This document shows, one piece after another, positions 1 to 64,000 of a DNA stretch of 64,000 bases. A program made the position numbers and the translations under genes. The DNA is taken from positions 3,136,001 to 3,200,000 of the forward strand of contig JASGHJ010000002.1 of NCBI GenBank assembly GCA_047602405.1, given 5' to 3'. Positions within the stretch are counted from its first letter, which is position 1. Each line of letters opens with the position of its first letter. The stretch comes from Anaeromyxobacteraceae bacterium. GTDB lineage: Bacteria > Myxococcota > Myxococcia > Myxococcales > Anaeromyxobacteraceae. The notes below the pieces were generated by a model. That model was not told where the DNA came from and ran no database searches. It saw only the letters and a program-made list of their open reading frames with translations.

Positions 1-374
1 AGACCGGGCACGGCGGGCTCGTGGACGTCGAGTTCGCCGCCCAGTTCCTGCAGCTCCTGCACGGCCACTCGCACCCGTCCGTCCGCACCCCCACCACCCC
101 CGTCGCCCTCGCCCGCCTGCGCGAGGCTGGCCTGCTGGCGGAGGATCCTCACCGCGCGCTCGCCCGCGGCTACGAGTTCCTGCGCCGCGTCGAGCTCCGC
201 CTGCGGATCGTCCACGACTTCGCGATCGATCACCTCCCGGAGGGCGGCGCCCCGCTCGCCCAGCTCGCGCGCCGGCTCGGCTGGGCCGGGCCCGAGCCCG
301 GCGAGCGCTTCCTCGCGGAGTACGCCAGGGTGACCGGCGCCGTCCGCGCCGCGTTCGACGCCGTGGTGCGCTAG
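1..374 (+). CDS. glnE: C-terminal end of glutamate-ammonia-ligase adenylyltransferase (partial, runs off window start)
   Basis: GxGGLVDVEFAAQFLQL and YEFLRRVELRLRI match the GlnE C-terminal region. Confidence 0.85.
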   Translation, partial: TGHGGLVDVEFAAQFLQLLHGHSHPSVRTPTTPVALARLREAGLLAEDPHRALARGYEFLRRVELRLRIVHDFAIDHLPEGGAPLAQLARRLGWAGPEPGERFLAEYARVTGAVRAAFDAVVR

Positions 375-619
375 CAGGGCCCTCCTCCCCTGCCCTCCTC
401 CCCCCCGGGCCCAGAGTAAGGGGGGAGGGCGGGGCCGAACGGGCAGCCGCGGGGGCGTTCCGCCCGAGCCGTGACCCCTCCTTGGTGTGAATAGAGGACC
501 CGCCTGGACGAGCGCGGGACCGTTCGCGCTCCGTGAATGATGGTCTCGCCCGAACGCAGGCAGACCGCTCCGGCACCGCCGGGCGGTCGCACTCGCGCGA
601 GAATGGTGCGGGCTCGCTG

Positions 620-1513
620 CTACGTGGCCGGCGCGCGCGCCGCGCCGACGTTCACGTGCATGAGCCAGGTGCCGGGTGGGAACACGGTCTGGCGCAGCCC
701 CGAGCAGAACCGCTCCAGCGCCGCCTCGTAGGCGTCCCAGAACCCCTGCAGGTCCTGGAGCGCCTGGATCCGCCGCCACTTGTCGCGCGCCGCCACCTTG
801 GGGTTGAGCTGCCCCGCCGGCGCGCGCTCTCCGGGGTGCTGCCACCAGCGCTGCCTGCGGACCTTTTCGCCGCCCTTGAACTTGCGTCGCGTTCCGTCGT
901 CGTTCCGCGTGGCCTTGCGCTCGAGCTCCGCGAGCGCACCCTCGAGCGACTTCCGGAAGGCGTCGGCGTTTCGCCCCGGCGGAGGCACGAGCGGGAGCTC
1001 CACCTCGTCCGGGAGGGCGCCGAGCTCGTCGAAGAAGATGTCTGGCCGCTCGAACGTCCGCGGCTCGCCTCCGATCCACTCCGGGGCCGACCAGAGGCCA
1101 GGCCAGAGCCGCCCGTGCTCCACGAGGCCGGCCGCCACCGGGTTCGCGAGCGTGTACGCCGCCTTCGCGACGACGTCGTCCTCGGACTGGAGCGTGACCG
1201 CGCTGTAGCTCCCGGGCGCCCAGGCCGACTCGAAGCGGCCGTGATACGTGTTGAGGAAGCGCGCCAGGATCGCGTTCAGCTCCTGCGCGAACCACGGCAG
1301 CACGCCCTTCGGATCGGTGAGAACGAGGTGGTAATGGTTCGAGAGCACGCAATACGCGTGAATCTCGATCCCGTACTTCTCGGCCACGAGCGCGAGGACG
1401 TAGCCGAAGGCCGCGCTGATGGTGGGCGTCGGGGTCAGCAGGAAGAGCCGCTGCATCGTCCTGCGGGTGAAGAGGTAGGTCTTGCCCGGGAGCACCTGGC
1501 GCGGGAGGGTCAT
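620..1513 (-). mobile_element. REP-associated tyrosine (Y1/HUH) transposase, RAYT-like
   Basis: PRQVLPGKTYLFTRRT N-terminus, AYCVLSNHYHLVL (HUH), YTLANPVAAGLV (catalytic Tyr/NP). Start taken at ATG 1513. Confidence 0.85.
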
Positions 1514-1583
1514 GCCCGGCGGCATTTCATGCCCCGTGCCGCGGCAGAACTGCTGTGCCCCAGCAATTCCAAGATCGGGCCAC

Positions 1584-1619
1584 GGTCCGCGCCGCGGACC
1601 ATGGTCCGCGCGGCGGACC
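1584..1619. repeat. Tandem pair of GGTCCGC-N3-GCGGACC hairpins upstream of the RAYT gene
   Basis: ggtccgcgccgcggacc-AT-ggtccgcgcggcggacc read directly. Confidence 0.7.
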
Positions 1620-1743
1620 TCTGGGTCAGGGGGGAGAGGCGGCGGCTGGGAGCGTCCCCCGCGGGGGGATACCTCCCTCCGTGCATCCGTCACGGCGCGG
1701 GGGTGCGAACGGAGATTCTAGAATCCCCTGCATGTGGATCACC

Positions 1744-4587
1744 ATGCGTCCGACCCGGGCTCCGGCCTCGCTGCTCCTGACGACTGCGCTCCTCGCGGCC
1801 ACCTCGAGCGGCTGCTCGCGCGACCTCGGCGTGCCGGGCGCGTCCCCTCCGGCGATCTCCACGGTCGCCGTGGTCGGCCTCGAGGCGCGGGCGCTCCCGA
1901 GCAAGCTCCCGGTCCTCGCGGGCGAGCGCGTCGCGGTCGCGGGCTCGGGGTTCCCGGAGCTCCAGGAGCAGGTGCAGGTACAGGTCGGCGGGGAGGCCGC
2001 GCGGGTGGTCTCCACCTCGGCCACGCGCCTGGTCGTCGAGGTCCCCGTCCTCGGCGCCACCGGCGACGTCGACCTCACCGTCACCACCTCCGCGGGCTTC
2101 GGCACGCTCGCGAAGGCCCTGCGCTACGACGGCCCGGGCCTCCCCCGCGGCACCTCGGTGTCCGACCTCCAGACCGCGATCGGCCTCGCCGGCGTCGTGC
2201 CGGCGGAGCCCGGCAACGCGGTCACCGGCTTCGCGGACGTGGCGGTCGCGTTCGGCGGCGGCGACTCGGCGCTGCTCGTCTACCCGAACGCCGGGATCGC
2301 GGCGAGCACCATCCCGCTCGGCCTCCTCCCCGGCAGCCTCGCGGCGCGCCTGAGCCCGTCGGGCCCGAACTTCCTCGTCGAGGTCCTCGCGCTCGACGAC
2401 CGCGGCCGCGTCGGCCTGGGCCAGGTCACCATCTCCTCCACCGGCGCGATCGTCTCCCGCTCCGAGCAGCGCACCCTCACCTCGCCCATCACGCCGAAGG
2501 ACTGCCGCTCCCCGCACGTCCTCTTCACGAAGCTCGGCACGCCGGTCGGCGCCTGGGTCCGCGGCGCCGACTCGGTCCCCCTCATCGCCACGATCGATCT
2601 CGGCGCCGCCGGGACCCAGTACGCGCCGAAGGGCGGCGTGGTCCGCCCCACCGGCGGCGAGGTCTCCGGCTGGGCGACCTGGAAGGGCGACCTCGTCGTC
2701 TACGCCGCCGGAGACGACGTCTTCCTCTACGACGCCGGGACGCAGGCCGCACCGGCGCCGCTCTCCATCCTCGGCCAGTCCGTGAAGGCGCGCCTCCTCG
2801 CCGGCTGCGCGGCCGGCGCCATCGACGAGGTGCACACCGTCGCGCTCGCGTCCTCGCTCGGCGCGGACGCCCTCGCGATCGGCTACCGGTCCGGCGGCCT
2901 CGAGCGGGTGGCGCTCGTCGACCTCCTCACCGGCGTGGTCCACCGGGGCATCTCCGGCCTGCCCGCGAGCGCCCTCTCGCTCGCGCCGGTGGCGCCGTAC
3001 ACCGGCGTGGGGGGCTGGTACGTGCTCGCCGCGGTGGGCGGCAACCTCGTGCGCTTCTCCGCGGTGCCGAACGGCACCGCCTGCGGCGAGGACCTCGCGC
3101 CGGACGCCTCGCTCCCCCTCTCCTCGAACGCCTTCGCGGCCCTGCCCGGCTTCGCGGGCCTGGCGCCCTTCACCGGCGGCACCCGCGTCCTCTCGGTCAC
3201 GCCCGGCGGCGACCTCGTCACCGTCCTCCCGCCCACCCTCTCCTCGCCCGGCGCCGTCTTCCGCTTCGCGAGCTACGGCCGGGTCTCGACCACCATCGCC
3301 CCCGTCTCGATCGGCGGCGTCGACGCCTTCGTCACGCTCGCGGTCGCGGAGCACACCTCGGTCTCGAGCACCTCCGCGCTCCTCGACACCGGCTCGGCCG
3401 AGCTCGTGCTCGCGCTCGACGCCGGCGACCGCCCGCTCGCGCTCGGCGGCTCCGGCTTCGGCCGCGGCGCGGTCTGGGTCAAGAACCCCACCGCCGGCCA
3501 GAGCTGGGACGGCGCGCTCGCGTACTCGGGCGACCTGCCCCGGAACCTCGACACGTCCACCGGCGGCAAGCTCCAGGGCGCCTCCGCGGCGGTGACCTCC
3601 TTCAAGATGGACACCACCTGCTCGCCGAGGCCGGAGATGGAGATCGTCGGCTCCGCGCCGCTCGCCGGCAACCCGGACCTCGTCGCCCAGGGCCCGGCGC
3701 GCTCCGGCCAGCTCGGCCCGGACGGCCACGCACGCTACGGCCCGACCTCGGCCCCGACCTACCTCGTGTCCGGCACCAGCCTCACCGGCATCGGCACCGC
3801 CTCCTCCGACGCCTGCCTCTCCCCGGTCGGCGGGCTCGACTCGCTCGCCTGCACCGGCGCCTCGAAGGAGCTCGGGGTGGCCCCGGTCGACCTCACCCTC
3901 TCCGCCGGCGACACCGCCGTCGCGGCGCGCTCGCTCTCGACCACCTGCAAGCCCTGCAGGCTGCCCTTCGCCTGCAGCGGCACCGGCCCCGGCGCGAAGT
4001 GCGCCGAGGGCGACGTCCTCTGCCAGCGCGCGTTCTGCCCGGTCGCGCCGTCGCTCCGCGTGGTCCCGCTCACCGCGTCCGGCGCGGGCCACGACGTCGC
4101 GCTCCCCGCCGCGCCGGTCTCGGCCACCGCCGACCGCGCGGGCGGCTTCCTCGTCACGCTGCCCTGCGCCCTCGCCGGCGCCGGCTTCCCGGCGCCCTTC
4201 GACGCGCTCTGCCCGAAGCTCGAGGCGGACCTCGCGACGACCGGCGCGCTCGCCTTCGTGCCGGAGGACGGGGCCGCGCCCACCTTCCTCGCCGTGCTGC
4301 CCGGCCTCGCCGGCGCCGTCGCCGAGACGCCGAACGGCGCCGAGGCCTGGGTCTCCGGCCCGGTGAAGAGCGGGGCGCTGCACCTCACCCGGCTCTCGCT
4401 CCCCCGCGACCCCCGGACCGGCGCCCTCGACCTCTCGCGCCGGGCGACGCTCGCCGGCGTCCAGCCGCTCGGGACGGCGGGCGAGGCCGTCGGGGCGTAC
4501 GCGGCGAGCGGGATCACCTTCACGCCGGACGGCGCCACCGCGGTCGTCACCGTGCCGGCCGACTACCGGATCCTGCTCCTGGAGTAA
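1744..4587 (+). CDS. Large secreted lipoprotein with N-terminal IPT/TIG domain and probable beta-rich repeats
   Basis: Signal peptide with lipobox-like TSSGC; GERVAVAGSGF...VQVGG...RLVVEVP...LTVTT TIG pattern; GC3-biased codons. Confidence 0.7.
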   Translation: MRPTRAPASLLLTTALLAATSSGCSRDLGVPGASPPAISTVAVVGLEARALPSKLPVLAGERVAVAGSGFPELQEQVQVQVGGEAARVVSTSATRLVVEVPVLGATGDVDLTVTTSAGFGTLAKALRYDGPGLPRGTSVSDLQTAIGLAGVVPAEPGNAVTGFADVAVAFGGGDSALLVYPNAGIAASTIPLGLLPGSLAARLSPSGPNFLVEVLALDDRGRVGLGQVTISSTGAIVSRSEQRTLTSPITPKDCRSPHVLFTKLGTPVGAWVRGADSVPLIATIDLGAAGTQYAPKGGVVRPTGGEVSGWATWKGDLVVYAAGDDVFLYDAGTQAAPAPLSILGQSVKARLLAGCAAGAIDEVHTVALASSLGADALAIGYRSGGLERVALVDLLTGVVHRGISGLPASALSLAPVAPYTGVGGWYVLAAVGGNLVRFSAVPNGTACGEDLAPDASLPLSSNAFAALPGFAGLAPFTGGTRVLSVTPGGDLVTVLPPTLSSPGAVFRFASYGRVSTTIAPVSIGGVDAFVTLAVAEHTSVSSTSALLDTGSAELVLALDAGDRPLALGGSGFGRGAVWVKNPTAGQSWDGALAYSGDLPRNLDTSTGGKLQGASAAVTSFKMDTTCSPRPEMEIVGSAPLAGNPDLVAQGPARSGQLGPDGHARYGPTSAPTYLVSGTSLTGIGTASSDACLSPVGGLDSLACTGASKELGVAPVDLTLSAGDTAVAARSLSTTCKPCRLPFACSGTGPGAKCAEGDVLCQRAFCPVAPSLRVVPLTASGAGHDVALPAAPVSATADRAGGFLVTLPCALAGAGFPAPFDALCPKLEADLATTGALAFVPEDGAAPTFLAVLPGLAGAVAETPNGAEAWVSGPVKSGALHLTRLSLPRDPRTGALDLSRRATLAGVQPLGTAGEAVGAYAASGITFTPDGATAVVTVPADYRILLLE

Positions 4588-4598
4588 GCTCCGGGGCC

Positions 4599-6029
4599 TT
4601 GGCTCCCCCGGACCCGGATCTCGACGCCCAGCGCGCGCGCACGAAGCCCATCGACGACGCAGAGGTCGCGCTCGTCCGCTCGGTCGTCTCCGAGGCGGAG
4701 TGGCTCTCGGAGCCCGACGAGGCGGCGCTCCGCTACGCGCTCGGGCTCGCGCGGCTCGGGCAGGTCCGCGCCCCCGGCGGCGCGGACGTGGACCTCGCCC
4801 CGCTCCTCGCGCCCTGGCACGAGGAGGTCACGGCCCGGCTCGTCCCGCCGCTCCTCGCGAGGGGTGGCCCGGATCGCGGGGAGGTGCTGCGGCTCCTCCA
4901 CGACGCCGCGGTGCACGCCCGGGCCTGGCGCGCCCGCGTCATCGAGGCCCACGGGGAGCGCCTCCCGCCCGGCGCGCTCGACCGCGAGATCTGCGAGCGC
5001 GCGCTCGTGCTCGTCGCGGGCGGCGGCGGCGGGGTGGCCTGGAGCTACGTCGGCGCGTTCGAGCTCCTCGAGCAGTACGGGCTCGCGCCGCGCCTCCTCG
5101 CCGGCACGAGCATGGGCGCCGTCCTCATGCTCTTCCGCGCCCGCCGCGCGCGGTGGAACCCGGAGGACTTCGAGGCCGCGCTCGGCTCGCTCACGGTGAA
5201 GACGCTCTTCCGGTTCCTGCAGACCGGCTCGCGCTGGGGGCTCCCCGCCGCGCTGCGCCTCTACCTGCGGGCCGCGATCGGCGAGTTCCTCAAGGGCCCC
5301 GACGGCCACCCGCTCACGCTCGGGCAGCTCGTCGTGCCGATGATCGTGACGGTGACCGGCATCCGCAACGGCGCCCTCCCCCGCGATCCCTCCTACTACG
5401 AGCACCTCCTCGACGCCGAGGCCCGGAGCGGCCCCTTCGCCGCGCGCCGGTACGCGACGGCCATCTTCCGCGCGGTCGGCGAGCTCATGGTCCAGCGGGA
5501 CCGGCTCGCCCGCATCTACCTCGGCGCCGACGAGGAGACCCGCGCGTTCGACGCCATCGACGCGGTCGGCTTCTCCTCCGCGCTCCCCGGCGTCATCCAC
5601 TACGACGTGCTCCGGGACGACGAGCGCATGCACCGGCTGCTCGGCGACCTCTTCGCGCGCCACGATCTCTTCCGGCTCGTCGACGGCGGCCTCGTCGACA
5701 ACCTGCCCGCCCGCGCGGCGTGGGGCGCGGTGCAGCGCGGGACGATCGGCACGCGCAACGCGTTCGTGCTCGCGCTCGAGGGCTTCGGCCCGAAGCTCGG
5801 CCAGCCGCTGTGGTACGGGCTCGAGCAGCTCGCCGCGCAGAACGTGGCGCGGAGCCTGCCGTTCGTGCACCACCGGCGCTCGTTCCAGCGGGTGCTCTCG
5901 CCCGCCGAGGTCGTGCCCTCGGCGGCGGCGCTCGGCCGGGCGGTGCGCGACGGGAAGTCGGAGCTCCACCCCGACATGCCCTTCGTGGCCCGGATGTGCC
6001 GCCCGTTCCGGCCGCCCGCGGGAGGGTAG
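4599..6029 (+). CDS. Patatin-like phospholipase
   Basis: GGGGG oxyanion loop, GTSMG nucleophile, DGG motif; TTG start inferred. Confidence 0.85.
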   Translation: MAPPDPDLDAQRARTKPIDDAEVALVRSVVSEAEWLSEPDEAALRYALGLARLGQVRAPGGADVDLAPLLAPWHEEVTARLVPPLLARGGPDRGEVLRLLHDAAVHARAWRARVIEAHGERLPPGALDREICERALVLVAGGGGGVAWSYVGAFELLEQYGLAPRLLAGTSMGAVLMLFRARRARWNPEDFEAALGSLTVKTLFRFLQTGSRWGLPAALRLYLRAAIGEFLKGPDGHPLTLGQLVVPMIVTVTGIRNGALPRDPSYYEHLLDAEARSGPFAARRYATAIFRAVGELMVQRDRLARIYLGADEETRAFDAIDAVGFSSALPGVIHYDVLRDDERMHRLLGDLFARHDLFRLVDGGLVDNLPARAAWGAVQRGTIGTRNAFVLALEGFGPKLGQPLWYGLEQLAAQNVARSLPFVHHRRSFQRVLSPAEVVPSAAALGRAVRDGKSELHPDMPFVARMCRPFRPPAGG

Positions 6030-6030
6030 C

Positions 6031-6110
6031 GCTCATCCTGAGCGTGCCTCGACTCCGGCCCCTGCTGCGCAGGGGCCTACGCTCGGCATGAGCGGCCGGA
6101 GTCGAAGGAC
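6031..6110. repeat. Nested REP-like element (reverse copy inside a forward copy)
   Basis: Outer gctcatcctgagcgt...ggccggagtcgaaggac; inner 6047-6093 is the reverse complement of gctcatgccgagcGTAGgcccctgcgcagcaggggccggagtcgagg. Confidence 0.7.
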
Positions 6111-6151
6111 CGCGTTGAAATCCCCCTCCGGCTGGGGCATCTTCCGCGACC

Positions 6152-7081
6152 ATGGCGATCAAGACCAAGTCCGACGCGATCTGGATGGACGGCAAGCTCG
6201 TGCCCTTCGAGGAGTCGAAGGTCCACGTCCTCACCCACACGCTCCACTACGGCGTGGCGGTGTTCGAGGGCATCCGCGCGTACCGGACCGCCGAGGGCCG
6301 CTCCAACGTCTTCCGCCTGAAGGAGCACATCCGCCGCCTCTTCGACTCGGCGCACATCTACATGATGCAGATCCCGTTCACGCCCGCCGAGCTCGAGCAG
6401 GCGTGCATCGAGACGCTCAAGGCGAACAAGCTCGCCGAGGGCTACATCCGCCCGCTCGCGTTCTACGGCGCGGGCGCGCTCGGGGTCGGCGCCGTGAACG
6501 AGGTGCAGGTCATCATCGCGGTCTGGCCGTGGGGCGCCTACCTGTCGGAGGAGGGGCTGCGCCGCGGCATCCGCGCGAAGATCTCGAGCTTCAACCGGAT
6601 GCACGTGAACGTGAACATGGTCCGGGCGAAGGCGTCCGGGCAGTACGTGAACTCGTTCCTCGCCACGCGCGAGGCGGCGCTCGGCGGCTTCGAGGAGGCG
6701 ATCCTCCTCGACACCGAGGGCTACCCCTCGGAGGGCTCGGGCGAGAACCTCTTCATGATCAAGAACGGGGTCGTCTTCACGCCGCCCCTCTCCTCCGCGG
6801 TGCTCGACGGGATCACCCGCGCCTCGGTCATCCAGATCGCCCGCGACCTCGGCATCCCGGTGAAGGAGGAGAAGTTCACCCGCGACTCGCTCTACCTCGC
6901 CGACGAGGTCTTCATGACCGGGACCGCCGCCGAGGTGACCCCGGTCCGCGAGATCGACCACCGGAAGATCGGCATCGGCGAGGCCGGCCCCATCACGAAG
7001 AAGCTCCAGGCCGCCTACTTCGCCGCCGTGAAGGGGGCTGACCCGAAGTACAAGGCCTGGCTGAGCCCCTTCGAGGTCTAG
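6152..7081 (+). CDS. ilvE: Branched-chain amino acid aminotransferase
   Basis: [36 protein letters not shown] motifs. Confidence 0.97.
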
Positions 7082-7245
7082 GCGCCCGCGCGCAGCCCCC
7101 CGCAGAGCCCTCCTCCGAGGGGGCACACCGGGCGTGCAACCTCCTGAAATCCCAGCGAAGGCGCACACTTCCCGACCCCCCCCGTTCTCGGGTCCGGGAA
7201 CAAAGGTGGAGGTGTGCCCGTTCCCCCTGCCGAACGAAGGCTGCA

Positions 7246-7275
7246 TTGACCTTTGAAAGGGCTTTCGGCTAGATT
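7246..7275 (+). promoter_or_regulatory. Candidate sigma70 promoter for the Fic gene
   Basis: TTGACC-N18-TAGATT in an AT-richer intergenic region. Confidence 0.4.
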
Positions 7276-7409
7276 CCCCCCGCCTTCGGGGTCTGTAGCC
7301 CGAAATCCCTTGGAACTACATAGGCTTGGCGCCGGTCGCCGCGTTGCTCTCCCGCAACTTTTTCAGCGATGAAGCGCGCAGACCCCCGGCCTTCGAGGAG
7401 TGCTCGAAC

Positions 7410-8177
7410 ATGCGGACCCGTTACGTCGACTTCGATGACCGGATGGAGGACCTGACGGACCGGATGCGCATCGATCCGGAGCTCTCCCAGGATTTCCTCA
7501 GCAAGTACGAGCTCTCCTGGCTGTACCACGAGAACGCGCTCGAGGGCGTCGTGTACTCGGGCCAGGAGCTCTCGACGGCGCTCGCCGGTGCGCCGCTCGC
7601 CGATGCCACGTTCGTCTCCGCGCTCCAGTCGATCCGCAACCACAAGGTCGCGCTCGACCTCGTGCGCGAGGAGGCGGCGGCGAAGAAGGTGAAGGTCAAC
7701 CTCACCCTCGTGAAGAAGCTGCACGAGACGCTGTGCGCCGGGCACGAAGGCCGCGCCCAGGCCGACTGGCGCGAGGACATGCCGCTGCACCGCGCCTACT
7801 ACCACGAGATCGCGCAGCCCCCGAAGATCGCCCCGCTCCTGCAGAAGGTCCTGGACGCCTGCGATTCCGCCGACTTCCGCGGCTCGCACCCGATCCAGCA
7901 GGCGGCGAAGCTCCAGCACGGCTTCATGCAGGCCTTCCCGTTCACCGACAACTCCGGCCGGGTGGCGCGCCTGCTCGGGAACCTCCTCCTGTTCCACGGC
8001 GGCTACAAGCTCGCGCTCATCATCCACGCAACCGACCGGCAGCGGTACTACGACTCGCTCCGCATGCCGGAGGCGTCGCTCCGCGACCTCATGATCGAGG
8101 CGCTCGACAACGCCCTCTCGCAGGCCGAGAAGTTCTTCGCCCAGGCTCCCCGCCGGTCGAAGCGCTCCGCCCGCTAG
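7410..8177 (+). CDS. Fic-domain protein with degenerate active-site motif
   Basis: HENALEG (inhibitory-helix-like) and FPFTDNSGRVARL versus canonical HPFxDGNGRxxR. Confidence 0.8.
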   Translation: MRTRYVDFDDRMEDLTDRMRIDPELSQDFLSKYELSWLYHENALEGVVYSGQELSTALAGAPLADATFVSALQSIRNHKVALDLVREEAAAKKVKVNLTLVKKLHETLCAGHEGRAQADWREDMPLHRAYYHEIAQPPKIAPLLQKVLDACDSADFRGSHPIQQAAKLQHGFMQAFPFTDNSGRVARLLGNLLLFHGGYKLALIIHATDRQRYYDSLRMPEASLRDLMIEALDNALSQAEKFFAQAPRRSKRSAR

Positions 8178-8367
8178 CACCCCCCTAAGGGTCCCATCGG
8201 CCGGGCTGAACCCCTCCATCGGGGGGTTCGCCCGGCCGTTTCCTTTCCGGCCACATGGGGCAGCGCCCGACGCAACTTGCTTGGATCACAGGACTTTGTC
8301 GCGGAGCCCGGTCGCGGAATGGGCAGGCGTGGCGGGCCGAGGTCCCGTAATGTATACGTCGCGCCCC

Positions 8368-9276
8368 ATGCTGCTCGGAGCCCACGAAGGAATTGCCGGT
8401 GGTGTGTCCACCGCATTCGGCCGCGCCGAGGAGGACGGCGCCGACTGCGTCCAGATCTTCACGCGCAACGCGCGCGGCTGGGCGGCGAAGCCCCTCGAGG
8501 ACGAGGAGGTGTCTCGGTTCCGGGCCGAGGCGCGCCGCACCGGGCTCCCGGTCGCGGCCCACGCCTCCTACCTCATCAACGCCGCGGCCTCCGACCGGGT
8601 CGTCCGCAAGAAGAGCTTCGACGCCCTCGCCGACGAGCTCGGCCGGTGCGAGACCCTCGGCATCCCACACCTGATCTTCCACCCGGGCAGCCACCCCGAC
8701 CACCGGGAGGGCACCCGCATCGCCGGCGAGGCCATGACGCGGGCGCTCGAGAAGGTCCCCGGGAAGGCCCGGCTCCTCGTCGAGACGACCGCCGGCCAGG
8801 GCGACTGCCTCGGCTGGCGCTTCGAGGAGGTCGCCGCGCTCCGCGAGGCCGTGCCGGGGGCGCTCCGCCGCCGGGTCGGCGTCTGCGTCGACACGTGCCA
8901 CGTGTACGCGTCGGGCTACGACCTCGGCACCGAGGACGGCTACGAGAAGACCATCGCCGAGCTCGACCGGGTGGTCGGCCTCGGCAACGTCCGCGCGTTC
9001 CACCTCAACGACTCGAAGAAGCCGCTCGGCTGCCGCGTCGACCGGCACGAGCACATCGGCGACGGCGCCATGGGGCTCGCGCCGTTCCGCTTCCTCGTCA
9101 ACGACCCCCGCTTCGCGGACGTGCCCGGGTTCCTCGAGACCGAGCTCAGGTTCAAGGAGAACCTGGCCGTGCTGCGCTCCCTGATCCGCAAGGGCGGCGC
9201 CGCCACGTCCATCGCGAAGCCGCAGAAGCCGTCCGCGCGACGCGGCGCCCCGCGCGCCGCAGAAGCCGCGCCATGA
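8368..9276 (+). CDS. nfo: Endonuclease IV
   Basis: LGAH, QIFTRN, HASYLIN, FHPG, VETTAGQG, DTCH, HLNDSK, DRHEHIG metal ligands. Confidence 0.95.
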   Translation: MLLGAHEGIAGGVSTAFGRAEEDGADCVQIFTRNARGWAAKPLEDEEVSRFRAEARRTGLPVAAHASYLINAAASDRVVRKKSFDALADELGRCETLGIPHLIFHPGSHPDHREGTRIAGEAMTRALEKVPGKARLLVETTAGQGDCLGWRFEEVAALREAVPGALRRRVGVCVDTCHVYASGYDLGTEDGYEKTIAELDRVVGLGNVRAFHLNDSKKPLGCRVDRHEHIGDGAMGLAPFRFLVNDPRFADVPGFLETELRFKENLAVLRSLIRKGGAATSIAKPQKPSARRGAPRAAEAAP

Positions 9277-10397
9277 AGCCCGCCCGCATGAACACGCCCG
9301 ACAACCTTCCCCGCTCGCGCTCCGGCGCACCCGTGCGCTCCGCGCGCATGTCGCTCGATCCGCGCCAGCCCGAGACCGTGAAGGAGAAGCTCGACCGGCT
9401 CGTGCAGTACGCGAAGAGCCACGAGCGGGCGCTCATCCTCACCCACGACAACCCGGATCCGGACTCCATCGCGGCCGGCGTGGCGCTCGCGCACCTGCTC
9501 GAGAAGCTCGCGGGCGTCGAGGCGATCGTGGCGTACGGCGGCATCGTGGGGCGCGCCGAGAACCGCGCGCTGCTGAAGGTCCTGAAGCTCCCGGTGGTGC
9601 CGCTCGCCCGCGTGGTGTTCGACGACTACGACCTCATCTGCATGGTCGACACCCAGCCCGAGCAGGGGAACCACTCCCTGCCCGCGCGGCACTTCCCCGA
9701 CGTCGTCATCGACCACCACCCCGAGCGGCCGGACTCGCACCTCGCGCCCATCGCCGACGTGGGCGGGCCGATCGGCGCGACCTCGACGCTCGTCGCCGAG
9801 TACTTCCGCGCGAGCGGCCTCAAGGTGCCGCCGGCGGTCGCGACCGCGCTCTTCTACGGCGTGAAGGCCGACACCCGCGACCTCGGGCGCCAGACCACGC
9901 ACCAGGACATCGAGGCGTACCTCTGGCTCTTCCCGATGGCCGACAAGGAGGCGCTCGCGCAGATCGAGCACCCGCGCCTCCCGCTCGACTACTTCCGCCT
10001 GTACCACGGGGCGATCGAGAAGGCGCAGGTGTTCGGGGACGAGGCGGTGGTGTGCGACCTCGGCGAGATCTACACGCCGGACATGGTCGCCGAGGTGGCC
10101 GAGCGCTTCATGTTCCTCGAGGGCATGCGCTGGTCGCTCGCGTTCGGCCTGTACGAGGACGCGCTCTACTACTCGCTCCGCACGAACGACCGCCGCATGA
10201 ACGCCGGCCGGCTCATCCGCGACGTCATCGAGGTGAAGGGCGGCGTCGCCGGTGGCCACGGCTCGATGGCCGGGGCCCGCCTCCCCGCGAAGAAGCTCAC
10301 GCCGGCGGGCCTCAAGAAGCTGCGCGAGGAGGTCGTGCGGTCCTTCCTCGACGCGTTCGGCGTGAAGGCGAAGAAGCCCCGGAAGATCGTCGACTGA
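9273..10397 (+). CDS. DHH family phosphoesterase (NrnA-like)
   Basis: THDNPDPDS, VDTQ, IDHH, GGHGSMAG; ATGA overlap with nfo (alternative start 9348). Confidence 0.9.
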   Translation: MKPARMNTPDNLPRSRSGAPVRSARMSLDPRQPETVKEKLDRLVQYAKSHERALILTHDNPDPDSIAAGVALAHLLEKLAGVEAIVAYGGIVGRAENRALLKVLKLPVVPLARVVFDDYDLICMVDTQPEQGNHSLPARHFPDVVIDHHPERPDSHLAPIADVGGPIGATSTLVAEYFRASGLKVPPAVATALFYGVKADTRDLGRQTTHQDIEAYLWLFPMADKEALAQIEHPRLPLDYFRLYHGAIEKAQVFGDEAVVCDLGEIYTPDMVAEVAERFMFLEGMRWSLAFGLYEDALYYSLRTNDRRMNAGRLIRDVIEVKGGVAGGHGSMAGARLPAKKLTPAGLKKLREEVVRSFLDAFGVKAKKPRKIVD

Positions 10398-11542
10398 TCT
10401 ACCTCGACCACAACGCGATCACGCCCGTCCGGCCCGCGGCGAAGGCCGCGGTCGCCGCCGCGCTCGAGGTCTACGGCAACCCCTCCTCCGTCCACGCCGC
10501 CGGCCGCGCCGCGCGCGACCTCCTCGACGTGGCGCGCGCGCAGGCCGCCCGCGCGCTCGGCGCCGCCCCGTCCGAGCTCGTCTTCACGAGCGGCGCCACC
10601 GAGTCGGCCACGATTGCGATCCGCGGCGTGCTGGGCGCGGCGCCGCCCGGCCGGCGCCGGCTGGTCGTGACCTCGGTCGAGCACCCGTGCGTGCTGTCGC
10701 TCGCGCGCGCGCTCGAGAAGGCCGGCACGCCGGTGACCGTGGTCCCGGTGAACGGCCGCGGGGTGGTCGAGCTCGAGACGTGGCGCGCCGCGCTCGGGCC
10801 GGACGTGGCGCTCGCCTGCGCGATGCGCGCGAACAACGAGACCGGCGTGCTCCTCCCGGTGGGCCTGCTCGGCGCGGCGGCCCGCGAGGCGGGCGCGCTC
10901 TTCTTCTGCGACGCGACCCAGGCGGTCGGGAAGATCCCCGTCGACGTGCGCACCCTCGGCGCCGACCTCGCCGCGCTCACCGGCCAGAAGCTGGGCGGGC
11001 CGCGCGGCGCGGGCGCGCTGTGGGTCCGGCCCGGCTTCCCGCTCGCGCCGGTCGCCGGCGGCGAGCAGGAGCGCGGCCGCCGCGCCGGCACCGAGAACCT
11101 GCCGGGCATCGCCGGGCTCGCGGCGGCGCTCGAGGTCGCGACCGGGGCGGTGGAGGCCGAGGGCCCCCGGCTCGCGCGGCTGCGCGACCGGCTCGAGGCG
11201 GGCCTCGTCGCGGCGGTGCCGGACGCGCGCGTGAACGGCGCGGGCGCGGAGCGCCTCCCGAACACGGCGTCCATGACGTTCCTGGGCTGCGACGCCGAGG
11301 CGCTCCTCATGGCGATGGACCTCGAGGGCGTCTGCGCGAGCGCGGGCTCCGCGTGCCACTCGGGATCGACGAAGCCGTCGGGCGTGCTGCTCGCGCTCGG
11401 GCTCTCCGAGGAGGAGGCCCGCTCGACGATCCGGTTCTCGGTCGGGTGGACGTCGACCGAGGCCGAGGTGGACGAGGCGTTCCGGAAGATCCCGGCGCTG
11501 GTGGCGCGGGTCCGCGCGGAGATCCCGCGGGTCGGGCATTAG
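10394..11542 (+). CDS. Cysteine desulfurase (IscS/NifS family)
   Basis: IYLDHNA, GNPSSVH, FTSGATE, NNETG, SAGSACHSG; apparent CTG start overlapping upstream TGA. Confidence 0.92.
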   Translation: MIYLDHNAITPVRPAAKAAVAAALEVYGNPSSVHAAGRAARDLLDVARAQAARALGAAPSELVFTSGATESATIAIRGVLGAAPPGRRRLVVTSVEHPCVLSLARALEKAGTPVTVVPVNGRGVVELETWRAALGPDVALACAMRANNETGVLLPVGLLGAAAREAGALFFCDATQAVGKIPVDVRTLGADLAALTGQKLGGPRGAGALWVRPGFPLAPVAGGEQERGRRAGTENLPGIAGLAAALEVATGAVEAEGPRLARLRDRLEAGLVAAVPDARVNGAGAERLPNTASMTFLGCDAEALLMAMDLEGVCASAGSACHSGSTKPSGVLLALGLSEEEARSTIRFSVGWTSTEAEVDEAFRKIPALVARVRAEIPRVGH

Positions 11543-11543
11543 C

Positions 11544-11592
11544 GCGCCCCTCGTCTCCGCCGCCTCCGGCGGCTACGCTCGGGGCTGACGGG
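11544..11592 (-). repeat. REP-like element copy
   Basis: Reverse strand cccgagcGTAGccgccggaggcggcggagacgaggggcg, between convergent genes. Confidence 0.75.
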
Positions 11593-11621
11593 GCCGAGGG
11601 GGCGACGGCCGCCGCGTCCGG

Positions 11622-12533
11622 TCACTTCACCCCGAACAGCCCGCGCACCACCGCCGCGATGGCGAGCGGCGTCCCGATCGACGGGTCGTACTGCGCGGCG
11701 ATCTCCTTCGCGAGCTCGAGCGCGGACGGCCAGCGCTCGGCGGGGTCGGCCGCGAGGCAACGCAGCACGATCGCGTCGACCTCGAACGACAGCTCCGGCC
11801 GCACCTCGGAGGGCGCCCGGAGCGCGCCCTGCAGGATCTTCTGCGCGACCGCGTTCACGTCGGTGCCCGGGTAGGCCCGCTCGTTCGTGAGCGCCTCGAA
11901 GAGCAGGCACCCGAGCGAGAAGACGTCGGAGCGCGGCGACGGGTTCCCGCCCCGGAGCAGCTCGGGCGCGAGGTAGCTCACCTTGCCGTGCACGCCGCCC
12001 ACCCGGATCCGCGTGGTGGGCGTGACCGCGACGCCGAAGTCGCCGAGCTTCACCTCGCCGTTCTTGGAGATGAAGACGTTCGAGGGGGACACGTCGCAAT
12101 GGACGACGCCGAGCGGCTTCCCGTCCCGGTCGGCGCCGTCGTGCGCGTGGGCGAGCGCGTCCGCGACCACGTGGCCCACGTAGAGCGAGAAGTCCGCCGG
12201 CAGGAGGATCCGGCGCTCCGCGCAGCGGGCGATGACCTCCTTGAGGTTCCGCCCGTCGACGTACTCCATGACGATGTAGGGCGTGCCGTCGGCGACGCCC
12301 GCGTCGAGCACCTCGACGATGGCCGGGTGGGCGAGCCGGCGGGTGACGAGCGCCTCCTGCTCGAGCATCGCCACGTACTCGGGATCGCTCGCGAGCTCCG
12401 GCAGGAGGCGCTTCACCGCGACCTCGCGGCCGGCCTTCGGCCCTTCCACCACGACGCCCTGCCACACCTCGGCCATCCCCCCGCGACCGACGAGGTTGCC
12501 GAGCGCGCAGCCGGCGAAGAGCACGGGCGCCAT
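11622..12533 (-). CDS. Hanks-type Ser/Thr protein kinase
   Basis: GRGGMAEV, VAVKRL, HCDVSPSN, DFG, YLAPE, DVFSLG. Confidence 0.95.
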   Translation of the reverse strand: MAPVLFAGCALGNLVGRGGMAEVWQGVVVEGPKAGREVAVKRLLPELASDPEYVAMLEQEALVTRRLAHPAIVEVLDAGVADGTPYIVMEYVDGRNLKEVIARCAERRILLPADFSLYVGHVVADALAHAHDGADRDGKPLGVVHCDVSPSNVFISKNGEVKLGDFGVAVTPTTRIRVGGVHGKVSYLAPELLRGGNPSPRSDVFSLGCLLFEALTNERAYPGTDVNAVAQKILQGALRAPSEVRPELSFEVDAIVLRCLAADPAERWPSALELAKEIAAQYDPSIGTPLAIAAVVRGLFGVK

Positions 12534-12539
12534 CGGCGG

Positions 12540-13466
12540 CTACTTGTGCCTCGAGAGCGCCCGGTAGGCCGGCTCGCCGCGCAGGGAGTCGAGGTCCTCG
12601 TCGTGGTCCATCGAGTCGGCGGTGACGTAGCCGTTGAGCGCCGCGATCTGCAGGTACCGGAGCGCCAGATCCTTCTCGCCCTGCAGGGCGTAGATGCAGG
12701 CCATGTTGTAGTAGGCGTCGCCGAAGTCGGGGTTCACCGCCAGCGACCGCTTGTACCAGTCGAGCGCGCGCGGGAAGTCGTTGCGCATGCGGTAGGTGAC
12801 GCCCACGCCGTTGTAGGCCTCGGGCACCGTCGCGTCCTCGTGGAGGGCGGCGAGGAAGCGGCGGCGCGCCTGCTCGAAGTTGCCCTCCTGCAGGTAGGCG
12901 AGGCCGTCCTTCAGCTCCTCGCGGGCGCGCTCCCGCGCGGCGCGCCGGTCGCCCGCCGCGGGCGCCTTCGGGCGCGGCGGCCGCGGCGGCGGCCGCTCGG
13001 TCGCGGCGACGGGCTCGGGGTCGGGCTCGACGACCGGCAACGGCGCCGGCCTCGCGCCGGGCCGGTTGAAGGTCATGCCGCCGTTCTTGCCCGCCGGGCC
13101 CTTGCAGCCCTTCGGCAGGTGCACCGCGCCGGCGAGGCCGGCGTCGCCGACGAGGAGCACCGCGCTCGCCCAGGCCTCCTTCTGCTTGCAGCCGGGCGAC
13201 TTGAAGAGCGGCATCCGGAGCTGCCCCGCGAGCGAGTCGTCGAGCAGGGTCGCCTTCAGGATCTCGTCGCCGGGCTGGAGCGGCAGGCCTTCGGTCGGCG
13301 AGAGGACGGTGCCCTTCCACGCGGCGCCGTCCGCGACGATGCGCACGCGCCCGAGCGGCGAGTCGTACTCGCCGGCGACCGCCGGCGTCGCGGCCGTGGC
13401 GGAGGCGGCGTGTGCGGCGGCGTAGGCCGCGGCGAGGATCGCGAGGAAGTTCGAGGGGACGCGCAC
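12540..13466 (-). CDS. Exported TPR-repeat protein
   Basis: Signal peptide, Pro-rich linker, AYNGVG...AYYNMACIYAL TPR repeats. Confidence 0.85.
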   Translation of the reverse strand: MRVPSNFLAILAAAYAAAHAASATAATPAVAGEYDSPLGRVRIVADGAAWKGTVLSPTEGLPLQPGDEILKATLLDDSLAGQLRMPLFKSPGCKQKEAWASAVLLVGDAGLAGAVHLPKGCKGPAGKNGGMTFNRPGARPAPLPVVEPDPEPVAATERPPPRPPRPKAPAAGDRRAARERAREELKDGLAYLQEGNFEQARRRFLAALHEDATVPEAYNGVGVTYRMRNDFPRALDWYKRSLAVNPDFGDAYYNMACIYALQGEKDLALRYLQIAALNGYVTADSMDHDEDLDSLRGEPAYRALSRHK

Positions 13467-13504
13467 GGGGGCATTCTATCCTCCCTCTGGGCCCCCACCG
13501 TCGC

Positions 13505-13533
13505 TTGACACCCGGGCTCCGGGGCCCTAGGAT
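13505..13533 (+). promoter_or_regulatory. Sigma70 promoter upstream of 6S RNA-ygfA
   Basis: TTGACA-N17-TAGGAT. Confidence 0.7.
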
Positions 13534-13613
13534 CCCATCATCAAAACTTCCCGTGAATCCGGGCGGTTATAGCTCTTTTCCAGGTCTGCCTGCGGCGACG
13601 CAGGCAACAAGCT

Positions 13614-13801
13614 GCCCCTGCAGAGCGCGTGATTGGGCCTCGAGTCGTTTGGGCCGACTTTGAACCAAGCGGAGCGTCCGACCACACCCATGTGCAAGCT
13701 CCCAGCTTCGAGGGAGAAGCCTACGGGCGCTGGTGACACGGATGCCCCACCTGTAGAAATACAGGTCCAAGCAACCGGGCCACACGGCTCACGCGGGGGG
13801 C
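13614..13801 (+). ncRNA. ssrS: 6S RNA
   Basis: ~190 nt non-coding segment with paired ends (gcccctgcagagcgcgtg / cacggctcacgcgggggg-c), tttgaacc core, directly upstream of ygfA and followed by a T run. Confidence 0.8.
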
Positions 13802-13850
13802 TTTTTTTCTGTCCTCGGACCTGACCAGGCCCACCCAGACGAAGGCGTCC

Positions 13851-14414
13851 GTGCGCGCGGAGGTGATCGCGCGGCGCGCGACGCTCTCGCAGGACGCGCA
13901 CGCGGCGCTGTCGCGGGCCGCCTGCGAGCGCCTCCTCGCCCACCCGCTCCTCCGCGAGGCCCGCACCGTGGCCCTCTACGCCGCCCTCGGCAAGGAGCTC
14001 GACCCGGCCGGCGCCGCGGACGCCCTCCTCGCGCGCGGCGTCCGCGTCGTCTACCCGCGCCTCCGCGCCGGCGAGCGGCGCATGGCCTTCGCGGCGTGTC
14101 CGCGCACGGCGCTCGTCGTCGGGCCGCTGAAGGCGCTCGAGCCGCCGCCGGACGCGCCGGAGCTCGACGGCGCCGAGGTCGACGTGATCGTCGTCCCCGC
14201 GGTCGCGTTCACGCCCGACGGTCATCGCCTCGGCCGCGGCGGCGGCTACTACGACGCCACCCTCGCCGCCGCGCCGCGCGCCCGCCGGGTCGGCCTCGCC
14301 TTCGACCTGCAGGTCGTGCCCGCGCTGCCGCGCGAGGACCACGACGCGACGGTCGACGCCGTCGTCACCGAGCTGCGCACCCTCTCCCCCGCCTCCGGAG
14401 TGCCCACGCGATGA
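13851..14414 (+). CDS. ygfA: 5-formyltetrahydrofolate cyclo-ligase
   Basis: VPAVAF...GHRLGRGGGYYD, HDATVD. Confidence 0.93.
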   Translation: MRAEVIARRATLSQDAHAALSRAACERLLAHPLLREARTVALYAALGKELDPAGAADALLARGVRVVYPRLRAGERRMAFAACPRTALVVGPLKALEPPPDAPELDGAEVDVIVVPAVAFTPDGHRLGRGGGYYDATLAAAPRARRVGLAFDLQVVPALPREDHDATVDAVVTELRTLSPASGVPTR

Positions 14415-15206
14415 AGATCCTGTTCCTCGGCGACGTGTTCGCGAAGCCCGGCCGCAACGCGGTGACGCGCCTCGTGCCGAAGCTGATCACGACGGAGGGA
14501 CTCGACCTCGTGGTCGCGAACGCCGAGAACGTCGCGAACGGCTCGGGCGTGACCCCGGAGCTCGCCGAGGAGCTCCTCGCCGCGGAGGTGAACCTCCTCA
14601 CGAGCGGGAACCACATCTGGTCGAAGCGCGAGAATCATCCCGTACCTCGAGGCGCCGGGCTCGAAGCTGCTCCGCCCCGCGAACTACCCGAAGGGCAGCC
14701 CCGGCCGCGGCAGCGCCATCGTCGAGACCCCGGACGGCCGGAAGCTCGGCGTCGTGAACGTCGAGGGGCGGGTGTTCATGAAGAACCTCGACGACCCGTT
14801 CCGCCGCGCCGAGGAGGAGGTCCAGGCGCTCAAGGCCCAGGGCGCGGTCGCGATCCTCGTCGACGTGCACTGCGAGGCCTCGAGCGAGAAGAACGCGCTC
14901 GGGCACTTCTTCGACGGCCGGGTCTCGGCGGTCGTCGGCACGCACACGCACATCCAGACCGCCGACGAGCGCGTGCTCCCCGGCGGCACCGCCTACATCA
15001 CCGACGTCGGCATGTGCGGCCCGTGGGACTCGGTGATCGGCGTGAAGAAGGAGCTCGTGCTCGACCGGTTCCTCACGCAGCGCCCGGTGGGCTTCGAGCC
15101 CGCGCGCCGGGACGTGCACCTGCAGGGCGCGATCATCGAGATCGACGAGAAGACCGGGAAGGCCCGGTCGATCCGGCGGGTGCAGGAGCGGCTGCCGGAC
15201 GAGTAG
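14411..15206 (+). CDS. ymdB: TIGR00282/YmdB metallophosphoesterase (+1 frameshift at 14632-14636, probably artefact)
   Basis: LFLGDV, NAEN, TSGNH, DVHCEASSEK, GTHTH, TDVGMCGP; removing one A from GAATC joins the two frames. Confidence 0.9.
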
Positions 15207-15235
15207 CCCCGGCCAGCGCGGCCCTGGTTCAAGGC

Positions 15236-15290
15236 CCGTTCGTCCCGAGCGTAGGGCCCGCGCAGCGGGCCCGGAGACGAGGGACGCCCC
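15236..15290 (+). repeat. REP-like element copy
   Basis: ccgttcgtcccgagcGTAGggcccgcgcagcgggcccggagacgagggacgccc, between convergent genes. Confidence 0.85.
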
Positions 15291-15293
15291 CGG

Positions 15294-16556
15294 TCACTCC
15301 ACCACCAGCATCGCGTGGTTCCGCTTCCCCTTCTGCACCATCAGGTAGCGCCCGTGCAGGAGGTCCGCGCTCCCGAGCGTCCGCTCTGGCGCGGCGACGA
15401 CCTCGCCGTTCACGAGGAAGCCCTTCCCCTGGATGCCGCGCTTCGCGTCGCCCTTCGAGGACGCGAGCCCGCTCTTCACGAGCGCGTCGAGCACGCCGAG
15501 CCCCTCGAGCTCCGCGCGTCCGACCTTCACGCTCGCGAGCTCCCGCTCGAGGAGCGCGAGCACGTCCCTCGAGACCTCGCGGATCCCGCCGCCGCCGAAG
15601 AGCACCTTCGCGGCCGCCTCCACGTTCCGGAGCACGGCCTCGCCGTGGATGCGGGTCGTCATCTCCTCGGCGAGCCGGCGCTGGGCGGGGCGCTTCCCCG
15701 GGTCGCGCGCCTGCTCGTCCATGAGGCCGCGGATCTCCTCGATGGAGAAGAACGTGAAGTAGCGCAGCCACCGCTCGACGTCGCGGTCGTCGGAGTTCAC
15801 CCAGAACTGGAAGAACTTGTACGGGGAGGTCTTCTGCGGGTCGAGGTAGACCGCGCCCTCCTCCGACTTGCCGAACTTCGCCCCGGAGGCGGTGGTGAGG
15901 AGCGGGAGCGTGAGGCCGTGGACGGAGGCGCCCTCGCGCCGGCCGATGAGCTCGGTCCCGGCGGTGATGTTGCCCCACTGATCGGAGCCGCCCATCTGCA
16001 GCTCGCAGCGCTCGGTCTTCCAGAGGTGCCAGAAGTCGTACGCCTGGATGAGCATGTACGTGAACTCGGTGAACGACATGCCGGTCTCCATCCGGCTCTT
16101 CACCGAGTCCTTCGCGAGCATGTAGTTGATGGTGAAGTGCTTGCCCGCGTCGCGGAGGAACTCCATCAGGCCGAGCGGGCGGAGCCAGTCGGCGTTGTTG
16201 CGCACCCGCGCCGCGTTGGGGCCCTCGAAGCGGAGGAACCGCTCGAGCTGGGCCTTCTGGCAGGCGACGTTGTGGTCGATCTGCTCGAGCGCGAGCACCG
16301 GGCGCTCGGCGCGCTTGCCCGACGGGTCGCCGACCATGCCGGTGCCGCCGCCGACGAGCACGATGGGCGTGCCGCCGCAGCGCTGCAGCCAGCCGAGCGC
16401 CATGACCGGCACGAGGTTGCCGACGTGGAGCGAGTCCGCGGTCGGGTCGAAGCCCACGTAGCCGGTGATGGAACCGGCCGCGAGGCGGTCCTCGAGGCCG
16501 GGGGTGTGGTCGGAAAGGAAGTCGCGGGCCTTCAGCTCTTCGATCAGCGTCGCCAT
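15294..16556 (-). CDS. tyrS: Tyrosyl-tRNA synthetase
   Basis: [32 protein letters not shown]-terminal S4 domain. Confidence 0.98.
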
Positions 16557-16571
16557 GAGAGGGCGCGCATC

Positions 16572-17183
16572 TTACTTCTTTTCGGCCCCCTTGAAGCCCG
16601 TCCCGAGCACGTAGATCTCGTAGCTCGCCTCGCGGGTCGCCATCGGCCGCACGACCTTCACCTTCTCGAACCGCGCCTGCAGGTCCTTCTTCAGGGCCGG
16701 GAAGTCGCCGCCCAGGAACAGCTTCGCGACGAAGGAGCCGCCCTTCACGAGGAGCTGGTCGGAGACCGCGAGCGCCATCCGCACGAGCTCGAGCGAGCGC
16801 GTCTCGTCGACGACCTTCACGCCGATGGTCTTCGGCGCCATGTCGCTCGTGACGAGCCGGTACGGCCCGGGGTGCAGCGCGCGGATCTTCTGGATGGCGT
16901 CGGGCGCGAGGAGGTCGACGACGGCGGTCCTGACCCACTTCTTCCCCAGGTTGCGGATGGGCTCGAGGTCGACGCCGACCGCGACGCCCTTCTCGCCGAC
17001 CGCCTCGGCCAGGATCTGGAGGAAGCCTCCCGGAGCGGCCCCGAGGTCGAGCACCGCCTCGCCGGGCCTGACCAGCTTGTGCTTGTGGAGGATCTCCTCG
17101 ATCTTGAAGGCCGAGCGCGCGCGCAGGCCGGCCTTCTTGGCCTTGCGGTAGTAGAAGTCCTTCGGATCGTAGGGCTTGGCCAT
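16572..17183 (-). CDS. rlmE: 23S rRNA Um2552 methyltransferase
   Basis: RARSAFKI, LDLGAAPGG, SDMAP, FVAK, SYEIY. Confidence 0.93.
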   Translation of the reverse strand: MAKPYDPKDFYYRKAKKAGLRARSAFKIEEILHKHKLVRPGEAVLDLGAAPGGFLQILAEAVGEKGVAVGVDLEPIRNLGKKWVRTAVVDLLAPDAIQKIRALHPGPYRLVTSDMAPKTIGVKVVDETRSLELVRMALAVSDQLLVKGGSFVAKLFLGGDFPALKKDLQARFEKVKVVRPMATREASYEIYVLGTGFKGAEKK

Positions 17184-17327
17184 GGCTCGGTGAGGGCGTG
17201 CGGTGTGCGGTCCCTCACTTCGCGGTGACGGACGTCGCTGGTATCCTGCGGGCCTGTCCCTGCCGTCAAGCGCCTGGTCTCTCGAACAACCGCCTCCACA
17301 CCCGCCCTCCCGCAGCCCTCCGGAACG

Positions 17328-17684
17328 ATGACCCGCCTGTCCGCCGCCCTCTTCCTCGCGCTCGCGGCCGGCGGCGTCGGCCTCGCCGTGCACACGACCC
17401 GCCGGGTCGACGCGCTCGAGGCCGAGCTCGCCGAGGCCCGGCGCGAGGGCTCGGAGGCCGGCGCGTCGTTCGTGGAGACCCTGCGGGGCGAGCACGCCGA
17501 GCGGCAGCGGGTGCTGTTCGAGCGCCGGCGGGTGCTCGCGCTCGACCTCGCCGCCGCCCGGCGGGACCGGCTGCTCGCCATCCTGGGCGCCGCCGGGGCC
17601 GGACTGATGGCCGGGGCGCTCATCCTCCTCCGCCGCATCGCGGCCGAGATCGAGGAGGACCGCAGGCACCTCCAAGGCTCGTAA
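17328..17684 (+). CDS. Small membrane protein, two hydrophobic segments around a coiled coil
   Basis: ORF with host-like codon usage and terminal TM segments. Confidence 0.65.
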   Translation: MTRLSAALFLALAAGGVGLAVHTTRRVDALEAELAEARREGSEAGASFVETLRGEHAERQRVLFERRRVLALDLAAARRDRLLAILGAAGAGLMAGALILLRRIAAEIEEDRRHLQGS

Positions 17685-17844
17685 ACTCGCACCTTTGCGG
17701 TCCACGTTCCGTCCTCATGAGACCCGGGCGCTGTGCCTTGACGGACCGCTCCGCGCGTGGGAAGAAGCGGGTCCCCGGGAGGGTTGGGTCTGAAAGGACG
17801 GCCCCACCCCACAGGCCAGCCCCCGAGCAAGGAGACCGCGAGCG

Positions 17845-18153
17845 ATGGCGACGTTCATCACCGAGGAGTGCATCAACTGCGGCGCGTGCGAGCCTGAGTG
17901 CCCGAACGGCGCCATCAGCCAGGGTGACGACATCTACGTCATCAACCCCGAGCTGTGCACCGAGTGCGTCGGCTTCCACGACGCCGAGGCGTGCGCCGCG
18001 GTGTGCCCCGTCGACTGCTGCGTCCAGGATCCGAACCGGCAGGAGACCGAGGAGCAGAACTACGCGAAGCTCGCCAAGGTCCACGCCGGCAAGGAGTTCC
18101 CGGCGCTCGCCGCGCTGCCCGCGACCCTGTCGCGCTTCCGCAAGAGCGCCTAG
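17845..18153 (+). CDS. YfhL-family 2x[4Fe-4S] ferredoxin
   Basis: CINCGACEPECP and CTECVG...CAAVCPVDCC; AGGAG RBS. Confidence 0.93.
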   Translation: MATFITEECINCGACEPECPNGAISQGDDIYVINPELCTECVGFHDAEACAAVCPVDCCVQDPNRQETEEQNYAKLAKVHAGKEFPALAALPATLSRFRKSA

Positions 18154-18177
18154 CCGGCTGCTCGCAGCGAAGCACGA

Positions 18178-18220
18178 GAAGCCCCGCACGCCTTCGATGG
18201 CGCGCGGGGCTTCGTCGTTT
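18178..18220 (+). terminator. Intrinsic terminator after ferredoxin
   Basis: gaagccccgcacgcc-ttcgat-ggcgcgcggggcttc then gtcgttt. Confidence 0.65.
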
Positions 18221-18268
18221 CGGCCCTGGCCTTCCGTGCTCGAGGGAAACACGGAGCGGTCCCTCACT

Positions 18269-18320
18269 CCGTTCGTCCCGAGCGTAGGCCCGCGCAGCGG
18301 GCCGGAGACGAGGGACGCCC
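18269..18320 (+). repeat. REP-like element copy
   Basis: Nearly identical to 15236-15290 with the stem one bp shorter on each arm. Confidence 0.85.
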
Positions 18321-19055
18321 TACCTGATCCCGAACACGAGCTCCACGCTCGTCGAGACCTCGAGCTCGCCCGGCTCGACCGGCGCGCCCTGGTCCTCCGC
18401 CTTCCCGCGCATCGCCATCGCCATCATCGGCATCGGCACGGGACGCCCGCCCCCGCCCTCGTCGATGGAGAGCACCTCGCCGAGCCCCACGCCCGCGGCG
18501 GTGGCGAGCGCCTCCGCCTTCGCGCGCGCGGCGACGACCGCCTTCTGGAGCGCCTCGCGCTGCGCCGGCCCCGGGTCCTCCCGCTCGAACGACACGCCAT
18601 CCACCGAGTTCCCGCCCACCGCGGTGATGCGGGAGAGGATTCTGCGGGAGGTCGGCGAGCTTTCGCACCGTGATGCGCGCGGTGTTCGTCGCGGTGTAGC
18701 CGGTGACCGCGCCCTGGCGCCCGTTCACCCAGGGTCGCTCGGCGGCGAGCTGGAACTGGCTCGTCTGGATGTCCTTCTCGGCGACGCCCGCCTTCGCGAG
18801 GTCCGCGAGCACCGCGCGCATCCGCGCCTCGGCGTCGGCGGTCGTGGACTTCACGTCCTTGCCGGTGATCTGCACGCCGGCGGTGACGCGGGCGATGTCC
18901 GGCTTCACCTGCACCTTGCCCTCCCCCGTGACGCGGATGGTGCGGAGCGGCTGGGCGGGCTGGGTCATGGTCGGCGGCGGTGGGCGAGGCGTCTGCGCGG
19001 CGGCCGGGCCGGCGCAGGCGGCGAGGGTGAGGAGGACGGCGGCGTGGGTTCGCAT
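18320..19055 (-). CDS. SIMPL/DUF541 periplasmic protein (+1 frameshift at 18638-18642, probably artefact)
   Basis: TIRVTGEGKVQVKPD, DIQTS, A..AARAKAEALA, PGELEV. Confidence 0.88.
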
Positions 19056-19196
19056 GGTGGGGTCTCCGGGTGGCTTTCCCCGTGTAACGCAGGACCGGAC
19101 CTGGCGATCTCTCACGGGAGGGGCCCGGGGAACCGCTTCCAGTCCGCCGTTGACCCAGTCCTTTCGCGATGCTACGTACACGCTCCCTGCAGCACC

Positions 19197-19273
<77 letters not shown>

Positions 19274-19276
19274 CAT

Positions 19277-19326
19277 AAGCCCCCGTCACTACTAGGGATT
19301 CGTCCCGGGGTGACGGGGGCTTCTTC
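19277..19326 (+). terminator. Hairpin terminator after tRNA-Pro
   Basis: aagcccccgtcac...gtgacgggggcttcttc. Confidence 0.7.
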
Positions 19327-19486
19327 GTGCCCATGCGCGGTGGGGTGACGAACGGGGTGACGGCGTCGCCCGCGCGGCGCTGCTCGGCCTCTCAGTGCAC
19401 ACGGTCCTGACGGCCGCCGCGACCATCGGACAACCCGCGATCGACATGGCCCTGTAGTAGCCTGTACCGAACGTGAGGACCTCTCG

Positions 19487-20658
19487 ATGATCCACCATCT
19501 CTGGATGAAGAACTTCGGCCCGTACGAGAGCGCTGACGTGGAGCTCGGCGGGTTCAACGTGATCCTCGGCACGAACGGCTCAGGGAAGTCGCTGCTGTTC
19601 GGGGCGCTCAAGGCGATCGGCCGCATCGCGCGCTTCCCCCTTCGCTCTGCACGGCCCCACCTGGATGGCTACCCGACTCGTACCGGTCACGTGACCTTCG
19701 ACGAGATCGTCCACCGTTGTGACACCTCGCGCACGATGCGCCTCGGCGTGAAGTTCACCACGAAGGAGGTCAGCGGGGAATACGAGGTCGCCGTCGGTCA
19801 CTGGCACAACCCCGGCGGAGTCGTAGTCTCGGAACGCCTCCACGCCAAGAATGCACTGGGGGAACTGAAGATCAGCGCCCACCCCGACGGCAGCCTCGAT
19901 GCTGAGCCAGCATTGTCGATGCCCACCGGGAGGTTCCGTACCCCCCGCGTCGTCTCAATCCCTGGCCTCCTCTTTCGCTCCAGGGATCCCAGGGAGGCAG
20001 CGATCGCGGAGCAGGTGCAGAAGGCTCTCTCTGAGAGGACGACCATCTACAGGTTCGACCCGACGGCACTCAAGGCGCCCGCGGAAGTAGGCAAGGCGCT
20101 TTCACCCACGGGCTACAACTTCGCTACGTACCTCGATCAGAATCCGAAATCAAGCGGGAGGCAAGCAGGAGTTTGACGCGCTGTTGGATCGGTTCAGATC
20201 CGCGTGCCCGCACGTCGAGGACATCTTGCTGCCCTTTGAAGAAGGGCCGTCGGCTAGCACACCCCGGAAGCGACTCGCCTTGGTCATGCCCGGTGAATCG
20301 ACCCCGAATCCCCGGCGACCTGGAAAGCGACGGGACGATCCTCTTGCTCGCGTACGCGTCGCTCCTGCACGGCCACCGCGCTCAGGAGACTCTTTGCATC
20401 GAGGAGCCTGAGAACGGCATTCACCCGAAGGCTGTGGCTCATCAGGTCCGAATGCTGCGCCAGCTCTCACAGCCCTACAATGACCGACCTGGCGCCCAGG
20501 TACTCATCTGTACACACTCCAAGCGCTTCTTCGACGAGGTGAAGGACGACCCCTCGGTTCTGCGCCTCGTTCGGAGGGGTGGTGACGGGCGCTCGTCGGT
20601 CGAGACACCGAGCCCAACTCAGGTCGCTGCTCTGGCCGGTTGGGCTGGGTTGAGTTGA
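19487..20658 (+). CDS. ABC-class (AAA_21/AbiEii-like) ATPase; two +1 frameshifts at GAATC sites, probably artefacts
   Basis: MKNFGPY, Walker A GTNGSGKS, signature ESDG, Walker B CIEEPENGIHP, CTHS spread over ORFs 19487, 20184 and 20173. Confidence 0.85.
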
Positions 20659-20664
20659 TGACAG

Positions 20665-20692
20665 TTGACAGCGGCCTCGGGAATCGCATAAT
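20665..20692 (+). promoter_or_regulatory. Sigma70-like promoter
   Basis: TTGACA-N16-CATAAT just after the ATPase stop. Confidence 0.65.
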
Positions 20693-20696
20693 TCAG

Positions 20697-20827
20697 CGCG
20701 TGGGCTGGCGTCCCCCTTAGTGACGCCGTACCGTAGTCCCCGTGGGTTGGCGTTCCCCTTAGTAACGCCTTGAGATTTCAGGTAGTTAAGGCCGCCTCCG
20801 TCCCATCGACGGGGGCGGCCTCTTTCT
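20697..20827 (+). ncRNA. Candidate ~130-nt small RNA: two 29-nt hairpin repeats plus terminator
   Basis: Repeats 20699-20727 and 20741-20769 with a compensatory C-G to T-A change, bounded by promoter and terminator. Confidence 0.55.
20789..20827 (+). terminator. Intrinsic terminator
   Basis: AGGCCGCCTCCGTC-ccatc-GACGGGGGCGGCCT followed by ctttct. Confidence 0.75.
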
Positions 20828-20884
20828 AGCCCCTGTGACACGCTCGTCTTCCACTGTCAGTCGCGCCTGCTAGGCTGCGGAGCC

Positions 20885-21703
20885 ATGTGGAAGAGGACCC
20901 GCCTTCTGATCTGGGGAAAGACTTACCCGGAGTTCTCGAAGCGGTACTACGAAACGGTCTGCACCGGCGCGATCCACGGCGAGACGGGTCGCCTGATCCG
21001 GATCTACCCAATCACGCTCCGGTACCTCGACGAGCACTTCCGCAGCTACCAGTGGATCGAGGCAGAGATCGAGCGCAACACGAGCGACTTCCGCCCGGAG
21101 AGCTACAAGATCAAGCAGAACACGATCACTCTGGGTGACTTCCTTGATCCTCAGAAGAAGGACGGCTGGAAACGGCGAGCAGAGTGGATTCTCCGGCCCG
21201 GCAACGTCTTCACGTCAATGGAGGCGCTGAGAGAGGCGGAGCGAGCCGACCGCACGTCACTAGGCGTGATCAAGCCCAAGAGCATCAAGGGCTTCTACGC
21301 CCGCACGCGCTCCCCTGAGGACAAGGAGGAGTGGGAGCAGAAGCGCCAGCTAGCCATCACCCAGAAGGACCTCTTCGTGGACACGGAGAGCAAGGTCGGC
21401 GAACTGGAGTTCCGCTGGGTGGACTACCGGGTTGAGTTTCGCTGCGATGACCCGGCGTGTTCAACGCTGCACGACTGCTCGATCCTGGATTGGGGAATCT
21501 ACGTCCTCGATCGGAACCAGGAGAGGAAGAAGGGCAGCTACAAACTCGCGGAGGCGGACGTCCTCGCCAAGCTCCAGGAGATCGCGGATCCGCAGAAGAA
21601 GGACATCCACTTCTTCCTCGGCAACACTAAGGACCACTCGAACAACTTCTCGGTGGTGGGTCTCTTCTACCCGCCGATCGAGAGGCAGGGGCAACTGCTC
21701 TAG
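20885..21703 (+). CDS. Conserved hypothetical protein (KTYP...Y.ETVCTG...RIYPI family, possibly dual OB-fold)
   Basis: Motifs KTYP, ETVCTG, IRIYPI, DFRPESY, CxxxxC...H...DW, FFLGN, GLFYPP; family assignment recalled, not searched. Confidence 0.7.
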   Translation: MWKRTRLLIWGKTYPEFSKRYYETVCTGAIHGETGRLIRIYPITLRYLDEHFRSYQWIEAEIERNTSDFRPESYKIKQNTITLGDFLDPQKKDGWKRRAEWILRPGNVFTSMEALREAERADRTSLGVIKPKSIKGFYARTRSPEDKEEWEQKRQLAITQKDLFVDTESKVGELEFRWVDYRVEFRCDDPACSTLHDCSILDWGIYVLDRNQERKKGSYKLAEADVLAKLQEIADPQKKDIHFFLGNTKDHSNNFSVVGLFYPPIERQGQLL

Positions 21704-22128
21704 AGGTTGTGGATCCTCACGCCCGCGAGCCCGGCCGCGCTTTTGGCCAGGATCGACCGATGGCACTTCGCGGGGTTGGCCTCGGCGCACAGGAGCGCAG
21801 AGCGCTCACCCGCGGCAGCGCCGATCACCGCCTCTGTGATCTCGGGGTGCTCGTCGAGGTGGGCACTGTAGAGGGCGAGGCACCGCTCCAGGTGGTCACC
21901 AGCCTCGTGCCGGAACGGATTCCCGGCTGACCTGATGTGGCGGTACGCGATCCCAGCGCGTCCGAGGGCGGCGCTGAGCGGCGTCTTCGAGAAGCCCTTG
22001 CGGCGGGACAGCGGGAGCTCGCGCACGTCGATCACCTGGGTGACGCTTGCTTCCCGGAGCACACGGACGAAGCCCTGGAGCGTCCGCCCTTCGTAGCCGA
22101 TCGTGAAGAGGACGTCTTTCTGGCTCAC
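21700..22128 (-). CDS. DUF488 family protein
   Basis: FTIGYEG, IDVRELPLSRRKGFSK..L, LLCAE....CHR. Confidence 0.88.
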   Translation of the reverse strand: MSQKDVLFTIGYEGRTLQGFVRVLREASVTQVIDVRELPLSRRKGFSKTPLSAALGRAGIAYRHIRSAGNPFRHEAGDHLERCLALYSAHLDEHPEITEAVIGAAAGERSALLCAEANPAKCHRSILAKSAAGLAGVRIHNL

Positions 22129-22215
22129 GGCGAAGTGTATACGGCTTCACCGCGGCGGGCGCCAGAATCACAGCGCCTCGCACCGGACGATCGAGCCCGC
22201 TATGATCGTCCAGCC

Positions 22216-22494
22216 ATGATGAGCAAGACCTGGACCCTCGTGATCGCTCACACGGCCGAGGTCGGCGTCCGCGTGCTCCTGCTAGAAGCCGCCCTAGCAG
22301 CAGACTTCGGCCGGTGGCTCCGCGCGAGCGGGTGGCATGTCAGGTTCGAGGACACGACCGCGAGGAGCCCCTACGAGCTGCGAAGGACCAAGGACGAAGA
22401 AGACCTCGCCGGTGGACTGGCCTCCGCCTACTCGCAGTGGGCCCGAGTCGCGCGACCCAGCCTCGCGTTGGCGGACCTGGGACGACATGGCTGA
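22216..22494 (+). CDS. Hypothetical protein (~92 aa)
   Basis: ATG after a TATGAT -10-like box; overlaps the next ORF start. Confidence 0.5.
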   Translation: MMSKTWTLVIAHTAEVGVRVLLLEAALAADFGRWLRASGWHVRFEDTTARSPYELRRTKDEEDLAGGLASAYSQWARVARPSLALADLGRHG

Positions 22495-23002
22495 ACCCAA
22501 GCTCCTCAGAGTGGACTCGCTTGACCCGAACGTCGAGCGTGCTCAAGCACGTCGGCGCCGGCAACGCGGTGTTTCCGCCTGGATCGCTCAGTGGGTGACG
22601 CCCGACGTAGCGGACCATCCGCTTGAACTCGCGAATCCATCCGTCCGAAGCGGCGTGGTCCTCGTGGCCTCTTCTCGGGCCGCCGAGGACAAGGTCTGCG
22701 AGAGCGCGAGAGCGATCTACCTAGCCCAGCTTGCCGAACCGTCGTTCATCCTAGAGGTCTATCGACTGGAGCACGCGCCTCGGCCCCGACGTGGGCCCTC
22801 ACCGGTCACTGCGATCTACGCGATGCTCGAAGCCAAGATCGCGGGCGAGCGACGTCGAGCCCCCTTCGTCGGGCGCTTCCGCTTCGGTCGCGATCCTTGC
22901 CTTTACGTGAGGCGGGTCAAGAACCTCCGCGAACGCCAGGACGGCTCGCTCGACTGGGACGAGATCCCAATCCCTCCGGTCCCGGGTGATCCCAGCGAGT
23001 AG
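22487..23002 (+). CDS. Hypothetical protein (~171 aa)
   Basis: Coupled to the upstream ORF; globular composition. Confidence 0.5.
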   Translation: MAEPKLLRVDSLDPNVERAQARRRRQRGVSAWIAQWVTPDVADHPLELANPSVRSGVVLVASSRAAEDKVCESARAIYLAQLAEPSFILEVYRLEHAPRPRRGPSPVTAIYAMLEAKIAGERRRAPFVGRFRFGRDPCLYVRRVKNLRERQDGSLDWDEIPIPPVPGDPSE

Positions 23003-23017
23003 GGCGACGGCGCCTCC

Positions 23018-23317
23018 CTACTCGCTGTGCAGCGCGAGCAGCTTGCTCACCGCCGCCGCGTGCCCGGCGTGGTTCGGGTCGTTGAGGGCGGGGTCCTTGC
23101 GAAGCTCCGCGAGGGCGGCCTTCCGGTCGGCCCGGGGCGGGGGCGGGGCCGCGGAGGCGGCGACGAGGTCCGACTCCCTGGCCGTGAGGTTCACAAGGCG
23201 CTCGGCCTCGGCCGCGCGTTCCTCGGGGAGCATCCCCCGGTCCTCCATCAGGCGCTTGCGGGAGGCCGCGATCTCGGCACGGGCGGAGCGGATGGCTTCG
23301 AGCTGCTCGGGGGTCAT
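23018..23317 (-). CDS. Small protein with scaffold-like C-terminus
   Basis: GGAGGT RBS, ATGA coupling; ends ALAELRKDPALNDPNHAGHAAAVSKLLALH. Confidence 0.7.
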   Translation of the reverse strand: MTPEQLEAIRSARAEIAASRKRLMEDRGMLPEERAAEAERLVNLTARESDLVAASAAPPPPRADRKAALAELRKDPALNDPNHAGHAAAVSKLLALHSE

Positions 23318-23868
23318 GGTGTCACCTCCAGGATGCCTCTGCGGATCTCCTCGCGGATCTCCTGGGCGCGTTTCGTGATCGAAAGGTCCCCGACGTCGCT
23401 CCGCACGCGCTCGAAGTCGAAATCGGACGAGATCGACTCGCCGCCGTGACGGATGGCGAGGAGCAGGGCCGCAGCCTCGCGGAACGCGTCGATCGCCTGA
23501 GGCTTCCGGGCGCGTAGCGCTGCGAGCACGAGGCCCCGCTCCTCCTGGACGATCTCGCCGCTGAGCTGCTCGACCTCCCGGCGGACGTGCCCGAGGGCGT
23601 GGTCGAGCGCGGGCACCTGCTCCCGCAGTTCGGTCTCGTGCTCGAAGGCGCGAGCGAAGGCAGCCTTGGCCGCCTCGGCGCGGGCCTCCGCGTCCGCCGT
23701 GCCCTCCAGGACGGCCGTGACCGCCAGCTCCTTCGAGGCGGCGGAGGTCTCCTGCGTGAGGAGGGCCGCGCGCTCGACCTCTCCGCGCACCCGGTTCAGC
23801 TCCTTCGAGATGCGGTCGTGGACGGCCTGTCGCTCGGCGAGGCGCGTACGCTTCTGTGCGAGTTCCAC
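23314..23868 (-). CDS. Coiled-coil hypothetical protein (184 aa)
   Basis: AAGGAGG RBS; heptad-rich helical sequence. Confidence 0.75.
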   Translation of the reverse strand: MELAQKRTRLAERQAVHDRISKELNRVRGEVERAALLTQETSAASKELAVTAVLEGTADAEARAEAAKAAFARAFEHETELREQVPALDHALGHVRREVEQLSGEIVQEERGLVLAALRARKPQAIDAFREAAALLLAIRHGGESISSDFDFERVRSDVGDLSITKRAQEIREEIRRGILEVTP

Positions 23869-23878
23869 GGGCGCCTCC

Positions 23879-24259
23879 TTACGCGGTGACCGGGTAGTCC
23901 GCCGCGCGGGCGAGGATCGCGGCCTTGCGGCCTTCGAGGGCGGCGTCGGTGAAACTCGCGAGGAACTTGGCCTTGGTCGCGTTCCACGCGGTCGCGGCGT
24001 CCGAGCCGCCCGAGAGCTGCCGCGCGTAGAACGGGGCGATCTCCTCGTTCAGGCGGGAGGTCGAGATCCCGTCCGCCTGCGGCGCCGTCGCGCCCGCAGC
24101 GACGAGGACGCGGAACTTCGCGGAGGCCAGCGCCTCGGGCTGCGAGAACTGCGGGTTCACGCTCGCGAGGGCGGCGGCCCAAGCGGCCTCGGGCGAGTTG
24201 CCGGCGGCGACGGACGCCTTCACTGCCGCCACGAGGTCATCGAACTCCTTGGTCGTCAT
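23879..24259 (-). CDS. Ala-rich helical hypothetical protein (126 aa)
   Basis: AAGGAGG RBS, strongly GC3-biased codons, internal repeat AGNSPEAAW/GGSDAATAW. Confidence 0.75.
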   Translation of the reverse strand: MTTKEFDDLVAAVKASVAAGNSPEAAWAAALASVNPQFSQPEALASAKFRVLVAAGATAPQADGISTSRLNEEIAPFYARQLSGGSDAATAWNATKAKFLASFTDAALEGRKAAILARAADYPVTA

Positions 24260-24279
24260 CGGGTGTTCCTCCTTGGACC

Positions 24280-24612
24280 TCAGCCTCGTTCGTCGCGTGG
24301 TATCGCTTCAACGGGCGGTGACGATCCCAGAGGGCCCCACCGCTGGCGGATGGTCTGGGGGTGCGGGACCTCCTGCGGGAGGTACCCGAGCGCGAGGAGG
24401 CGCCTCCGGGTTGCCAGAGCAGCCTCCCGGGACGAGAAGCCCGAGGCGACGAGGTCCTGGTAGATGGCCGCGCCCACGCGCCTCCGGGCCTCGCGGGCCA
24501 CCGCCGGGCGCGACTCGACGAGCTTCCGCAGCTCGGCCAGTGCGGCGGGCTCGGGGAGCCTGCCGGCAGCGAGGGCCTCCAGGGCGTCGGCGAGGAGCGC
24601 GGCGTCGGTCAC
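24280..24612 (-). CDS. Hypothetical protein, possible HTH
   Basis: GTGA coupling to the upstream ORF; GFSSREAA...PQTIRQRW. Confidence 0.55.
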   Translation of the reverse strand: MTDAALLADALEALAAGRLPEPAALAELRKLVESRPAVAREARRRVGAAIYQDLVASGFSSREAALATRRRLLALGYLPQEVPHPQTIRQRWGPLGSSPPVEAIPRDERG

Positions 24613-24845
24613 GTCCCGCTCGCCTCCCGGAGGAGTTGGCGCCCGAGGAGGTCGAGGAGGTCCCGGTGTGCCGCGATCTCCTCCCTGTGGGCAGTAGGCG
24701 CGAGGCGCACCGCGCGCGAGAGGGCTCGGCAGGCGTCCGCCACGGACGACTCGCACGCGAGGACCCGCTGATCGGGCTCGGGCACCTCGCGGCGCTCGAA
24801 GGGGATCGGCCTGGGACGACCGGAGCCGGCGGGGGTGTTCGCCAC
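24609..24845 (-). CDS. Hypothetical protein (78 aa)
   Basis: GAGG RBS; part of the coupled operon. Confidence 0.55.
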   Translation of the reverse strand: MANTPAGSGRPRPIPFERREVPEPDQRVLACESSVADACRALSRAVRLAPTAHREEIAAHRDLLDLLGRQLLREASGT

Positions 24846-24849
24846 GTCC

Positions 24850-25434
24850 TCACCTCCTCAGCGACCGACGCACGGCCACCGCGTGCTTGCCGCGCTCCTC
24901 GGACTCAAGCCACGCGTCGAGCCTGCGGCGGTCCTCCTCGGGCGTTGGCGGCCGAGTCGGGCGGAGCACGGGGCCCGGCTCGCGCGCGGCTGCCTCGATC
25001 TGTGGGCGCCACGCGGTGAGCATCTCCGGGGGCACGTCGGGCGCGACCACTGCGGCGACCTCGGGCCAGGGCAGGCCACCCCGGAGGAGCGCCGCCGCGT
25101 GCCGCACGTCGGCATCGCGGAGCCCCTGGCGCCCCACCAGCGGCTCCGGGAGCGGTCGCGAGGCCGGCGGGCCTACCTCGGCCGCTCGCCTCCCGACCTC
25201 CCCCCGGTAGCGCTCCACCGCGTCGGGGTGCACGTTATCGGCGACGAGGTCCTCGCGGATCGCTGACCACGGGGTTCCCGCCCGCAGCGCCCTCGCCGCC
25301 TGGACAACCTCCTCCTCCCTGAGGTCATGGCGCCACGGACGCTTCGAGCGCGGCAGCCCGCGCGGAGGGATCTCGATCGTCGGGGTCGAGGGCTTCGTGT
25401 TCGAGTCTCTGAACTTCTGCCGCGGGTCGGTCAA
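24850..25434 (-). CDS. Hypothetical protein with duplicated short helical motif
   Basis: TTGA overlap with TerL stop; AARALRAGTPWSAI and AAALLRGGLPWPEV. Confidence 0.55.
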   Translation of the reverse strand: MTDPRQKFRDSNTKPSTPTIEIPPRGLPRSKRPWRHDLREEEVVQAARALRAGTPWSAIREDLVADNVHPDAVERYRGEVGRRAAEVGPPASRPLPEPLVGRQGLRDADVRHAAALLRGGLPWPEVAAVVAPDVPPEMLTAWRPQIEAAAREPGPVLRPTRPPTPEEDRRRLDAWLESEERGKHAVAVRRSLRR

Positions 25435-26745
25435 AGCGTGCTCCTCGGGTGGAGGCTGCTCCGCACGCTGAGGACGCGCGGCTCGGCCCACGTGCGGCCG
25501 GTGCTCGGGTCGCGGTAGACGGGCGACATGTCGTGATCGGCTAGGCACAGGGCCGCGTAGCGGATCGAGTCCGCCGCGTGCGAGTGGATGTCGTGGAGCG
25601 GGGGGCCGCGCCCGCCGTGGCGCTCGTCGGTATCGCGGCGGTACATCGCGAGGTGATCAATCCCCTCGGCCGTGTACCCCTCGTCGAACACGCAGTGCGG
25701 GAGGAGCGACGCCGCCGCAGCGATCCCCTCCTCGACGCCGCAGCGGGGCGCGACCTCGACGTGGAAGCCGAGGATCTCCAGGGCTTCGAGCCGGGAGCGG
25801 CCCGAGACGAGATCGCGTACCCGGATGTCGTGGGGCGCGTAGACCGTACGGACCCCAAGAATCGCGGAGGGTGCGGCCCACGTCGGCAAGGCCGGTGCCC
25901 ACCCACTCTCGGAAGAGGAGGATCCGGTGCTCCCCGGCGATGCTCTGCCCGACCCACGCGGAGGTGGCGTCTGCGATCCCGAGGTCGAGACTCGCCCACG
26001 CGTCGGCCTCGTCGATCCAGGGCACCGCGGGCAGGATGCGGCCGGCGGCGCGGAGGGCGGTGATGATCGCCCCGTAGATTGAGCCGGGCGGCGCCGCGGA
26101 GAAGTCGCACTCGAACTCCCGCGCGTACGCGTCGGCCGGCATCGTCGCGCGCGCTGCGGCCAGCTCCCCCGCGGGCAGCACGCCCGTCTCGGAGGCTCGG
26201 AAGAGGAAGTGGCTCCAATCCGGGAGGCCGCGGGTGTCCTGGATGAGCCGGTACAATGGATCGCGTCCCTTGGGCGTGCCGATGAAGATCGCCCAGCCCA
26301 GCCGATCGGCGAGGGCGGGGCGGACCACGCTCGCGAACACGCTGTCCTCCATGAGGGCGTACTCGTCGAGCACCACCCCGTCGAGCCCGACGCCGCGGAG
26401 GCTGTCCGCGCCGTCGAGTGCGCCCGCGAGGAAGACGGCCGAGCCGTTCGGGAACACGACGCGAAGCTCCTGCTCGAACACCTGGACGCCGGGGACCGGC
26501 CGGACGTGGTCCTTGAGGCGCTGCCACGCGACGACCTTGGCCTGCGTACGGGTCGGGCCGACGTAGGCGCAGAGAGCGCCCGCCTTCCGCAGGGCGGTGT
26601 CGGCCAGCTCCGCGATCGCGGCCTCCGTCTTGCCGCCGCGACGGTGGACGACCGCGACCGTGAACCGGCGCCGCTCGCGGTGGACGCGCTCCTGCCAGGG
26701 CCGCGGGACGTAGCTGAGGCGGACCTCACGAGTGAACGGTTTCAT
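25431..26745 (-). CDS. terL: Terminase large subunit (+1 frameshift at 25859-25863, probably artefact)
   Basis: YVPRPWQ, HRRGGKT Walker A, PTRTQAK, LRG...VVLDEY, IGTPKG, REFECDF, LDLGIAD, HDIHSHAADSIRY. Confidence 0.92.
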
Positions 26746-27491
26746 CCGTAGAGGACCTCTTCGAGGGTGAGACTTCCTTCTTCTGAAAGTGCTCGGCCTG
26801 CGATCTCGGCTGCTTGGGCTTCGCGGGGTGACCGCGGGGAATCGACCGGGGTGACATTGACCGCGGCGAGGGCGGGAAGCGGATCACGCGACGGGACCCC
26901 CGTGTTCACCACGAGCACCTGCACGGCGCCGGGGCCGATCACCACCTGCGTGTCCTGGTAGAGGTTCGCGAGCTTGTTGACGAGGTCCTCCGCTCGCAGC
27001 GCGGCGTTGCGATCGCCCTCCTCTTCGGCTTCGCGCCCGAGTCGTTGGATGCGAGCGATCTGGCCCTCACGCGTCACCTGGGCAGCGCGCCGCGCACGCT
27101 CGCGGAGGAGCGCGACAAGCTCGACCACCTCGGGCCGTCTGAGGACCATCCACGGCGCCCCGCCACGAGGGGACAGCCCGGCTGCGCGCGCGGCTGCCGG
27201 CAGCGAGGCTCCGCCCGCGTGCTCCTCCGCGAGCCGCGTCGCCTTGGCCGTGCACCTCGCCCGTGCGTCCGCGATGCGCTCCTCAAGCGCGTCCGCGTCG
27301 AGCTGCTCGACCGGGAGGGTCGTCCCCTCACCTTCCCTCAGCCCACTGCCGGCCGGTGGTGGGGATGGTGGGGTTTCGGGCCCACTCGCCAACCGCTCAC
27401 CTACCTCGACACTCTCATTTCTCTCCGCCACCGTCGTCTCCCTCTCCGCCCGAAATGTTGAAGGTGAATTTCCTTCCGCGTTGGCAACCAC
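26742..27491 (-). CDS. terS: Probable terminase small subunit (true start probably downstream of the ORF start)
   Basis: Directly upstream of and coupled to TerL; HTH-like AARAAGLS, then LRRPEV...VTRE..IARI...AEEEGDRNAALRA..L.K...LY. Confidence 0.7.
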   Translation of the reverse strand: MVANAEGNSPSTFRAERETTVAERNESVEVGERLASGPETPPSPPPAGSGLREGEGTTLPVEQLDADALEERIADARARCTAKATRLAEEHAGGASLPAAARAAGLSPRGGAPWMVLRRPEVVELVALLRERARRAAQVTREGQIARIQRLGREAEEEGDRNAALRAEDLVNKLANLYQDTQVVIGPGAVQVLVVNTGVPSRDPLPALAAVNVTPVDSPRSPREAQAAEIAGRALSEEGSLTLEEVLYG

Positions 27492-27520
27492 CCCTAAGAC
27501 TCCACCATCCCCACCACCGG
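27353..27520. repeat. 19-bp perfect inverted repeat, candidate replication origin
   Basis: ccggtggtggggatggtgg (27353-27371) / ccaccatccccaccaccgg (27502-27520) around an AT-richer spacer at the end of the primase-helicase gene. Confidence 0.6.
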
Positions 27521-30491
27521 ACTCTCCACGTGGTAGAGGGTCCGGCCGCGGACGATTCGGGCGCGGAGCACGAGGTCCAGGTTCGCGAGGGGCTGGTCCA
27601 CGAGAGTACCGAGGAAGTGACCCAACGCGGGCGCGCTGTGCACCCGCTTCCGGTCGGTCGCCTCAATCGCGTCGCGCAGCGCCGCCTCGTCGGTGTCCGA
27701 GGGTGGAAGGTCGATCCCTCCGTTCACTCGCCGGACCACTTCCGTGCATGAGAACTCCCGCGCGGCCGGAACGGCACCGCCCGGATCCACCACCCCGAAC
27801 ACCGCGGCGAGCGCGACGAGAGCCGAGACCTTCGCCTTCTGTTCCGGGCTCGACTCCGCGACCTCGGCCCGCTTATCGAAGATCCCGCTCTCCCCGGCGA
27901 AGGCGAGCGGCCACGTCACGAGTCGGTCCACGTCGCTGCCGAGGCCGAGGCTCGGCCCTTCCTCGCGTGCCCCAGCCGCGAACCACGCCCGCTGGATCGT
28001 GAGGAGCGCGTGGAGGACCTCGACGCGGATGGTCTGCGCATACGCAATCGGATCAGCGTTCCTGAACCTCCGCTGCTCGGGGCACGCCTCCTTCGCGAGG
28101 AGGTCGATCTTCACGAACCGCCGGATCAGGTCCGATGCGACCTCGACCTTGTTCCCCGTGAAGACGAACAGCGAGCACGTGGGCACGTCCACGTCCTGCG
28201 TCAGCCCGAGGATTCGCTGCGTGTAGACCGGCGACGTGATGATGGGCGACAGGACCGGGTTGTCGATCGTCGCGCCATCCGGGACGTTGTCGAAGCAGAT
28301 CATCGTCGGGCTGCGCATCAGCGTCGCGAGGATCTGCTTGCGAGCCTCGCCCTGATCCTCGGGCAACGTCTGCACCGCCATGTCTCGGCCAGTGAGGACG
28401 GTGTGCATCATCCTCGCGAGCGTCGTCTTCCCCGTGCCCTGGACCGTGGCGTTGATCAGGATCGCTGGGCCCTGGCTCGTCGCCTTCCTGGAGACCCCGG
28501 TGAGGAGCGCCGCGATCGCAGCGGCCCCGTCCACCCCGGCGTCCTTGAAGAAGCACCTCCGCGAAGAGCAGCTCGCGGATGCGATGCGCCGCTGCGACCG
28601 CCTCGTCCCTCGTCGGCGCCGGCTTCACCTGCGGGAACCGCCAGCCGTCGAATGACAGGAAGAGGCCCGTCGCGTCGTCGAGGCCCTCGCCTGAGAGGAG
28701 CCGACCGCTCGGAGTGTGAACAGGGTGGAGAACGAGCCCGGTGACGCGCGGCGCGCGCTTGTCCGGGAGGTCCAGCATGAAGGTCGGGAGCTTGTCGAAC
28801 GGAACCTCCATCGGGACCACAGCCCCCTTCTCGCCGCGCCGGTAGAGGCACACCGACTTCTCGATCGCGAGGAGCATCGAGACCTTCGTGTGCGGCACGA
28901 AGAGGACCTGCTTGGGAGGCGGGAGCCGGTCGTCCGGGGACCGGTGGGCGTTGTCCGGGTGCTCGGAGTTCGGGATCTCGTCCTTGGCGACCCGGACGTA
29001 GGCGCGGTCGATCCGGAGGAGTCCGTCCTCGATCAGCGCCGCCTCGACCTGGGGCAGCATCGAGTTGTAGGACATCGGGTTCCACAGGACCGGCGCGCGG
29101 TCCTTCGCGACGAGCGTGAGCCGGTCCTTCGACCTCGCCGCCTTGTAGGACGCCGAGCGCTCCGCAAAGAACACCTTCCAGGCGTTCGTGATCGCCCGCT
29201 TCTTCCCGATGTTCAGCTTCTCGACCACGAAGGTGAGCGCGTCCTCGAGCCCGACGGGATCGAGGTGCGCGTCATAGACGACCTTCGCCCACGCCTCAGT
29301 TGCGAGCGGCTCGTCGCGTTCGTTCGCGTCGAGTGCCAGTTCGACGAGGGCCCGCCTAACCTCCTCCAGCGACACCCCGGAGCCCGTCCGCGAGTAGATG
29401 CGCTGGAAGTAGCGCTCCTCGCCGGCCTTCGCCTTCTCCGCGCCGGCGCCGTGCGGGTACGAGATCAGGAGGTGTCGCGTCTCGCGGTAGCTGAGCCCGC
29501 GCGCCTTGAGCATCGAGCCCAGCGACATGTCGAGGCCGGACCTGGAATCGTCGCCGAGCCCCGTGCCTCGCCCCTGCCACCGCGCCTCCAGGAGCACGTC
29601 CGCCGCCCTGAGAGCGTCGAACCGCTCCGCCAAGGCGAGGCGCTCCCCCTCGTCGAGCGGGGCCGTTTCTTCCGTGAAGCTCTCTTCGCGGGGCGCACGG
29701 GGCGACTCCTCGGGAACAGGCTCGGGGAGGCCGTCCGAGAGCTGCGCGATCGTGTACCGGGCCCCCGCGTCGGCGTGCAGCACCGCCGCGAGACGCGCGA
29801 CCTTCGGGTATCCCTTCGCCATCTTCTTCTTGGTCGGGTGGTTCACCGTCCCGGCGAGGCGGAGTATGCGATCGACGTTGTGGGTCCCTGGGTCCCCGCC
29901 CCACCGCGCAACGAGGCGCCGGTTCAGGTGCTCGACGTCCGCGTGCTCCACAGGCTCCGCGAGCCGCCACAGGGCGGAGATGCCGTTCCCGGAACTCCAC
30001 ACGACCGTGGGTGGCGCCGGGCTCGCGGCCATCTCCGCGGCCACGATCTCGTGAAGGTAGGAGCGAGCTCCCGAGTAGCCGCCCTTCTGCGCCATGAAGG
30101 CGTCGGGGTCGATCTCGACGTGGGCGAACCGCGCCGCGCCGATCTCGGCCTTGGATGGCTTCTTGAAGACGCGCTCCGCGGGCGCGTTCACCGAGAAGTA
30201 GAGCTGCTCGCCCTTTCGGTTGTACGCGCAGGCGATCTCCGCGCCCTTCGCCCGCGCCGCGGAGTCCGACGCATCGATGGTGAAGCCCTTCATCCCGTCC
30301 GGCCCGAGGTGGCAGACGACCACGAGCCCCCCGAGCTGCTCCAGAAAGGCCGCGACGGCAGACTGGTCCGGCGCGACGGGTGGCGGCGTGATTCGCGTCT
30401 TGCTAGGCTCCTGGGAGTTGGTCGCTCTCGATGCTGTCCTGACGCGCTCGCCCTGCCCGGCGGGCGCGTCTGTTTCTTCGAGGCTCGTCAT
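27494..30491 (-). CDS. Primase (RepB/AEP-type)-helicase fusion, ~1000 aa, +1 frameshift near 28555
   Basis: LYFSVN, HVEID, SSGNG...WRL, DRILRLAGTVN (primase); QGTGKT and CFDNV (P-loop helicase). Confidence 0.85.
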
Positions 30492-30919
30492 GGGCGGGCC
30501 CTCCTGCGAACGCGGATGCAGCCCGGCGCGATGTTCCGGTCGGTCCGTCTCGCCTCGCGCGGCAGCCCGCCGACGTCGAGCATGTTCACCTCGCGCCGCA
30601 GGCGGTCTCCCCGCAGCCCATGGAAGGCATGTAGCCACTCGCGCACGAGAGCCCGCATTGCCGTGAGGTCCTCGCGGTGCATCAGGACGTCACTCGGGTG
30701 CGTCCACGCCCCCACGGCGCCGTCGATCCACCCGACCAACCGTGACACTGGCGAGGTGTCACGCCGGAGCGAGGCGAAGTTCTCCAGGGGTGGGAGCGTC
30801 AAGGTCAGCCCGAACTGCGCGTCCTCTTCCGCCCACGCTGCTTGCGCGGGAGAGCGCCGTGCGAGGCGCCAACGGCCGAGCAGCGGGCGCGGGTTGATGA
30901 TGCGTTGGCGAGTCGTCAT
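30488..30919 (-). CDS. Hypothetical protein (143 aa)
   Basis: Lies between AlpA and the primase, ATGA-coupled. Confidence 0.6.
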   Translation of the reverse strand: MTTRQRIINPRPLLGRWRLARRSPAQAAWAEEDAQFGLTLTLPPLENFASLRRDTSPVSRLVGWIDGAVGAWTHPSDVLMHREDLTAMRALVREWLHAFHGLRGDRLRREVNMLDVGGLPREARRTDRNIAPGCIRVRRRARP

Positions 30920-30928
30920 GGCTGCCCC

Positions 30929-31174
30929 CTACCGAGTGGCGTCGGCGAGCCCGCCGCGAAGGTTGGCAGCCCCGCGGCGCGCGGACTGCGGGCGCGCGAT
31001 CTGGCGGTCTACCCACGCGAGGATTTCTGACTCCAGCCAGGTGCGGCGTTCGGCGACGTAGGACGGCGCCGGGAAGTCCCCCGCTCGGCACCGGCGCCAG
31101 ATCGACACCCTGTGAAGCCCTGTCAGCCTCTCCGCGTCCCGGATCCCGACACGGCGGTCCGTTGCTGGTTTCAT
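30929..31174 (-). CDS. alpA: AlpA-family regulator/excisionase
   Basis: TGLHRVSIWRR...GDFPAP......WLESEILAW. Confidence 0.9.
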   Translation of the reverse strand: MKPATDRRVGIRDAERLTGLHRVSIWRRCRAGDFPAPSYVAERRTWLESEILAWVDRQIARPQSARRGAANLRGGLADATR

Positions 31175-31448
31175 CGCGCACCCGTTCCACGCCCCGATTG
31201 CTGGATCGGAAGGCCGTGCGGGCTACTCGTGGGGCGCGGTTCAGTTCAGACGCGCAAGCCGCCGGCCATGCTGTGTCATGGTGGGCGCTGCCTGTTTGAC
31301 TGATTGACTGGTTTGGCTGGTTTGCGCTGAGCGATGCCGCCGACTCAGGGGCCGATTGAGGTGGGCCGACCTAACTCGGGCACAGTACGCCCGCCGGGAC
31401 GTCCGACGCAACTACCGGCTGCGAGCGAGTGAAACCGACCGGACTACC

Positions 31449-32777
31449 CTACTTCCGAACCGTGTGCAGGAACGCGACCTTGGCCTGCTCGGGCGTGACG
31501 ATGCGCTCGACGTAGGCCGCCCACCGCGCGAGCGCCTCGCGGCGCTCCTCCAGGTAGTCGCCACGGTCGTACACCCGCGCGATGCGGCCGAGCGAGTGGT
31601 TGAGGCACCTCTCCGCGATGTGCGGCGCCACCCCGAGCGTCTCGCCGAGGTGCGTGCGGACCGTCCTCCGGAGGTCGTGCGGAGTCGGGTGAGGCTCCGC
31701 GAAGGCGAGGAGCGGCTTCTCGCCCTGGAAGAGCTTGCGCATGGCGGCGATCAGCGCCTTGTCGGTGTAGCGCCCGGTCTCGGAGTTCGGGCTCGCCATG
31801 ACGAACGTCGAGCCCTCCGCGTAGTGGCGGAGCTTCTCGAAGAGCGCGGCCACCGCGGGGGTGAGCGGAACCACGAAGGGCTTCGCCCGCCCGCGCATCT
31901 TCGGCTTCATCTTCTGCCGCTCCACCGGGATCGTCCACGTGCCCGCGTCGGTGTCGATCTCGTCCCACGTCGCGCCGAGCAACTCTCCCGGGCGCACGCC
32001 CGTGAGCAGCACGATCCGGAGGCCGATCCGCGTCTGCGGCGCCATGCTGCTCTCGTCGAGCGCGCGCCAGAACGCAGGGATCTCCCCGACCGAGAGGAAG
32101 CGCTCGGACTCGTTCTCGACCACCCCGAGCGCCTCGGGGTCCAAGGCGTCGGCAGGGTTCGAGGGAACGAGCCCGTGGCCCCGAGCGAAGCGGAAGATGC
32201 CCTTCACGTAAGCGAGGGTCCGCCCTGCCTGGGTCCGCGAGCCGCGCGCCGCTACGTGCTTCACGATCGCAGCCACCTCCGGCGGCGTGATCGCCTTCAC
32301 CGGGCGCGCGCCGAGCGAAGGGAGCACGTCCCTCGTGACAGCCCTCCTCACTTCGGGCGCCGTCCTCCACCCGAGCGCAGTCGCCACGTGCTCGAAGTAG
32401 TCCTTCGCGACGACCTCGAAGGTCGCCTCGCCGGCCAGCGTCGGCTCGGGACGATGGCGCGGACGGTTCGCCCGCAGCTCCGCCTCGACTTCGGTCAGCC
32501 GACCTTCCTTGTGGGCAGCCTTGAGCCGTTCCAGCCACCGACGCGCCTCGCCCAACGTCACGAACCCGGGGCGCTCCGCCTTCGTCCACTCGCCGATGGT
32601 GATCACCCTCCCCGCACTCGTGCAGTACCACCGGAAGACCTTCGTGCCCGTGGGGAGCACGCGCAGGCGCAGCCCGGCCGCTGCGGGGTCGGCCACCTCG
32701 TAGCGCCCGGCCTGCGGGCGCAGCGCCTCGATACGGGGCGGCGTGAGCGGCGGGATCTTCGTGAGCTTCTCGACCAT
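31449..32777 (-). CDS. int: Tyrosine integrase with N-terminal arm-binding domain
   Basis: GLRLRV.P.G.K.F arm domain; LLTGVRPGE, HDLRRT, LNH...VYDR catalytic residues. Confidence 0.96.
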   Translation of the reverse strand: MVEKLTKIPPLTPPRIEALRPQAGRYEVADPAAAGLRLRVLPTGTKVFRWYCTSAGRVITIGEWTKAERPGFVTLGEARRWLERLKAAHKEGRLTEVEAELRANRPRHRPEPTLAGEATFEVVAKDYFEHVATALGWRTAPEVRRAVTRDVLPSLGARPVKAITPPEVAAIVKHVAARGSRTQAGRTLAYVKGIFRFARGHGLVPSNPADALDPEALGVVENESERFLSVGEIPAFWRALDESSMAPQTRIGLRIVLLTGVRPGELLGATWDEIDTDAGTWTIPVERQKMKPKMRGRAKPFVVPLTPAVAALFEKLRHYAEGSTFVMASPNSETGRYTDKALIAAMRKLFQGEKPLLAFAEPHPTPHDLRRTVRTHLGETLGVAPHIAERCLNHSLGRIARVYDRGDYLEERREALARWAAYVERIVTPEQAKVAFLHTVRK

Positions 32778-32979
32778 GGCGGCCTCCGGAACCTGTCACC
32801 CCGCGGGCGACGCTTTCGGCCGCCATTCTGTCACCCCGGATCGCGCGCGGGGTGACAAATCGACCTCGCCAACGCTGCCGGTTGCAGGTGGTTGCGCGGC
32901 AGCTATCTTCGCTGGGCCTCAGCCATTTGGAGGGTCGCGACGCAACTGCCTGCAACCGCCAGAAACGGGGCCGAAATCC

Positions 32980-33025
<46 letters not shown>

Positions 33026-33028
33026 TAT

Positions 33029-33068
33029 AAAGGCCCGTAACCTGGGGACTTCCCGAGTTACGGGCCTT
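33029..33068 (+). terminator. Hairpin after attR (probably the terminator that preceded the insertion)
   Basis: aaggcccgtaac...gttacgggcctt. Confidence 0.65.
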
Positions 33069-33341
33069 GTCGCTATCTCGGCCCAGGTGCGCGGCAAGGT
33101 GCGTTCTGGTTTGGTCCGCTCGCCGCGGACAGGTAGGGCGGGCTCGTGCGCCGGGCAAGGGATGGAAAACGCGCATCTCACGAATAGTGCGCGTCACGCC
33201 TTGTCTGAAGAACCACAGGGAGGTATGCACCGATCCCGAAAGGGACTCGGAGCTTGGACTTAGGTCTGTTCCTCGAGCGGGCAGGCAAGCCGCCCGGGCC
33301 TACGCCCGAGCTGGCTCCACTCACGCCCGACGACGTCGTCC

Positions 33342-33917
33342 GTGCCTACTACTTCGAATCCCGCCGCCTTTCCCCGCGGTCCGGTCATCGACAACCAGCA
33401 GACACAGTTTAGATGGGAGCAGTCCACCTCAGGAGTAGCTTGGGAAGTCGAGCTTCGAACAGTTAACGGCGCGCTCGTAAACAGGAGTGTTGCAGGGGAG
33501 ACCTTCGCGATCCGCCGTGAACTGTGGCCTGCGCGCAGGCTCCGCGGGATGCCCGGCAAAGGGCGAGTCGCACACAACGCCTGCTTATGCCTAGCACAGG
33601 GATTCACTAGGTGTGGCGTTGGGCGGGAGATCTACCGGCGAGAAGAGGCGCTGTACCGCGCCTGGGGAGCCAAGGAGATTCACACGGAAGCCGCTTGCGA
33701 TGCCCTGAAGTCCGGCGTTTGGTTCGATTTCGGCTTCAAGGTCGCCCCCGACGAACTGAACTCGTTAGGTGTGATCTGGAGGGAACTGCAGGCGGAGATC
33801 CTGAAGCGAAGCGGGAACCAGTTGCGCCAACTAGGCGAAACTTGGGACACTTGGGAGCCTGAGTTCCGTCGCTTCATCGGCGAGCGCGAATCGGTTCCGA
33901 TGTACCGGGTGCTGTGA
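33342..33917 (+). CDS. Hypothetical protein, possible GNAT fold
   Basis: FTRCGVGREIY (motif-A-like) and VWFDFGF; lower GC. Confidence 0.55.
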   Translation: MPTTSNPAAFPRGPVIDNQQTQFRWEQSTSGVAWEVELRTVNGALVNRSVAGETFAIRRELWPARRLRGMPGKGRVAHNACLCLAQGFTRCGVGREIYRREEALYRAWGAKEIHTEAACDALKSGVWFDFGFKVAPDELNSLGVIWRELQAEILKRSGNQLRQLGETWDTWEPEFRRFIGERESVPMYRVL

Positions 33918-34597
33918 TGGAGTGGCATACACTTTACGTGATGTCGCCAGCAGAGGTTGCCTACGGGCGTGTGATCGCCGTGGTCACTCTGCGCGAGGCC
34001 AAGGTCCACCTGAGCGTGAGCGACCCCGAGTTCGCTCCCCTTTTGCATCGCTTGTTCGAGGAGGACTTCGAGGAAACTGTCGGGTTCCCTGGGCGCTTGA
34101 TTCGCGAGAAGGCGGGGACGCTGAACGCGTTTCGTGCGGCCGCCCGCTACCTGAACTCGGTCTTGGGGCTTGGAGTGGCGGTGCAGCAGGTTGCATCGAC
34201 ACAAGCTGTTTCCTCGGCTCGCCTCTCCTCGGTAGAGGCCGAGCGGATGGCACAAGCTGCCTTGTTCGTGCTCAGTGCCCGCGATCACGAGCGAGTGCTG
34301 CAGGCGATGACCTTGTGGCGTGCGGTGATGAGGTACAAGGCTGAACTCGCTTTGAGATATGGGTGCTTCAAACGGTTAGACCGGGAGCGCAGGGCCGTCG
34401 AGATGCGCAGGTTCCGGCAAGAGACACTGGTAGGGGCTCCCTCGGTGAGCGCGTTCCCGTCCCGGGTTCCCCTCGCGCATGCAGGGCCGGGCGCGGTACG
34501 CCCGACGACTGAAGGCCGGAGTCTCGACGACCTGGTCGCGGGTGCGGTCGTTGCCAAGGACTTCCTTGAGCGCCCACAGGGAAGGGCTCATGCCTAG
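33914..34597 (+). CDS. Hypothetical protein (227 aa)
   Basis: Overlaps both neighbours; lower GC. Confidence 0.55.
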   Translation: MMEWHTLYVMSPAEVAYGRVIAVVTLREAKVHLSVSDPEFAPLLHRLFEEDFEETVGFPGRLIREKAGTLNAFRAAARYLNSVLGLGVAVQQVASTQAVSSARLSSVEAERMAQAALFVLSARDHERVLQAMTLWRAVMRYKAELALRYGCFKRLDRERRAVEMRRFRQETLVGAPSVSAFPSRVPLAHAGPGAVRPTTEGRSLDDLVAGAVVAKDFLERPQGRAHA

Positions 34598-35012
34598 TCC
34601 AACCGAAGGCAAGTCACGGATCGTGTACTTTCTCGCTTGCGATCAAGCGAGAAGCGAAACCACGCGCAAGAACCTGTTCATCGGGGCATACGGTTCAGCG
34701 ATGGTCGTAGAAGGATCGTTCCCGGCCTTCCTTCCGTCACTTTCCTTGATCGCGTGCCTCCGCTTTCTGAAGCGCAAGGAGAATGTCACGGTTCGAGTGA
34801 CGATCCCGGGCGTTCCGGAGATCCAGGAGCACAAGGTGCCCTTTGAGGCGCCGAAGCCCGCGGACGCGATGACGTACATCCTCAACCTTTCACCTTGCGT
34901 CATCCCGCGCCCGGGCACCCTTAGGGTCGACTACGTCTTCGAAGACGGTCACACCGAATCGGGCGAACTAGAAGTGATGGCGGCGCAGGACTACAAAGCC
35001 TCGAAGTGGTGA
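34590..35012 (+). CDS. Beta-rich hypothetical protein, DUF6941-like
   Basis: FLACD.AR.E...K..FIG.Y......FP.....L pattern (recalled, not searched). Confidence 0.55.
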   Translation: MPSPTEGKSRIVYFLACDQARSETTRKNLFIGAYGSAMVVEGSFPAFLPSLSLIACLRFLKRKENVTVRVTIPGVPEIQEHKVPFEAPKPADAMTYILNLSPCVIPRPGTLRVDYVFEDGHTESGELEVMAAQDYKASKW

Positions 35013-35567
35013 CCGCGAGTCGACCGACCGGACAACGCCAGTTACGGTCTGGAAGAGCTACGCCGAGTTGGGCCAACTCCGCCCCGGGCTTCTTAGCGCC
35101 GTTCATTGCAGACCGGCCGCTCTTCTAGTTTTCTGGCGTCCACGGTGACCGGTAGGCGGAGTGCCCCCCCTGCGCGGCCGACAGGCGGCAGCAGGTTTCC
35201 ACCTACGAACGCCTCTTCGATACGTGGCTTTCGTAACCGCCTGGGGAACCCCGTCTGGCGAGCCTGACTGCAGGCGAATATTCCTCTGGTTTCTTCGAGA
35301 CACTCTCGTGCCCGCCCCCTCGTAAGAGGCATGCGGTGAGTGAACCTGGACAGAGAGTCACGTCCCGGACGAACGGTTTTGCGTTTTCTGCGGCTCTCGA
35401 CTGGCCCCCGCTCAGCCAGAAGATCTCCGCCACGACCTCGACTTCGCGAAGCCCGTCCTCGCCGAGATCCCGCACGGCTTCCCGCTCGAGACACGCCGCC
35501 AGGCGCTTGGCTTCGCCGTCTGGGTGTGGAACGCGCTCGTTATGGTCGCCCGCGGCCGCCCGGCGGG

Positions 35568-35828
35568 ATGAGCGCTGGCAACTGCGTGGTGGGCCACATG
35601 ACCCCGGAAGCGCTCGCAGCCTCGGGCAAGATGGGAGGCCCGATGACCGTGAAGTTCACGGTCGACCCGGACGGGAACGTCGCGGAACTACTCGATGATC
35701 ACGAACGGCGTACCGAAGGGCATCTCGGACGCGATCGAGGCCGCCTTGAAGGCCTGCCCCTGGGAGCCGACGCTCGACCTGAGGGCCGCCCGGTCGCCTC
35801 CGACTTCCTCCTGCCCATGCGGTTCTAG
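35568..35828 (+). pseudogene. Fragment resembling a TonB C-terminal-like domain, two frameshifts
   Basis: VKFTVDPDGNV / AIEAALKACPWEP / EGRPVAS...LPMRF split over two frames. Confidence 0.4.
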
Positions 35829-35876
35829 GCACGTCGTCCTGAGCTCCCGCACCACCGAACCACTTCGATCAGAAGG

Positions 35877-36659
35877 ATGCCCGCGATGAGCTCCACGGCC
35901 CGCCACCTGTTCTTCTGCTGGATGGCGCTCGGCCCGGCCGTCGCCTCGGCCCAGCCCGGTCAGACATCGCCCCCCGCCGACTCGAGCCCGCCCCAGTGGC
36001 AGGTCCTGCGCGGGATCCGGGACTTCGGCGGCCTCGGCGAGTACGCCGCGGCGAACGCGAAGCTGCCCCCTGCGCCGCCGAACCGGGTCGTCTTCATCGG
36101 GGACTCCATCACCGAGCGCTGGGGCAAGGAGTCCCCGTTCTTCCCGGGCCAGCCGTTCCTGAACCGCGGGATCCCCGGTCAGACGACGGCGCAGATGCTG
36201 ATCCGGTTCCGCCAGGACGTGATCGACCTGAAGCCCGCCGCCGTGATCATCCAGGGCGGGCTCGCGGACATCGCCGGCTTCACCGGGCCCTCGAGCCTCG
36301 GGGAGATCGAGAGCAACCTGCGCTCGATGGCGGAGCTGGCGAGCTTCCACCACATCAGCCCGATCCTCGTCGGCGCGCCGCCGGCGGCCGACTACCCGGG
36401 CCGCACGGGCCCGGAGCCCGCGAGGCAGATCGTCGCCTTGAACGAGCGGCTGGCGCGCTACTGCGCCTCCGCGAACCTCGTGTTCCTCGACTACCATGCC
36501 GCGCTCGCCGGGCGAGACGGGCAGATGCGAGAGGGCTTCAGCGACGACGGCGTGCACCCGAACGAGAAGGGCTACGCGCTCCTGAAGCCCCTCGCCGAGC
36601 GGGCGATCGCGGACGCCTTGAAGCGGCGGGCCAGCCGGCCGGCCGCGCCGCCACGATAG
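35877..36659 (+). CDS. SGNH/GDSL hydrolase, exported
   Basis: VFIGDSIT, NRGIPGQTT, DGVHPN. Confidence 0.92.
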   Translation: MPAMSSTARHLFFCWMALGPAVASAQPGQTSPPADSSPPQWQVLRGIRDFGGLGEYAAANAKLPPAPPNRVVFIGDSITERWGKESPFFPGQPFLNRGIPGQTTAQMLIRFRQDVIDLKPAAVIIQGGLADIAGFTGPSSLGEIESNLRSMAELASFHHISPILVGAPPAADYPGRTGPEPARQIVALNERLARYCASANLVFLDYHAALAGRDGQMREGFSDDGVHPNEKGYALLKPLAERAIADALKRRASRPAAPPR

Positions 36660-36663
36660 GACC

Positions 36664-39600
36664 TCAGGGCACCGGTACGCTTCGCGGCAGGTCCGCCCAG
36701 GCGAGGCCGTCTCCCACGACGCCATCCTGGTAGGAGCCCCAGCACCAGGTCGAGGCGTCGAGCTTCGTCGCGCAGGTGTTCGCGTTGCCCGCCCGGACGG
36801 TCGCCCAGTCGGTCCCGGCGCCGACCTGGGTCGGGACGTCGATGCGGTCGAGGTCGGTCACGTAGCCGAGCTGGCCCTTCCGGTTGTCGCCCCAGCACCA
36901 GAGCGTGCGTGCGCCGGCGGCGCTGCGGATCCCGCAGACGTGGCCGGAGCCGAGCGAGACGTCCACCCAGCCGGTCTCGGCGAAGAGGTTCACGGCGCAC
37001 GGGTCGGCCGTCCCCCAGAACTGGCCGCCCCAGCAGGCGAGCCGGCGCGTGCCGGCCGCGTCCCGGATGCCACAGGAGGCGCTCGTCCCGGCGACGACCT
37101 GGAGCCAGTCGGTGTCGGCCCCGATCGTCTGCGGCGAGGTGACGATGGTTCCTCCGTTCGAGCAGTTCGGCCAGGCGCCCCCGCCTCCTCCCCAGCAGGC
37201 GAGGGCCCCGGTGTCGCGGATGCCGCAGTTGTGCGTGGCGCCCGCGGCGATCGCGCGCCAGGCGCCGGGGACCTGCCGCGGCCACTCGAGGTGGTTCGTG
37301 TTCCCCTGCCCGAGCAGGCCGTAGAACGCGTTCATGCCCCAGCACCAGAGGCTCCCGGGCAGGCTCGCGCCACGGATGCCGCAGGAGTGGCCCTCGCCCG
37401 CGCTCACCGCGAGCCAGTCGCTCGCGTGCGCGAGCGTCGCGTCGAGGGGGATCTCGGCGAACTCGGCGGTGTTGTAGGACGACTCCCCGAGGCCGAGCTG
37501 GCCGGTGCCATTCGAGCCGCCGCAGAAGGCGCGGTGATCGCTCGCGAGCAGGCAGGAGTGGCCCGCGCCCAGGCTGGCGGCGCTCCACGTGTGGCCCGCG
37601 GCCTCGCCGCCCGCCGGTCCCGGGACGGCCAGAATCCGCGGCGGCGCCGTTGAAGAGCAGGTCCCCCGGGCTCGAGCCGTACAGGCTGTCCTCGCCCCAG
37701 CAGGAGAGGCCTCCACCGGCGGTGATCCCGCAGGCGCGGCCCGGCTCCTGGGCGTTGCGCATGAGGTCGAGGCTGGCGAAGACCTCCGCGCCGGAGACCC
37801 GCCGCGGCGCGAACGCCGCGCCCGCGACGAACCCCTGCCCGAGCTGCCCCGCCGTGTCGTCGCCGAAGCAGGCCGCCTCCCCGCCGCTCGACCACGCGCA
37901 GACGTGGCGCCCGGCGGTCACCCCCGCCCAGTCGTGGCGATCGCCGACGACGGCCGGCGCGAGCCTGGCGCTCGAGGCCCCCGTCCCGAGCTGGCCGCGA
38001 TCGTTCGCGCCCCAGCAGAGGAGCGCCCCGGCGTCGTCGACGCCGCAGGTGAGGAGCCACCCGGCGCTCACGGCGCGCCAGCGCCTCGCGGGCAACACCG
38101 CCTCCGGCCCGTGCGTCGCGACGGTCGAGCCCTGCGTCTGCCCCTAGGCGTTGGAGCCCCAGCACCAGAGCGCGCCCGCCGAGGTGAGGCCGCAGGCGTG
38201 GTTGAGCCCGGCGGTGATCCCGTCCAGCCCGGAGGGCCCGGTCTGGCGCACCGGCGCCGTGGCCGACGCGAGCGTGCCCCAGCACCACGCCGTCCGGGCG
38301 CCGCCGTCCTCGCGGACGCCGCAGGCGTGGTTGTTGCTGACCGCGAGGGCCTGCCAGTCGCTCTCCGTGCCGACGCGCACCGGGGCCGGGCGGACCGCCC
38401 CCGCGGGCGCGGCCGCCCCGAGCCCGAGCGCGCCGCTCGTGTTGTGGCCCCAGCAGTGGAGCTCCGCGCCGGCGGGCGAGCCGCGGAGCCCGCAGGTGTG
38501 CTCGAAGCCCGCCGCCACGAGGAGCCAGTCGGTGGCGGTGCCGACCCGTACCGGCGCCTCCTTGAACGCGGTCACCGTCCCGATGCCGAGCTGGCCGAAG
38601 TCGTTGGCGCCCCAGCACCACAGGCTCCCGTCGCGGCCGACGGCGCAGCTGTGCCCCTTCCCGGCGGACACGCTGCGGAAGCGCTCCTGCGCCGACGCGA
38701 CCCGGCCAGGATCGCCCGCCGCGGCGGCCGTGAGGGCGCTGCCCCGCCCGAGCTGCGCGGTCGCGTTGTCGCCCCAGCAGAAGAGCCGGTCGTCGCTGCC
38801 GAGCGCGCAGGTGTGGCGCTGCCCGGCCGAGAACGCGCCCCAGCTGCGCGCAATGGTCCACGCGGCGACCGCGGGCGTGAGGTCGGGGTTGCCCTCCGCG
38901 TCGGCGGCCGCCACCGAGAACGTGTGCGCACCGAGCGACAGATCGGTGAGCGCGAGCGGCGACGCACACGGCGCGGCCGGCGCGCCGTCGAGGCTGCAGG
39001 CGAAGGAGGCCGTCCCCGCGCTGCCCCCGAAGGCGATCGACACGTCGACGTCGTAGCTCGTCTGCGCCGGCGCCGCGGAGATCGTGGTCTCCGGCGCGAC
39101 GACGTCGTACGGCAGCTCGGAGGTGGCCGCGGTGGTCTCGTTGCCCGCGAGGTCCGCGACCGTGAGCTCGACCCGCAACGTCCCCGTGCCCGTGAGCCCC
39201 AGCTCGGCCACCGAGACCGACGCGGAGAGGTCGAGCCAGGCGGGGTCGAGGGTCGGCCGGAGCGTCGCGGCCAACCCGAGGCGCGGCTGCCCGTCGACGA
39301 CGGCGACCGCGCCCACGATCCGGGCCGGCGCGGAGACGCGCGCGGTGACCCGCGGGAGCGAGGTGGTCCCCACGCCGCTCCCGGCGTCGCGCCACGCGAC
39401 GTCCGCGATGGAAGGTCCGTGCACGTCGAGCTGCACGGTCCCCGCGTTCAGGGTGGCGGTGTTGCCCACCGCGTCCACCGCGGCGACCTGGACCAGCCAC
39501 TCGCCCTCGGCCTCCTCGCCGGTGACGGCGTAGCGGAAGACGCCCGCCGCGCCCGCGAACTCGAAGAGCGCCATCGGGAGCCGCACCTCACCCCGCGTGA

Positions 39601-39904
39601 GCCAGGCCGAGGGCGAGACGCCGAGCGCCTCGTTCGTCTGGAAGGTCAGCTCGACGAGGGTCCCCGGCGTGGCCACCGCCGGCACGACCCTGGCCGTGAC
39701 CAGCTCCGCGGGCGTGCCGTCCCCGTTGCCGTCGCGCACGCACCGCTGCAGGGCCGCCTCGCAGTGCGTCTGCGCGGGGCACTCCGCGTCCGTCGAGCAG
39801 GTGACCCGGGCTCCCCCCGGGAGGTCGGTCGAGACCTTGCACCCGGCGAGCGCGGCGAGTCCCAGCAGCATTCCGAACGCGCACTTTCCACCATGCGTGA
39901 GCAT
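36664..39904 (-). CDS. RCC1-repeat lipoprotein with Ig-like domains; interrupted by in-frame TAG (38144-38146) and a +1 frameshift (37632-37636)
   Basis: LAGC lipobox, DLAGN/DAVGN Ig motifs, many SAG..HTC...LWCWG.N..GQLG repeats across three ORFs. Confidence 0.85.
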
Positions 39905-40007
39905 GGCCGCACGTTAGCACCCGGAGATCGAGGCGACGAGAAGGCGGGTCACGCTGCGTGTGACCAGATGTACGCACCGCCGCGCCCGCTTCACGCGGAC
40001 GGAGCGT

Positions 40008-42020
40008 CTACCCGGCGCCCAGCACCGCCGCGAGCCGCTCCCGCGTGGCCGGCTTCGGGATGTGGTGCTCGAAGCCGGCGTCCCGGGCGCGCCGCACGTC
40101 GTCGGGGAGCGCGTAGCCCGAGAGCGCGACGAGCCGCGCGCCGCGGAGGCTCGCGTCGGCGCGGAAGGCGCGCGCCACGGCGTAGCCGTCCATCACCGGG
40201 AGCCCGATGTCGCACAGGACCACGTCGGGCCGGAGCGCGCGCGCCCGCTCGAGGCCCTGCGGCCCGTCGCCCGCCACCGCGACCTCGTGGCCGTCGAGCT
40301 CGAGCAGCTCCTTCAGGCTCTGGGCGGCGTCGGGGTTGTCCTCGATGAGGAGGACGCGCCGGCGCGCGGCCGGCGCCTCCTGGCGCCGCTCCGGCGCCGC
40401 CTCGAGCACCGCCTGGAGCGGGAGGCGGACCGTGAACGCCGCGCCGCGGCCCTGGCCCTCGCTCCGCGCCTCGATCCGGCCGCCGTGCAGGTCGACGAGC
40501 CCCTTCACGAGCGCGAGGCCGAGGCCGAGGCCCCCCTTGGAGCGGTCGAGCGTCTCGTCCGCCTGCATGAACGGCTCGAACAGCCGCGCGAGCACCTGCG
40601 GCTCGATCCCGACGCCGGTGTCCGCCACCCGCACGACCGCGTGGCCGGCCTCCGCGTCCACCGCCACCGACACGTCCACCTCGCCGCCCGGGGGCGTGAA
40701 CTTCGCGGCGTTCTGGAGGAGGTTCCCCACGATCTGCGCCACCCGCTTGCCGTCCGCGTCGATGTGGATGGGGGCCCCCGGCGCCTCGAACCGCGCCGCG
40801 AGCCCCGCCCCCTCGAGCACGGTCCGGTGATCCTCGAACGTGCGGCGCACGAGCTCGGTCAGCTCGAGGCGCGCCCGCTGCAGCTGGACCTTGCCGCGCG
40901 TGATGCGGGTCACGTCGAGCAGGTCGTCCACGAGGTGCGTGAGCTGGTCGATCTGCCGCCCGATCACCGCCCGCGCGCGCCGGGCCTGGTCGGCGCCCGG
41001 CGGGACGCGATCCAGGATGTAGAGGCTGTTCTTCACGGGGGCGAGCGGGTTCCTGAGCTCGTGCGAGAGCACGGCGAGGAAGTGGTTCTTGCGCCGGTCC
41101 GCCTCCTCGAGCCGCGCCTGCGCGGTCCGGAGCTCGGAGATGTCCTGGATCGCGACCACCGCGCCCGTGATCGCGCCCGCGGCGTCGGTGGTCGGCGCGC
41201 CGCAGAACACGATCGTGCCCTTCGTCCCGTCGAAGCGCTCGATGTCGACGACGACACCCTTCGTCCTGCGGCCGTGGAGCAGCGCCTGAGCCGCGGGCCA
41301 CTCCTCCGGCGCGAGGCGCTGGCCGGTCGAAGGCCAGTAGCCCGCGTACTGGTCGTACCCGGAGATGTCCTCGGTCGGGACCGACCCGGCCCAGATCCGC
41401 TTCGCCTCCACGTTCGTCAGCGTGACCTTGCCGTTCGCCTCGGTGACGAAGAGCCCCACCGGGATGGTGTCCAGGATGGCCTGGACGCGGGCGCGCTCCT
41501 CCTCGAGGAGCGACCTGCTCACCCGCGCCGCGCGCACCGTGCGCGTGATCTCCTCGCACACGTTGAACACCGCGATGATCCGGCCTTCCCCGTCGCGCAG
41601 CGGCGTGAGGGTGTACGTGAAGATGGCCTCCTCCTCGCGCCCGTGCCGGTGGATCCGGTACGGCACCTCCTCGAACCGCTGCGCGGCCCCGTTCTTCATG
41701 ACCTCCCGGAAGGGACCGATGATGCCGTCGAGCACCTCGGGCCAGACCTCGCGGATCGCCCGCCCCATCGCCGCCGGGTGCTTTCCGGGGCCGAGCACGG
41801 GCGCGTAGCCGTCGTTGTAGATGAGGGCGAACTCCGGGCCGGCCCAGATCGCCATCGGCGTCCGGCAGTCGAGGCAGAGCTGGACGGCCGACCGCAGCGC
41901 CGCCGGCCAGTGCTCGACCGCGCCGAGCGGCGTCGTGGCCCACGAGACGCGGCGCGCCGCATCCCGCGCCTCCCCCGGGCCGTCGAACAGCGCCTGCGCC
42001 GGACCCCGCGCCTCGTGCAC
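40008..42020 (-). CDS. Hybrid sensor histidine kinase (PAS-like, HisKA, HATPase, receiver)
   Basis: LSHELRNPL, NLLQNAAKFT, DTGVG, GLGLGL, LCDIGLP; GGAGG RBS before GTG. Confidence 0.93.
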   Translation of the reverse strand: MHEARGPAQALFDGPGEARDAARRVSWATTPLGAVEHWPAALRSAVQLCLDCRTPMAIWAGPEFALIYNDGYAPVLGPGKHPAAMGRAIREVWPEVLDGIIGPFREVMKNGAAQRFEEVPYRIHRHGREEEAIFTYTLTPLRDGEGRIIAVFNVCEEITRTVRAARVSRSLLEEERARVQAILDTIPVGLFVTEANGKVTLTNVEAKRIWAGSVPTEDISGYDQYAGYWPSTGQRLAPEEWPAAQALLHGRRTKGVVVDIERFDGTKGTIVFCGAPTTDAAGAITGAVVAIQDISELRTAQARLEEADRRKNHFLAVLSHELRNPLAPVKNSLYILDRVPPGADQARRARAVIGRQIDQLTHLVDDLLDVTRITRGKVQLQRARLELTELVRRTFEDHRTVLEGAGLAARFEAPGAPIHIDADGKRVAQIVGNLLQNAAKFTPPGGEVDVSVAVDAEAGHAVVRVADTGVGIEPQVLARLFEPFMQADETLDRSKGGLGLGLALVKGLVDLHGGRIEARSEGQGRGAAFTVRLPLQAVLEAAPERRQEAPAARRRVLLIEDNPDAAQSLKELLELDGHEVAVAGDGPQGLERARALRPDVVLCDIGLPVMDGYAVARAFRADASLRGARLVALSGYALPDDVRRARDAGFEHHIPKPATRERLAAVLGAG

Positions 42021-42154
42021 GCCTGCACCTCCCCTCCCGGCACGATACCCCGGTCCCTCGAGGCGTCGCCGCGCCCCATGAGAGCCGCGACCCTCCGTCG
42101 GTGCCAGCGACGCACGCGGCTGGAGCGGGTGAGTCGGGCAGCGGAGCTCGGCTT

Positions 42155-42631
42155 CTACGGGCTCCGCCCCTGAGCGGCGCGCGGACCGGCCAGCACGCGC
42201 TCGAGGTCGTCGATCCCGCGCTCGATGAGGGCGAGTGCCTCCTCGAACGCGGCGCGCCCGCGGCGGTGGGGATCGGGTACGTCGAACCCGCCCCACCGGC
42301 CGAGCGGGATCACCCGCCCTCGCGCGGGCGGGTGGAAAGCCTCCACGGCGCGCTGGTGGCCGTGCTCCATCACGAGGACGAGGTCCGCGCCTCGCACGAG
42401 CGCGGGGCCGAGCTGGCGCGCCCGGTGCGCCGAGAGGTCGAGGCCCCGCTCGCCCACGAGCTCGAGCGCGAGCGGGGCGGCCGGCTCGCCGACGAGCGCG
42501 GCCAGCCCCGCCGACTCCACCCGCGCCGACGCTCCGCGCTCCCGGAGCCTCGCCTCGAGGAGCACGGCCGCCATGGGGCTGCGGCAGATGTTGCCGACGC
42601 AGACCACCAGCACCCTGTCGAACCCGACCAT
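42155..42631 (-). CDS. wzb: Low-molecular-weight protein-tyrosine phosphatase
   Basis: CVGNICRS, DVPDP. Confidence 0.93.
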   Translation of the reverse strand: MVGFDRVLVVCVGNICRSPMAAVLLEARLRERGASARVESAGLAALVGEPAAPLALELVGERGLDLSAHRARQLGPALVRGADLVLVMEHGHQRAVEAFHPPARGRVIPLGRWGGFDVPDPHRRGRAAFEEALALIERGIDDLERVLAGPRAAQGRSP

Positions 42632-42654
42632 GTCCGCCCCTCCGCCTCTCCGGG

Positions 42655-44922
42655 TCAGTCGCTCCGGAGCGACCGGTACTCGTAGGCATAGTGGCCGGCG
42701 TAGCGCGCGGCGAGGCCCGTGGTGGTGACGTCGTTCAGGACCGCGCCGTGGACCCGGATGCGGCTCTGCTCGAGCCGCTTCACGGCGAGCGAGATCTCGC
42801 GGATCGGATGGTGCCCGGCCTTGAGCACGAGGAGGACCACGCCCGCCGCCTGCCCCACGAGCGTGGGGTCCGCGACGGCGAGGATCGGCGGCGTGTCCAC
42901 GAGCACGATGTCGTAGCGGTGCGAGAGCCCGTCGAGGAGGCGCCGGAAGCGCTCGCTCGCGAGCATCTCGGCGGGGTTCGGGGGCAGCCGGCCGGTGGTC
43001 AGGACGTCGAGGCGCGGGTGCCCGGTCTTCTGCACGCCGCCCTCCGGCCCGCTGCCGTCGAGCTGCTCGGAGATCCCGGGCCGCCGGGGGAGCCCGAAGT
43101 ACCGGTGCAGGTGACCGCGCCGCAGGTCGGCGTCCACCACCAGGACGCGCCGGTCGGCCTCGGCGAGCACGAGGGCGAGGTTCACCGTGACGAACGACTT
43201 CCCGAGCCCCGGGCTGGGCCCGCTCACCATCACCACGTTGCTCGACGCCTCGAGGAGGGCGAACTGCAGGCTGGTGCGGAGGCTGCGGAGGTGCTCGATG
43301 GCCACGTCGGACGGGTCGATGGCGGCGAGGACCCCGAGCGGCTTTCGCCGGCGGGTGAACCCCCGCAGGTGCTCCTGCCGCTGGCTGTGCGGGATGGTGG
43401 CGTAGACCGACACGCCGGTGGCGCGCTCGATCTCGTCGGGGTCCACCGTGCGGTCGTCGAGGGCGCGGCGCACGAACGCGAGGCCGGCGCCCAGGCAGAG
43501 CCCGAGCGCGAGCGCGACGAGCAGGGTCGCCGCGGGCCGGGGCGCGACCGGCTCGTCGGGGACGAACGCTTCGTCCACGGTCCGCACGTTCCCGACCGTC
43601 CCCGACTTCACCACCCGGAGCTCCTGGGCCTTGTTGAGGACGAGCATGTACAGCTCGCTCGCCACCTTCACCTCGCGGGCCTGGCGGGCCGACTCGAGCT
43701 CGGTCTCGGGGAGCTGCTTCATGCGGGCGTTCATGGCGGCGCGCTCGCCGCGCAGGCTGCGGAGCTTCTCGTCCACCGCGAGCATCGCCGGGTGCGCCGG
43801 CGTGAAGCGCTGGGAGAGCTCGGCGCGCTGGAGCTCGACGGTCGAGACCTCCTTCTCGAGCTCGACGCTCCGGTCGAGCAGGGCCTGGGTCTCCTTCGAG
43901 AGGTCCACCACCCCCCGCTCGCGCTGCAGCTTCGACGCACCCGCCTCGGCGGACGTGAGCGTCGACTTCAGCTCCGGGAGCTGCGACTCGAGGAACGCGA
44001 GCGTCTTCGCGGCCTCCACCGAGCGGCGCTCCACGTTCAGCCGGACGTAGGCGTTCGCGAGCGCGCGGAGGATGGCCGCGAGCCGCTTCGGATCGGGGCC
44101 CGAGAGCGACACCACCAGGATGCCGGTCTTCCGGCCGCGCTCGCTCACGCCGAGGTTCCAATCGAGCTCCTCGAGCACCTCGTTGTGCCGGCGGCGCACC
44201 ACCCGGAACGCCGTGCCGGGCCGCGCGCGCAGCTCGGCGACGAAGCCCTCCACGCGCTCGCCCCCCTCGCCTCCCGCGAACGCCCGCCCGGGCCGGGCGT
44301 CCTGCACGAGCACCCGGCCGTCCCGCTCCACCCGGAAGCCCGCGCCCTCGGCGACGAGCCGCAGCGGCTTGCCGACGAGCGCCTCTCCCACCTCGAGGCG
44401 GTCCACCACGATCCGCTCGCCGCCCCACGGCCACCCGGCGAGCGCCTCGAGCCCGAGGGGCGGGCCGGAGAGGCCCGGCCCCTCGTACCGCCTCGCCACC
44501 GCGGCCCCGAGGAGCGGGAACCACGCGGGGCGCGCCTCGACGTCGAGCTTCAGCTCGCCCGCGACGGCCTCGAGCACCGTCCTCGAGCGGATGAGCGCCA
44601 TCTCCGTGTCGGAGGGGGGCGGCTCGGCGATGATCGCGGCGACACCCTGGAGCCGCGTCGAGCCGCGGGACGGGTCCTCCACCTGCACCACGGTGTTCGA
44701 CTCGTACACGGGGGTCTTGAGGTACGCGTACGCGGCGCCGAGCGCGACGGCGGCCAGCGTCGCGGCCGCGATGAGCCACCGGCCCTCGACGAGGACGCCC
44801 GCGACCGCCCGCAGGGCCGGGGCGGCCTCCTGGGGCGGCGGCGGCAGGCGCTCGCCGGCCGGACCGGGGGCGTCCGGTCCGCGCCGCCCTCCGACCGGAC
44901 GCAGCGTCTCCTCCGGGGTCAC
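42655..44922 (-). CDS. wzc: Polysaccharide biosynthesis tyrosine autokinase
   Basis: Two TM segments, coiled coil, GPSPGLGKS, DADLRR, VDTPP, C-terminal Tyr cluster. Confidence 0.93.
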   Translation of the reverse strand: MTPEETLRPVGGRRGPDAPGPAGERLPPPPQEAAPALRAVAGVLVEGRWLIAAATLAAVALGAAYAYLKTPVYESNTVVQVEDPSRGSTRLQGVAAIIAEPPPSDTEMALIRSRTVLEAVAGELKLDVEARPAWFPLLGAAVARRYEGPGLSGPPLGLEALAGWPWGGERIVVDRLEVGEALVGKPLRLVAEGAGFRVERDGRVLVQDARPGRAFAGGEGGERVEGFVAELRARPGTAFRVVRRRHNEVLEELDWNLGVSERGRKTGILVVSLSGPDPKRLAAILRALANAYVRLNVERRSVEAAKTLAFLESQLPELKSTLTSAEAGASKLQRERGVVDLSKETQALLDRSVELEKEVSTVELQRAELSQRFTPAHPAMLAVDEKLRSLRGERAAMNARMKQLPETELESARQAREVKVASELYMLVLNKAQELRVVKSGTVGNVRTVDEAFVPDEPVAPRPAATLLVALALGLCLGAGLAFVRRALDDRTVDPDEIERATGVSVYATIPHSQRQEHLRGFTRRRKPLGVLAAIDPSDVAIEHLRSLRTSLQFALLEASSNVVMVSGPSPGLGKSFVTVNLALVLAEADRRVLVVDADLRRGHLHRYFGLPRRPGISEQLDGSGPEGGVQKTGHPRLDVLTTGRLPPNPAEMLASERFRRLLDGLSHRYDIVLVDTPPILAVADPTLVGQAAGVVLLVLKAGHHPIREISLAVKRLEQSRIRVHGAVLNDVTTTGLAARYAGHYAYEYRSLRSD

Positions 44923-46886
44923 GGGCCGGGCGCCTCCGCGGCGTCGCTGCGCTCGCGCCCGGGGGCCTCGTCCCAGGACGCGATCGCCGCGGGCCTGCGC
45001 GCGTGGCGGCGGAGCTGCGAGCGCTCCGGGGCGCCCCCGAGCCGCGCGCTCGGGACGAGCACCGACATCTCGGCGAGGACCGCGGCGCTGTCGCCGGCGA
45101 GCGCGGCGCTGCGGAGCGCCGCGAGGTGCTCCCGGAAGCGTGGCGGCGCGGGGACCGAGTGGGCCACCCGGATCCCGTCGCGGCAGCGGCCGGTCTCCTC
45201 CTCCTCCTCGCTGAGCAGCTCCTCCCGGATCTTCTCGCCGGGCCTCAGGCCGGTGAAGATGATCGGGATGTCCTCGCCGGGCACGTGGCCCGTCATGGTG
45301 ATGAGGTTGCGGGCGAGGTCGAGGATCCGCATCGGCGAGCCCATCTCCAGGAGGCACAGGTCGCTCTCGCACCGGATCCCGGCGAGCAGCACGAGGCCCA
45401 CGGCCTCGCCGATGGTCATGAAGTAGCGGGTGCAGTCGGGGTGGGTGAGGGTCACCGGCCCGCCGCGCTCGATCTGCCGCTTGAAGATGGGGATGACGCT
45501 CCCCGCCGAGCCGAGCACGTTCCCGAACCGGATCGAGGTCATCCGGGTGGACGTGCGGTGGGCGAGATCGCGGACCACCATCTCCGCGATGCGCTTCGAC
45601 GCGCCCATGACGGAGGTCGGGTTCACCGCCTTGTCGGTCGAGACGAGCACGAAGCGCTGCGCACCGCAGGCGATGGCCATGCGCGCCGCGTTGCGCGTGC
45701 CGATGACGTTGTTCTTCACGGCCTCCTCGGGCGCGTCCTCGAGGAGCGGGACGTGCTTGTGGGCCGCGGCGTGGAACAGGTACTGGGGCCGGTAGCGCTC
45801 CCCGAGCTTGCGGAGGCGCCGGTACTCGCGCACGTCCGCCACCTCGGCGTGGAACGTCACGTGCGGATGCTCCGCAGCCAGCAGCCGGGAGTTCAGGTAG
45901 AGCTCGTTCTCGTTCATGTCCACGAGCACCAGCGTCCCGGCGCCGTGCACCGCGAGCTGGCGCGCGATCTCGCTCCCGATCGAGCCGCCCGCGCCGGTGA
46001 CGAGCACGGTGCGCCCCTCCACCTGGCGGCGGATCTCGCTCGCGTCGAACACCACGCGCTCGCGCGGGAGCAGGTCCTCGGGCGCGAGGTCGTGGAGCTT
46101 CGCCGCCGCGACCTGCGCGTCCATCTCGGTGAACGAGGTGGGGAGGATCTTCACGGTGGTCTGGGTGGAGGCGCAGAGGTCGAGCAGCCGCCGCACGCGG
46201 TCGCGCGCGATCTTGGGCACCGCCACCAGCACCGCGGTGATGTGGTACTCGGCGAGGAGGGCCGGGACGTCCTCCAGGCCACCGAGCACCGGCCGCCCGA
46301 CGAGCTGCGTGCCGACCTTCGCCGCGTCGTCGTCGACGAAGCCGACGAGGAGGTGCCGCGACTCGGGGTTGTGACGGATGTCGCGCGCGAGCAGGTCGCC
46401 GGCCTCCCCGGCCCCGTAGATCAGCGTGCGCGCGAGCTTCCCCGCGCGGAGGCGGGCCCGCTCCCGGCGCCAGCCCAGGAACACGTCGGGCCCGAAGCGG
46501 AAGCCGGCGATGAGCACCGAGGAGACCAGGAACTCGATCGGGAAGATCGAGCGCGGTACGTCCCGCTCGAGGACGAGCACGAGGAGGCAGAACACCCAGC
46601 TCGCGACACCCTGCGCGGCGAGGAGGCGCGCCGCCTCCGGTCGACCGGGCAGCCTGAACGACCAGCGGTGCAGCCCGAAGAGCGTCAGGGTCGCGAGGCG
46701 GAGGCAGATCACCACGGGCACGGTCAGGGCGTGGATCGCCGCGAAGGGCGGCGTCACCCTCCCCTCGAACCGGAGCCACCACGCCGCCTCGATCCCGATG
46801 GCGGTCGCCGCGGCGTCGCAGCAGAGGATGAGCACGGAGCGGACCCCGGCGTAGGCGAACCAGCGTTTCAAGTTGACCGCGAGCAT
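44919..46886 (-). CDS. Nucleoside-diphosphate sugar 4,6-dehydratase (CapD/PglF/WbpM-like)
   Basis: N-terminal TM segments, GAGEAG, TGAGGSIGSE, HAAAHKHVP, STDKAV, RFGNVLGS. Confidence 0.93.
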   Translation of the reverse strand: MLAVNLKRWFAYAGVRSVLILCCDAAATAIGIEAAWWLRFEGRVTPPFAAIHALTVPVVICLRLATLTLFGLHRWSFRLPGRPEAARLLAAQGVASWVFCLLVLVLERDVPRSIFPIEFLVSSVLIAGFRFGPDVFLGWRRERARLRAGKLARTLIYGAGEAGDLLARDIRHNPESRHLLVGFVDDDAAKVGTQLVGRPVLGGLEDVPALLAEYHITAVLVAVPKIARDRVRRLLDLCASTQTTVKILPTSFTEMDAQVAAAKLHDLAPEDLLPRERVVFDASEIRRQVEGRTVLVTGAGGSIGSEIARQLAVHGAGTLVLVDMNENELYLNSRLLAAEHPHVTFHAEVADVREYRRLRKLGERYRPQYLFHAAAHKHVPLLEDAPEEAVKNNVIGTRNAARMAIACGAQRFVLVSTDKAVNPTSVMGASKRIAEMVVRDLAHRTSTRMTSIRFGNVLGSAGSVIPIFKRQIERGGPVTLTHPDCTRYFMTIGEAVGLVLLAGIRCESDLCLLEMGSPMRILDLARNLITMTGHVPGEDIPIIFTGLRPGEKIREELLSEEEEETGRCRDGIRVAHSVPAPPRFREHLAALRSAALAGDSAAVLAEMSVLVPSARLGGAPERSQLRRHARRPAAIASWDEAPGRERSDAAEAPGP

Positions 46887-46942
46887 TCTCGCTCCAGGCA
46901 GGGGTGGTGTCGGCCGGCGGAGGGCAGCGGCGTCCGCTTCCC

Positions 46943-48268
46943 TCAGGCGCCGGGAGGCTCGCCGGCGCCGGCGATGGGCGCCGGACGGGTGGCGTCGGTC
47001 GGCCAGGGCTCGCGCCGAGAGACCGAGGCCGGGCGGGGAACATCTCCGGCGGCGTGGAGGCGGTGCCGCGCCACGGTGTCGAGGACCGCCGTGACGACCC
47101 GCTCCACCTGCGCGTCGCTCATCGCCGAGTAGATCGGCAGGGAGACCGAGCGGCCGGCGACGTCCCGCGCGACCGGGAGGTCCTCGGGGCGATGGCCGAA
47201 GGCGTCCCGGTACCAGGGGTGCTCGTGCAGCGGGATGAAGTGCACCGAGGCGCCGACGCCGCGCGCCCTGAGCGCGTCCAGGAACCCGTCCCGGTCGACG
47301 TCCAGCGTCCCGGGGGCCAGCTTCACGACGTAGAGGTGGTGCGCGGTCGTGCGGTCCGGGCGGACGTCGAGGAGCTCGAGGGCGTCCTCGTCCACGAAGG
47401 CCTCGTCGTAGCGAGAAGCGATGGCCTGGCGACGGGCCCACATGGCCCGCGCCCGGCGCAGCTGGACGAGCCCGAGCGCCGCGGCGAGGTCGGGGAGGTT
47501 GTACTTGAACCCCGGCGCGAGGATCTCGTACCGCCAGGTCCCCGCCCGCGTGTAGCGCTTCCACGCGTCCCGCGAGATCCCGTGCAGCGACATGATCCGC
47601 ATCCGCTCGGCCCAGTCCTCCCGCGCGGTGACCACCGCCCCGCCCTCCGCCGTGGTGATGGTCTTCGTCGCGTAGAACGAGAAGCACGTGGCGTCGCCCA
47701 GGGTGCCGACGTCGCGGCCGCGGTACCGGGCCGGGAACGCGTGCGCGGCGTCGTCCACCAGTGCGACGCCGTGCCCGCGGGCGATCGCGCCGAGCTCGTC
47801 CATGTCCGCCGGCACGCCCGCGAAGTGGACCGGCACGATGGCGCGGGTGCGACGGGTGATCGCGCGCGCGACCGCGGCGGGGTCCACGTTGTGGTCGGAG
47901 GACCGCACGTCCACGAGCACGGGGATCGCGCCCAGGTGCTGGACGACCTCGGCCGTCGCGGCGAAGGTCAGGGTGGGCACGATGACCTCGTCGCCCGCAC
48001 GGACGCCCGCCGCCTCGAGCGCGAGGTGGAGCGCCGCGGTGCAGGAGTTGACGGCCACGCAGTGGCGCGCGCCGACCGCCTCCGCGAACCGCTCCTCGAG
48101 CTCCTTCGCGCGTGGCCCGGTGGTGATCCAGCCGGAGCGGAGGACCGCGACGACCGCCTCGACCTCGTCGTCGGTCACGTCGGGCAGCGCGAAGGGCAGG
48201 TACTCCGCCTCCGCTCCGGGGCCCTCGAGAGGTGTGCGGTGCTCGCCAGACGGCGCAGGTTCGGCCAT
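46943..48268 (-). CDS. DegT/DnrJ-family sugar aminotransferase
   Basis: SGWITTGP, NSCTAALH, DDAAH, FSFYATK.ITTAEGG. Confidence 0.93.
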   Translation of the reverse strand: MAEPAPSGEHRTPLEGPGAEAEYLPFALPDVTDDEVEAVVAVLRSGWITTGPRAKELEERFAEAVGARHCVAVNSCTAALHLALEAAGVRAGDEVIVPTLTFAATAEVVQHLGAIPVLVDVRSSDHNVDPAAVARAITRRTRAIVPVHFAGVPADMDELGAIARGHGVALVDDAAHAFPARYRGRDVGTLGDATCFSFYATKTITTAEGGAVVTAREDWAERMRIMSLHGISRDAWKRYTRAGTWRYEILAPGFKYNLPDLAAALGLVQLRRARAMWARRQAIASRYDEAFVDEDALELLDVRPDRTTAHHLYVVKLAPGTLDVDRDGFLDALRARGVGASVHFIPLHEHPWYRDAFGHRPEDLPVARDVAGRSVSLPIYSAMSDAQVERVVTAVLDTVARHRLHAAGDVPRPASVSRREPWPTDATRPAPIAGAGEPPGA

Positions 48269-48388
48269 GCGTACGCTCCGTGGGTGGGGCGGCACTACCG
48301 TAGACACTCGCCGCTCGCCCGACACGCTGCGTGCGCAAGCCCACCAGCCACGGGACCGGGCGCCATCGCCTCCGGGGGAGGCGCGCGC

Positions 48389-49864
48389 TCACGCCGCGGC
48401 CCGCGCCCTGAGGAGGTACCGCGCCCGTTCGCGCAGCGCGCCGCCCTCGAGGAGGAAGAGCGCACCCGCGTACGCGGCGCAGGTCGCGAGGAGCCCGAGC
48501 GCGAGGGACGCGATCGGCCCCGCCTGCACGACCGCGGCGGCGGTGGCGCCTGCCGCCCCGCCCGCGAGGAGGGCGGCCCCGAGCGGCGCCACGTTCTCCG
48601 CGGGGGGCCGGGTGGCGCGCCGGGCCGCCACGCCGCGCAGCACCGCGAGCCCCGCGAGCGGCGCGAGGCTCGTCGCCCAGGCGGCGCCGACGCCGCCCGC
48701 GAGCGGCGCGAGCACGACGAGCCCGGCGACCAGCGCGACCCCGTGGGCGATCACCGAGCGGCGGAGGGCCGGCCAAGCCTCCGAGGCCACGGCCAGCGAC
48801 CGGTAGCCCTCGAGGATGGGCGCGACGGTCGCGTAGAGCCCGAGCACCCGGAGCGCCGGCGCCGCCGGCAGCCACCGCGGTCCGTAGAGGGTCGCCAGCA
48901 GCGCCTCCGGGAAGAGCGCCACCGCGAGGCCGACGAGCGGGGCGAGCCGCGTGACGAAGTACTGCAGGAGGTCGAACGCGCGCCCGAGCCGAACGGGCTC
49001 GTGCCGCACCTTGCTGAAGGTGGCGATCGCGACCTGCATGGTGGCGGGCGCGACCGCCGCCTGCGGGAGGGCGGCGAGCGTCTTCGCCTGGTGGAAGTAG
49101 CCGAGGGCCGCGAGGCCCAGGGTGTTGCCCAGGATCACGCGGTCGGCGCGGGCCAGGATCTGGTCGAGGGCGCGGAACCAGAACAGGCTGCGCGCGAAGG
49201 ACCACGCCCGGCGCGCGGCCGCGCGGTCGAACCCGCGGCCGGACGGCAGGCGCCACCGGCGCGCCAGGAGCACGTACGTGCCGAGCACGAGCCCCGCGAT
49301 GAGCCCCTCGCGCAGCACGAGGGCCTGCGCCCCGAGGCCGCGCGCGGCGGCGACGACGGAGATCACCGCGGCGCACGCGGAGGCCGCGATGGTGACCGCC
49401 GCGGCGCGGCGGTACTCGAGGTCGCGCTCGATCACGGCGGCCATGGCGCTGCGCAGCCCGTCGAGGAGGTTGACGGCCGAGAGCTCGAGGAGGAGGAGCC
49501 CGACCTCCGCGCCGTTGTGGTGCCCGGCCAGGAACGCCGCCGGGATCGAGAGGACGAGCAGGCCGAGCCGCAGGAGGAGGGTCAGGACGAGCGCGGTGTC
49601 CGCGATCCCGGGCACGCCGGGAGACTGCACGACGGCCTGGCCGAACGGGATGAGCCCCACCGCGGAGATGAGCTGGCTGTAGCCGTACGCGAGCGCGTAG
49701 GTGCCGAACCCCGCGGGCGAGACGAACCGGGCGAGCGCCGCGACCGCGCCGAAGTTGACGACGAACGAGCCGTAGGCGCCGGCCGCCGCCCAGAGGCTGC
49801 CGCGGACGGCGCGCCCCGCGAGCGAGGCGCCGGCGGGCGGGGGCTCCGGCCCGACCGGCCTCAC
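48389..49864 (-). CDS. wzx: Oligosaccharide flippase
   Basis: Multi-TM; AVRGSLW, LAR...P..FG, D.VILG......LGYF. Confidence 0.85.
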   Translation of the reverse strand: MRPVGPEPPPAGASLAGRAVRGSLWAAAGAYGSFVVNFGAVAALARFVSPAGFGTYALAYGYSQLISAVGLIPFGQAVVQSPGVPGIADTALVLTLLLRLGLLVLSIPAAFLAGHHNGAEVGLLLLELSAVNLLDGLRSAMAAVIERDLEYRRAAAVTIAASACAAVISVVAAARGLGAQALVLREGLIAGLVLGTYVLLARRWRLPSGRGFDRAAARRAWSFARSLFWFRALDQILARADRVILGNTLGLAALGYFHQAKTLAALPQAAVAPATMQVAIATFSKVRHEPVRLGRAFDLLQYFVTRLAPLVGLAVALFPEALLATLYGPRWLPAAPALRVLGLYATVAPILEGYRSLAVASEAWPALRRSVIAHGVALVAGLVVLAPLAGGVGAAWATSLAPLAGLAVLRGVAARRATRPPAENVAPLGAALLAGGAAGATAAAVVQAGPIASLALGLLATCAAYAGALFLLEGGALRERARYLLRARAAA

Positions 49865-51013
49865 GTGGCCACGGCCCCCGGGCGCGCCTGGGCCAGGGCC
49901 TCGCGGAGCGCCCCGGCCGCGACGAGGACCTCCTCCCGCGAGAGCCCGCACCCGCTCGGCAGGCAGAGACCCCGCGCCCAGAGGCTCGCGGCGACCGGGC
50001 AGCGCCCCTCGCCCCCGGCGCTCACCCGGCGGAACCCGGCGAGGTGCGGCAGCGCGCTCATCGGCACGAAGAAGGGACGGGTCTCGACCCCCCGCGCCCG
50101 CAGGCGCGCGGCGGCCTCGCCCGGCTCGAGCCACGGCGGCAGGACGGCGCTCGTCATCCAGAAGACGTTCCGCGTCCCGGGCGCCTCGCCGTTGAGCGCG
50201 AGCCCGGGCACGCCCCGGAGGGCCTCCTCGTACCACTGGTGGATGAGCCGCTTCTTCGCCACGAACTCCTCGAGCTGCTCGAGCTGCGCGAGGCCCAGCG
50301 CCGCCTGGAGGTTCGTGAGCCGGTAGTTGAACGCGAGCTCCGTGTGGAAGTACCGGCGCTCCGGGCTCATCCCGTGGTCCTTCAGGAACCGCAGCCTGCC
50401 CGCGAGGTCGTCGTCGTCGGTGGTGAGCATCCCCCCCTCGCCCGTGGTGATGATCTCTGTTGCCGTAGAAGGAGAACGCCCCCACCCGGCCGAGCGCGCC
50501 GACGGCCCGCCCCTCGCGCCGCGCGCCGTGCGCCTCGGCGGCGTCCTCGAGCAGCGCCGCACCTGCGCCCTCCGCGAGGCGCTCGAGCGCGCCGGTGTCG
50601 GCGGGCTGGCCGAAGAGGTGGACCGGCACGATCGCCCGGGTCCGGCGCCCGATGGCCCGCTCGACGGCGGCCGGGTCGAGGCACCAGGAGCCGGGCTCGA
50701 CGTCGGCGAGCACCGGGGTCGCGCCGGTGAGGAGCACCGCGTGCGCGGTGGCCGCGAAGGTGAGGTCCGGGACGATCACCTCGTCGCCCGGTCCCAGCCC
50801 GAGCGCGTGGAGCGCGAGGTGGAGGGCGACCGTCCCGTTCGAGACGGTGATCGCGTGGCGGACGCCCACGCAGGCCGCGAAGGCGGCCTCGAACCGCTCC
50901 ACGTAGGGGCCGCTGCTCGAGACCCAGCCCGACCGCACCGCGTCGGTCACGTAGCGGAGCTCGCGCTCGCCCAGCACCGGTGCCGCCACGGGGATGTGTC
51001 GCTCCGCCTCCAT
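49861..51013 (-). CDS. DegT-family aminotransferase (perosamine-synthase-like); +1 frameshift near 50457
   Basis: SGWVSS.G, SNGTVALH, EDAAEAHG, FSFYGN[K]IITTGEGG, NYRLTNLQAA. Confidence 0.9.
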
Positions 51014-51036
51014 CGCTCCTCCTCCCTGGTGCCGGG

Positions 51037-52216
51037 TCATGAGGCGAACCGGCGCCTGCGCGCGCCCTGCCGCTCGAGCCGCTCGAGGTGCCGGGCCAGC
51101 GTCCGGCGGAACACCGGGTAGTCGTGCCGCTCCCGCACGCGGGCGAGCCCGGCCTCGCCCAGACGAGCGCGGAGCGCGGGGTCCCGCGCGAGCTGGACGA
51201 GGCGGGCGGCGTGGCCGTCGAGGTCGAAGGGGTCGAGGACGTAGCCCGTCTCGCCGTGGTCGGCGGCCTCCCGGGAGCCGTCCTGATCGCCCACCAGCAC
51301 GGGCTTCCCGCACGCGGCGGCCTCGAGCGGCGCGAGGGGCAAGCCCTCGCCGCGCCTCGGGCCCCGGTCGCTCACGAGCGAGAAGACGTCGCAGGCCCGG
51401 TACACCTCCACGAGGTCGTCCTCGCGGATCGGCCCGGTGAACGTCACGCGATCCACGATCCCGAGCGCGCCGGCGCGGGCGCGCAGCGCGGCGCCGAGCG
51501 CGCCGCCCCCCGCGAAGACCAGCCTGAGCTCGGGCATCCGGGGGGCCGCGCGGGCGAAGGCGTCCAGCAGCCGCTCGTACCCCTTGTGCGCGGCGGCGGC
51601 GACGAGCCTCCCCAGGGTGAGGATCACGACGTGGCGGCTCGGGTCCGGCAGGCCCAGCCGCGCGACGACCTCGCCGCGCGGCGGACCGGGCCGGAACCGC
51701 CGGGTGTCGACGCAGTCCGGCAGGACCTCGAGCGCCCGGTCCGGGCGCAGCCGGGCCTCCCGCAGGTAGGCCGCCGTGTGCTGGCAATCCGCGAGCACCA
51801 GAATCCGCCGCCGCGAGCCCCCAGGCCGCGTCGCGCCGGAGCCCGCTCCACACCTCGAGGCCGTAGACGTCGAGCGCCGACCGCGCGCCGACCGCGCGCG
51901 CCACGGCGACCGCCAGGCCCGCGAAGTTCACGTGGGCCGAGAGCACGAGCGCGGGCCGCAGCCGCAGCCCGTCCGCCACCGCCCGGGCCGCGAAGGCGAG
52001 CTTCTGCCGCGCGGTCGCGCCGCGCTCCGGGTCGCGCCCGCCCGCGGTCCACTCCACCCGGAACGGCGCCTCCAGATCGCCGGGCCCCGGCGCGCGCAGC
52101 GAGTGCACCCGGACGCCGTCCTCGCCGAGGAGCTCGCGCAGCGCCGTGATCTGGTAGCGCCCGTAGCGGCTGATCCCGCCCTTGTCGAAGCAGCCCGGCG
52201 TCAGGTACAGGACCAA
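51037..52216 (-). CDS. GT4 glycosyltransferase; +1 frameshift at 51801-51805
   Basis: GGISRY, GRL....HKG, EGLPLAPLEAAACGKPV. Confidence 0.88.
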
Positions 52217-52363
52217 CGCTCCTCCCGTCGAGGGCACGGCCGGCCGGGCGCGCGGCACGCGCCCCTCCCTCGCTCCCCGCGATGCCCGGGCGTGCGACCC
52301 CGGCCGGCAGTGACAACGTTCACATCGCCGCACGCGCCGTCGACCCTCGCGAGGTTCCGCCCG

Positions 52364-53830
52364 ATGCCGTCCGCCACGACGACGCTGCGAGGAGCGGAGC
52401 CCGCGGTGCTCCTGCTCGCGGCGGTCGGCGTCGTCGCGATCCACGCGCTCGCCGGGTCGCCGGTCGAGCTCCACGTGCGGCTCCTCGCGGCCGCGCTCGG
52501 CGTGCTCGCGTGCCTGCTCTGGTGGCGCTTCCTCGCGACGTCCGCGGCGCCGGACGCGGCGCAGCAGGGCCCGTTCCCGTTCCTCCCCTACGCGCTCACG
52601 CAGCTCTACCTCTACTGGGCGTTCGCCACCGTCACGGTCACCCGCGGGAGCCTGCCGCCGGTGAGCCCGGCCGCGTACGGCGGCGCGGTGCTCGCGGCGC
52701 TCGTGGTCGCGCTCGGCGTCCTCCTCGCGTTCCCCGCCGGACGGGACGTCGGCGCGCGGACGGAGCGCGCGCTCGACCGGTGCCTCCCCGCCCGCGCGCC
52801 CGCGCTGAACGCGTTCGTGCTCGCCCCCTGGCTCGCGGTCTGCGCGGTCGTGCAGGCCGACGTCGTGGCGCAGGCGGTCCCCGGGAGCGCGTACTTCCTC
52901 GTGAAGACGCTCGGCGATCCGGCGCCGCTCCTCGCCGCGATCGCCTGGCGTGACCTCCGGACCGCGAGCCCGAGCCGGACGCTCGCGCTCTCGGCCGGGG
53001 TGCTGTCGGTGGCGGGCCTCCTCAGCGGCATGCTCGAGGCGGCCGTGCAGCCGCTCCTCACGGCCGCGATCCTGCAGCTCGTCTTCCGGCGGCGGCTGCC
53101 CTGGCGGCTCGTGGTCGCGGGCGCCGCGGTCATCCTCGTGGTGAACCCCGCGAAGTACCATTACCGCGAGCTCGCCTGGGAGGAGGTCCAGAGCCGCGAC
53201 GAGCGGGCCGCGAAGGACCCGCTGCTCGCGATCCGCCAGTGGGGCGAGGCGATCCGGATGGCGTGGGCCGAGGGGCCCGCCGAGCGGCAGCGCAACGCGA
53301 GCGGGGTCGCGAGCCGCCTCGACGAGCTCTCGATGAACGCGGTCGTGCTGCAGGCGACGCCCTCCGCCGTCCCGTTCGACGGCGGCGTCACCTGGCCGGA
53401 GGCCCTGCTCTCGGTCGTGCCGCGGTTCCTCCACCCGGGCAAGCCCAGCTACACCGAGCTGTACAACGACCGGTTCAGCGTCACCTTCGGGCTCCAGTCG
53501 CGCGACTCCACCGCCACGTCCACGGGCGCCTTCCCGCTCGTGGCGGACGGCTACTGGAACTTCGGCTGGCCCGGGGTGGTCTTCGTCGGCCTCGCTGCCG
53601 GCTGGATCTTCGGCTTCTTCGCGGGGGCGCTGCGGGCCCGCTCCTGGGCGGCCGCCGCGATCGGCACGTCGATCTTCGTGCAGCTCCACGCCAACAACCC
53701 GCTCGCGCTGCAGGTCATCGGCGTGCTGCAGCGGGTCCTCGGCCTCGCGCTCGTGCTCTGGCTCGTCTCGGCCTCCTCGCGGCTCCTCGAGGACGTCCTC
53801 TCCGCGCTGCGGCGCCCCGTCCGCGGGTGA
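52364..53830 (+). CDS. Polytopic membrane protein, probable Wzy-like polymerase
   Basis: About 10 TM segments, periplasmic loop, VPRFL.P.KP, GYWNFGWPGV; cluster context. Confidence 0.65.
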   Translation: MPSATTTLRGAEPAVLLLAAVGVVAIHALAGSPVELHVRLLAAALGVLACLLWWRFLATSAAPDAAQQGPFPFLPYALTQLYLYWAFATVTVTRGSLPPVSPAAYGGAVLAALVVALGVLLAFPAGRDVGARTERALDRCLPARAPALNAFVLAPWLAVCAVVQADVVAQAVPGSAYFLVKTLGDPAPLLAAIAWRDLRTASPSRTLALSAGVLSVAGLLSGMLEAAVQPLLTAAILQLVFRRRLPWRLVVAGAAVILVVNPAKYHYRELAWEEVQSRDERAAKDPLLAIRQWGEAIRMAWAEGPAERQRNASGVASRLDELSMNAVVLQATPSAVPFDGGVTWPEALLSVVPRFLHPGKPSYTELYNDRFSVTFGLQSRDSTATSTGAFPLVADGYWNFGWPGVVFVGLAAGWIFGFFAGALRARSWAAAAIGTSIFVQLHANNPLALQVIGVLQRVLGLALVLWLVSASSRLLEDVLSALRRPVRG

Positions 53831-53835
53831 GGCCG

Positions 53836-55011
53836 ATGCGCGTCGTCCACGTCACCTCGTACTTCCACCCGGCCGTCGAGTGGGGCGGCCCGGTGCGCTC
53901 CGTCGCGATGCTCGCGCAGGCCTGCGCCCGCGCGGGCGCCGACGTCGAGGTCCTCACCACGAACGCGCGCGGCGGGCCCCGGCTCCCCCGGGTCCCCCCC
54001 GGCACGCGCGAGGTCGGGGGTGTCCGCGTCACCTACGTCGAGGCGCGAGGCCCCGCACGCTTCTTCTTCTCCGCGGGCCTGCGGCGGTTGCTCGACCAGC
54101 GGGTGCCGCCGGCCGACGTCGTCCACCTGCACGGGATCTGGACCTACCCGGTGCTGGCCGCGGCCCGCGCCTGCGAGCGGCTCGGCGTGCCGTACGTGCT
54201 CTCCCCGCGGGGCTCGCTCGACCCCTGGGCGCTCGGGCAGAAGCGCTGGAAGAAGCGCGGGTACCTCTGGCTTTTCGAGCGCCGCACGCTCGAGGCCGCC
54301 GCGCTGCTCCACTTCACCTCCGAGGACGAGCGCAGGACCGCGCCGGACCCCTTCCGCTCCCTCCCCGGCATCGTGATCCCGAACTGCCTCGAGGTCGACG
54401 ACCTCCTCGGCCTCGAGCGCGAGGCCCCGGCGCCCGGACCGCCCGAGATCCTGATGCTCGGGCGGATCCACCCGATGAAGGGCTTCGACGTGATGGTCCC
54501 GGCGCTCGCGGCGCTCGCCGCGCGCGGGGTCGACGCCCGGCTCGTCGTGGCGGGCGGCGACGAGGGCGGCCACCGCGCCGAGGTGGAGGACCTCGTCCGG
54601 CGCCACGCGGTCGCGGACCGGGTGCGGTTCCTCGGCTCCGTCGAGGGGGAGGCGCGGCGCGCCGCCTTCCGCCGCGCCGGGGTGCTCGCCGCGCCGTCCC
54701 ACCGCGAGAACTTCGGCAACGCCATCGCGGAGGCGATGGCGGCGGGGCTGCCCGTCGTGGTGAGCCCGCGGGTCGGGATCGCCTCCGACGTCTTCGAGGC
54801 GGGCGCCGGCCTGGTCGTGCCGCGCGAGCCGGCCCCGCTGGCGGAGGCGCTCGCCGGCCTCCTCGCCGACGCCTCCCTCCGCGCCGAGATGGGGCGGCGC
54901 GGGCGGGAGCTCGTGCGCACCCGCTACGCGGCGCCGGCGGTCGCACGGGCCACCCTCGCCGCCTACCGCGAGATCGCGCGGCCCCGCCCGGCCCAGGAGC
55001 ACCCTACGTGA
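53836..55011 (+). CDS. GT4 glycosyltransferase
   Basis: GGP, VHLHG, GRIHPMKG, ENFGNAIAEAMAAGLPV. Confidence 0.92.
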   Translation: MRVVHVTSYFHPAVEWGGPVRSVAMLAQACARAGADVEVLTTNARGGPRLPRVPPGTREVGGVRVTYVEARGPARFFFSAGLRRLLDQRVPPADVVHLHGIWTYPVLAAARACERLGVPYVLSPRGSLDPWALGQKRWKKRGYLWLFERRTLEAAALLHFTSEDERRTAPDPFRSLPGIVIPNCLEVDDLLGLEREAPAPGPPEILMLGRIHPMKGFDVMVPALAALAARGVDARLVVAGGDEGGHRAEVEDLVRRHAVADRVRFLGSVEGEARRAAFRRAGVLAAPSHRENFGNAIAEAMAAGLPVVVSPRVGIASDVFEAGAGLVVPREPAPLAEALAGLLADASLRAEMGRRGRELVRTRYAAPAVARATLAAYREIARPRPAQEHPT

Positions 55012-56441
55012 ACGTCCTCCTCACCACCCAGGTCTTCCCTCCGGAGGCGCATCCCTCCGCCGTCATGGTCGACGAGCTCGCCCGCTTCCTCGCCGCACGG
55101 GGCCACGGGGTGACGGTCGCCTGCGGCCACCCCATCCACCCCACCGGGCGCCTCCCCGCCGGCTGGTCCCGCACGCTCCTGCGGCGCGAGCGCCGCGCGG
55201 ACGGCGTGGAGGTGGTGCGCGGGTGGCACCTCGTCACGCCGAGCCGGCGCATCGGCGCCCGGGCCGCGGTGTGGGCGTCGCAGGCGCTCGGGACGTGCGG
55301 CGCGGCGCTCGCGGCGCCGGGGCGGCCCGACGTGGTGGTGAGCTACGGCCCCCCGCTCGTCGGCCCCATCCTCTCGGGAGCCGTCGCGCGGGCGCGGGGC
55401 GCGGCGCTCGTGAGCGTGATCTACGACATCTACCCCGACGTCGCGGTCGAGACCGGGAAGGTCACGAGCCCGGCCGTGATCGGCGCGGCCCGGTGGGCCG
55501 AGCGGCTGCAGTACCGCCTCTCGGACCGCGTGCTCGTGCTGTCGGAGGGCTTCCGCCGGACGCTCTCGGCCCGGGGCGTGCCGGACGCGCGCCTGGCGGT
55601 CGTCCCCGTCTGGCTCCAGGCGGACGAGATCGTGCCGCTCGCGCGGGAGAACGCGTGGCGCGCGAGGGCGGGCATCGATCCCGGGCGCCGGGTGGTGCTC
55701 TACGCCGGGACGGTGGGCTGGGTCTCGGGGGCGCGGGTCGTGCTCGACGCGGCGGAGCGCCTCCGCGCGCGGGAGGACGTGCTGTTCCTCTTCGTCGGCG
55801 AGGGTCAGGTGAAGGACGAGCTCGAGCGGGCGGCCGGGAGGCTCCCCAACGTCCGGTTCATGCCGCTCCAGCCGCGCGCCGAGCTCGCCCAGGTCCAGGC
55901 CACGGCGGACGTCTCGCTCGTCACGCTGGCCCCCGGCCGCGGGCGCACGAGCGTGCCGAGCAAGGTCATCGGCTACCTCGCCGCCGGGCGACCGGTCGTC
56001 GCGAGCGTGGACCTCGACTCCGACACCGCGGAGGAGGTGCGCGGGGCCGGCGCCGGCGTGGTCGTGCCGCCCGGCGACGGCGCCGCCCTGGCGCGGGCGC
56101 TCGAGGGGCTGCTCGACGACGAGGGCGCGCGGGCGATCATGGGCGAGCGGGCCCGCCGGGCCTTCGAGGCGGAGCACGCCGCGGGGAGCGTGCTCGCACG
56201 CTACGCTCGCGTGCTCGAGGAGGCCGTCAGCGCGCGGGGCGAGGCGCGCGCGGCCGGGCGAGCACGCCGAGCGTCCGCGCGAGGAGCCTGGAATCCGTGC
56301 CCATCGAGCGCTCGTCGAGGTAGCGCCGGTACAGGGCGAGCTTCGCGGGGAGCACCGCCTCGACGTAGGCGGCCTCCGGGTCCTGCGCGCCGGCGAGCAA
56401 TGCCTCCTCGTCGCGGTACGCGATGGCGGCGTAGTCGGTGA
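55008..56441 (+). CDS. GT4 glycosyltransferase (WbuB-like); conserved part ends near 56230
   Basis: TQVFPPE, DIYPD, LYAGT.G, SVPSK...YLAAGRPV. Confidence 0.88.
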   Translation: MNVLLTTQVFPPEAHPSAVMVDELARFLAARGHGVTVACGHPIHPTGRLPAGWSRTLLRRERRADGVEVVRGWHLVTPSRRIGARAAVWASQALGTCGAALAAPGRPDVVVSYGPPLVGPILSGAVARARGAALVSVIYDIYPDVAVETGKVTSPAVIGAARWAERLQYRLSDRVLVLSEGFRRTLSARGVPDARLAVVPVWLQADEIVPLARENAWRARAGIDPGRRVVLYAGTVGWVSGARVVLDAAERLRAREDVLFLFVGEGQVKDELERAAGRLPNVRFMPLQPRAELAQVQATADVSLVTLAPGRGRTSVPSKVIGYLAAGRPVVASVDLDSDTAEEVRGAGAGVVVPPGDGAALARALEGLLDDEGARAIMGERARRAFEAEHAAGSVLARYARVLEEAVSARGEARAAGRARRASARGAWNPCPSSARRGSAGTGRASRGAPPRRRRPPGPARRRAMPPRRGTRWRRSR

Positions 56442-56889
56442 GGCCGGGGCGCACCTCCAGGATGGGCGCGTAGGCCTCCTCGAAGCGGCGCACGAACCTC
56501 GGGAGCTCGGGCCGGGGCCCCACGAGGCTCATGTCGCCCGCGAGCACGTTCCAGAGCTGCGGGAGCTCGTCGAGCTTCGAGCGGCGCAGCCACCGGCCGG
56601 CGCGCGTCACCCTCGCGTCGCCGCCCGCCGTGACCGCCGGCCCGCCCGGCGCCTCGCGCATGGTCCGGAGCTTCAGGATCCGGAAGGGGCGCCCGCCCCG
56701 GCCGACCCGGACCTGGCGGAACAGCACCGGGCCGGGCGACGAGAGCTTCACGGCCACCGCCGCCACCGCGAGCACGGGCGACACGACGAGCAGCCCGACC
56801 ACCGCGGCGACGACGTCCAGCGAGCGCTTCGCGAACCGGTAGCCGGGACGGCCCGCCCGCGATCGCGGCTCGCTCACGTTCCCGGCCAC
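56227..56889 (-). CDS. Polyprenyl-phosphate sugar (priming) transferase
   Basis: KR.LD, SPGPVLFRQ.RVG, DELPQLWNVL.GDMSLVGPRPE. Confidence 0.93.
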   Translation of the reverse strand: MAGNVSEPRSRAGRPGYRFAKRSLDVVAAVVGLLVVSPVLAVAAVAVKLSSPGPVLFRQVRVGRGGRPFRILKLRTMREAPGGPAVTAGGDARVTRAGRWLRRSKLDELPQLWNVLAGDMSLVGPRPELPRFVRRFEEAYAPILEVRPGLTDYAAIAYRDEEALLAGAQDPEAAYVEAVLPAKLALYRRYLDERSMGTDSRLLARTLGVLARPRAPRPAR

Positions 56890-56927
56890 GCTGCTTACCG
56901 TAAGGCTCGCGCCCGAGGTGCGCCCGG

Positions 56928-57873
56928 ATGGACGTCGAGACCTTCGCAGAGTGGCTGCGCCGCCAGGGGCACCGGGTCACGCGCTCGGAGAGCGCCTGGT
57001 GGTTCGACCGTGGCCCGCGGGCGCTCCTCGCGTTCCCCTGGCACCGCCCGATCCGGCCGCCCCGGCGAGAGCTGCGCGCGCTCCTGCGCCAGACGCGCGC
57101 GGTCGCGCTCCGGTTCGTGGGACCCGCCGACGGGCCGGGCGGCGCGCCGGGCTACGACATCGTCCTCGACGAGCCGGGCTACGACCTCGGCAACGTCTCC
57201 CGGTCCACCCGGCCGGTCGTCAAGAAGGCGCTCGCACGCTGCGAGAATCGCGCCGATCTCGTTCGAGCGGTACGCGCGGGATGGGTGGGTCCTCGAGCGC
57301 GACACGCGGCTGCGGCAGGGGCGCCCTTCCCGCGAAGGGCAGGCCGCCTGGGAGCGGATGGCGCGGGCCGCCGACGGCCTGCCCGGCTTCGAGGTCTGGG
57401 GCGCCACCGTGGAAGGGCGCCTCGCCTCGACCCTGTTCCTCACGCGCGTGGGCGACTGCGTGACCTACCTCTCCCAGCAGTCGCTCGCGGAGCTCTGGCC
57501 CCTGCACGCGAACCACGCCCTCGCGTACGAGGTCAGCCGCGCCGCCCGGGCGCGACCGGGCGTCACGATGCTGCACTACGGCCTGCAGGGCCTCGACGCG
57601 CCGCCCTCGGTGGACGACTTCAAGTGCCACCTCGGCTTCCGCCGGCGGCCGGTGCGCTACCACGTGGACTTTCACCCCGTCGTGGCACCGTTCGTGACGC
57701 CCGCCACCCACGCGCTCCTCGCCCGCGCCCGGGACCGCTTCCGCGGCAGCGCGGTCCTCGCGAAGGGCGAGGGGCTGGCGCGGATCTACGTCGAGGCGGC
57801 GCGCGTGCCTACGCCCGTCGCAACCGTGGCGCCAGGGCCCGGAGCGCCTGCCGGACCGGATCGAGGCCCCTGA
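56928..57873 (+). CDS. GNAT/FemAB-like protein; +1 frameshift at 57245-57249
   Basis: Two overlapping ORFs joined by removing one A; ANHAL.YE...YGL......VDDFK..LGF C-terminus. Confidence 0.65.
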
Positions 57874-58855
57874 GCACGCGCCGCGCGAGGCGGGCCGCGA
57901 GCCCGCGGGCGGCGCGCACGAGGTCCAGGGGGCGGACCGCTCGCCACGAGCGGAGCACGAGGTAGGCGCCGAGCGTGAAGGGCTGGCCTCCGAGCTGCCG
58001 CTTGTAGGCCGCGTCCCCGAGCAGGAAGCGGCAGACGGTCACGCCGTGCGCCACGAGGTGCCGCGCCCCCGCGATCATGACGAGCTTGCCCGGGCTGCAC
58101 GCGGCGTAGGCGGCGTCGAAGCCGAGCATCCACGCGGTGGCCACCTCCCCGCGGCAGACGTGCACGACGCCCGCGAGGACCCGCCCTCCGGCGCGAAGCA
58201 CGGTCGCGCAGCCATGCCGGGACGCCACCGCGTGGATGCCCTCCTCGTAGAAGGCGTCGATCGCGGACTCCACGCCGCGCGCGGCCAGCCGCGCGCGGTG
58301 GAGCCGGGCGATCTCGGCGACGAGCGCGCGGGAGAGCGCTGGGCCCTCGACGGTCTCCATCGCCCAGCCCGGCGCGAGGCGATCCAGCCGCCGCTCGCAG
58401 GATCGGCACTCCCGGACGAGCTTCTTCCCGAGCACGCGATCGTACGCCTCCACCCGCGCGGGGATGGGCACCCGGAGCTCGCGGTCCTCCCGCAGGACGA
58501 GCCGCGGCCGCGTCCCCGGGCGCCGGCGGCCCGGCGCGTCGATGAGCTCGGTGCGGATCCTCACGACCTCCGGGTGGCGCTCGAAGACCGCCTCGGCGAA
58601 CGCCTCCAGGACCTCGGCCGGCGGATCGGCGTAGCGGTCGAGCAGCGCCGCCGTGCCACGGCCGTCGCGCACGAAGACGAAGGCGGCCAGCGGGGGCCCG
58701 CCCGGCGCGGCCCGGACGAAGGCGAGCTCCGGGCTGGCGGGGTGATCGAAGTGATCGATGAACGCTTTGGTACAGGCGTGGCTCCGGGTGACCGCCTCGT
58801 ACGCGGCCCACGCGTCGGGCGGGATCGGAGGCTCACGGAGCTCGACGTGGAGCAT
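57809..58855 (-). CDS. GNAT acetyltransferase (Acetyltransf_6/BcsL-like)
   Basis: GFD..YA.CSPG, FLLGD..YKRQLG. Confidence 0.8.
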   Translation of the reverse strand: MLHVELREPPIPPDAWAAYEAVTRSHACTKAFIDHFDHPASPELAFVRAAPGGPPLAAFVFVRDGRGTAALLDRYADPPAEVLEAFAEAVFERHPEVVRIRTELIDAPGRRRPGTRPRLVLREDRELRVPIPARVEAYDRVLGKKLVRECRSCERRLDRLAPGWAMETVEGPALSRALVAEIARLHRARLAARGVESAIDAFYEEGIHAVASRHGCATVLRAGGRVLAGVVHVCRGEVATAWMLGFDAAYAACSPGKLVMIAGARHLVAHGVTVCRFLLGDAAYKRQLGGQPFTLGAYLVLRSWRAVRPLDLVRAARGLAARLARRVLRGLDPVRQALRALAPRLRRA

Positions 58856-58919
58856 CGCGAGCCAGCGTATGCATCGCGGCTCGGCGCCGACCACCCACGG
58901 CCCGGGACGGGGAGACGGC

Positions 58920-58958
58920 GGCGTCGACCCGGGGACTCCCGCCCCCCGGGTCGACGCC
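58920..58958. terminator. 15-bp perfect hairpin downstream of the beta-helix gene
   Basis: ggcgtcgacccgggg-N9-ccccgggtcgacgcc. Confidence 0.65.
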
Positions 58959-58966
58959 CCGTACGG

Positions 58967-60629
58967 TCACCCGCACGTGTTCGGGGTGGTCACGGTGCTC
59001 GACGGCGCCACCACCGTCGAGGCGAAGAAGTTCGTGCACCCGCCGGCGGCGGTGAGCTGGTTGTTCTGGATGGTGATGCGCGCGAACGTGGGGGTGGCGT
59101 ACTGGGTCGTGAACTGCCGCAGGTTGATCCCGTAGCGCGGCACGTTCTTGATCACGTTGTTCGTGATGACGACGTCGGTCGTCGCGCTGCCGTAGCCGAG
59201 GATCCGGATGCCGTCGGGCATCGAGCCGGAGTGGACGGAGTTGATGGTGTTCCCGTCGATGGTGAGGTGGTCGACCGTGTCGGAGGTGAACTGGCCGTTC
59301 ACGACCAGGGACGTGTCGATGCCGGAGCCCACGTTGGTCATCACGTTGCCCGACACCGTCATGTAGTGGCTGCCGTTCTGCAGGCCGATGCCGGCCCAGG
59401 AGAGGTCGCCGTTCGAGATCCGGTTGTTGGCGATGTTGCCCAGCCGGCAGTTCTCGAGCTTCATCGCGTTGCGCTCGAAGCCGTCCCAGACGTTGTTCTC
59501 GACGTAGAGGTTGCTCGTCTGCTGGAGGACGAGCCCGTTCGCGTTCACCGCGGCGTCGCGCGAGCGGGCGTTCGTCACGGTGTTGCCCACGAACGAGAAG
59601 CCGGCAATGAAGCGCGAGGGATCGCCCGACACGTACGGCGACACCGAGAAGACGGCCTCGAAGTTGTTGTCGCGGAACACGCTGTTCGTCACCCGCACGT
59701 CCGAGACGTTGCGCGGCGCGATCGCGGCGCCGTAGACGTTCCGGAAGGTCGCGCCCTCGACGGTGAGCCCGGCGAGCGCGCCGCCGTCCATCTTCAACCC
59801 GGCGCGGTAGCTGCGCCCGGTGAAGCTGTCGTTGAAGCCGCCGGCGGGCTGGGCCGCCCGGTTGCCGTCCACGACGCAGTTCCTGAGCGTGAACCCGCCG
59901 GCCCTGACGTCGAGCGCGGGCGAGCCGTCGCCCGAGGCGAGCGCCTTGAGCTTGATCGTGGCGGCCGGCGTGCCGGTGCAGACGATGGTGGTGTTCGCGC
60001 GGTTCACCGTCACCGCGCGGACGAGGTAGGTGCCCGAGCCGGGGACGGCGACGGTGCCGTCGGCCGTCTGCGCGATGGCGGCGTTGAAGGCCGCCGTGTC
60101 GTCCACGCCGTTCGGCGCGGGCACGGTCGTGCCGGTCGGCGTGGGCGTCGGCGTCGGCGTCGGCGTCGGGGTGGGGGTCGGGGTCGGGGTCGGGGTCGTC
60201 GGCTGGAGGATGCTGGATCCAGGAGTAGTCCCGCACCCAGGCGCGGCGCTTGCTCACGGCCCACACCTTGTACGCGTTCGCGGTGCCGGGCACCGCGCCC
60301 GCCGGGGCGCGGTACGAGCCCGTCGCGCTGACGTAGCCGTACGCGGCGCTCCCGCCGACCGGGCCTCCCGGCGCGGTCGCGGTCGCGGCGGTCGTGTACC
60401 AGCTGCAGTCCGTCGCGCTGCCTCCCGTGTAGCTGCCGGCAATCTGCACCGTGCCGCCGGGCTCGACGCTCGCCACCCACAACCCGATGCTCGTCACGCC
60501 ACGGAGCGCGTCCTCCTGTGAGACGCCCGTGTCGGGCGCCGCGTCGGGCGCGTCGGCGGAGCCGCAGGCGGTGGTGATCGTGAGGCCAAGCAGGGCGGCG
60601 AGGAGGGGTAGTCGTCGGGTCGTCATCAA
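58967..60629 (-). CDS. Lipoprotein with Pro-Thr linker and right-handed beta-helix domain; +1 frameshift near 60215
   Basis: TTAC lipobox-like, (PT)n linker, GVDDTAAFNAAI, repeated I.NN.I motifs. Confidence 0.85.
60124..60200 (-). repeat. Hexamer repeat (CCGACC/CCGACG)n encoding the Pro-Thr linker
   Basis: gtcggc/gtcggg units on the + strand. Confidence 0.8.
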
Positions 60630-60841
60630 TCTCTTCGGTCCGGGGTGAGCGGCAGTTCACGAACCGTGATACGCACCCACCATGCTCCGGTGACGCGCGC
60701 TCACGGTGGGTCCGAAGAGAACCAGAGGAGGATGTGTGCAGGAAAGGCCCGCCGTGCGTGGTGGGGCGAGGCCACGCGGCGTCCGGGTGGCCTCACCACC
60801 CCGGCGGCGGAGGAGGCCGGCCTCGCCTCAGGCGAGGCGGC

Positions 60842-62092
60842 TCACTCGCAGGTGTTGCCGGAGTCCGTGACGTCCGTGGGCTGGACGGCGCTCCCGGTGA
60901 ACCACGCGCCGCACTGGCCCGCGCTCCGCACGCGGTTGTCGCGGATGGTGATGCGCGAGAACGTGGGCGCGGGGGCGTAGTTCACGAACTGTCGCAGGTT
61001 GATCGCGTTGCGGGGTACGCCCTCGATGTCGTTCCCCTCGATCACGAGATCGGTGGCGGCCGGGCCGTACCCGAGGAGCCGGATGCCGTCGGGCAGCCGC
61101 CCGTTCCGTATGGTCCGGATGGTGTTGCCGCGGATGGTGATCCCGCCGAGCCCGTCGGGGCGGTACTGCCCGCCCACCACGAGCGAGCTGTCGATGCCCG
61201 ACCCCGCGTCGGAGATCCGGTTCCCCTCGATCACGAGCGCGTGACCCCCGTTCTGCAGCGTGATCGCGCCGAAGCTCTGGAGGCTTCCGTTCCTGAGCTC
61301 GTTGTTCGCGATCCGGCCCTCGCGGCAGTTCTCGAGCTTCATGCCGGCCCGCTCGTACCCGTCCCAGACGTTGTCCTCGATGCGCAGCCCTCTCATCTGG
61401 TGCACGAGGAGGCCGTTCGCGTTCACGCTGCCGTGGCCCGACCCGGTGCGGGTCACGTGGTTGCCGACGAACGTGAACCCGTCGAGGAAGTGATCGGGAT
61501 CGCCGGACGGGAACGCGTTGTCCGCGAACACGGGCTCGAAGGCGTTGTCGAGGAAGGTGCTCCTCTCGACGCGGAGGTCGCGGACGTTCCGGGTGGCGAT
61601 GGCGGCGCCGTAGAGGTTCCGGAAGGTGGCCCGCTCCACCGCGAGCCCGGAGTAGGCGCCGTCGGCGCGGATCCCCGCCCGGAAGCCGCGCCCGGCGAAG
61701 CTGTCGCTCAGCCCGCCGTCCGGCTGGACGGCCCGGTTCCCATCGAGGAGGCAGCCGCTCAGCGTGAACCGGTCGGCCGCGATCTCGAGGATCGGCGCGC
61801 CGTCACCCCGCGCGAGCGCCGGGAGCTTCAGCGTCGCGGGCGGTGAGCCGGTGCAGGCGAGCGTGACGCCGGGGCGGGTGATCAGGAGCGCCCGCACGTC
61901 GTACGTGCGCGAGTCGGGGAGCACCACGCGGCCGTCCGGCGAGGCCTCGATGGCGCGCTGCAGCGCTCCGGAGTCGGACGGCGGCTCGACACGCACCGCC
62001 TCGAGGCTCGCCGCGCTCCAATCGCAGCTCGGACCGAAGGTCCACGCCGCGAGCGCCACCACGAACACCAGCGAGGCGGCGGCGAGTCGCAT
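60842..62092 (-). CDS. Exported right-handed beta-helix protein, paralog of 58967-60629
   Basis: Shared blocks PATLKL.ALA.GDG.P.L, DGNRA.QP.GG..DSF.GR, MKLENCR.G.IANN, PDGIR.LGYG, INLRQF. Confidence 0.88.
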   Translation of the reverse strand: MRLAAASLVFVVALAAWTFGPSCDWSAASLEAVRVEPPSDSGALQRAIEASPDGRVVLPDSRTYDVRALLITRPGVTLACTGSPPATLKLPALARGDGAPILEIAADRFTLSGCLLDGNRAVQPDGGLSDSFAGRGFRAGIRADGAYSGLAVERATFRNLYGAAIATRNVRDLRVERSTFLDNAFEPVFADNAFPSGDPDHFLDGFTFVGNHVTRTGSGHGSVNANGLLVHQMRGLRIEDNVWDGYERAGMKLENCREGRIANNELRNGSLQSFGAITLQNGGHALVIEGNRISDAGSGIDSSLVVGGQYRPDGLGGITIRGNTIRTIRNGRLPDGIRLLGYGPAATDLVIEGNDIEGVPRNAINLRQFVNYAPAPTFSRITIRDNRVRSAGQCGAWFTGSAVQPTDVTDSGNTCE

Positions 62093-62165
62093 GTCGAGAA
62101 CGTACGCGGCGATCTCCCGGACCGGCACGGCCCCGAAGGGCCCGGGATGCCCACCTTGCCCGGTG

Positions 62166-62891
62166 ATGCCCGTGGACGCGCCGCCTCGCCCGCATCCCCT
62201 GCCGCCGCTCGCCGACGCGGCGGCCCGGCGGAGGCCGTCCCGCCGGCCGGACCCACCCACGGTGAGGCTGCGCCGGGGCCGCCTGCTCGTCGCGGCGCTG
62301 CTCGAGCCCGCGGTGCGGCTGGCGGGGCTGCTCGGGCTCCTCGCCGGCCGGGAGCCCGGCCCGGTGGAGGCGCGGGTCCGCGGCGCGCTCGTCGCCGGGC
62401 CCGCCGCGCGCCTCCGCCTCGGCCGCGGGGTGGTCTTCGCCGGGCCGCCGGGGCGCTTCGTGTTCGGGCGCCGCGTCACGCTCCACGGCCGGTGCTACCT
62501 GGACGCGAACGGCCCCGGGGGCGCCGTCTTCATCGGCGAGGGCACGCACGTCGACCAGCACGGCGTGCTCTACGGCCAGGGGGGATTGCGCATCGGCGCC
62601 GACTGCGCCCTCGCGGCCGGCGTGATCGTCTACTCCCAGACCAACCAAGACGCCCTCGAGGATGGGACCCCGGTGGCGCTGCAGCCGACGGCGTACGCGG
62701 CCGTGGCCATGGGTGACGGCTGCTGGCTCGGGGCGGGGGTCCGGGTCCTCCCGGGCGTCCGGCTCGGGGACGGGGTGCACGTCGGCGCGGGTGCGGTCGT
62801 GACGCGCGATCTCGAGTCCTACACCATCGCGGTCGGCGTGCCGGCGCGCACGCTCCGGGCGCGGCCGCGCCGGGGTCGCGGGCCGGCGTGA
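62166..62891 (+). CDS. Hexapeptide-repeat (LbH) acyltransferase; start uncertain
   Basis: IGEGT, IGADC, MGDGCWLG..V.VLPGV.LG....VGAGAVVTRD...GVPAR. Confidence 0.85.
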   Translation: MPVDAPPRPHPLPPLADAAARRRPSRRPDPPTVRLRRGRLLVAALLEPAVRLAGLLGLLAGREPGPVEARVRGALVAGPAARLRLGRGVVFAGPPGRFVFGRRVTLHGRCYLDANGPGGAVFIGEGTHVDQHGVLYGQGGLRIGADCALAAGVIVYSQTNQDALEDGTPVALQPTAYAAVAMGDGCWLGAGVRVLPGVRLGDGVHVGAGAVVTRDLESYTIAVGVPARTLRARPRRGRGPA

Positions 62892-64000
62892 AGGGCGGGC
62901 GGATCACCCCGCGCGCGCTCGCGGTGGCGGGCGCCGCCGCGCTCGCCCTGGCGCTCGCGGGCGGGTACCTCGAGCTCGCCCCGCCCCGGTACACGGCGAG
63001 CGCGGTCATCCAGCTCCAGCGCGGCCCCTCCACCCTGCGCAAGGTGGAGGATTCTGGCCGAGGCGCTCGCGGAGGAGCCCCCCACCGAGCCCGAGATCGA
63101 GCACCTCCGGTCGCGCGCGCTCGCCGCGGAGGTGGTGGAGCGCCTCTCGCTCGACGTGCGCACGGCGCCCCGGACCTTCCCGCTCGTGGGCGGCGCGCTC
63201 GCCCGGCGCCACCGGGGCCCCGGGCTCGCGGCCCCGCCGCCCGGGCTCGCGCGCTTCGCCTGGGGTGGCGAGCGGCTCCGGCTCGATCGCCTCACGGTCT
63301 CGGCCGACCTCGCGGGCAGCGCGCTCCGGGTCGAGGTGCTCCCCGGGGAGCGGCTCTCGGTCGTGGCGCCCGGGGGCCTCGCGGCCGCGGGCCGGATCGG
63401 CGAGACGATCTCCGCGGCGCGGGGCGACTCCGCGTTCGCGCTGCGCGCCGTCGAGGTCGTGGCCCGTCCCGGGACCGCGTTCGACGTCACCCGCCTGAAA
63501 CCCGGCGAGGCCGAGCGCGAGCTCGGCGACCGGCTCGCCGTCACCGAGCGCGCCCGGGGCTCGGGCCTCCTCGCGGTGGGCGTGGAATGGGACGACCCCG
63601 CGCGCGCGGCCGAGATCGCGGGCGAGGTCGCGGCCGTCTACCTCCGGGGGAGCGCCGCGCGGCGCTCCGCCGAGGCGGCCCGCACGCTCGCCCTCCTCGA
63701 GGAGCGGCTGCCGCTGATCCGGGCCGAGCTCTCGGCCGACGAGGCGAGGCTCGTCGGCTACCTCGGCCAGCACCTCGCCGTCGGCCTCCCCGGCGGACTG
63801 CAGGCGGTGATCCGGCGGGGGACGGCCCTGCGCCGGGAGCTCTCCGAGGTGGCGCTCCTGCTCGCCGACGCGCGGCGCCGCTTCGGCGACGAGCACCCCG
63901 CGGTGATCGCGCTCGAGCAGCGGGCCGCGCGCATCCGGGACGGGCTCGCCGGACAGGCCTCGAGCGTGCGCGCCGTCCCCGAGGAGGGGGCGGAGTCGGT
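62888..64000 (+). CDS. Second Wzc/chain-length-regulator-like protein (partial; +1 frameshift at 63050-63054)
   Basis: P.YTASAVIQ, EIE.LRSR, FPLVG.A.ARR, WGGE, RRSAEA.RTL..LE..LP, HPAV; collinear with the Wzc at 42655-44922. Confidence 0.8.
   Translation, partial: MKGGRITPRALAVAGAAALALALAGGYLELAPPRYTASAVIQLQRGPSTLRKVEDSGRGARGGAPHRARDRAPPVARARRGGGGAPLARRAHGAPDLPARGRRARPAPPGPRARGPAARARALRLGWRAAPARSPHGLGRPRGQRAPGRGAPRGAALGRGARGPRGRGPDRRDDLRGAGRLRVRAARRRGRGPSRDRVRRHPPETRRGRARARRPARRHRARPGLGPPRGGRGMGRPRARGRDRGRGRGRLPPGERRAALRRGGPHARPPRGAAAADPGRALGRRGEARRLPRPAPRRRPPRRTAGGDPAGDGPAPGALRGGAPARRRAAPLRRRAPRGDRARAAGRAHPGRARRTGLERARRPRGGGGVG

Follow-up and report, generated by a model that had tools for sequence, protein, structure and literature searches.

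In a 64,000-nucleotide stretch of an Anaeromyxobacteraceae genome (hereafter the window), an ABC ATPase gene, a small RNA-like unit, a gene for a 272-aa protein and a DUF488 gene fall into two modules, independent of each other, that share the cargo slot of a 13.8-kb satellite-like element inserted at tRNA-Pro (Table 1). The first module consists of the ATPase and a predicted small RNA, and is tentatively read as an RNA-controlled anti-virus switch. The second consists of the 272-aa protein and DUF488 and is, judged by sequence, a convergent variant of the PADLOC candidate system PDC-M19. Both modules are candidates for an anti-phage role. The first-pass annotation had recorded all four parts at the coordinates found here and had suggested that they form one or two undescribed anti-phage units; two modules were recovered, but a single four-part unit was not.

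Table 1. Coordinates of the features in the window
Feature	Position	Strand	Remarks
tRNA-Pro(GGG), integration site	19197..19271	+	ARAGORN
att copy at tRNA-Pro	19228-19278		51-bp repeat, 98% identical to the copy at 32980-33030
Satellite-like integrative element	19228..33030		13.8 kb, holds both modules
AAA_21/AAA_15-type ABC ATPase	19487..20658	+	389 aa over three pieces, C-terminus ..WAGL
Predicted sigma70-type promoter	20665..20692	+	TTGACA-16-CATAAT, 6 nt past the ATPase stop, 11/12 consensus matches
RNA motif copy 1	20699..20727	+	UGGG, 2 nt, 6-bp stem, CCYCUUAGN loop
RNA motif copy 2	20741..20769	+	
Intrinsic terminator-like hairpin	20789..20827 (hairpin about 20789-20821)	+	14-bp stem, weak U-tract
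272-aa tandem-OB-fold protein	20885..21703	+	PADLOC PDC-M19B family, E 4e-57, full length
DUF488 protein	21700..22128	-	CxE...CHR, PF04343 E 2e-20, PDC-M19A-like
Terminase large subunit, in pieces	about 25431-26745		within the element
Primase, in pieces	27494-30638		within the element
AlpA	30929-31174		within the element
Integrase	31449-32777		within the element

The element, possibly a PICI-like satellite, has att sites, an integrase, AlpA, a primase and a terminase large subunit; capsid and portal genes were not recognised in it. Genome comparison showed that in a relative (G195) the sequence past tRNA-Pro is unrelated to that of the window. The expectation that the region is a satellite cargo slot with swappable defence-type genes was borne out by another locus (L049), where the 272-aa/DUF488 pair lies at the same tRNA with 74% DNA identity and different upstream cargo, and where a TIR-domain PDC-S35 gene occupies the same slot.

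Pfam, PADLOC and the predicted fold all assigned the ATPase to the AAA_21 ABC class. Its three reading-frame pieces together span the full length of intact 383-401-aa relatives, and sequence inspection showed Walker A (GTNGSGKS, 19568-19591), the signature (LESDGT, 20320-20337), Walker B (CIEEPENG, 20395-20418) and the H-loop His (20515), with no adjoining protein partner, as annotated previously. The frame is broken by one extra A at 20141 and another at 20307, both within GAATC, where relatives have an Ile codon. Comparison of the genome with a close relative, to which the host part of the window is 91-93% identical, showed that 24 of 59 isolated extra bases fall in GAATC/GATTC, compared to 1 of 19 in the opposite direction and a random expectation of 0.8-1.3%. 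Because extra bases concentrate at these sites genome-wide, the two in the ATPase gene are very likely assembly errors, as had been supposed, and they match this GATC-site bias. The best PADLOC profile was HEC-01A (E 8e-32, for the intact relative P0167), with AriA scoring lower. The top Foldseek matches of the structure model were to retron type I-A PtuA, a generic likeness (TM about 0.5, 15% identity) at which Rad50 scores alike.

In a promoter scan of 19100-23100, the predicted promoter past the ATPase stop was the sole match (shuffles, mean 0.3). Downstream of it lie two 29-nt repeats that are 90% identical, followed by the terminator-like hairpin. Folding of the whole unit gave z = -3.25, and z was only -0.25 without the terminator, so that the repeats are unsupported by folding energy alone; at the level of sequence, their support comes from conservation at other loci. 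Together, the hairpin motif and the terminator are likely to constitute a candidate small RNA gene. Changes on both sides of the stem were found in three of its six pairs and 97% of cells pair, a covariation score reached by 4 of 500 shuffles, in a set of four motif copies of which two are tandem duplicates and from which the structure itself was drawn. An H-type pseudoknot (GGG:CCY) is possible within the motif and is backed by one G-C to G-U change. The only Rfam match in the window at gathering score was tRNA, with sub-threshold terminator-type matches attributable to chance. A retron-like inverted-repeat fold running from promoter to terminator was also considered and rejected (z = -1.72).

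The layout recurs in all three obtainable loci of the ATPase clade, namely the window, a Polyangia genome (L074) and a complete 85-kb virus record (L075); about 13 other clade members are known as proteins. In each locus a -35 box comes after the ATPase stop, then one or two hairpins and a terminator, and there is no partner ORF; the RNA takes the partner position, in agreement with the first-pass annotation. The ATPases of these loci share only about 50-60% identity with one another. The TTGAC box lies 6 nt after the stop in L075 and 39 nt in L074; the promoter consensus scan was passed in the window and failed in L074 and L075. Terminator equivalents, a hairpin with a T-run, were found in L074 (by folding) and L075, and neither locus gave an Rfam match at gathering score. 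All three loci lie in or beside mobile DNA, the satellite-like element in the window, a transposase-like ORF (identified by eye) in L074 and the virus in L075. The virus record keeps the -35 box, the motif and the terminator, with only the last ~160 codons of the ATPase. This virus copy could be decaying cargo.

In the window the order of promoter, repeats, terminator and gene is that of a type III system, and the RNA and terminator could be taken for a leader of type III kind in front of the 272-aa gene, within one four-part system. This is very improbable, given that L074 and L075 carry the RNA and lack the 272-aa gene, that none of the 25 loci drawn from metagenomes for the 272-aa family has the ATPase, and that the L049 pair has other upstream cargo. 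The RNA model had no significant match in the 16 of these 25 loci that were searched. Co-occurrence elsewhere thus held for the 272-aa protein with DUF488 and for the ATPase with the RNA; the 272-aa pair was never found with either the ATPase or the RNA.

The ATPases form a discrete, rare clade of ~390-aa proteins, occupying one side of a branch with 100/99 in the tree. Their isoelectric points range from 6.5 to 9.1 (median 7.8, n=13) compared to 5.1-6.6 (median 5.7, n=27) in the nearest outgroup; pI is a crude proxy, and basic values (8.4 and 7.7) also occur in two of nine nearer sister proteins. Conserved basic residues specific to the clade are R53, R67, R153, K195 and R366, and the outgroup with partners has a different C-terminal tail. 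A DUF4276 or HEC-01B match was found in 18 of 25 scanned downstream ORFs of that outgroup, and the RNA motif in none of its 27 loci. A weak search for fused TOPRIM forms, covering proteins of 840-2395 aa and leaving out those of 682-839 aa, found none. A relic, in which the clade has lost its nuclease, the RNA hitch-hikes and the window copy is a pseudogene, would agree with there being three loci only, with the truncated viral ATPase and with the two frameshifts of the window copy as assembled. It is nevertheless quite improbable, since at least 14 full-length proteins of the clade, 45-82% identical, keep their catalytic motifs invariant, the stem shows compensatory changes and the frameshifts match a systematic error.

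The ATPase N-terminal piece had no close relative among 400 other genomes of the phylum, and among 391 genomes of the class to which the Polyangia genome belongs, the clade profile at 1e-40 had one match. The genome-collection scan yielded one locus and the viral scans one clade locus, and in plasmids and named phages the ATPase had matches of only 23-29%. A pattern built from the four known units returned the same virus record only (IMG/VR) and this genome only (401 of the phylum), and an exact-pattern search for orphan RNA copies returned none. A relaxed promoter-plus-motif pattern matched 20 viral stretches, in which the stem closes in the known record alone. With blastn, the RNA matched plasmids only over a 25-nt terminator fragment and matched nothing in phages. 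In 100 sequence sources and three genomes, a covariance model of the four copies found only those four significant; these positives are circular, and the search is informative as a negative alone. No ATPase-plus-small-RNA system was found in the literature searched, outside subscription journals.

The ATPase and the hairpin-terminator unit are a conserved pair, tentatively interpreted as one in which a type III-like RNA antitoxin restrains an ATPase effector. This draws on what was observed: the conserved order of gene and motif, a stem that covaries, no protein partner, catalytic motifs that are intact, the basic charge shift and the swappable cargo slot. The small RNA would be made constitutively from its own promoter, and would bind the ATPase directly and restrain it in the manner of a type III RNA antitoxin. 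Phage takeover would lead to loss of the labile RNA as the trigger, and the freed ATPase would be toxic, for example through ATP drain or nucleic-acid clamping, so arresting the infected cell. The one or two motif copies can be likened to RNA antitoxin arrays, which vary in copy number (accessible part of PMC5086642), and to the AbiF antitoxin, described as a two-motif RNA (accessible part of bioRxiv 2025.04.15.648962). As far as the available portions of the reports go, retron type I-A PtuA grips a nucleic-acid hairpin (PMC12819146) and phage-borne pseudo-ToxI is a precedent for viral antitoxin RNA (PMC3475682). More doubtful is an evolutionary extension, that this ATPase lineage dropped its nuclease partner and adopted a small RNA, possibly pseudoknotted, as sole partner, giving a nuclease-free, RNA-gated ABC ATPase toxin-antitoxin and abortive infection system whose RNA has already been captured by a virus as counter-defence.

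Several observations count against the antitoxin reading. The ATPase structure model has no separate nuclease domain that could account for the killing step, and the placement of the RNA, behind the gene and under a promoter of its own, departs from canonical type III operons. Moreover, in characterised relatives this ATPase class serves as antitoxin or sensor rather than toxin, as the available portions of the reports on NetFlax D29 (PMC10440598) and PARIS AriA (PMC11464382) describe. This family precedent and the missing nuclease domain would suit a ribonucleoprotein in which the ATPase is a sensor or antitoxin for an effector elsewhere, or a decoy protecting the mobile element from host ATPase-nuclease defences. 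The mobile setting of all three loci and a separate ATPase + DUF4276 pair on another contig of the Polyangia genome (G401) point the same way. We consider such a role unlikely, as the C-terminal tail is unlike that of the partner-bearing outgroup and no DUF4276 match, the single effector family searched, was found in the virus record or in this genome, which is 98% complete.

The constant position of the motif directly past the stop and the weak promoter in two of the three loci would be consistent with a 3' element acting in cis, or with a regulator derived from the 3' end, that tunes only the ATPase mRNA or protein level without a toxin-antitoxin switch. The near-consensus promoter in the window and the tandem duplication of the motif argue against this rather improbable reading, as does the finding that in none of the three loci does the loop match its own ATPase gene region at 7 or more of 8 bases. 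Antisense action on the ATPase mRNA was rejected on that same result.

The roles might also be reversed, with the RNA as a toxin in the former nuclease position (a CreT-like mini-message, or a C-rich loop pairing with ribosome-binding sites or tRNA) and the ATPase as antidote and phage sensor. The ATPase would then keep its usual role and the RNA would sit in the toxin position; three of the four copies can be read as a mini-ORF of six codons that stops at the UAG of the loop, and RNA toxins are known (available portion of PMC12737573). However, L075 breaks the frame of the mini-ORF, which also lacks a preceding ribosome-binding site, and the loop is unlike the 16S 3' end of this genome, so that the anti-Shine-Dalgarno mimic and mini-ORF readings are weak. 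A harmless or useful antitoxin fits better than an RNA toxin because the virus keeps the RNA and only the 3' half of the ATPase; the reversed scheme is improbable.

Among known systems, the unit shares an AAA_15/21 ABC ATPase with intact motifs with HEC-01-, PARIS- and AbiL-type pairs. HEC-01/DUF4276-type ATPase + TOPRIM pairs (PADLOC; accessible part of bioRxiv 10.1101/2024.01.29.577857) supply the best profile and the architecture of the nearest outgroup, but the window unit has the RNA motif and terminator in place of a TOPRIM partner, another C-terminal tail and a basic pI; no partner ORF for an adjacent TOPRIM nuclease (DUF4276, DUF4435 or RloB) was present in any of the three loci. PARIS AriA-AriB likewise has such an ATPase on a satellite-like element (available portion of PMC11464382), but AriB is absent here and the AriA profile scores below HEC-01A. 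Type III systems (ToxIN, CptIN, TenpIN and AbiF; PMC5086642 and bioRxiv 2025.04.15.648962, in their accessible parts) share a lone protein gene, a short, putatively structured, repeat-variable RNA, a promoter, a terminator, a possible H-type pseudoknot and viral carriage of the RNA. Their toxin, however, is an endoribonuclease (ToxN/CptN/TenpN or AbiF HEPN) rather than an ABC ATPase, and their RNA repeats lie upstream of the toxin under one promoter with a terminator between, whereas here the RNA lies downstream in all three loci with its own promoter, and no Rfam family matches. Retron type I-A (Ec78/Eco7) and Septu PtuA are the top structural matches and, as far as the available sources go, a precedent for this ATPase fold on a nucleic-acid hairpin. 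They differ in having a reverse transcriptase or HNH gene, neither of which lies near the ATPase in the three loci (window by Pfam and PADLOC; L074 and L075 by eye), and the retron partner is msDNA where here it would be RNA.

The 272-aa/DUF488 pair is not undescribed, contrary to what had been proposed, as its adjacent genes match the PADLOC profiles PDC-M19B and PDC-M19A (E 4e-27 for the latter), and the DUF488 proteins of L049 and L052 do likewise. The features annotated for it stood: the 272-aa ORF and the convergent DUF488 overlap by 4 nt, and CxE...CHR is present. The two genes are a conserved pair, and the predicted fold of the 272-aa protein is a nucleic-acid-binding-type tandem OB, in line with the nucleic-acid-acting pair that had been suggested. 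Its structure model (pLDDT 91) gave Foldseek matches to RPA/HIN, aligned with VIA LEF-3 (Z 7.3, rmsd 7.2, 186 aligned) and resembled Atlas DuOB (TM 0.68), with PF30888 the nearer family (TM 0.89); the protein has no Pfam match at E 0.01 and thus no DuOB (PF22557) profile match. The pair is likely a nucleic-acid binder with a Cys-dependent enzyme. For DUF488, no functional study was found in the literature searched, and the accessible part of PMC12704722 is unrelated. 'PDC-M19' appeared in 0 papers of the literature searched, outside subscription journals. The convergent layout is kept in 14 of 14 evaluable metagenome loci, whereas distant homologues are in tandem (10 of 14 genomes). Furthermore, the window DUF488 is a 142-aa single domain that covers only the C-terminal half (about half) of the PDC-M19A models.

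ABC ATPases of the AAA_15/21 family rank with the most common components of bacterial immunity. In the characterised systems covered by the literature consulted, such ATPases act with a nuclease, and the type III toxins described there are RNases. What is new is the ATPase-RNA unit, known from three loci; for the 272-aa/DUF488 pair, a catalogued candidate, only the convergent layout is new. If true, an ATPase with a small RNA as its sole partner would represent a new architecture under any assignment of roles: an RNA-controlled ATPase effector without a nuclease, a toxic RNA combined with a sensor ATPase, or a decoy loaded with RNA. The unit spans ~1.4 kb and L074 supplies an intact natural copy of it, which makes it directly testable; it would also offer a minimal model for how retrons tethered PtuA-like ATPases on nucleic-acid hairpins.

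The ATPase of the window lies in three reading-frame pieces, which comprise 389 residues in total and tile its full-length relatives without a gap. Each break is a single extra A in GAATC, at an Ile codon in the relatives, and the same lesion was present in two host genes within the window. The source genome G000 (6.16 Mb in two contigs, ~72% GC) is probably that of a myxobacterium, to judge from its GC content and the relatives found. Its alignment with the close relative G195 over 284,792 columns showed 59 isolated extra bases in G000, 24 of them in GAATC/GATTC, compared with 1/19 in the reverse direction and 0.8–1.3% expected for random insertions. This bias upholds the view of the first-pass annotation that the frameshifts are errors. 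As judged from the alignment, the extra bases are a systematic error at GATC sites throughout G000, which suggests base-calling error at possibly methylated GATC as the source of the extra A or T, and the window ATPase is very likely intact. Given these insertions, many apparent pseudogenes in the assembly are suspect.

The presence of the ATPase, the RNA unit, the 272-aa protein and DUF488 in the window was confirmed. They are carried as cargo at the left end of a 13.8-kb element integrated at tRNA-Pro(GGG), the minus strand of which encodes an integrase, AlpA, a primase and the terminase large subunit. This element is satellite-like, with several ORFs lacking an assignment, and no capsid or portal gene was recognised in it by Pfam or PHROGs. 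Beyond the corresponding tRNA-Pro, G195 carries unrelated sequence. The metagenome locus L049 shares a SIMPL gene and the tRNA-Pro with the window; because the place of the ATPase and RNA is taken there by a gene with a TIR domain (PDC-S35, E 1e-64) plus an uncharacterised ORF, the slot is exchangeable, and it houses defence-type genes. The 272-aa/DUF488 pair follows in L049, with 74% DNA identity to that of the window. Two overlapping ORFs of the element, possibly another cargo pair, had zero family matches in Pfam, PADLOC, NCBIfam and PHROGs. A second low-GC stretch, with orphan ORFs of 191 and 227 aa, lies outside the att repeat and was unmatched in the G195 region compared. A 50–60-nt repeat found twice in the window is dispersed in genomes of the genus, with many matches.

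Positions of the features discussed (window coordinates unless a locus is named)
Feature	Position	Remark
Extra A or T at GATC sites	14633, 18640, 20141, 20307	
50–60-nt repeat	~15235–15295 and 18260–18320	
Att repeat, 51 bp	19228–19278 and 32980–33030	bounds the 13.8-kb element
Satellite-like element	19228–33030	
ATPase	19487–20658 (+)	three pieces
RNA unit	20665–20827 (+)	promoter, two motif copies, terminator
272-aa protein	20885–21703 (+)	
DUF488	21700–22128 (−)	
Two overlapping ORFs, 92 and 171 aa	22216–23002 (+)	
Several ORFs without assignment	23018–25548	
Second low-GC stretch	33100–35900	
DUF6941 gene	34479–35009	within the low-GC stretch
TIR-domain PDC-S35 gene and 263-aa ORF without assignment	L049:1665–3554	tRNA-Pro cargo slot

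The 272-aa protein matches the PADLOC candidate profile PDC-M19B over its full length and DUF488 aligns with PDC-M19A in that profile's C-terminal half, so that, contrary to what had been suggested, these two genes are not undescribed; the PADLOC preprint, in the part available, makes 145 untested candidates searchable and leaves M19 unnamed in its main text (10.1101/2024.01.29.577857). The predicted structure of the 272-aa protein (pLDDT 91) showed tandem OB domains, with Foldseek matches to RPA and HIN-200, a middling score against baculovirus LEF-3 (Z 7.3) and a TM of 0.68 against DuOB. Structural relatives of this protein are common in tailed-phage clusters (ESM Atlas, TM 0.71–0.76), a hint that one branch of the family may be encoded by phages. 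The proposed pairing was borne out: in 14/14 evaluable metagenome loci (whole C-terminus and >500 nt beyond; 14 of 25, two near-identical) a DUF488 gene with the CxE...CHR motif lies convergent to the 272-aa gene, the gap ranging from −4 to +15, the other loci ending ≤100 nt past the gene (4), being partial matches (6) or dropped by the E cut-off (1). Among 14 other genomes with homologues, DUF488 lies upstream in tandem in 10 and is missing within 1.5 kb in 4, and none was found within 20 kb of the 60%-identical copy in genome G213. Scanning of 38 selected ORFs showed type I, III and ISP restriction genes, an HNH and integrases as metagenome neighbours. The 272-aa protein is a putative OB-fold nucleic-acid binder and DUF488 a putative Cys-dependent enzyme. 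The ATPase occurs in 0/25 metagenome loci of the 272-aa family, which tells against the suggested single unit; a four-part system of ATPase, RNA, 272-aa protein and DUF488 is very improbable.

Two independent loci repeat the ATPase-RNA layout: L074, in a Polyangia genome, with an intact 401-aa ATPase, and L075, in the virus record G402. In both, a TTGAC box comes after the stop codon; beyond it lie UGGG, a 5–6-bp stem closed by the loop CCYCUUAGN and then, past a short linker, a strong hairpin and its T-run. Neither locus has a co-oriented partner ORF; the interpretation of the RNA as occupying the partner position is to that extent supported. Reading of the L074 flanks by eye placed a transposase-like ORF on the upstream side and, on the downstream side, a host-type gene that runs convergently. 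In a small sample of four motif copies, two of them tandem duplicates, 3/6 stem pairs differ on both sides, and the covariation score is attained by 4/500 shuffles; the structure was derived from these same sequences. With GGG, stem, CCY, loop and stem in this order, the motif is arranged like an H-type pseudoknot, in whose putative second helix the single change is G-C to G-U. The window promoter passes a consensus scan (11/12); those of L074 and L075 fail it, the −35 box alone being clear. That the motif is a cis element is unlikely. A pattern built from the four copies matched G402 alone among viral contigs and G000 alone among 401 genomes, and Rfam gave zero family matches for the RNA of all three loci. 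On sequence grounds the RNA belongs with the ATPase, and the unit, seen at three loci, is apparently undescribed, none being found in the open-access literature searched.

The N-terminal piece, used as query, had 37 matches, 6 (self included) at E ≤1e-30; one full-length relative retrieved 16 proteins, 15 at 45–100% identity before a fall to 29%. Clade proteins start at the same point, agree in length and carry a WAGL motif at the C-terminus, with no variation in Walker A, signature, Walker B or H-loop. In an unrooted tree of 13 clade, 9 sister and 5 outgroup proteins, the clade formed one side of a branch (support 100/99); 22 outgroup ORFs failing a motif/length filter were left out, as was the window protein because it is in pieces. 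The clade is rare, with one locus in 185,579 species genomes, one in IMG/VR, and a match in 1/391 genomes of the class of G401. No separate nuclease domain was seen in the predicted structure of the intact relative P0163 (pLDDT 90), the best solved matches of which were retron type I-A and Septu PtuA (TM ~0.5, 15% identity), with Rad50 scoring close to these. HEC-01A was the top PADLOC profile.

A profile search at E 1e-18 found 27 further ATPase loci in 26/380 other genomes. None of the 27 has the RNA motif ≤200 nt past the stop (one with just 182 nt of flank), and a downstream ORF was called at 26. DUF4276 was found at E 0.01 in 15/25 scanned downstream ORFs, 5 of these above the curated cut-off, and HEC-01B in 8/9 scanned with PADLOC; with a union of 18/25, the nearest relatives are therefore ATPase-TOPRIM pairs, the clade having RNA at the nuclease position. 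Because the tree is unrooted, the direction of change between nuclease partner and RNA is only inferred. The clade has a median pI of 7.8 (6.5–9.1, n=13; window protein 8.3), against 5.7 (5.1–6.6, n=27) in the outgroup, and clade-specific invariant arginines and lysines; basic pI also occurs in 2/9 nearer sisters. DUF4276 was not found in G000 or G402, and in G401 it adjoins a different ATPase. In three genomes (L131, L133, L135) the DUF4276/TOPRIM partner carries a dihydrofolate reductase domain fused at its C-terminus, which gives the ATPase pair an unusual defence-like architecture.

Beside the observed gene-motif layout, covariation and outgroup contrast, we tentatively propose a type III-like switch in which the RNA restrains an ATPase effector. 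The RNA would be transcribed in excess and bound to the ATPase; as trigger, phage shut-off of host transcription would cause its loss, and the freed, toxic ATPase would arrest the cell in defence. In NetFlax (PMC10440598) and PARIS (PMC11464382), ATPases of this class serve as antitoxins or sensors, and no killing domain is visible in the model; these two points are the main objection to the switch. Retron Ec78 offers a precedent for such an ATPase held on a hairpin (PMC12819146). A ribonucleoprotein sensor or decoy working in trans is rather unlikely. In the 85-kb virus G402, classed as complete with terminal repeats, the ATPase is 5′-truncated (profile positions 230–390 only) and the −35 box, motif and terminator of the RNA are all intact. 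This copy favours, without proving, an antitoxin direction, because a toxic RNA without its antidote would be costly, and capture of an RNA antitoxin by phage is reported for ToxIN (PMC3475682). That the RNA is itself a toxin, beside which CreT (PMC12737573) may be cited, is quite unlikely. The copy is possibly decaying cargo, and the pairing as a whole is improbable as a relic. Numerous small, unusual ORFs were seen in G402 (L075, L177, L178).

The unit differs from type III systems, which in the available text of PMC5086642 have an RNase toxin and upstream RNA, and does not belong with AbiF as far as described in the part available (bioRxiv 2025.04.15.648962), nor, because it lacks the partner gene, with HEC-01, PARIS, Septu or retrons. 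On the basis of three loci, the ATPase-plus-small-RNA unit appears to be the valuable part of this region.

Follow-up and report, generated by a model that had tools for sequence, protein, structure and literature searches.

The window analysed here, a stretch of 64,000 nucleotides, contains a short unit of promoter-like, repeated and terminator-like sequence between an ATPase gene and a gene for a 272-aa protein. This arrangement raises the question of whether the unit is transcribed into a small functional RNA and, if so, which partner the RNA serves. The initial annotation had proposed a layout similar to that of type III toxin-antitoxin (TA) loci, with an RNA of ~130 nt acting on one of the two flanking proteins.

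The promoter is of the sigma-70 type and reads TTGACA-N16-CATAAT on the plus strand (20665–20692, with TTGACA at 20665–20670 and CATAAT at 20687–20692). It is present as annotated and matches the consensus in 11 of 12 positions; transcription is predicted to start at about 20698–20700. One promoter-like site was found between 19200 and 22600, as compared to 0.3 ± 0.6 in 50 shuffles. The host genome (6.16 Mb, 74% GC) contains six sites on both strands that match TTGACA-N16..18-TATAAT with at most one mismatch, and 20665–20692 is one of these. Downstream of two of the other sites, a tRNA-like sequence is found.

The two 29-nt direct repeats with a period of 42 nt are located on the plus strand at 20699–20727 and 20741–20769. 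They are identical in 26 of 29 positions. Repeat 1 consists of an 8-nt leader ending in GGG-CT, a 6-bp stem (20707–20712/20722–20727) and a C-rich loop (20713–20721). Repeat 2 is organised likewise in leader and loop, and its stem (20749–20754/20764–20769) carries a C-G to U-A change. Linker 1 (20728–20740, plus strand) separates the repeats and contains GTAGTC at 20733–20738. Two of the three differences between the repeats, C/T at unit position 14 and G/A at unit position 24, make up the compensatory stem pair that had been described; the third, C/T at unit position 7, lies outside the stem. All three are C:G to T:A transitions. If three substitutions fall at random within the 29 nt, both partners of one of the six pairs are struck in 4.4% of cases, and a single compensatory pair is therefore weak evidence. 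A compensatory change in a palindrome may also come from template-switch correction.

The nine nucleotides of the loop are identical in both repeats, and the 9-mer CCCCTTAGT occurs at these two places of the genome only. No further copy of the 21-nt hairpin was found in the host genome at up to three mismatches. Among 33,768 host hairpins with a 6-bp Watson-Crick stem and a 7–11-nt loop, seven pairs share the same loop at a distance of 30–60 nt; in three of the seven, repeats 1 and 2 among them, the stems differ. The pentamer GTAGT follows both repeats, as had been noted, at unequal spacing: 5 nt after the first (20733–20737) and 12 nt after the second (20782–20786). The tetramer TAGT occurs four times in 133 nt, whereas its frequency per base in the genome is 0.00034; two of the copies belong to the duplicated loop.

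The unit ends with an intrinsic terminator on the plus strand (20789–20827). Its arms (20789–20802/20808–20821) form the 14 bp that the annotation had counted, with −30 kcal/mol, and enclose a 5-nt loop; the U tract of the tail (CTTTCT) is modest. The ORF of 272 aa begins 58 nt after position 20827, again in agreement with the annotation. No plausible ORF was found inside the unit. The observation of a promoter, two hairpin repeats and a terminator is real.

At the RNA level, each unit opens with a leader that includes GGG; the 6-bp stem with the loop CCCCUUAGU comes next, followed by a variable insert and by GUAGU(C/U). In the predicted ensemble, hairpin 1 is well formed with a pair probability of 0.95–0.97. 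The corresponding value for hairpin 2 is 0.38–0.43, and a rival fold has a probability of ~0.5. The latter spans an imperfect inverted repeat (20763–20788), which includes the second GTAGTT and provides the alternative hairpin. For linker 1, pairing with the 5′ GGGCU of repeat 1 has a predicted probability of 0.59–0.78. The folding z-score of the whole RNA is −3.55, which was reached by none of 200 shuffles and is largely owed to the terminator. In the predicted ensemble, the terminator hairpin forms almost completely; the best terminator-free fold is 10.8 kcal/mol worse (−47.1 vs −57.9), and no fold competing with it was detected in that ensemble. A short RNA product is therefore to be expected, and a self-contained, structured transcript of about 130 nt, as had been claimed, is likely, as predicted from the sequence. 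As regards the suggested pseudoknot, an H-type geometry between the GGG of the leader and the CCC of the loop is possible in both units, but the second stem would comprise 3 bp only. The same 3-bp GGG/CCC option exists in 738 of 6,756 (11%) comparable host hairpins.

Does this RNA have relatives? The Rfam search that the annotation had called for did not identify a family. At the gathering score, the window gave tRNA only; at E ≤ 10, the region 20640–20900 gave four weak matches, all far below the cut-offs and centred on the terminator, and ToxI was not matched. By blastn, no homologue of the unit was found in 60 relatives, nor in plasmids, phages and E. coli. The 21-mer, allowing for two mismatches, yielded three single matches in coding-like DNA of 367 other genomes of the class, as compared to 14 for the reversed control. 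Two RNA models, both of which were built from this single locus, were applied to 91 genomes of the family. The whole-RNA model gave 6 matches and the single-unit model 14; all were inspected and no homologue was found. The same holds for the models on 14 and 11 related loci. The best model hit (R1, E 5e-4; L055 in G003) covers the 3′ part only and is a trailer behind the att site of a tRNA island. A loop-pair pattern applied to 180 genomes of the phylum matched 15, which is below the control; of the 24 matches listed, five were examined together with their flanks and the others only as matched strings. Four pattern scans of viral contigs gave 0, 20, 13 and 6 loci, all of which were inspected without finding a homologue, and two metagenome loci and one GTDB-contig locus were unrelated. 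By these comparisons the unit appears as a singleton within the searched collections, which may omit very near relatives, while exact patterns overlook diverged copies. The covariation test that the annotation had envisaged consequently comes down, without homologues in these collections, to the one compensatory pair. No paper on such an RNA was found in the literature searched by concept, supplements aside. As far as these searches go, the unit is an undescribed variant.

The closest known layout is that of type III TA loci, in which promoter, repeats, terminator and toxin gene follow each other (excerpts of PMC5086642, PMC3401426 and PMC8860590). Their antitoxin arrays comprise 1.9–5.6 repeats of 31–62 nt, and the ranges given for ToxI, CptI and TenpI cover the unit with its about two copies of 42 and 48 nt (PMC3401426, Table 2). 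These RNAs, as described there, and the unit also share a predicted start at the first repeat, an intrinsic terminator before the gene and the possibility of an H-type pseudoknot, from which the unit deviates by its second stem of only 3 bp. Unlike ToxI as described there, the unit lacks an A-rich tail between its repeats; ToxN cuts between two A's. In the type III loci covered by these excerpts, the RNase ToxN, CptN or TenpN follows, whereas here a dual-OB protein follows that is not co-conserved with the repeats. The order, the unit length and the copy number thus fit the proposed layout, but the RNase toxin and the co-conservation are missing. Since both of the latter were tested and not found, the unit is not a member of type III, although any function it may have would resemble that of a type III antitoxin.

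A toxin of this kind was also sought elsewhere in the host. Neither ToxN (PF13958) nor Abi_2 (AbiF-type HEPN) had a match in the host genome; the control for Abi_2 was positive in 2 of 14 genomes. CptN and TenpN gave no match in the host either, and these blanks are weak because both controls were silent. The genes beside the unit are assigned to families other than HEPN or Abi_2. In the AvcID system, shut-off of transcription by a phage depletes the RNA AvcI, which guards the deaminase AvcD (PMC10511110), and in AbiF and AbiV an RNA antitoxin guards HEPN nucleases (excerpt of PMC13064643). As far as these accounts go, AvcID, AbiF and AbiV have in common with the model proposed below that a small ncRNA lies by a defence gene and that an enzyme is held until shut-off. 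They differ in that here no deaminase or HEPN gene is adjacent and that the candidate, an ATPase, lies upstream instead of downstream. The pseudo-ToxI of phage PhiTE is a toxin-less antitoxin mimic and, like the unit, consists of antitoxin-like repeats on a mobile element (PMC3475682). In the unit, however, no likeness to ToxI was detected, and no toxIN was found in the host.

Further RNA types were considered as well. In CsrB/RsmZ sponges, repeated hairpins with GGA loops lie between promoter and terminator and bind CsrA; the unit shares with them hairpins with one loop motif in this position. Its loops are C-rich and lack GGA on the sense strand, there are only two units, and CsrA had no match in the host (control positive in 3 of 14). 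A reading as CRISPR mini-array or RNA anti-CRISPR is unsupported: no CRISPR family was matched in Rfam at E ≤ 10, the linker comprises only 13 nt and, allowing four mismatches over 21 nt, is not matched by any other place of the genome, and a simple 20-mer scan found no CRISPR array in the host. A tRNA-like fold was rejected: at relaxed threshold, ARAGORN reported only a mispaired structure in which the terminator stands in for the T arm. A mimic of the 16S anti-SD was discarded, as the end of the host 16S, CCUCCUUUCU, gave a loose match only.

The genomic setting of the unit is that of a mobile element. The host itself belongs to Myxococcota, as judged from homologues and gene content, and is presumably Anaeromyxobacter-like. 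The unit lies inside a satellite-like element of 13.75 kb integrated at tRNA-Pro(GGG), the ends of which are marked by a 46-bp repeat corresponding to the 3′ part of this tRNA. The attL core (19228–19273, plus strand) belongs to the tRNA gene at 19197–19271, and the attR core is found at 32980–33025 (plus strand). Arm-type motifs GGGTGAC occur by attL at 19308, 19343 and 19355, and by attR within 32801–32850. On the minus strand, the element encodes an integrase (31449–32777), a RepB-type primase (27494–30638) and the large subunit of a terminase (25657–26745); no capsid gene was detected among the 14 ORFs scanned. Integrases related to that of the element occur in at least 7 other genomes of the family. 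The left 3.7 kb of the element have a GC content of 64%, the remainder of 71%.

A sister element (G025/L099) has the same att arms and the same flanking ORF. This small ORF lies at the inner edge of the cargo slot (22216–22494, plus strand) and is 43% identical over 77 aa to its counterpart at the same place of the sister element. There, the slot is occupied by GmrSD_N and by a second gene with weak likeness to RelA/SpoT. As judged from this one sister element, the cargo slot by attL is a defence hotspot with swappable cargo. Defence hotspots of P4-like satellites, including PARIS, have been documented, and the excerpts of PMC9122126 describe the same combination of a variable slot by an att end with an ABC/AAA_21 ATPase and candidate defence genes. 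The ATPase here has no DUF4435/TOPRIM partner, and the RNA-like unit stands in the place of a partner gene. In comparison to P4, the present element is a terminase-carrying myxobacterial island. The region 19228–33025 appears to represent a so far undescribed family of myxobacterial satellites, with its defence hotspot by attL.

Which of the neighbours could be the partner of the RNA? The gene of the upstream AAA_21/ABC-type ATPase (19487–20658, plus strand) occupies three frames in the assembly, with two frameshifts, and ends with a stop codon 7 nt upstream of the promoter. Five of six homologues from the database are whole (389–399 aa). The ATPase may be dead. No partner gene follows it at this locus. 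The subfamily (P0122–P0130) is very small: among 1.84 billion representatives, 10 were matched at E ≤ 1e-30. No further locus was found in 367 genomes of the class at E ≤ 1e-25, nor in plasmids, phages and viral contigs, the last of which gave only Walker-A matches. The ATPase subfamily is about as rare as the RNA.

The link of the RNA to the downstream 272-aa protein, which the initial annotation had offered as a second option, was not supported. The gene (20885–21703, plus strand) matches the PADLOC model PDC-M19B with E 4e-57 and is convergent with a gene for a 142-aa DUF488 protein (21700–22128, minus strand; PDC-M19A). By HMM, both are members of the candidate system PDC-M19, the combination of DUF488 and a dual-OB protein. 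No Pfam or NCBIfam match was found for the 272-aa protein. Its AlphaFold model, based on 111 sequences, has a pLDDT of 90 and matches tandem OB folds. The model resembles RPA, HIN and LEF-3 (Foldseek E 5e-5 to 1e-3); a DuOB cluster matches it at TM 0.68, and the VIA comparison gave Z 5.2 and an rmsd of 5.6 for 185 aligned residues. ToxN-like folds are absent among the listed structural matches, which alone is not exclusionary. Judged by the model, the protein is of the dual-OB type and not a ToxN-type RNase.

The dual-OB gene probably has its own leaderless promoter and transcript, as suggested by an extended −10 element, TG-C-TAGGCT (20868–20876, plus strand), 8 nt before its ATG. An extended −10 at such a position precedes 55 of 78,623 host ATGs. 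For comparison, 19 homologous loci were used, of which 14 are from the class, 1 is viral and 4 belong to the 13 plasmid matches. The identity is 25–36% for 18 of them and 60% for L038; the homologues with 65–77% identity (P0002–P0005) were left out. None of the 19 loci showed a direct repeat above 18/25 upstream of the gene (22/25 at this locus). A promoter close to the consensus was likewise absent from the preceding 400 nt of each, as was the ATPase from the flanks covered. The look upstream of the homologues that the annotation had suggested thus gave no repeats, and the RNA unit is no regular part of PDC-M19. DUF488 adjoins the dual-OB gene in 10 of the 14 class loci. The same convergent pair is found in L047, L143, L144 and L145, and plasmids of Streptomyces, Rhizobium and Pseudomonas are among the carriers. 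Stand-alone dual-OB homologues without DUF488 were also observed (L038–L041). No paper on a DUF488/dual-OB defence was found in the literature searched by concept, supplements aside; a study on DUF488 with dual-OB partners reportedly exists.

Taken as a whole, we tentatively favour a stand-alone repeat sRNA of ~130 nt that may bind a defence protein as decoy or antitoxin, either as an orphan antitoxin or as a guard of the ATPase. The strong and constitutive promoter would provide an abundant, short-lived RNA. Each unit would offer its stem, the C-rich loop and the GUAGU tail to a defence effector, with one repeat per protein, and the bound RNA would keep the effector inactive. If a phage halted host transcription, the RNA would decay and the effector would be set free, as in AvcID and as proposed for ToxIN. 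By elimination, the partner would be either a toxin whose gene has since been replaced in the fast-turnover slot or the partner-less ABC ATPase. Because no ToxN, TenpN, CptN, Abi_2, CsrA or CRISPR array was found in the host, such a partner would be lost or new. The dual-OB protein is the least likely partner, which among the local candidates leaves only the lone ATPase without a counter-argument. A new RNA-guarded anti-phage system, in which the RNA encoded directly downstream of the rare ABC ATPase would be dedicated to restraining or arming it, in the manner of a type III antitoxin for an ATPase in place of a nuclease or deaminase, is a good deal less probable and, taken by itself, quite unlikely.

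The setting supports an RNA that binds a defence protein, as the neighbours match PADLOC models and the slot is a defence slot. The rare promoter, the well-formed terminator, the compensated stem change next to an unchanged loop and leader, and the unit length and copy number speak for it as well. Counting against it are the missing RNA homologue, the missing adjacent type III toxin, the lack of upstream repeats and ATPase in the 19 dual-OB loci, the two frameshifts of the ATPase and hairpin 2, which is only ~40% populated. In addition, the 3′ part resembles the IHF-plus-terminator trailers of tRNA islands, which favours an origin as a DNA site or as a junction. If the RNA did guard the ATPase or another non-nuclease effector, control by RNA antitoxins would extend beyond ToxN, HEPN and deaminase proteins, and the partner-less AAA_21 ATPase would be explained. 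If it were an orphan antitoxin or mimic, satellites would carry stand-alone decoy RNAs. The cassette is compact (3.3 kb). Defence searches mostly look at proteins, so that RNA parts in satellite hotspots are easily overlooked.

Alternatively, the RNA could act by base pairing: its twin C-rich loops would be seeds that cover G-rich ribosome-binding sites and block translation of helper-phage, host or element genes. Identical, single-stranded C-rich loops are typical seeds, as in RsaE, LhrC and RepG. G-rich Shine-Dalgarno sequences are common before genes in the related loci, and the best site within the element, a GAGGAGG-type region near 24850 on the minus strand, reaches −19.2 kcal/mol with loop 1. 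However, random 13.5-kb host segments do no worse than the element in 9 of 25 cases for loop 1, in 11 of 25 for loop 2 and in 7 of 25 for the 9-nt core, and no antisense target above background was found inside the element. A perfect complement of the 9-nt loop exists nowhere else in the host genome. We regard this mode of action as unlikely.

Two alternatives dispense with a functional RNA, and both seem to us slightly less probable than a base-pairing sRNA. According to the first, the unit is a DNA site in which two palindromic operators and an IHF pair control the promoter, packaging or recombination, and the transcript is incidental. A palindrome recognised by a protein would be just as likely to change symmetrically in both arms, and the 42-bp period corresponds to four helical turns, which places the palindromes in phase. 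AbiEi, as described in the excerpt of PMC13064643, binds inverted repeats in its own promoter. Two IHF-like sites lie head to head, with one mismatch at 20763–20775 (minus strand) and two mismatches at 20776–20788 (plus strand) from what we take to be the IHF consensus; at up to one mismatch, this presumed consensus has 45 sites in the host, 20763–20775 included. On the other hand, no transcription regulator is encoded in the cargo slot. Moreover, repression would have nothing to control at a promoter with a terminator directly behind it and no competitive antiterminator. Full conservation of the spacers within the palindromes also argues against operators. Finally, the arm motif of the integrase is different and located at the att ends, also in the sister element; it is absent from 20660–20884.

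According to the second, the unit is a junction remnant, in which a strong promoter and a trailer of the island type (IHF site plus terminator) were left behind between two cargo modules and a short stretch was recently duplicated; it would be transcribed but functionless. It would be in line with this that the unit is a singleton in all searches, that its 3′ 55 nt are like the trailer behind the tRNA-island att site in G003 (L055), that the repeats differ exclusively by C:G to T:A transitions and that the slot turns over. However, the start site predicted for the near-perfect promoter practically coincides with the beginning of the first repeat, neither a tRNA nor an att core separates promoter and trailer, and a useless strong promoter should decay.

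An attenuator leader, in which a protein or a phage signal binds the twin hairpins and causes read-through into the dual-OB gene, is very unlikely. The covariation would then reflect a two-state switch. The order of promoter, hairpins, terminator and gene is that of a leader. Furthermore, in both units the 3′ arm of the stem can pair instead with the GUAGU(C/U) tail, the last base of which varies together with the stem pair, so that three positions change together; of the two units, only unit 2 pairs strongly in this way (−5.3 vs −0.9 kcal/mol). Yet neither fold overlaps the terminator, whose removal costs the energy given above, an extended −10 of its own precedes the dual-OB gene, and none of the 19 homologues has such a leader.

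That the repeat is a coding repeat of a 124-aa peptide on the minus strand (20467–20841) can practically be dismissed. The frame is open and preserved by the 42-nt period, but its GC3 is 0.62 as compared to 0.80–0.87 in three flanking genes, it overlaps the ATPase gene in antisense over 190 nt, it has no PHROG match, and no promoter-like site is found on the minus strand.

Some minor observations concern the surroundings of the unit. The GGGG in the anticodon loop of tRNA-Pro (19197–19271), at which the element is integrated, is the complement of the CCCC of the loop (20713–20716); the duplex would amount to −8.5 kcal/mol, a control-free value that may be a coincidence. Several genes of the window that seem to be conserved continue in another frame (14411–15206, 18320–19046, 25657–26745 and 27494–30638). 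These split genes, including the frameshifts of the ATPase, likely stem from indel errors of the assembly. The intergenic interval 13633–13824 is flanked by genes for a TPR-type and a 5-formyltetrahydrofolate cyclo-ligase-like protein, a place at which 6S RNA is usually located; an Rfam scan at gathering score gave no match there. In the region of the sister element (L099, 13194–19989, G025:C2), genes of the PIN-KTSC and HerA types lie beyond the att site and, with the GmrSD_N and RelA/SpoT-like genes of the slot, form stacked defence cargo. Just outside attR of the present element, at 33342–35012, there is a three-ORF cargo of low GC content (62%), and the two of its ORFs that were scanned have no Pfam match. 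This region is possibly the remnant of a second, older island at tRNA-Pro.
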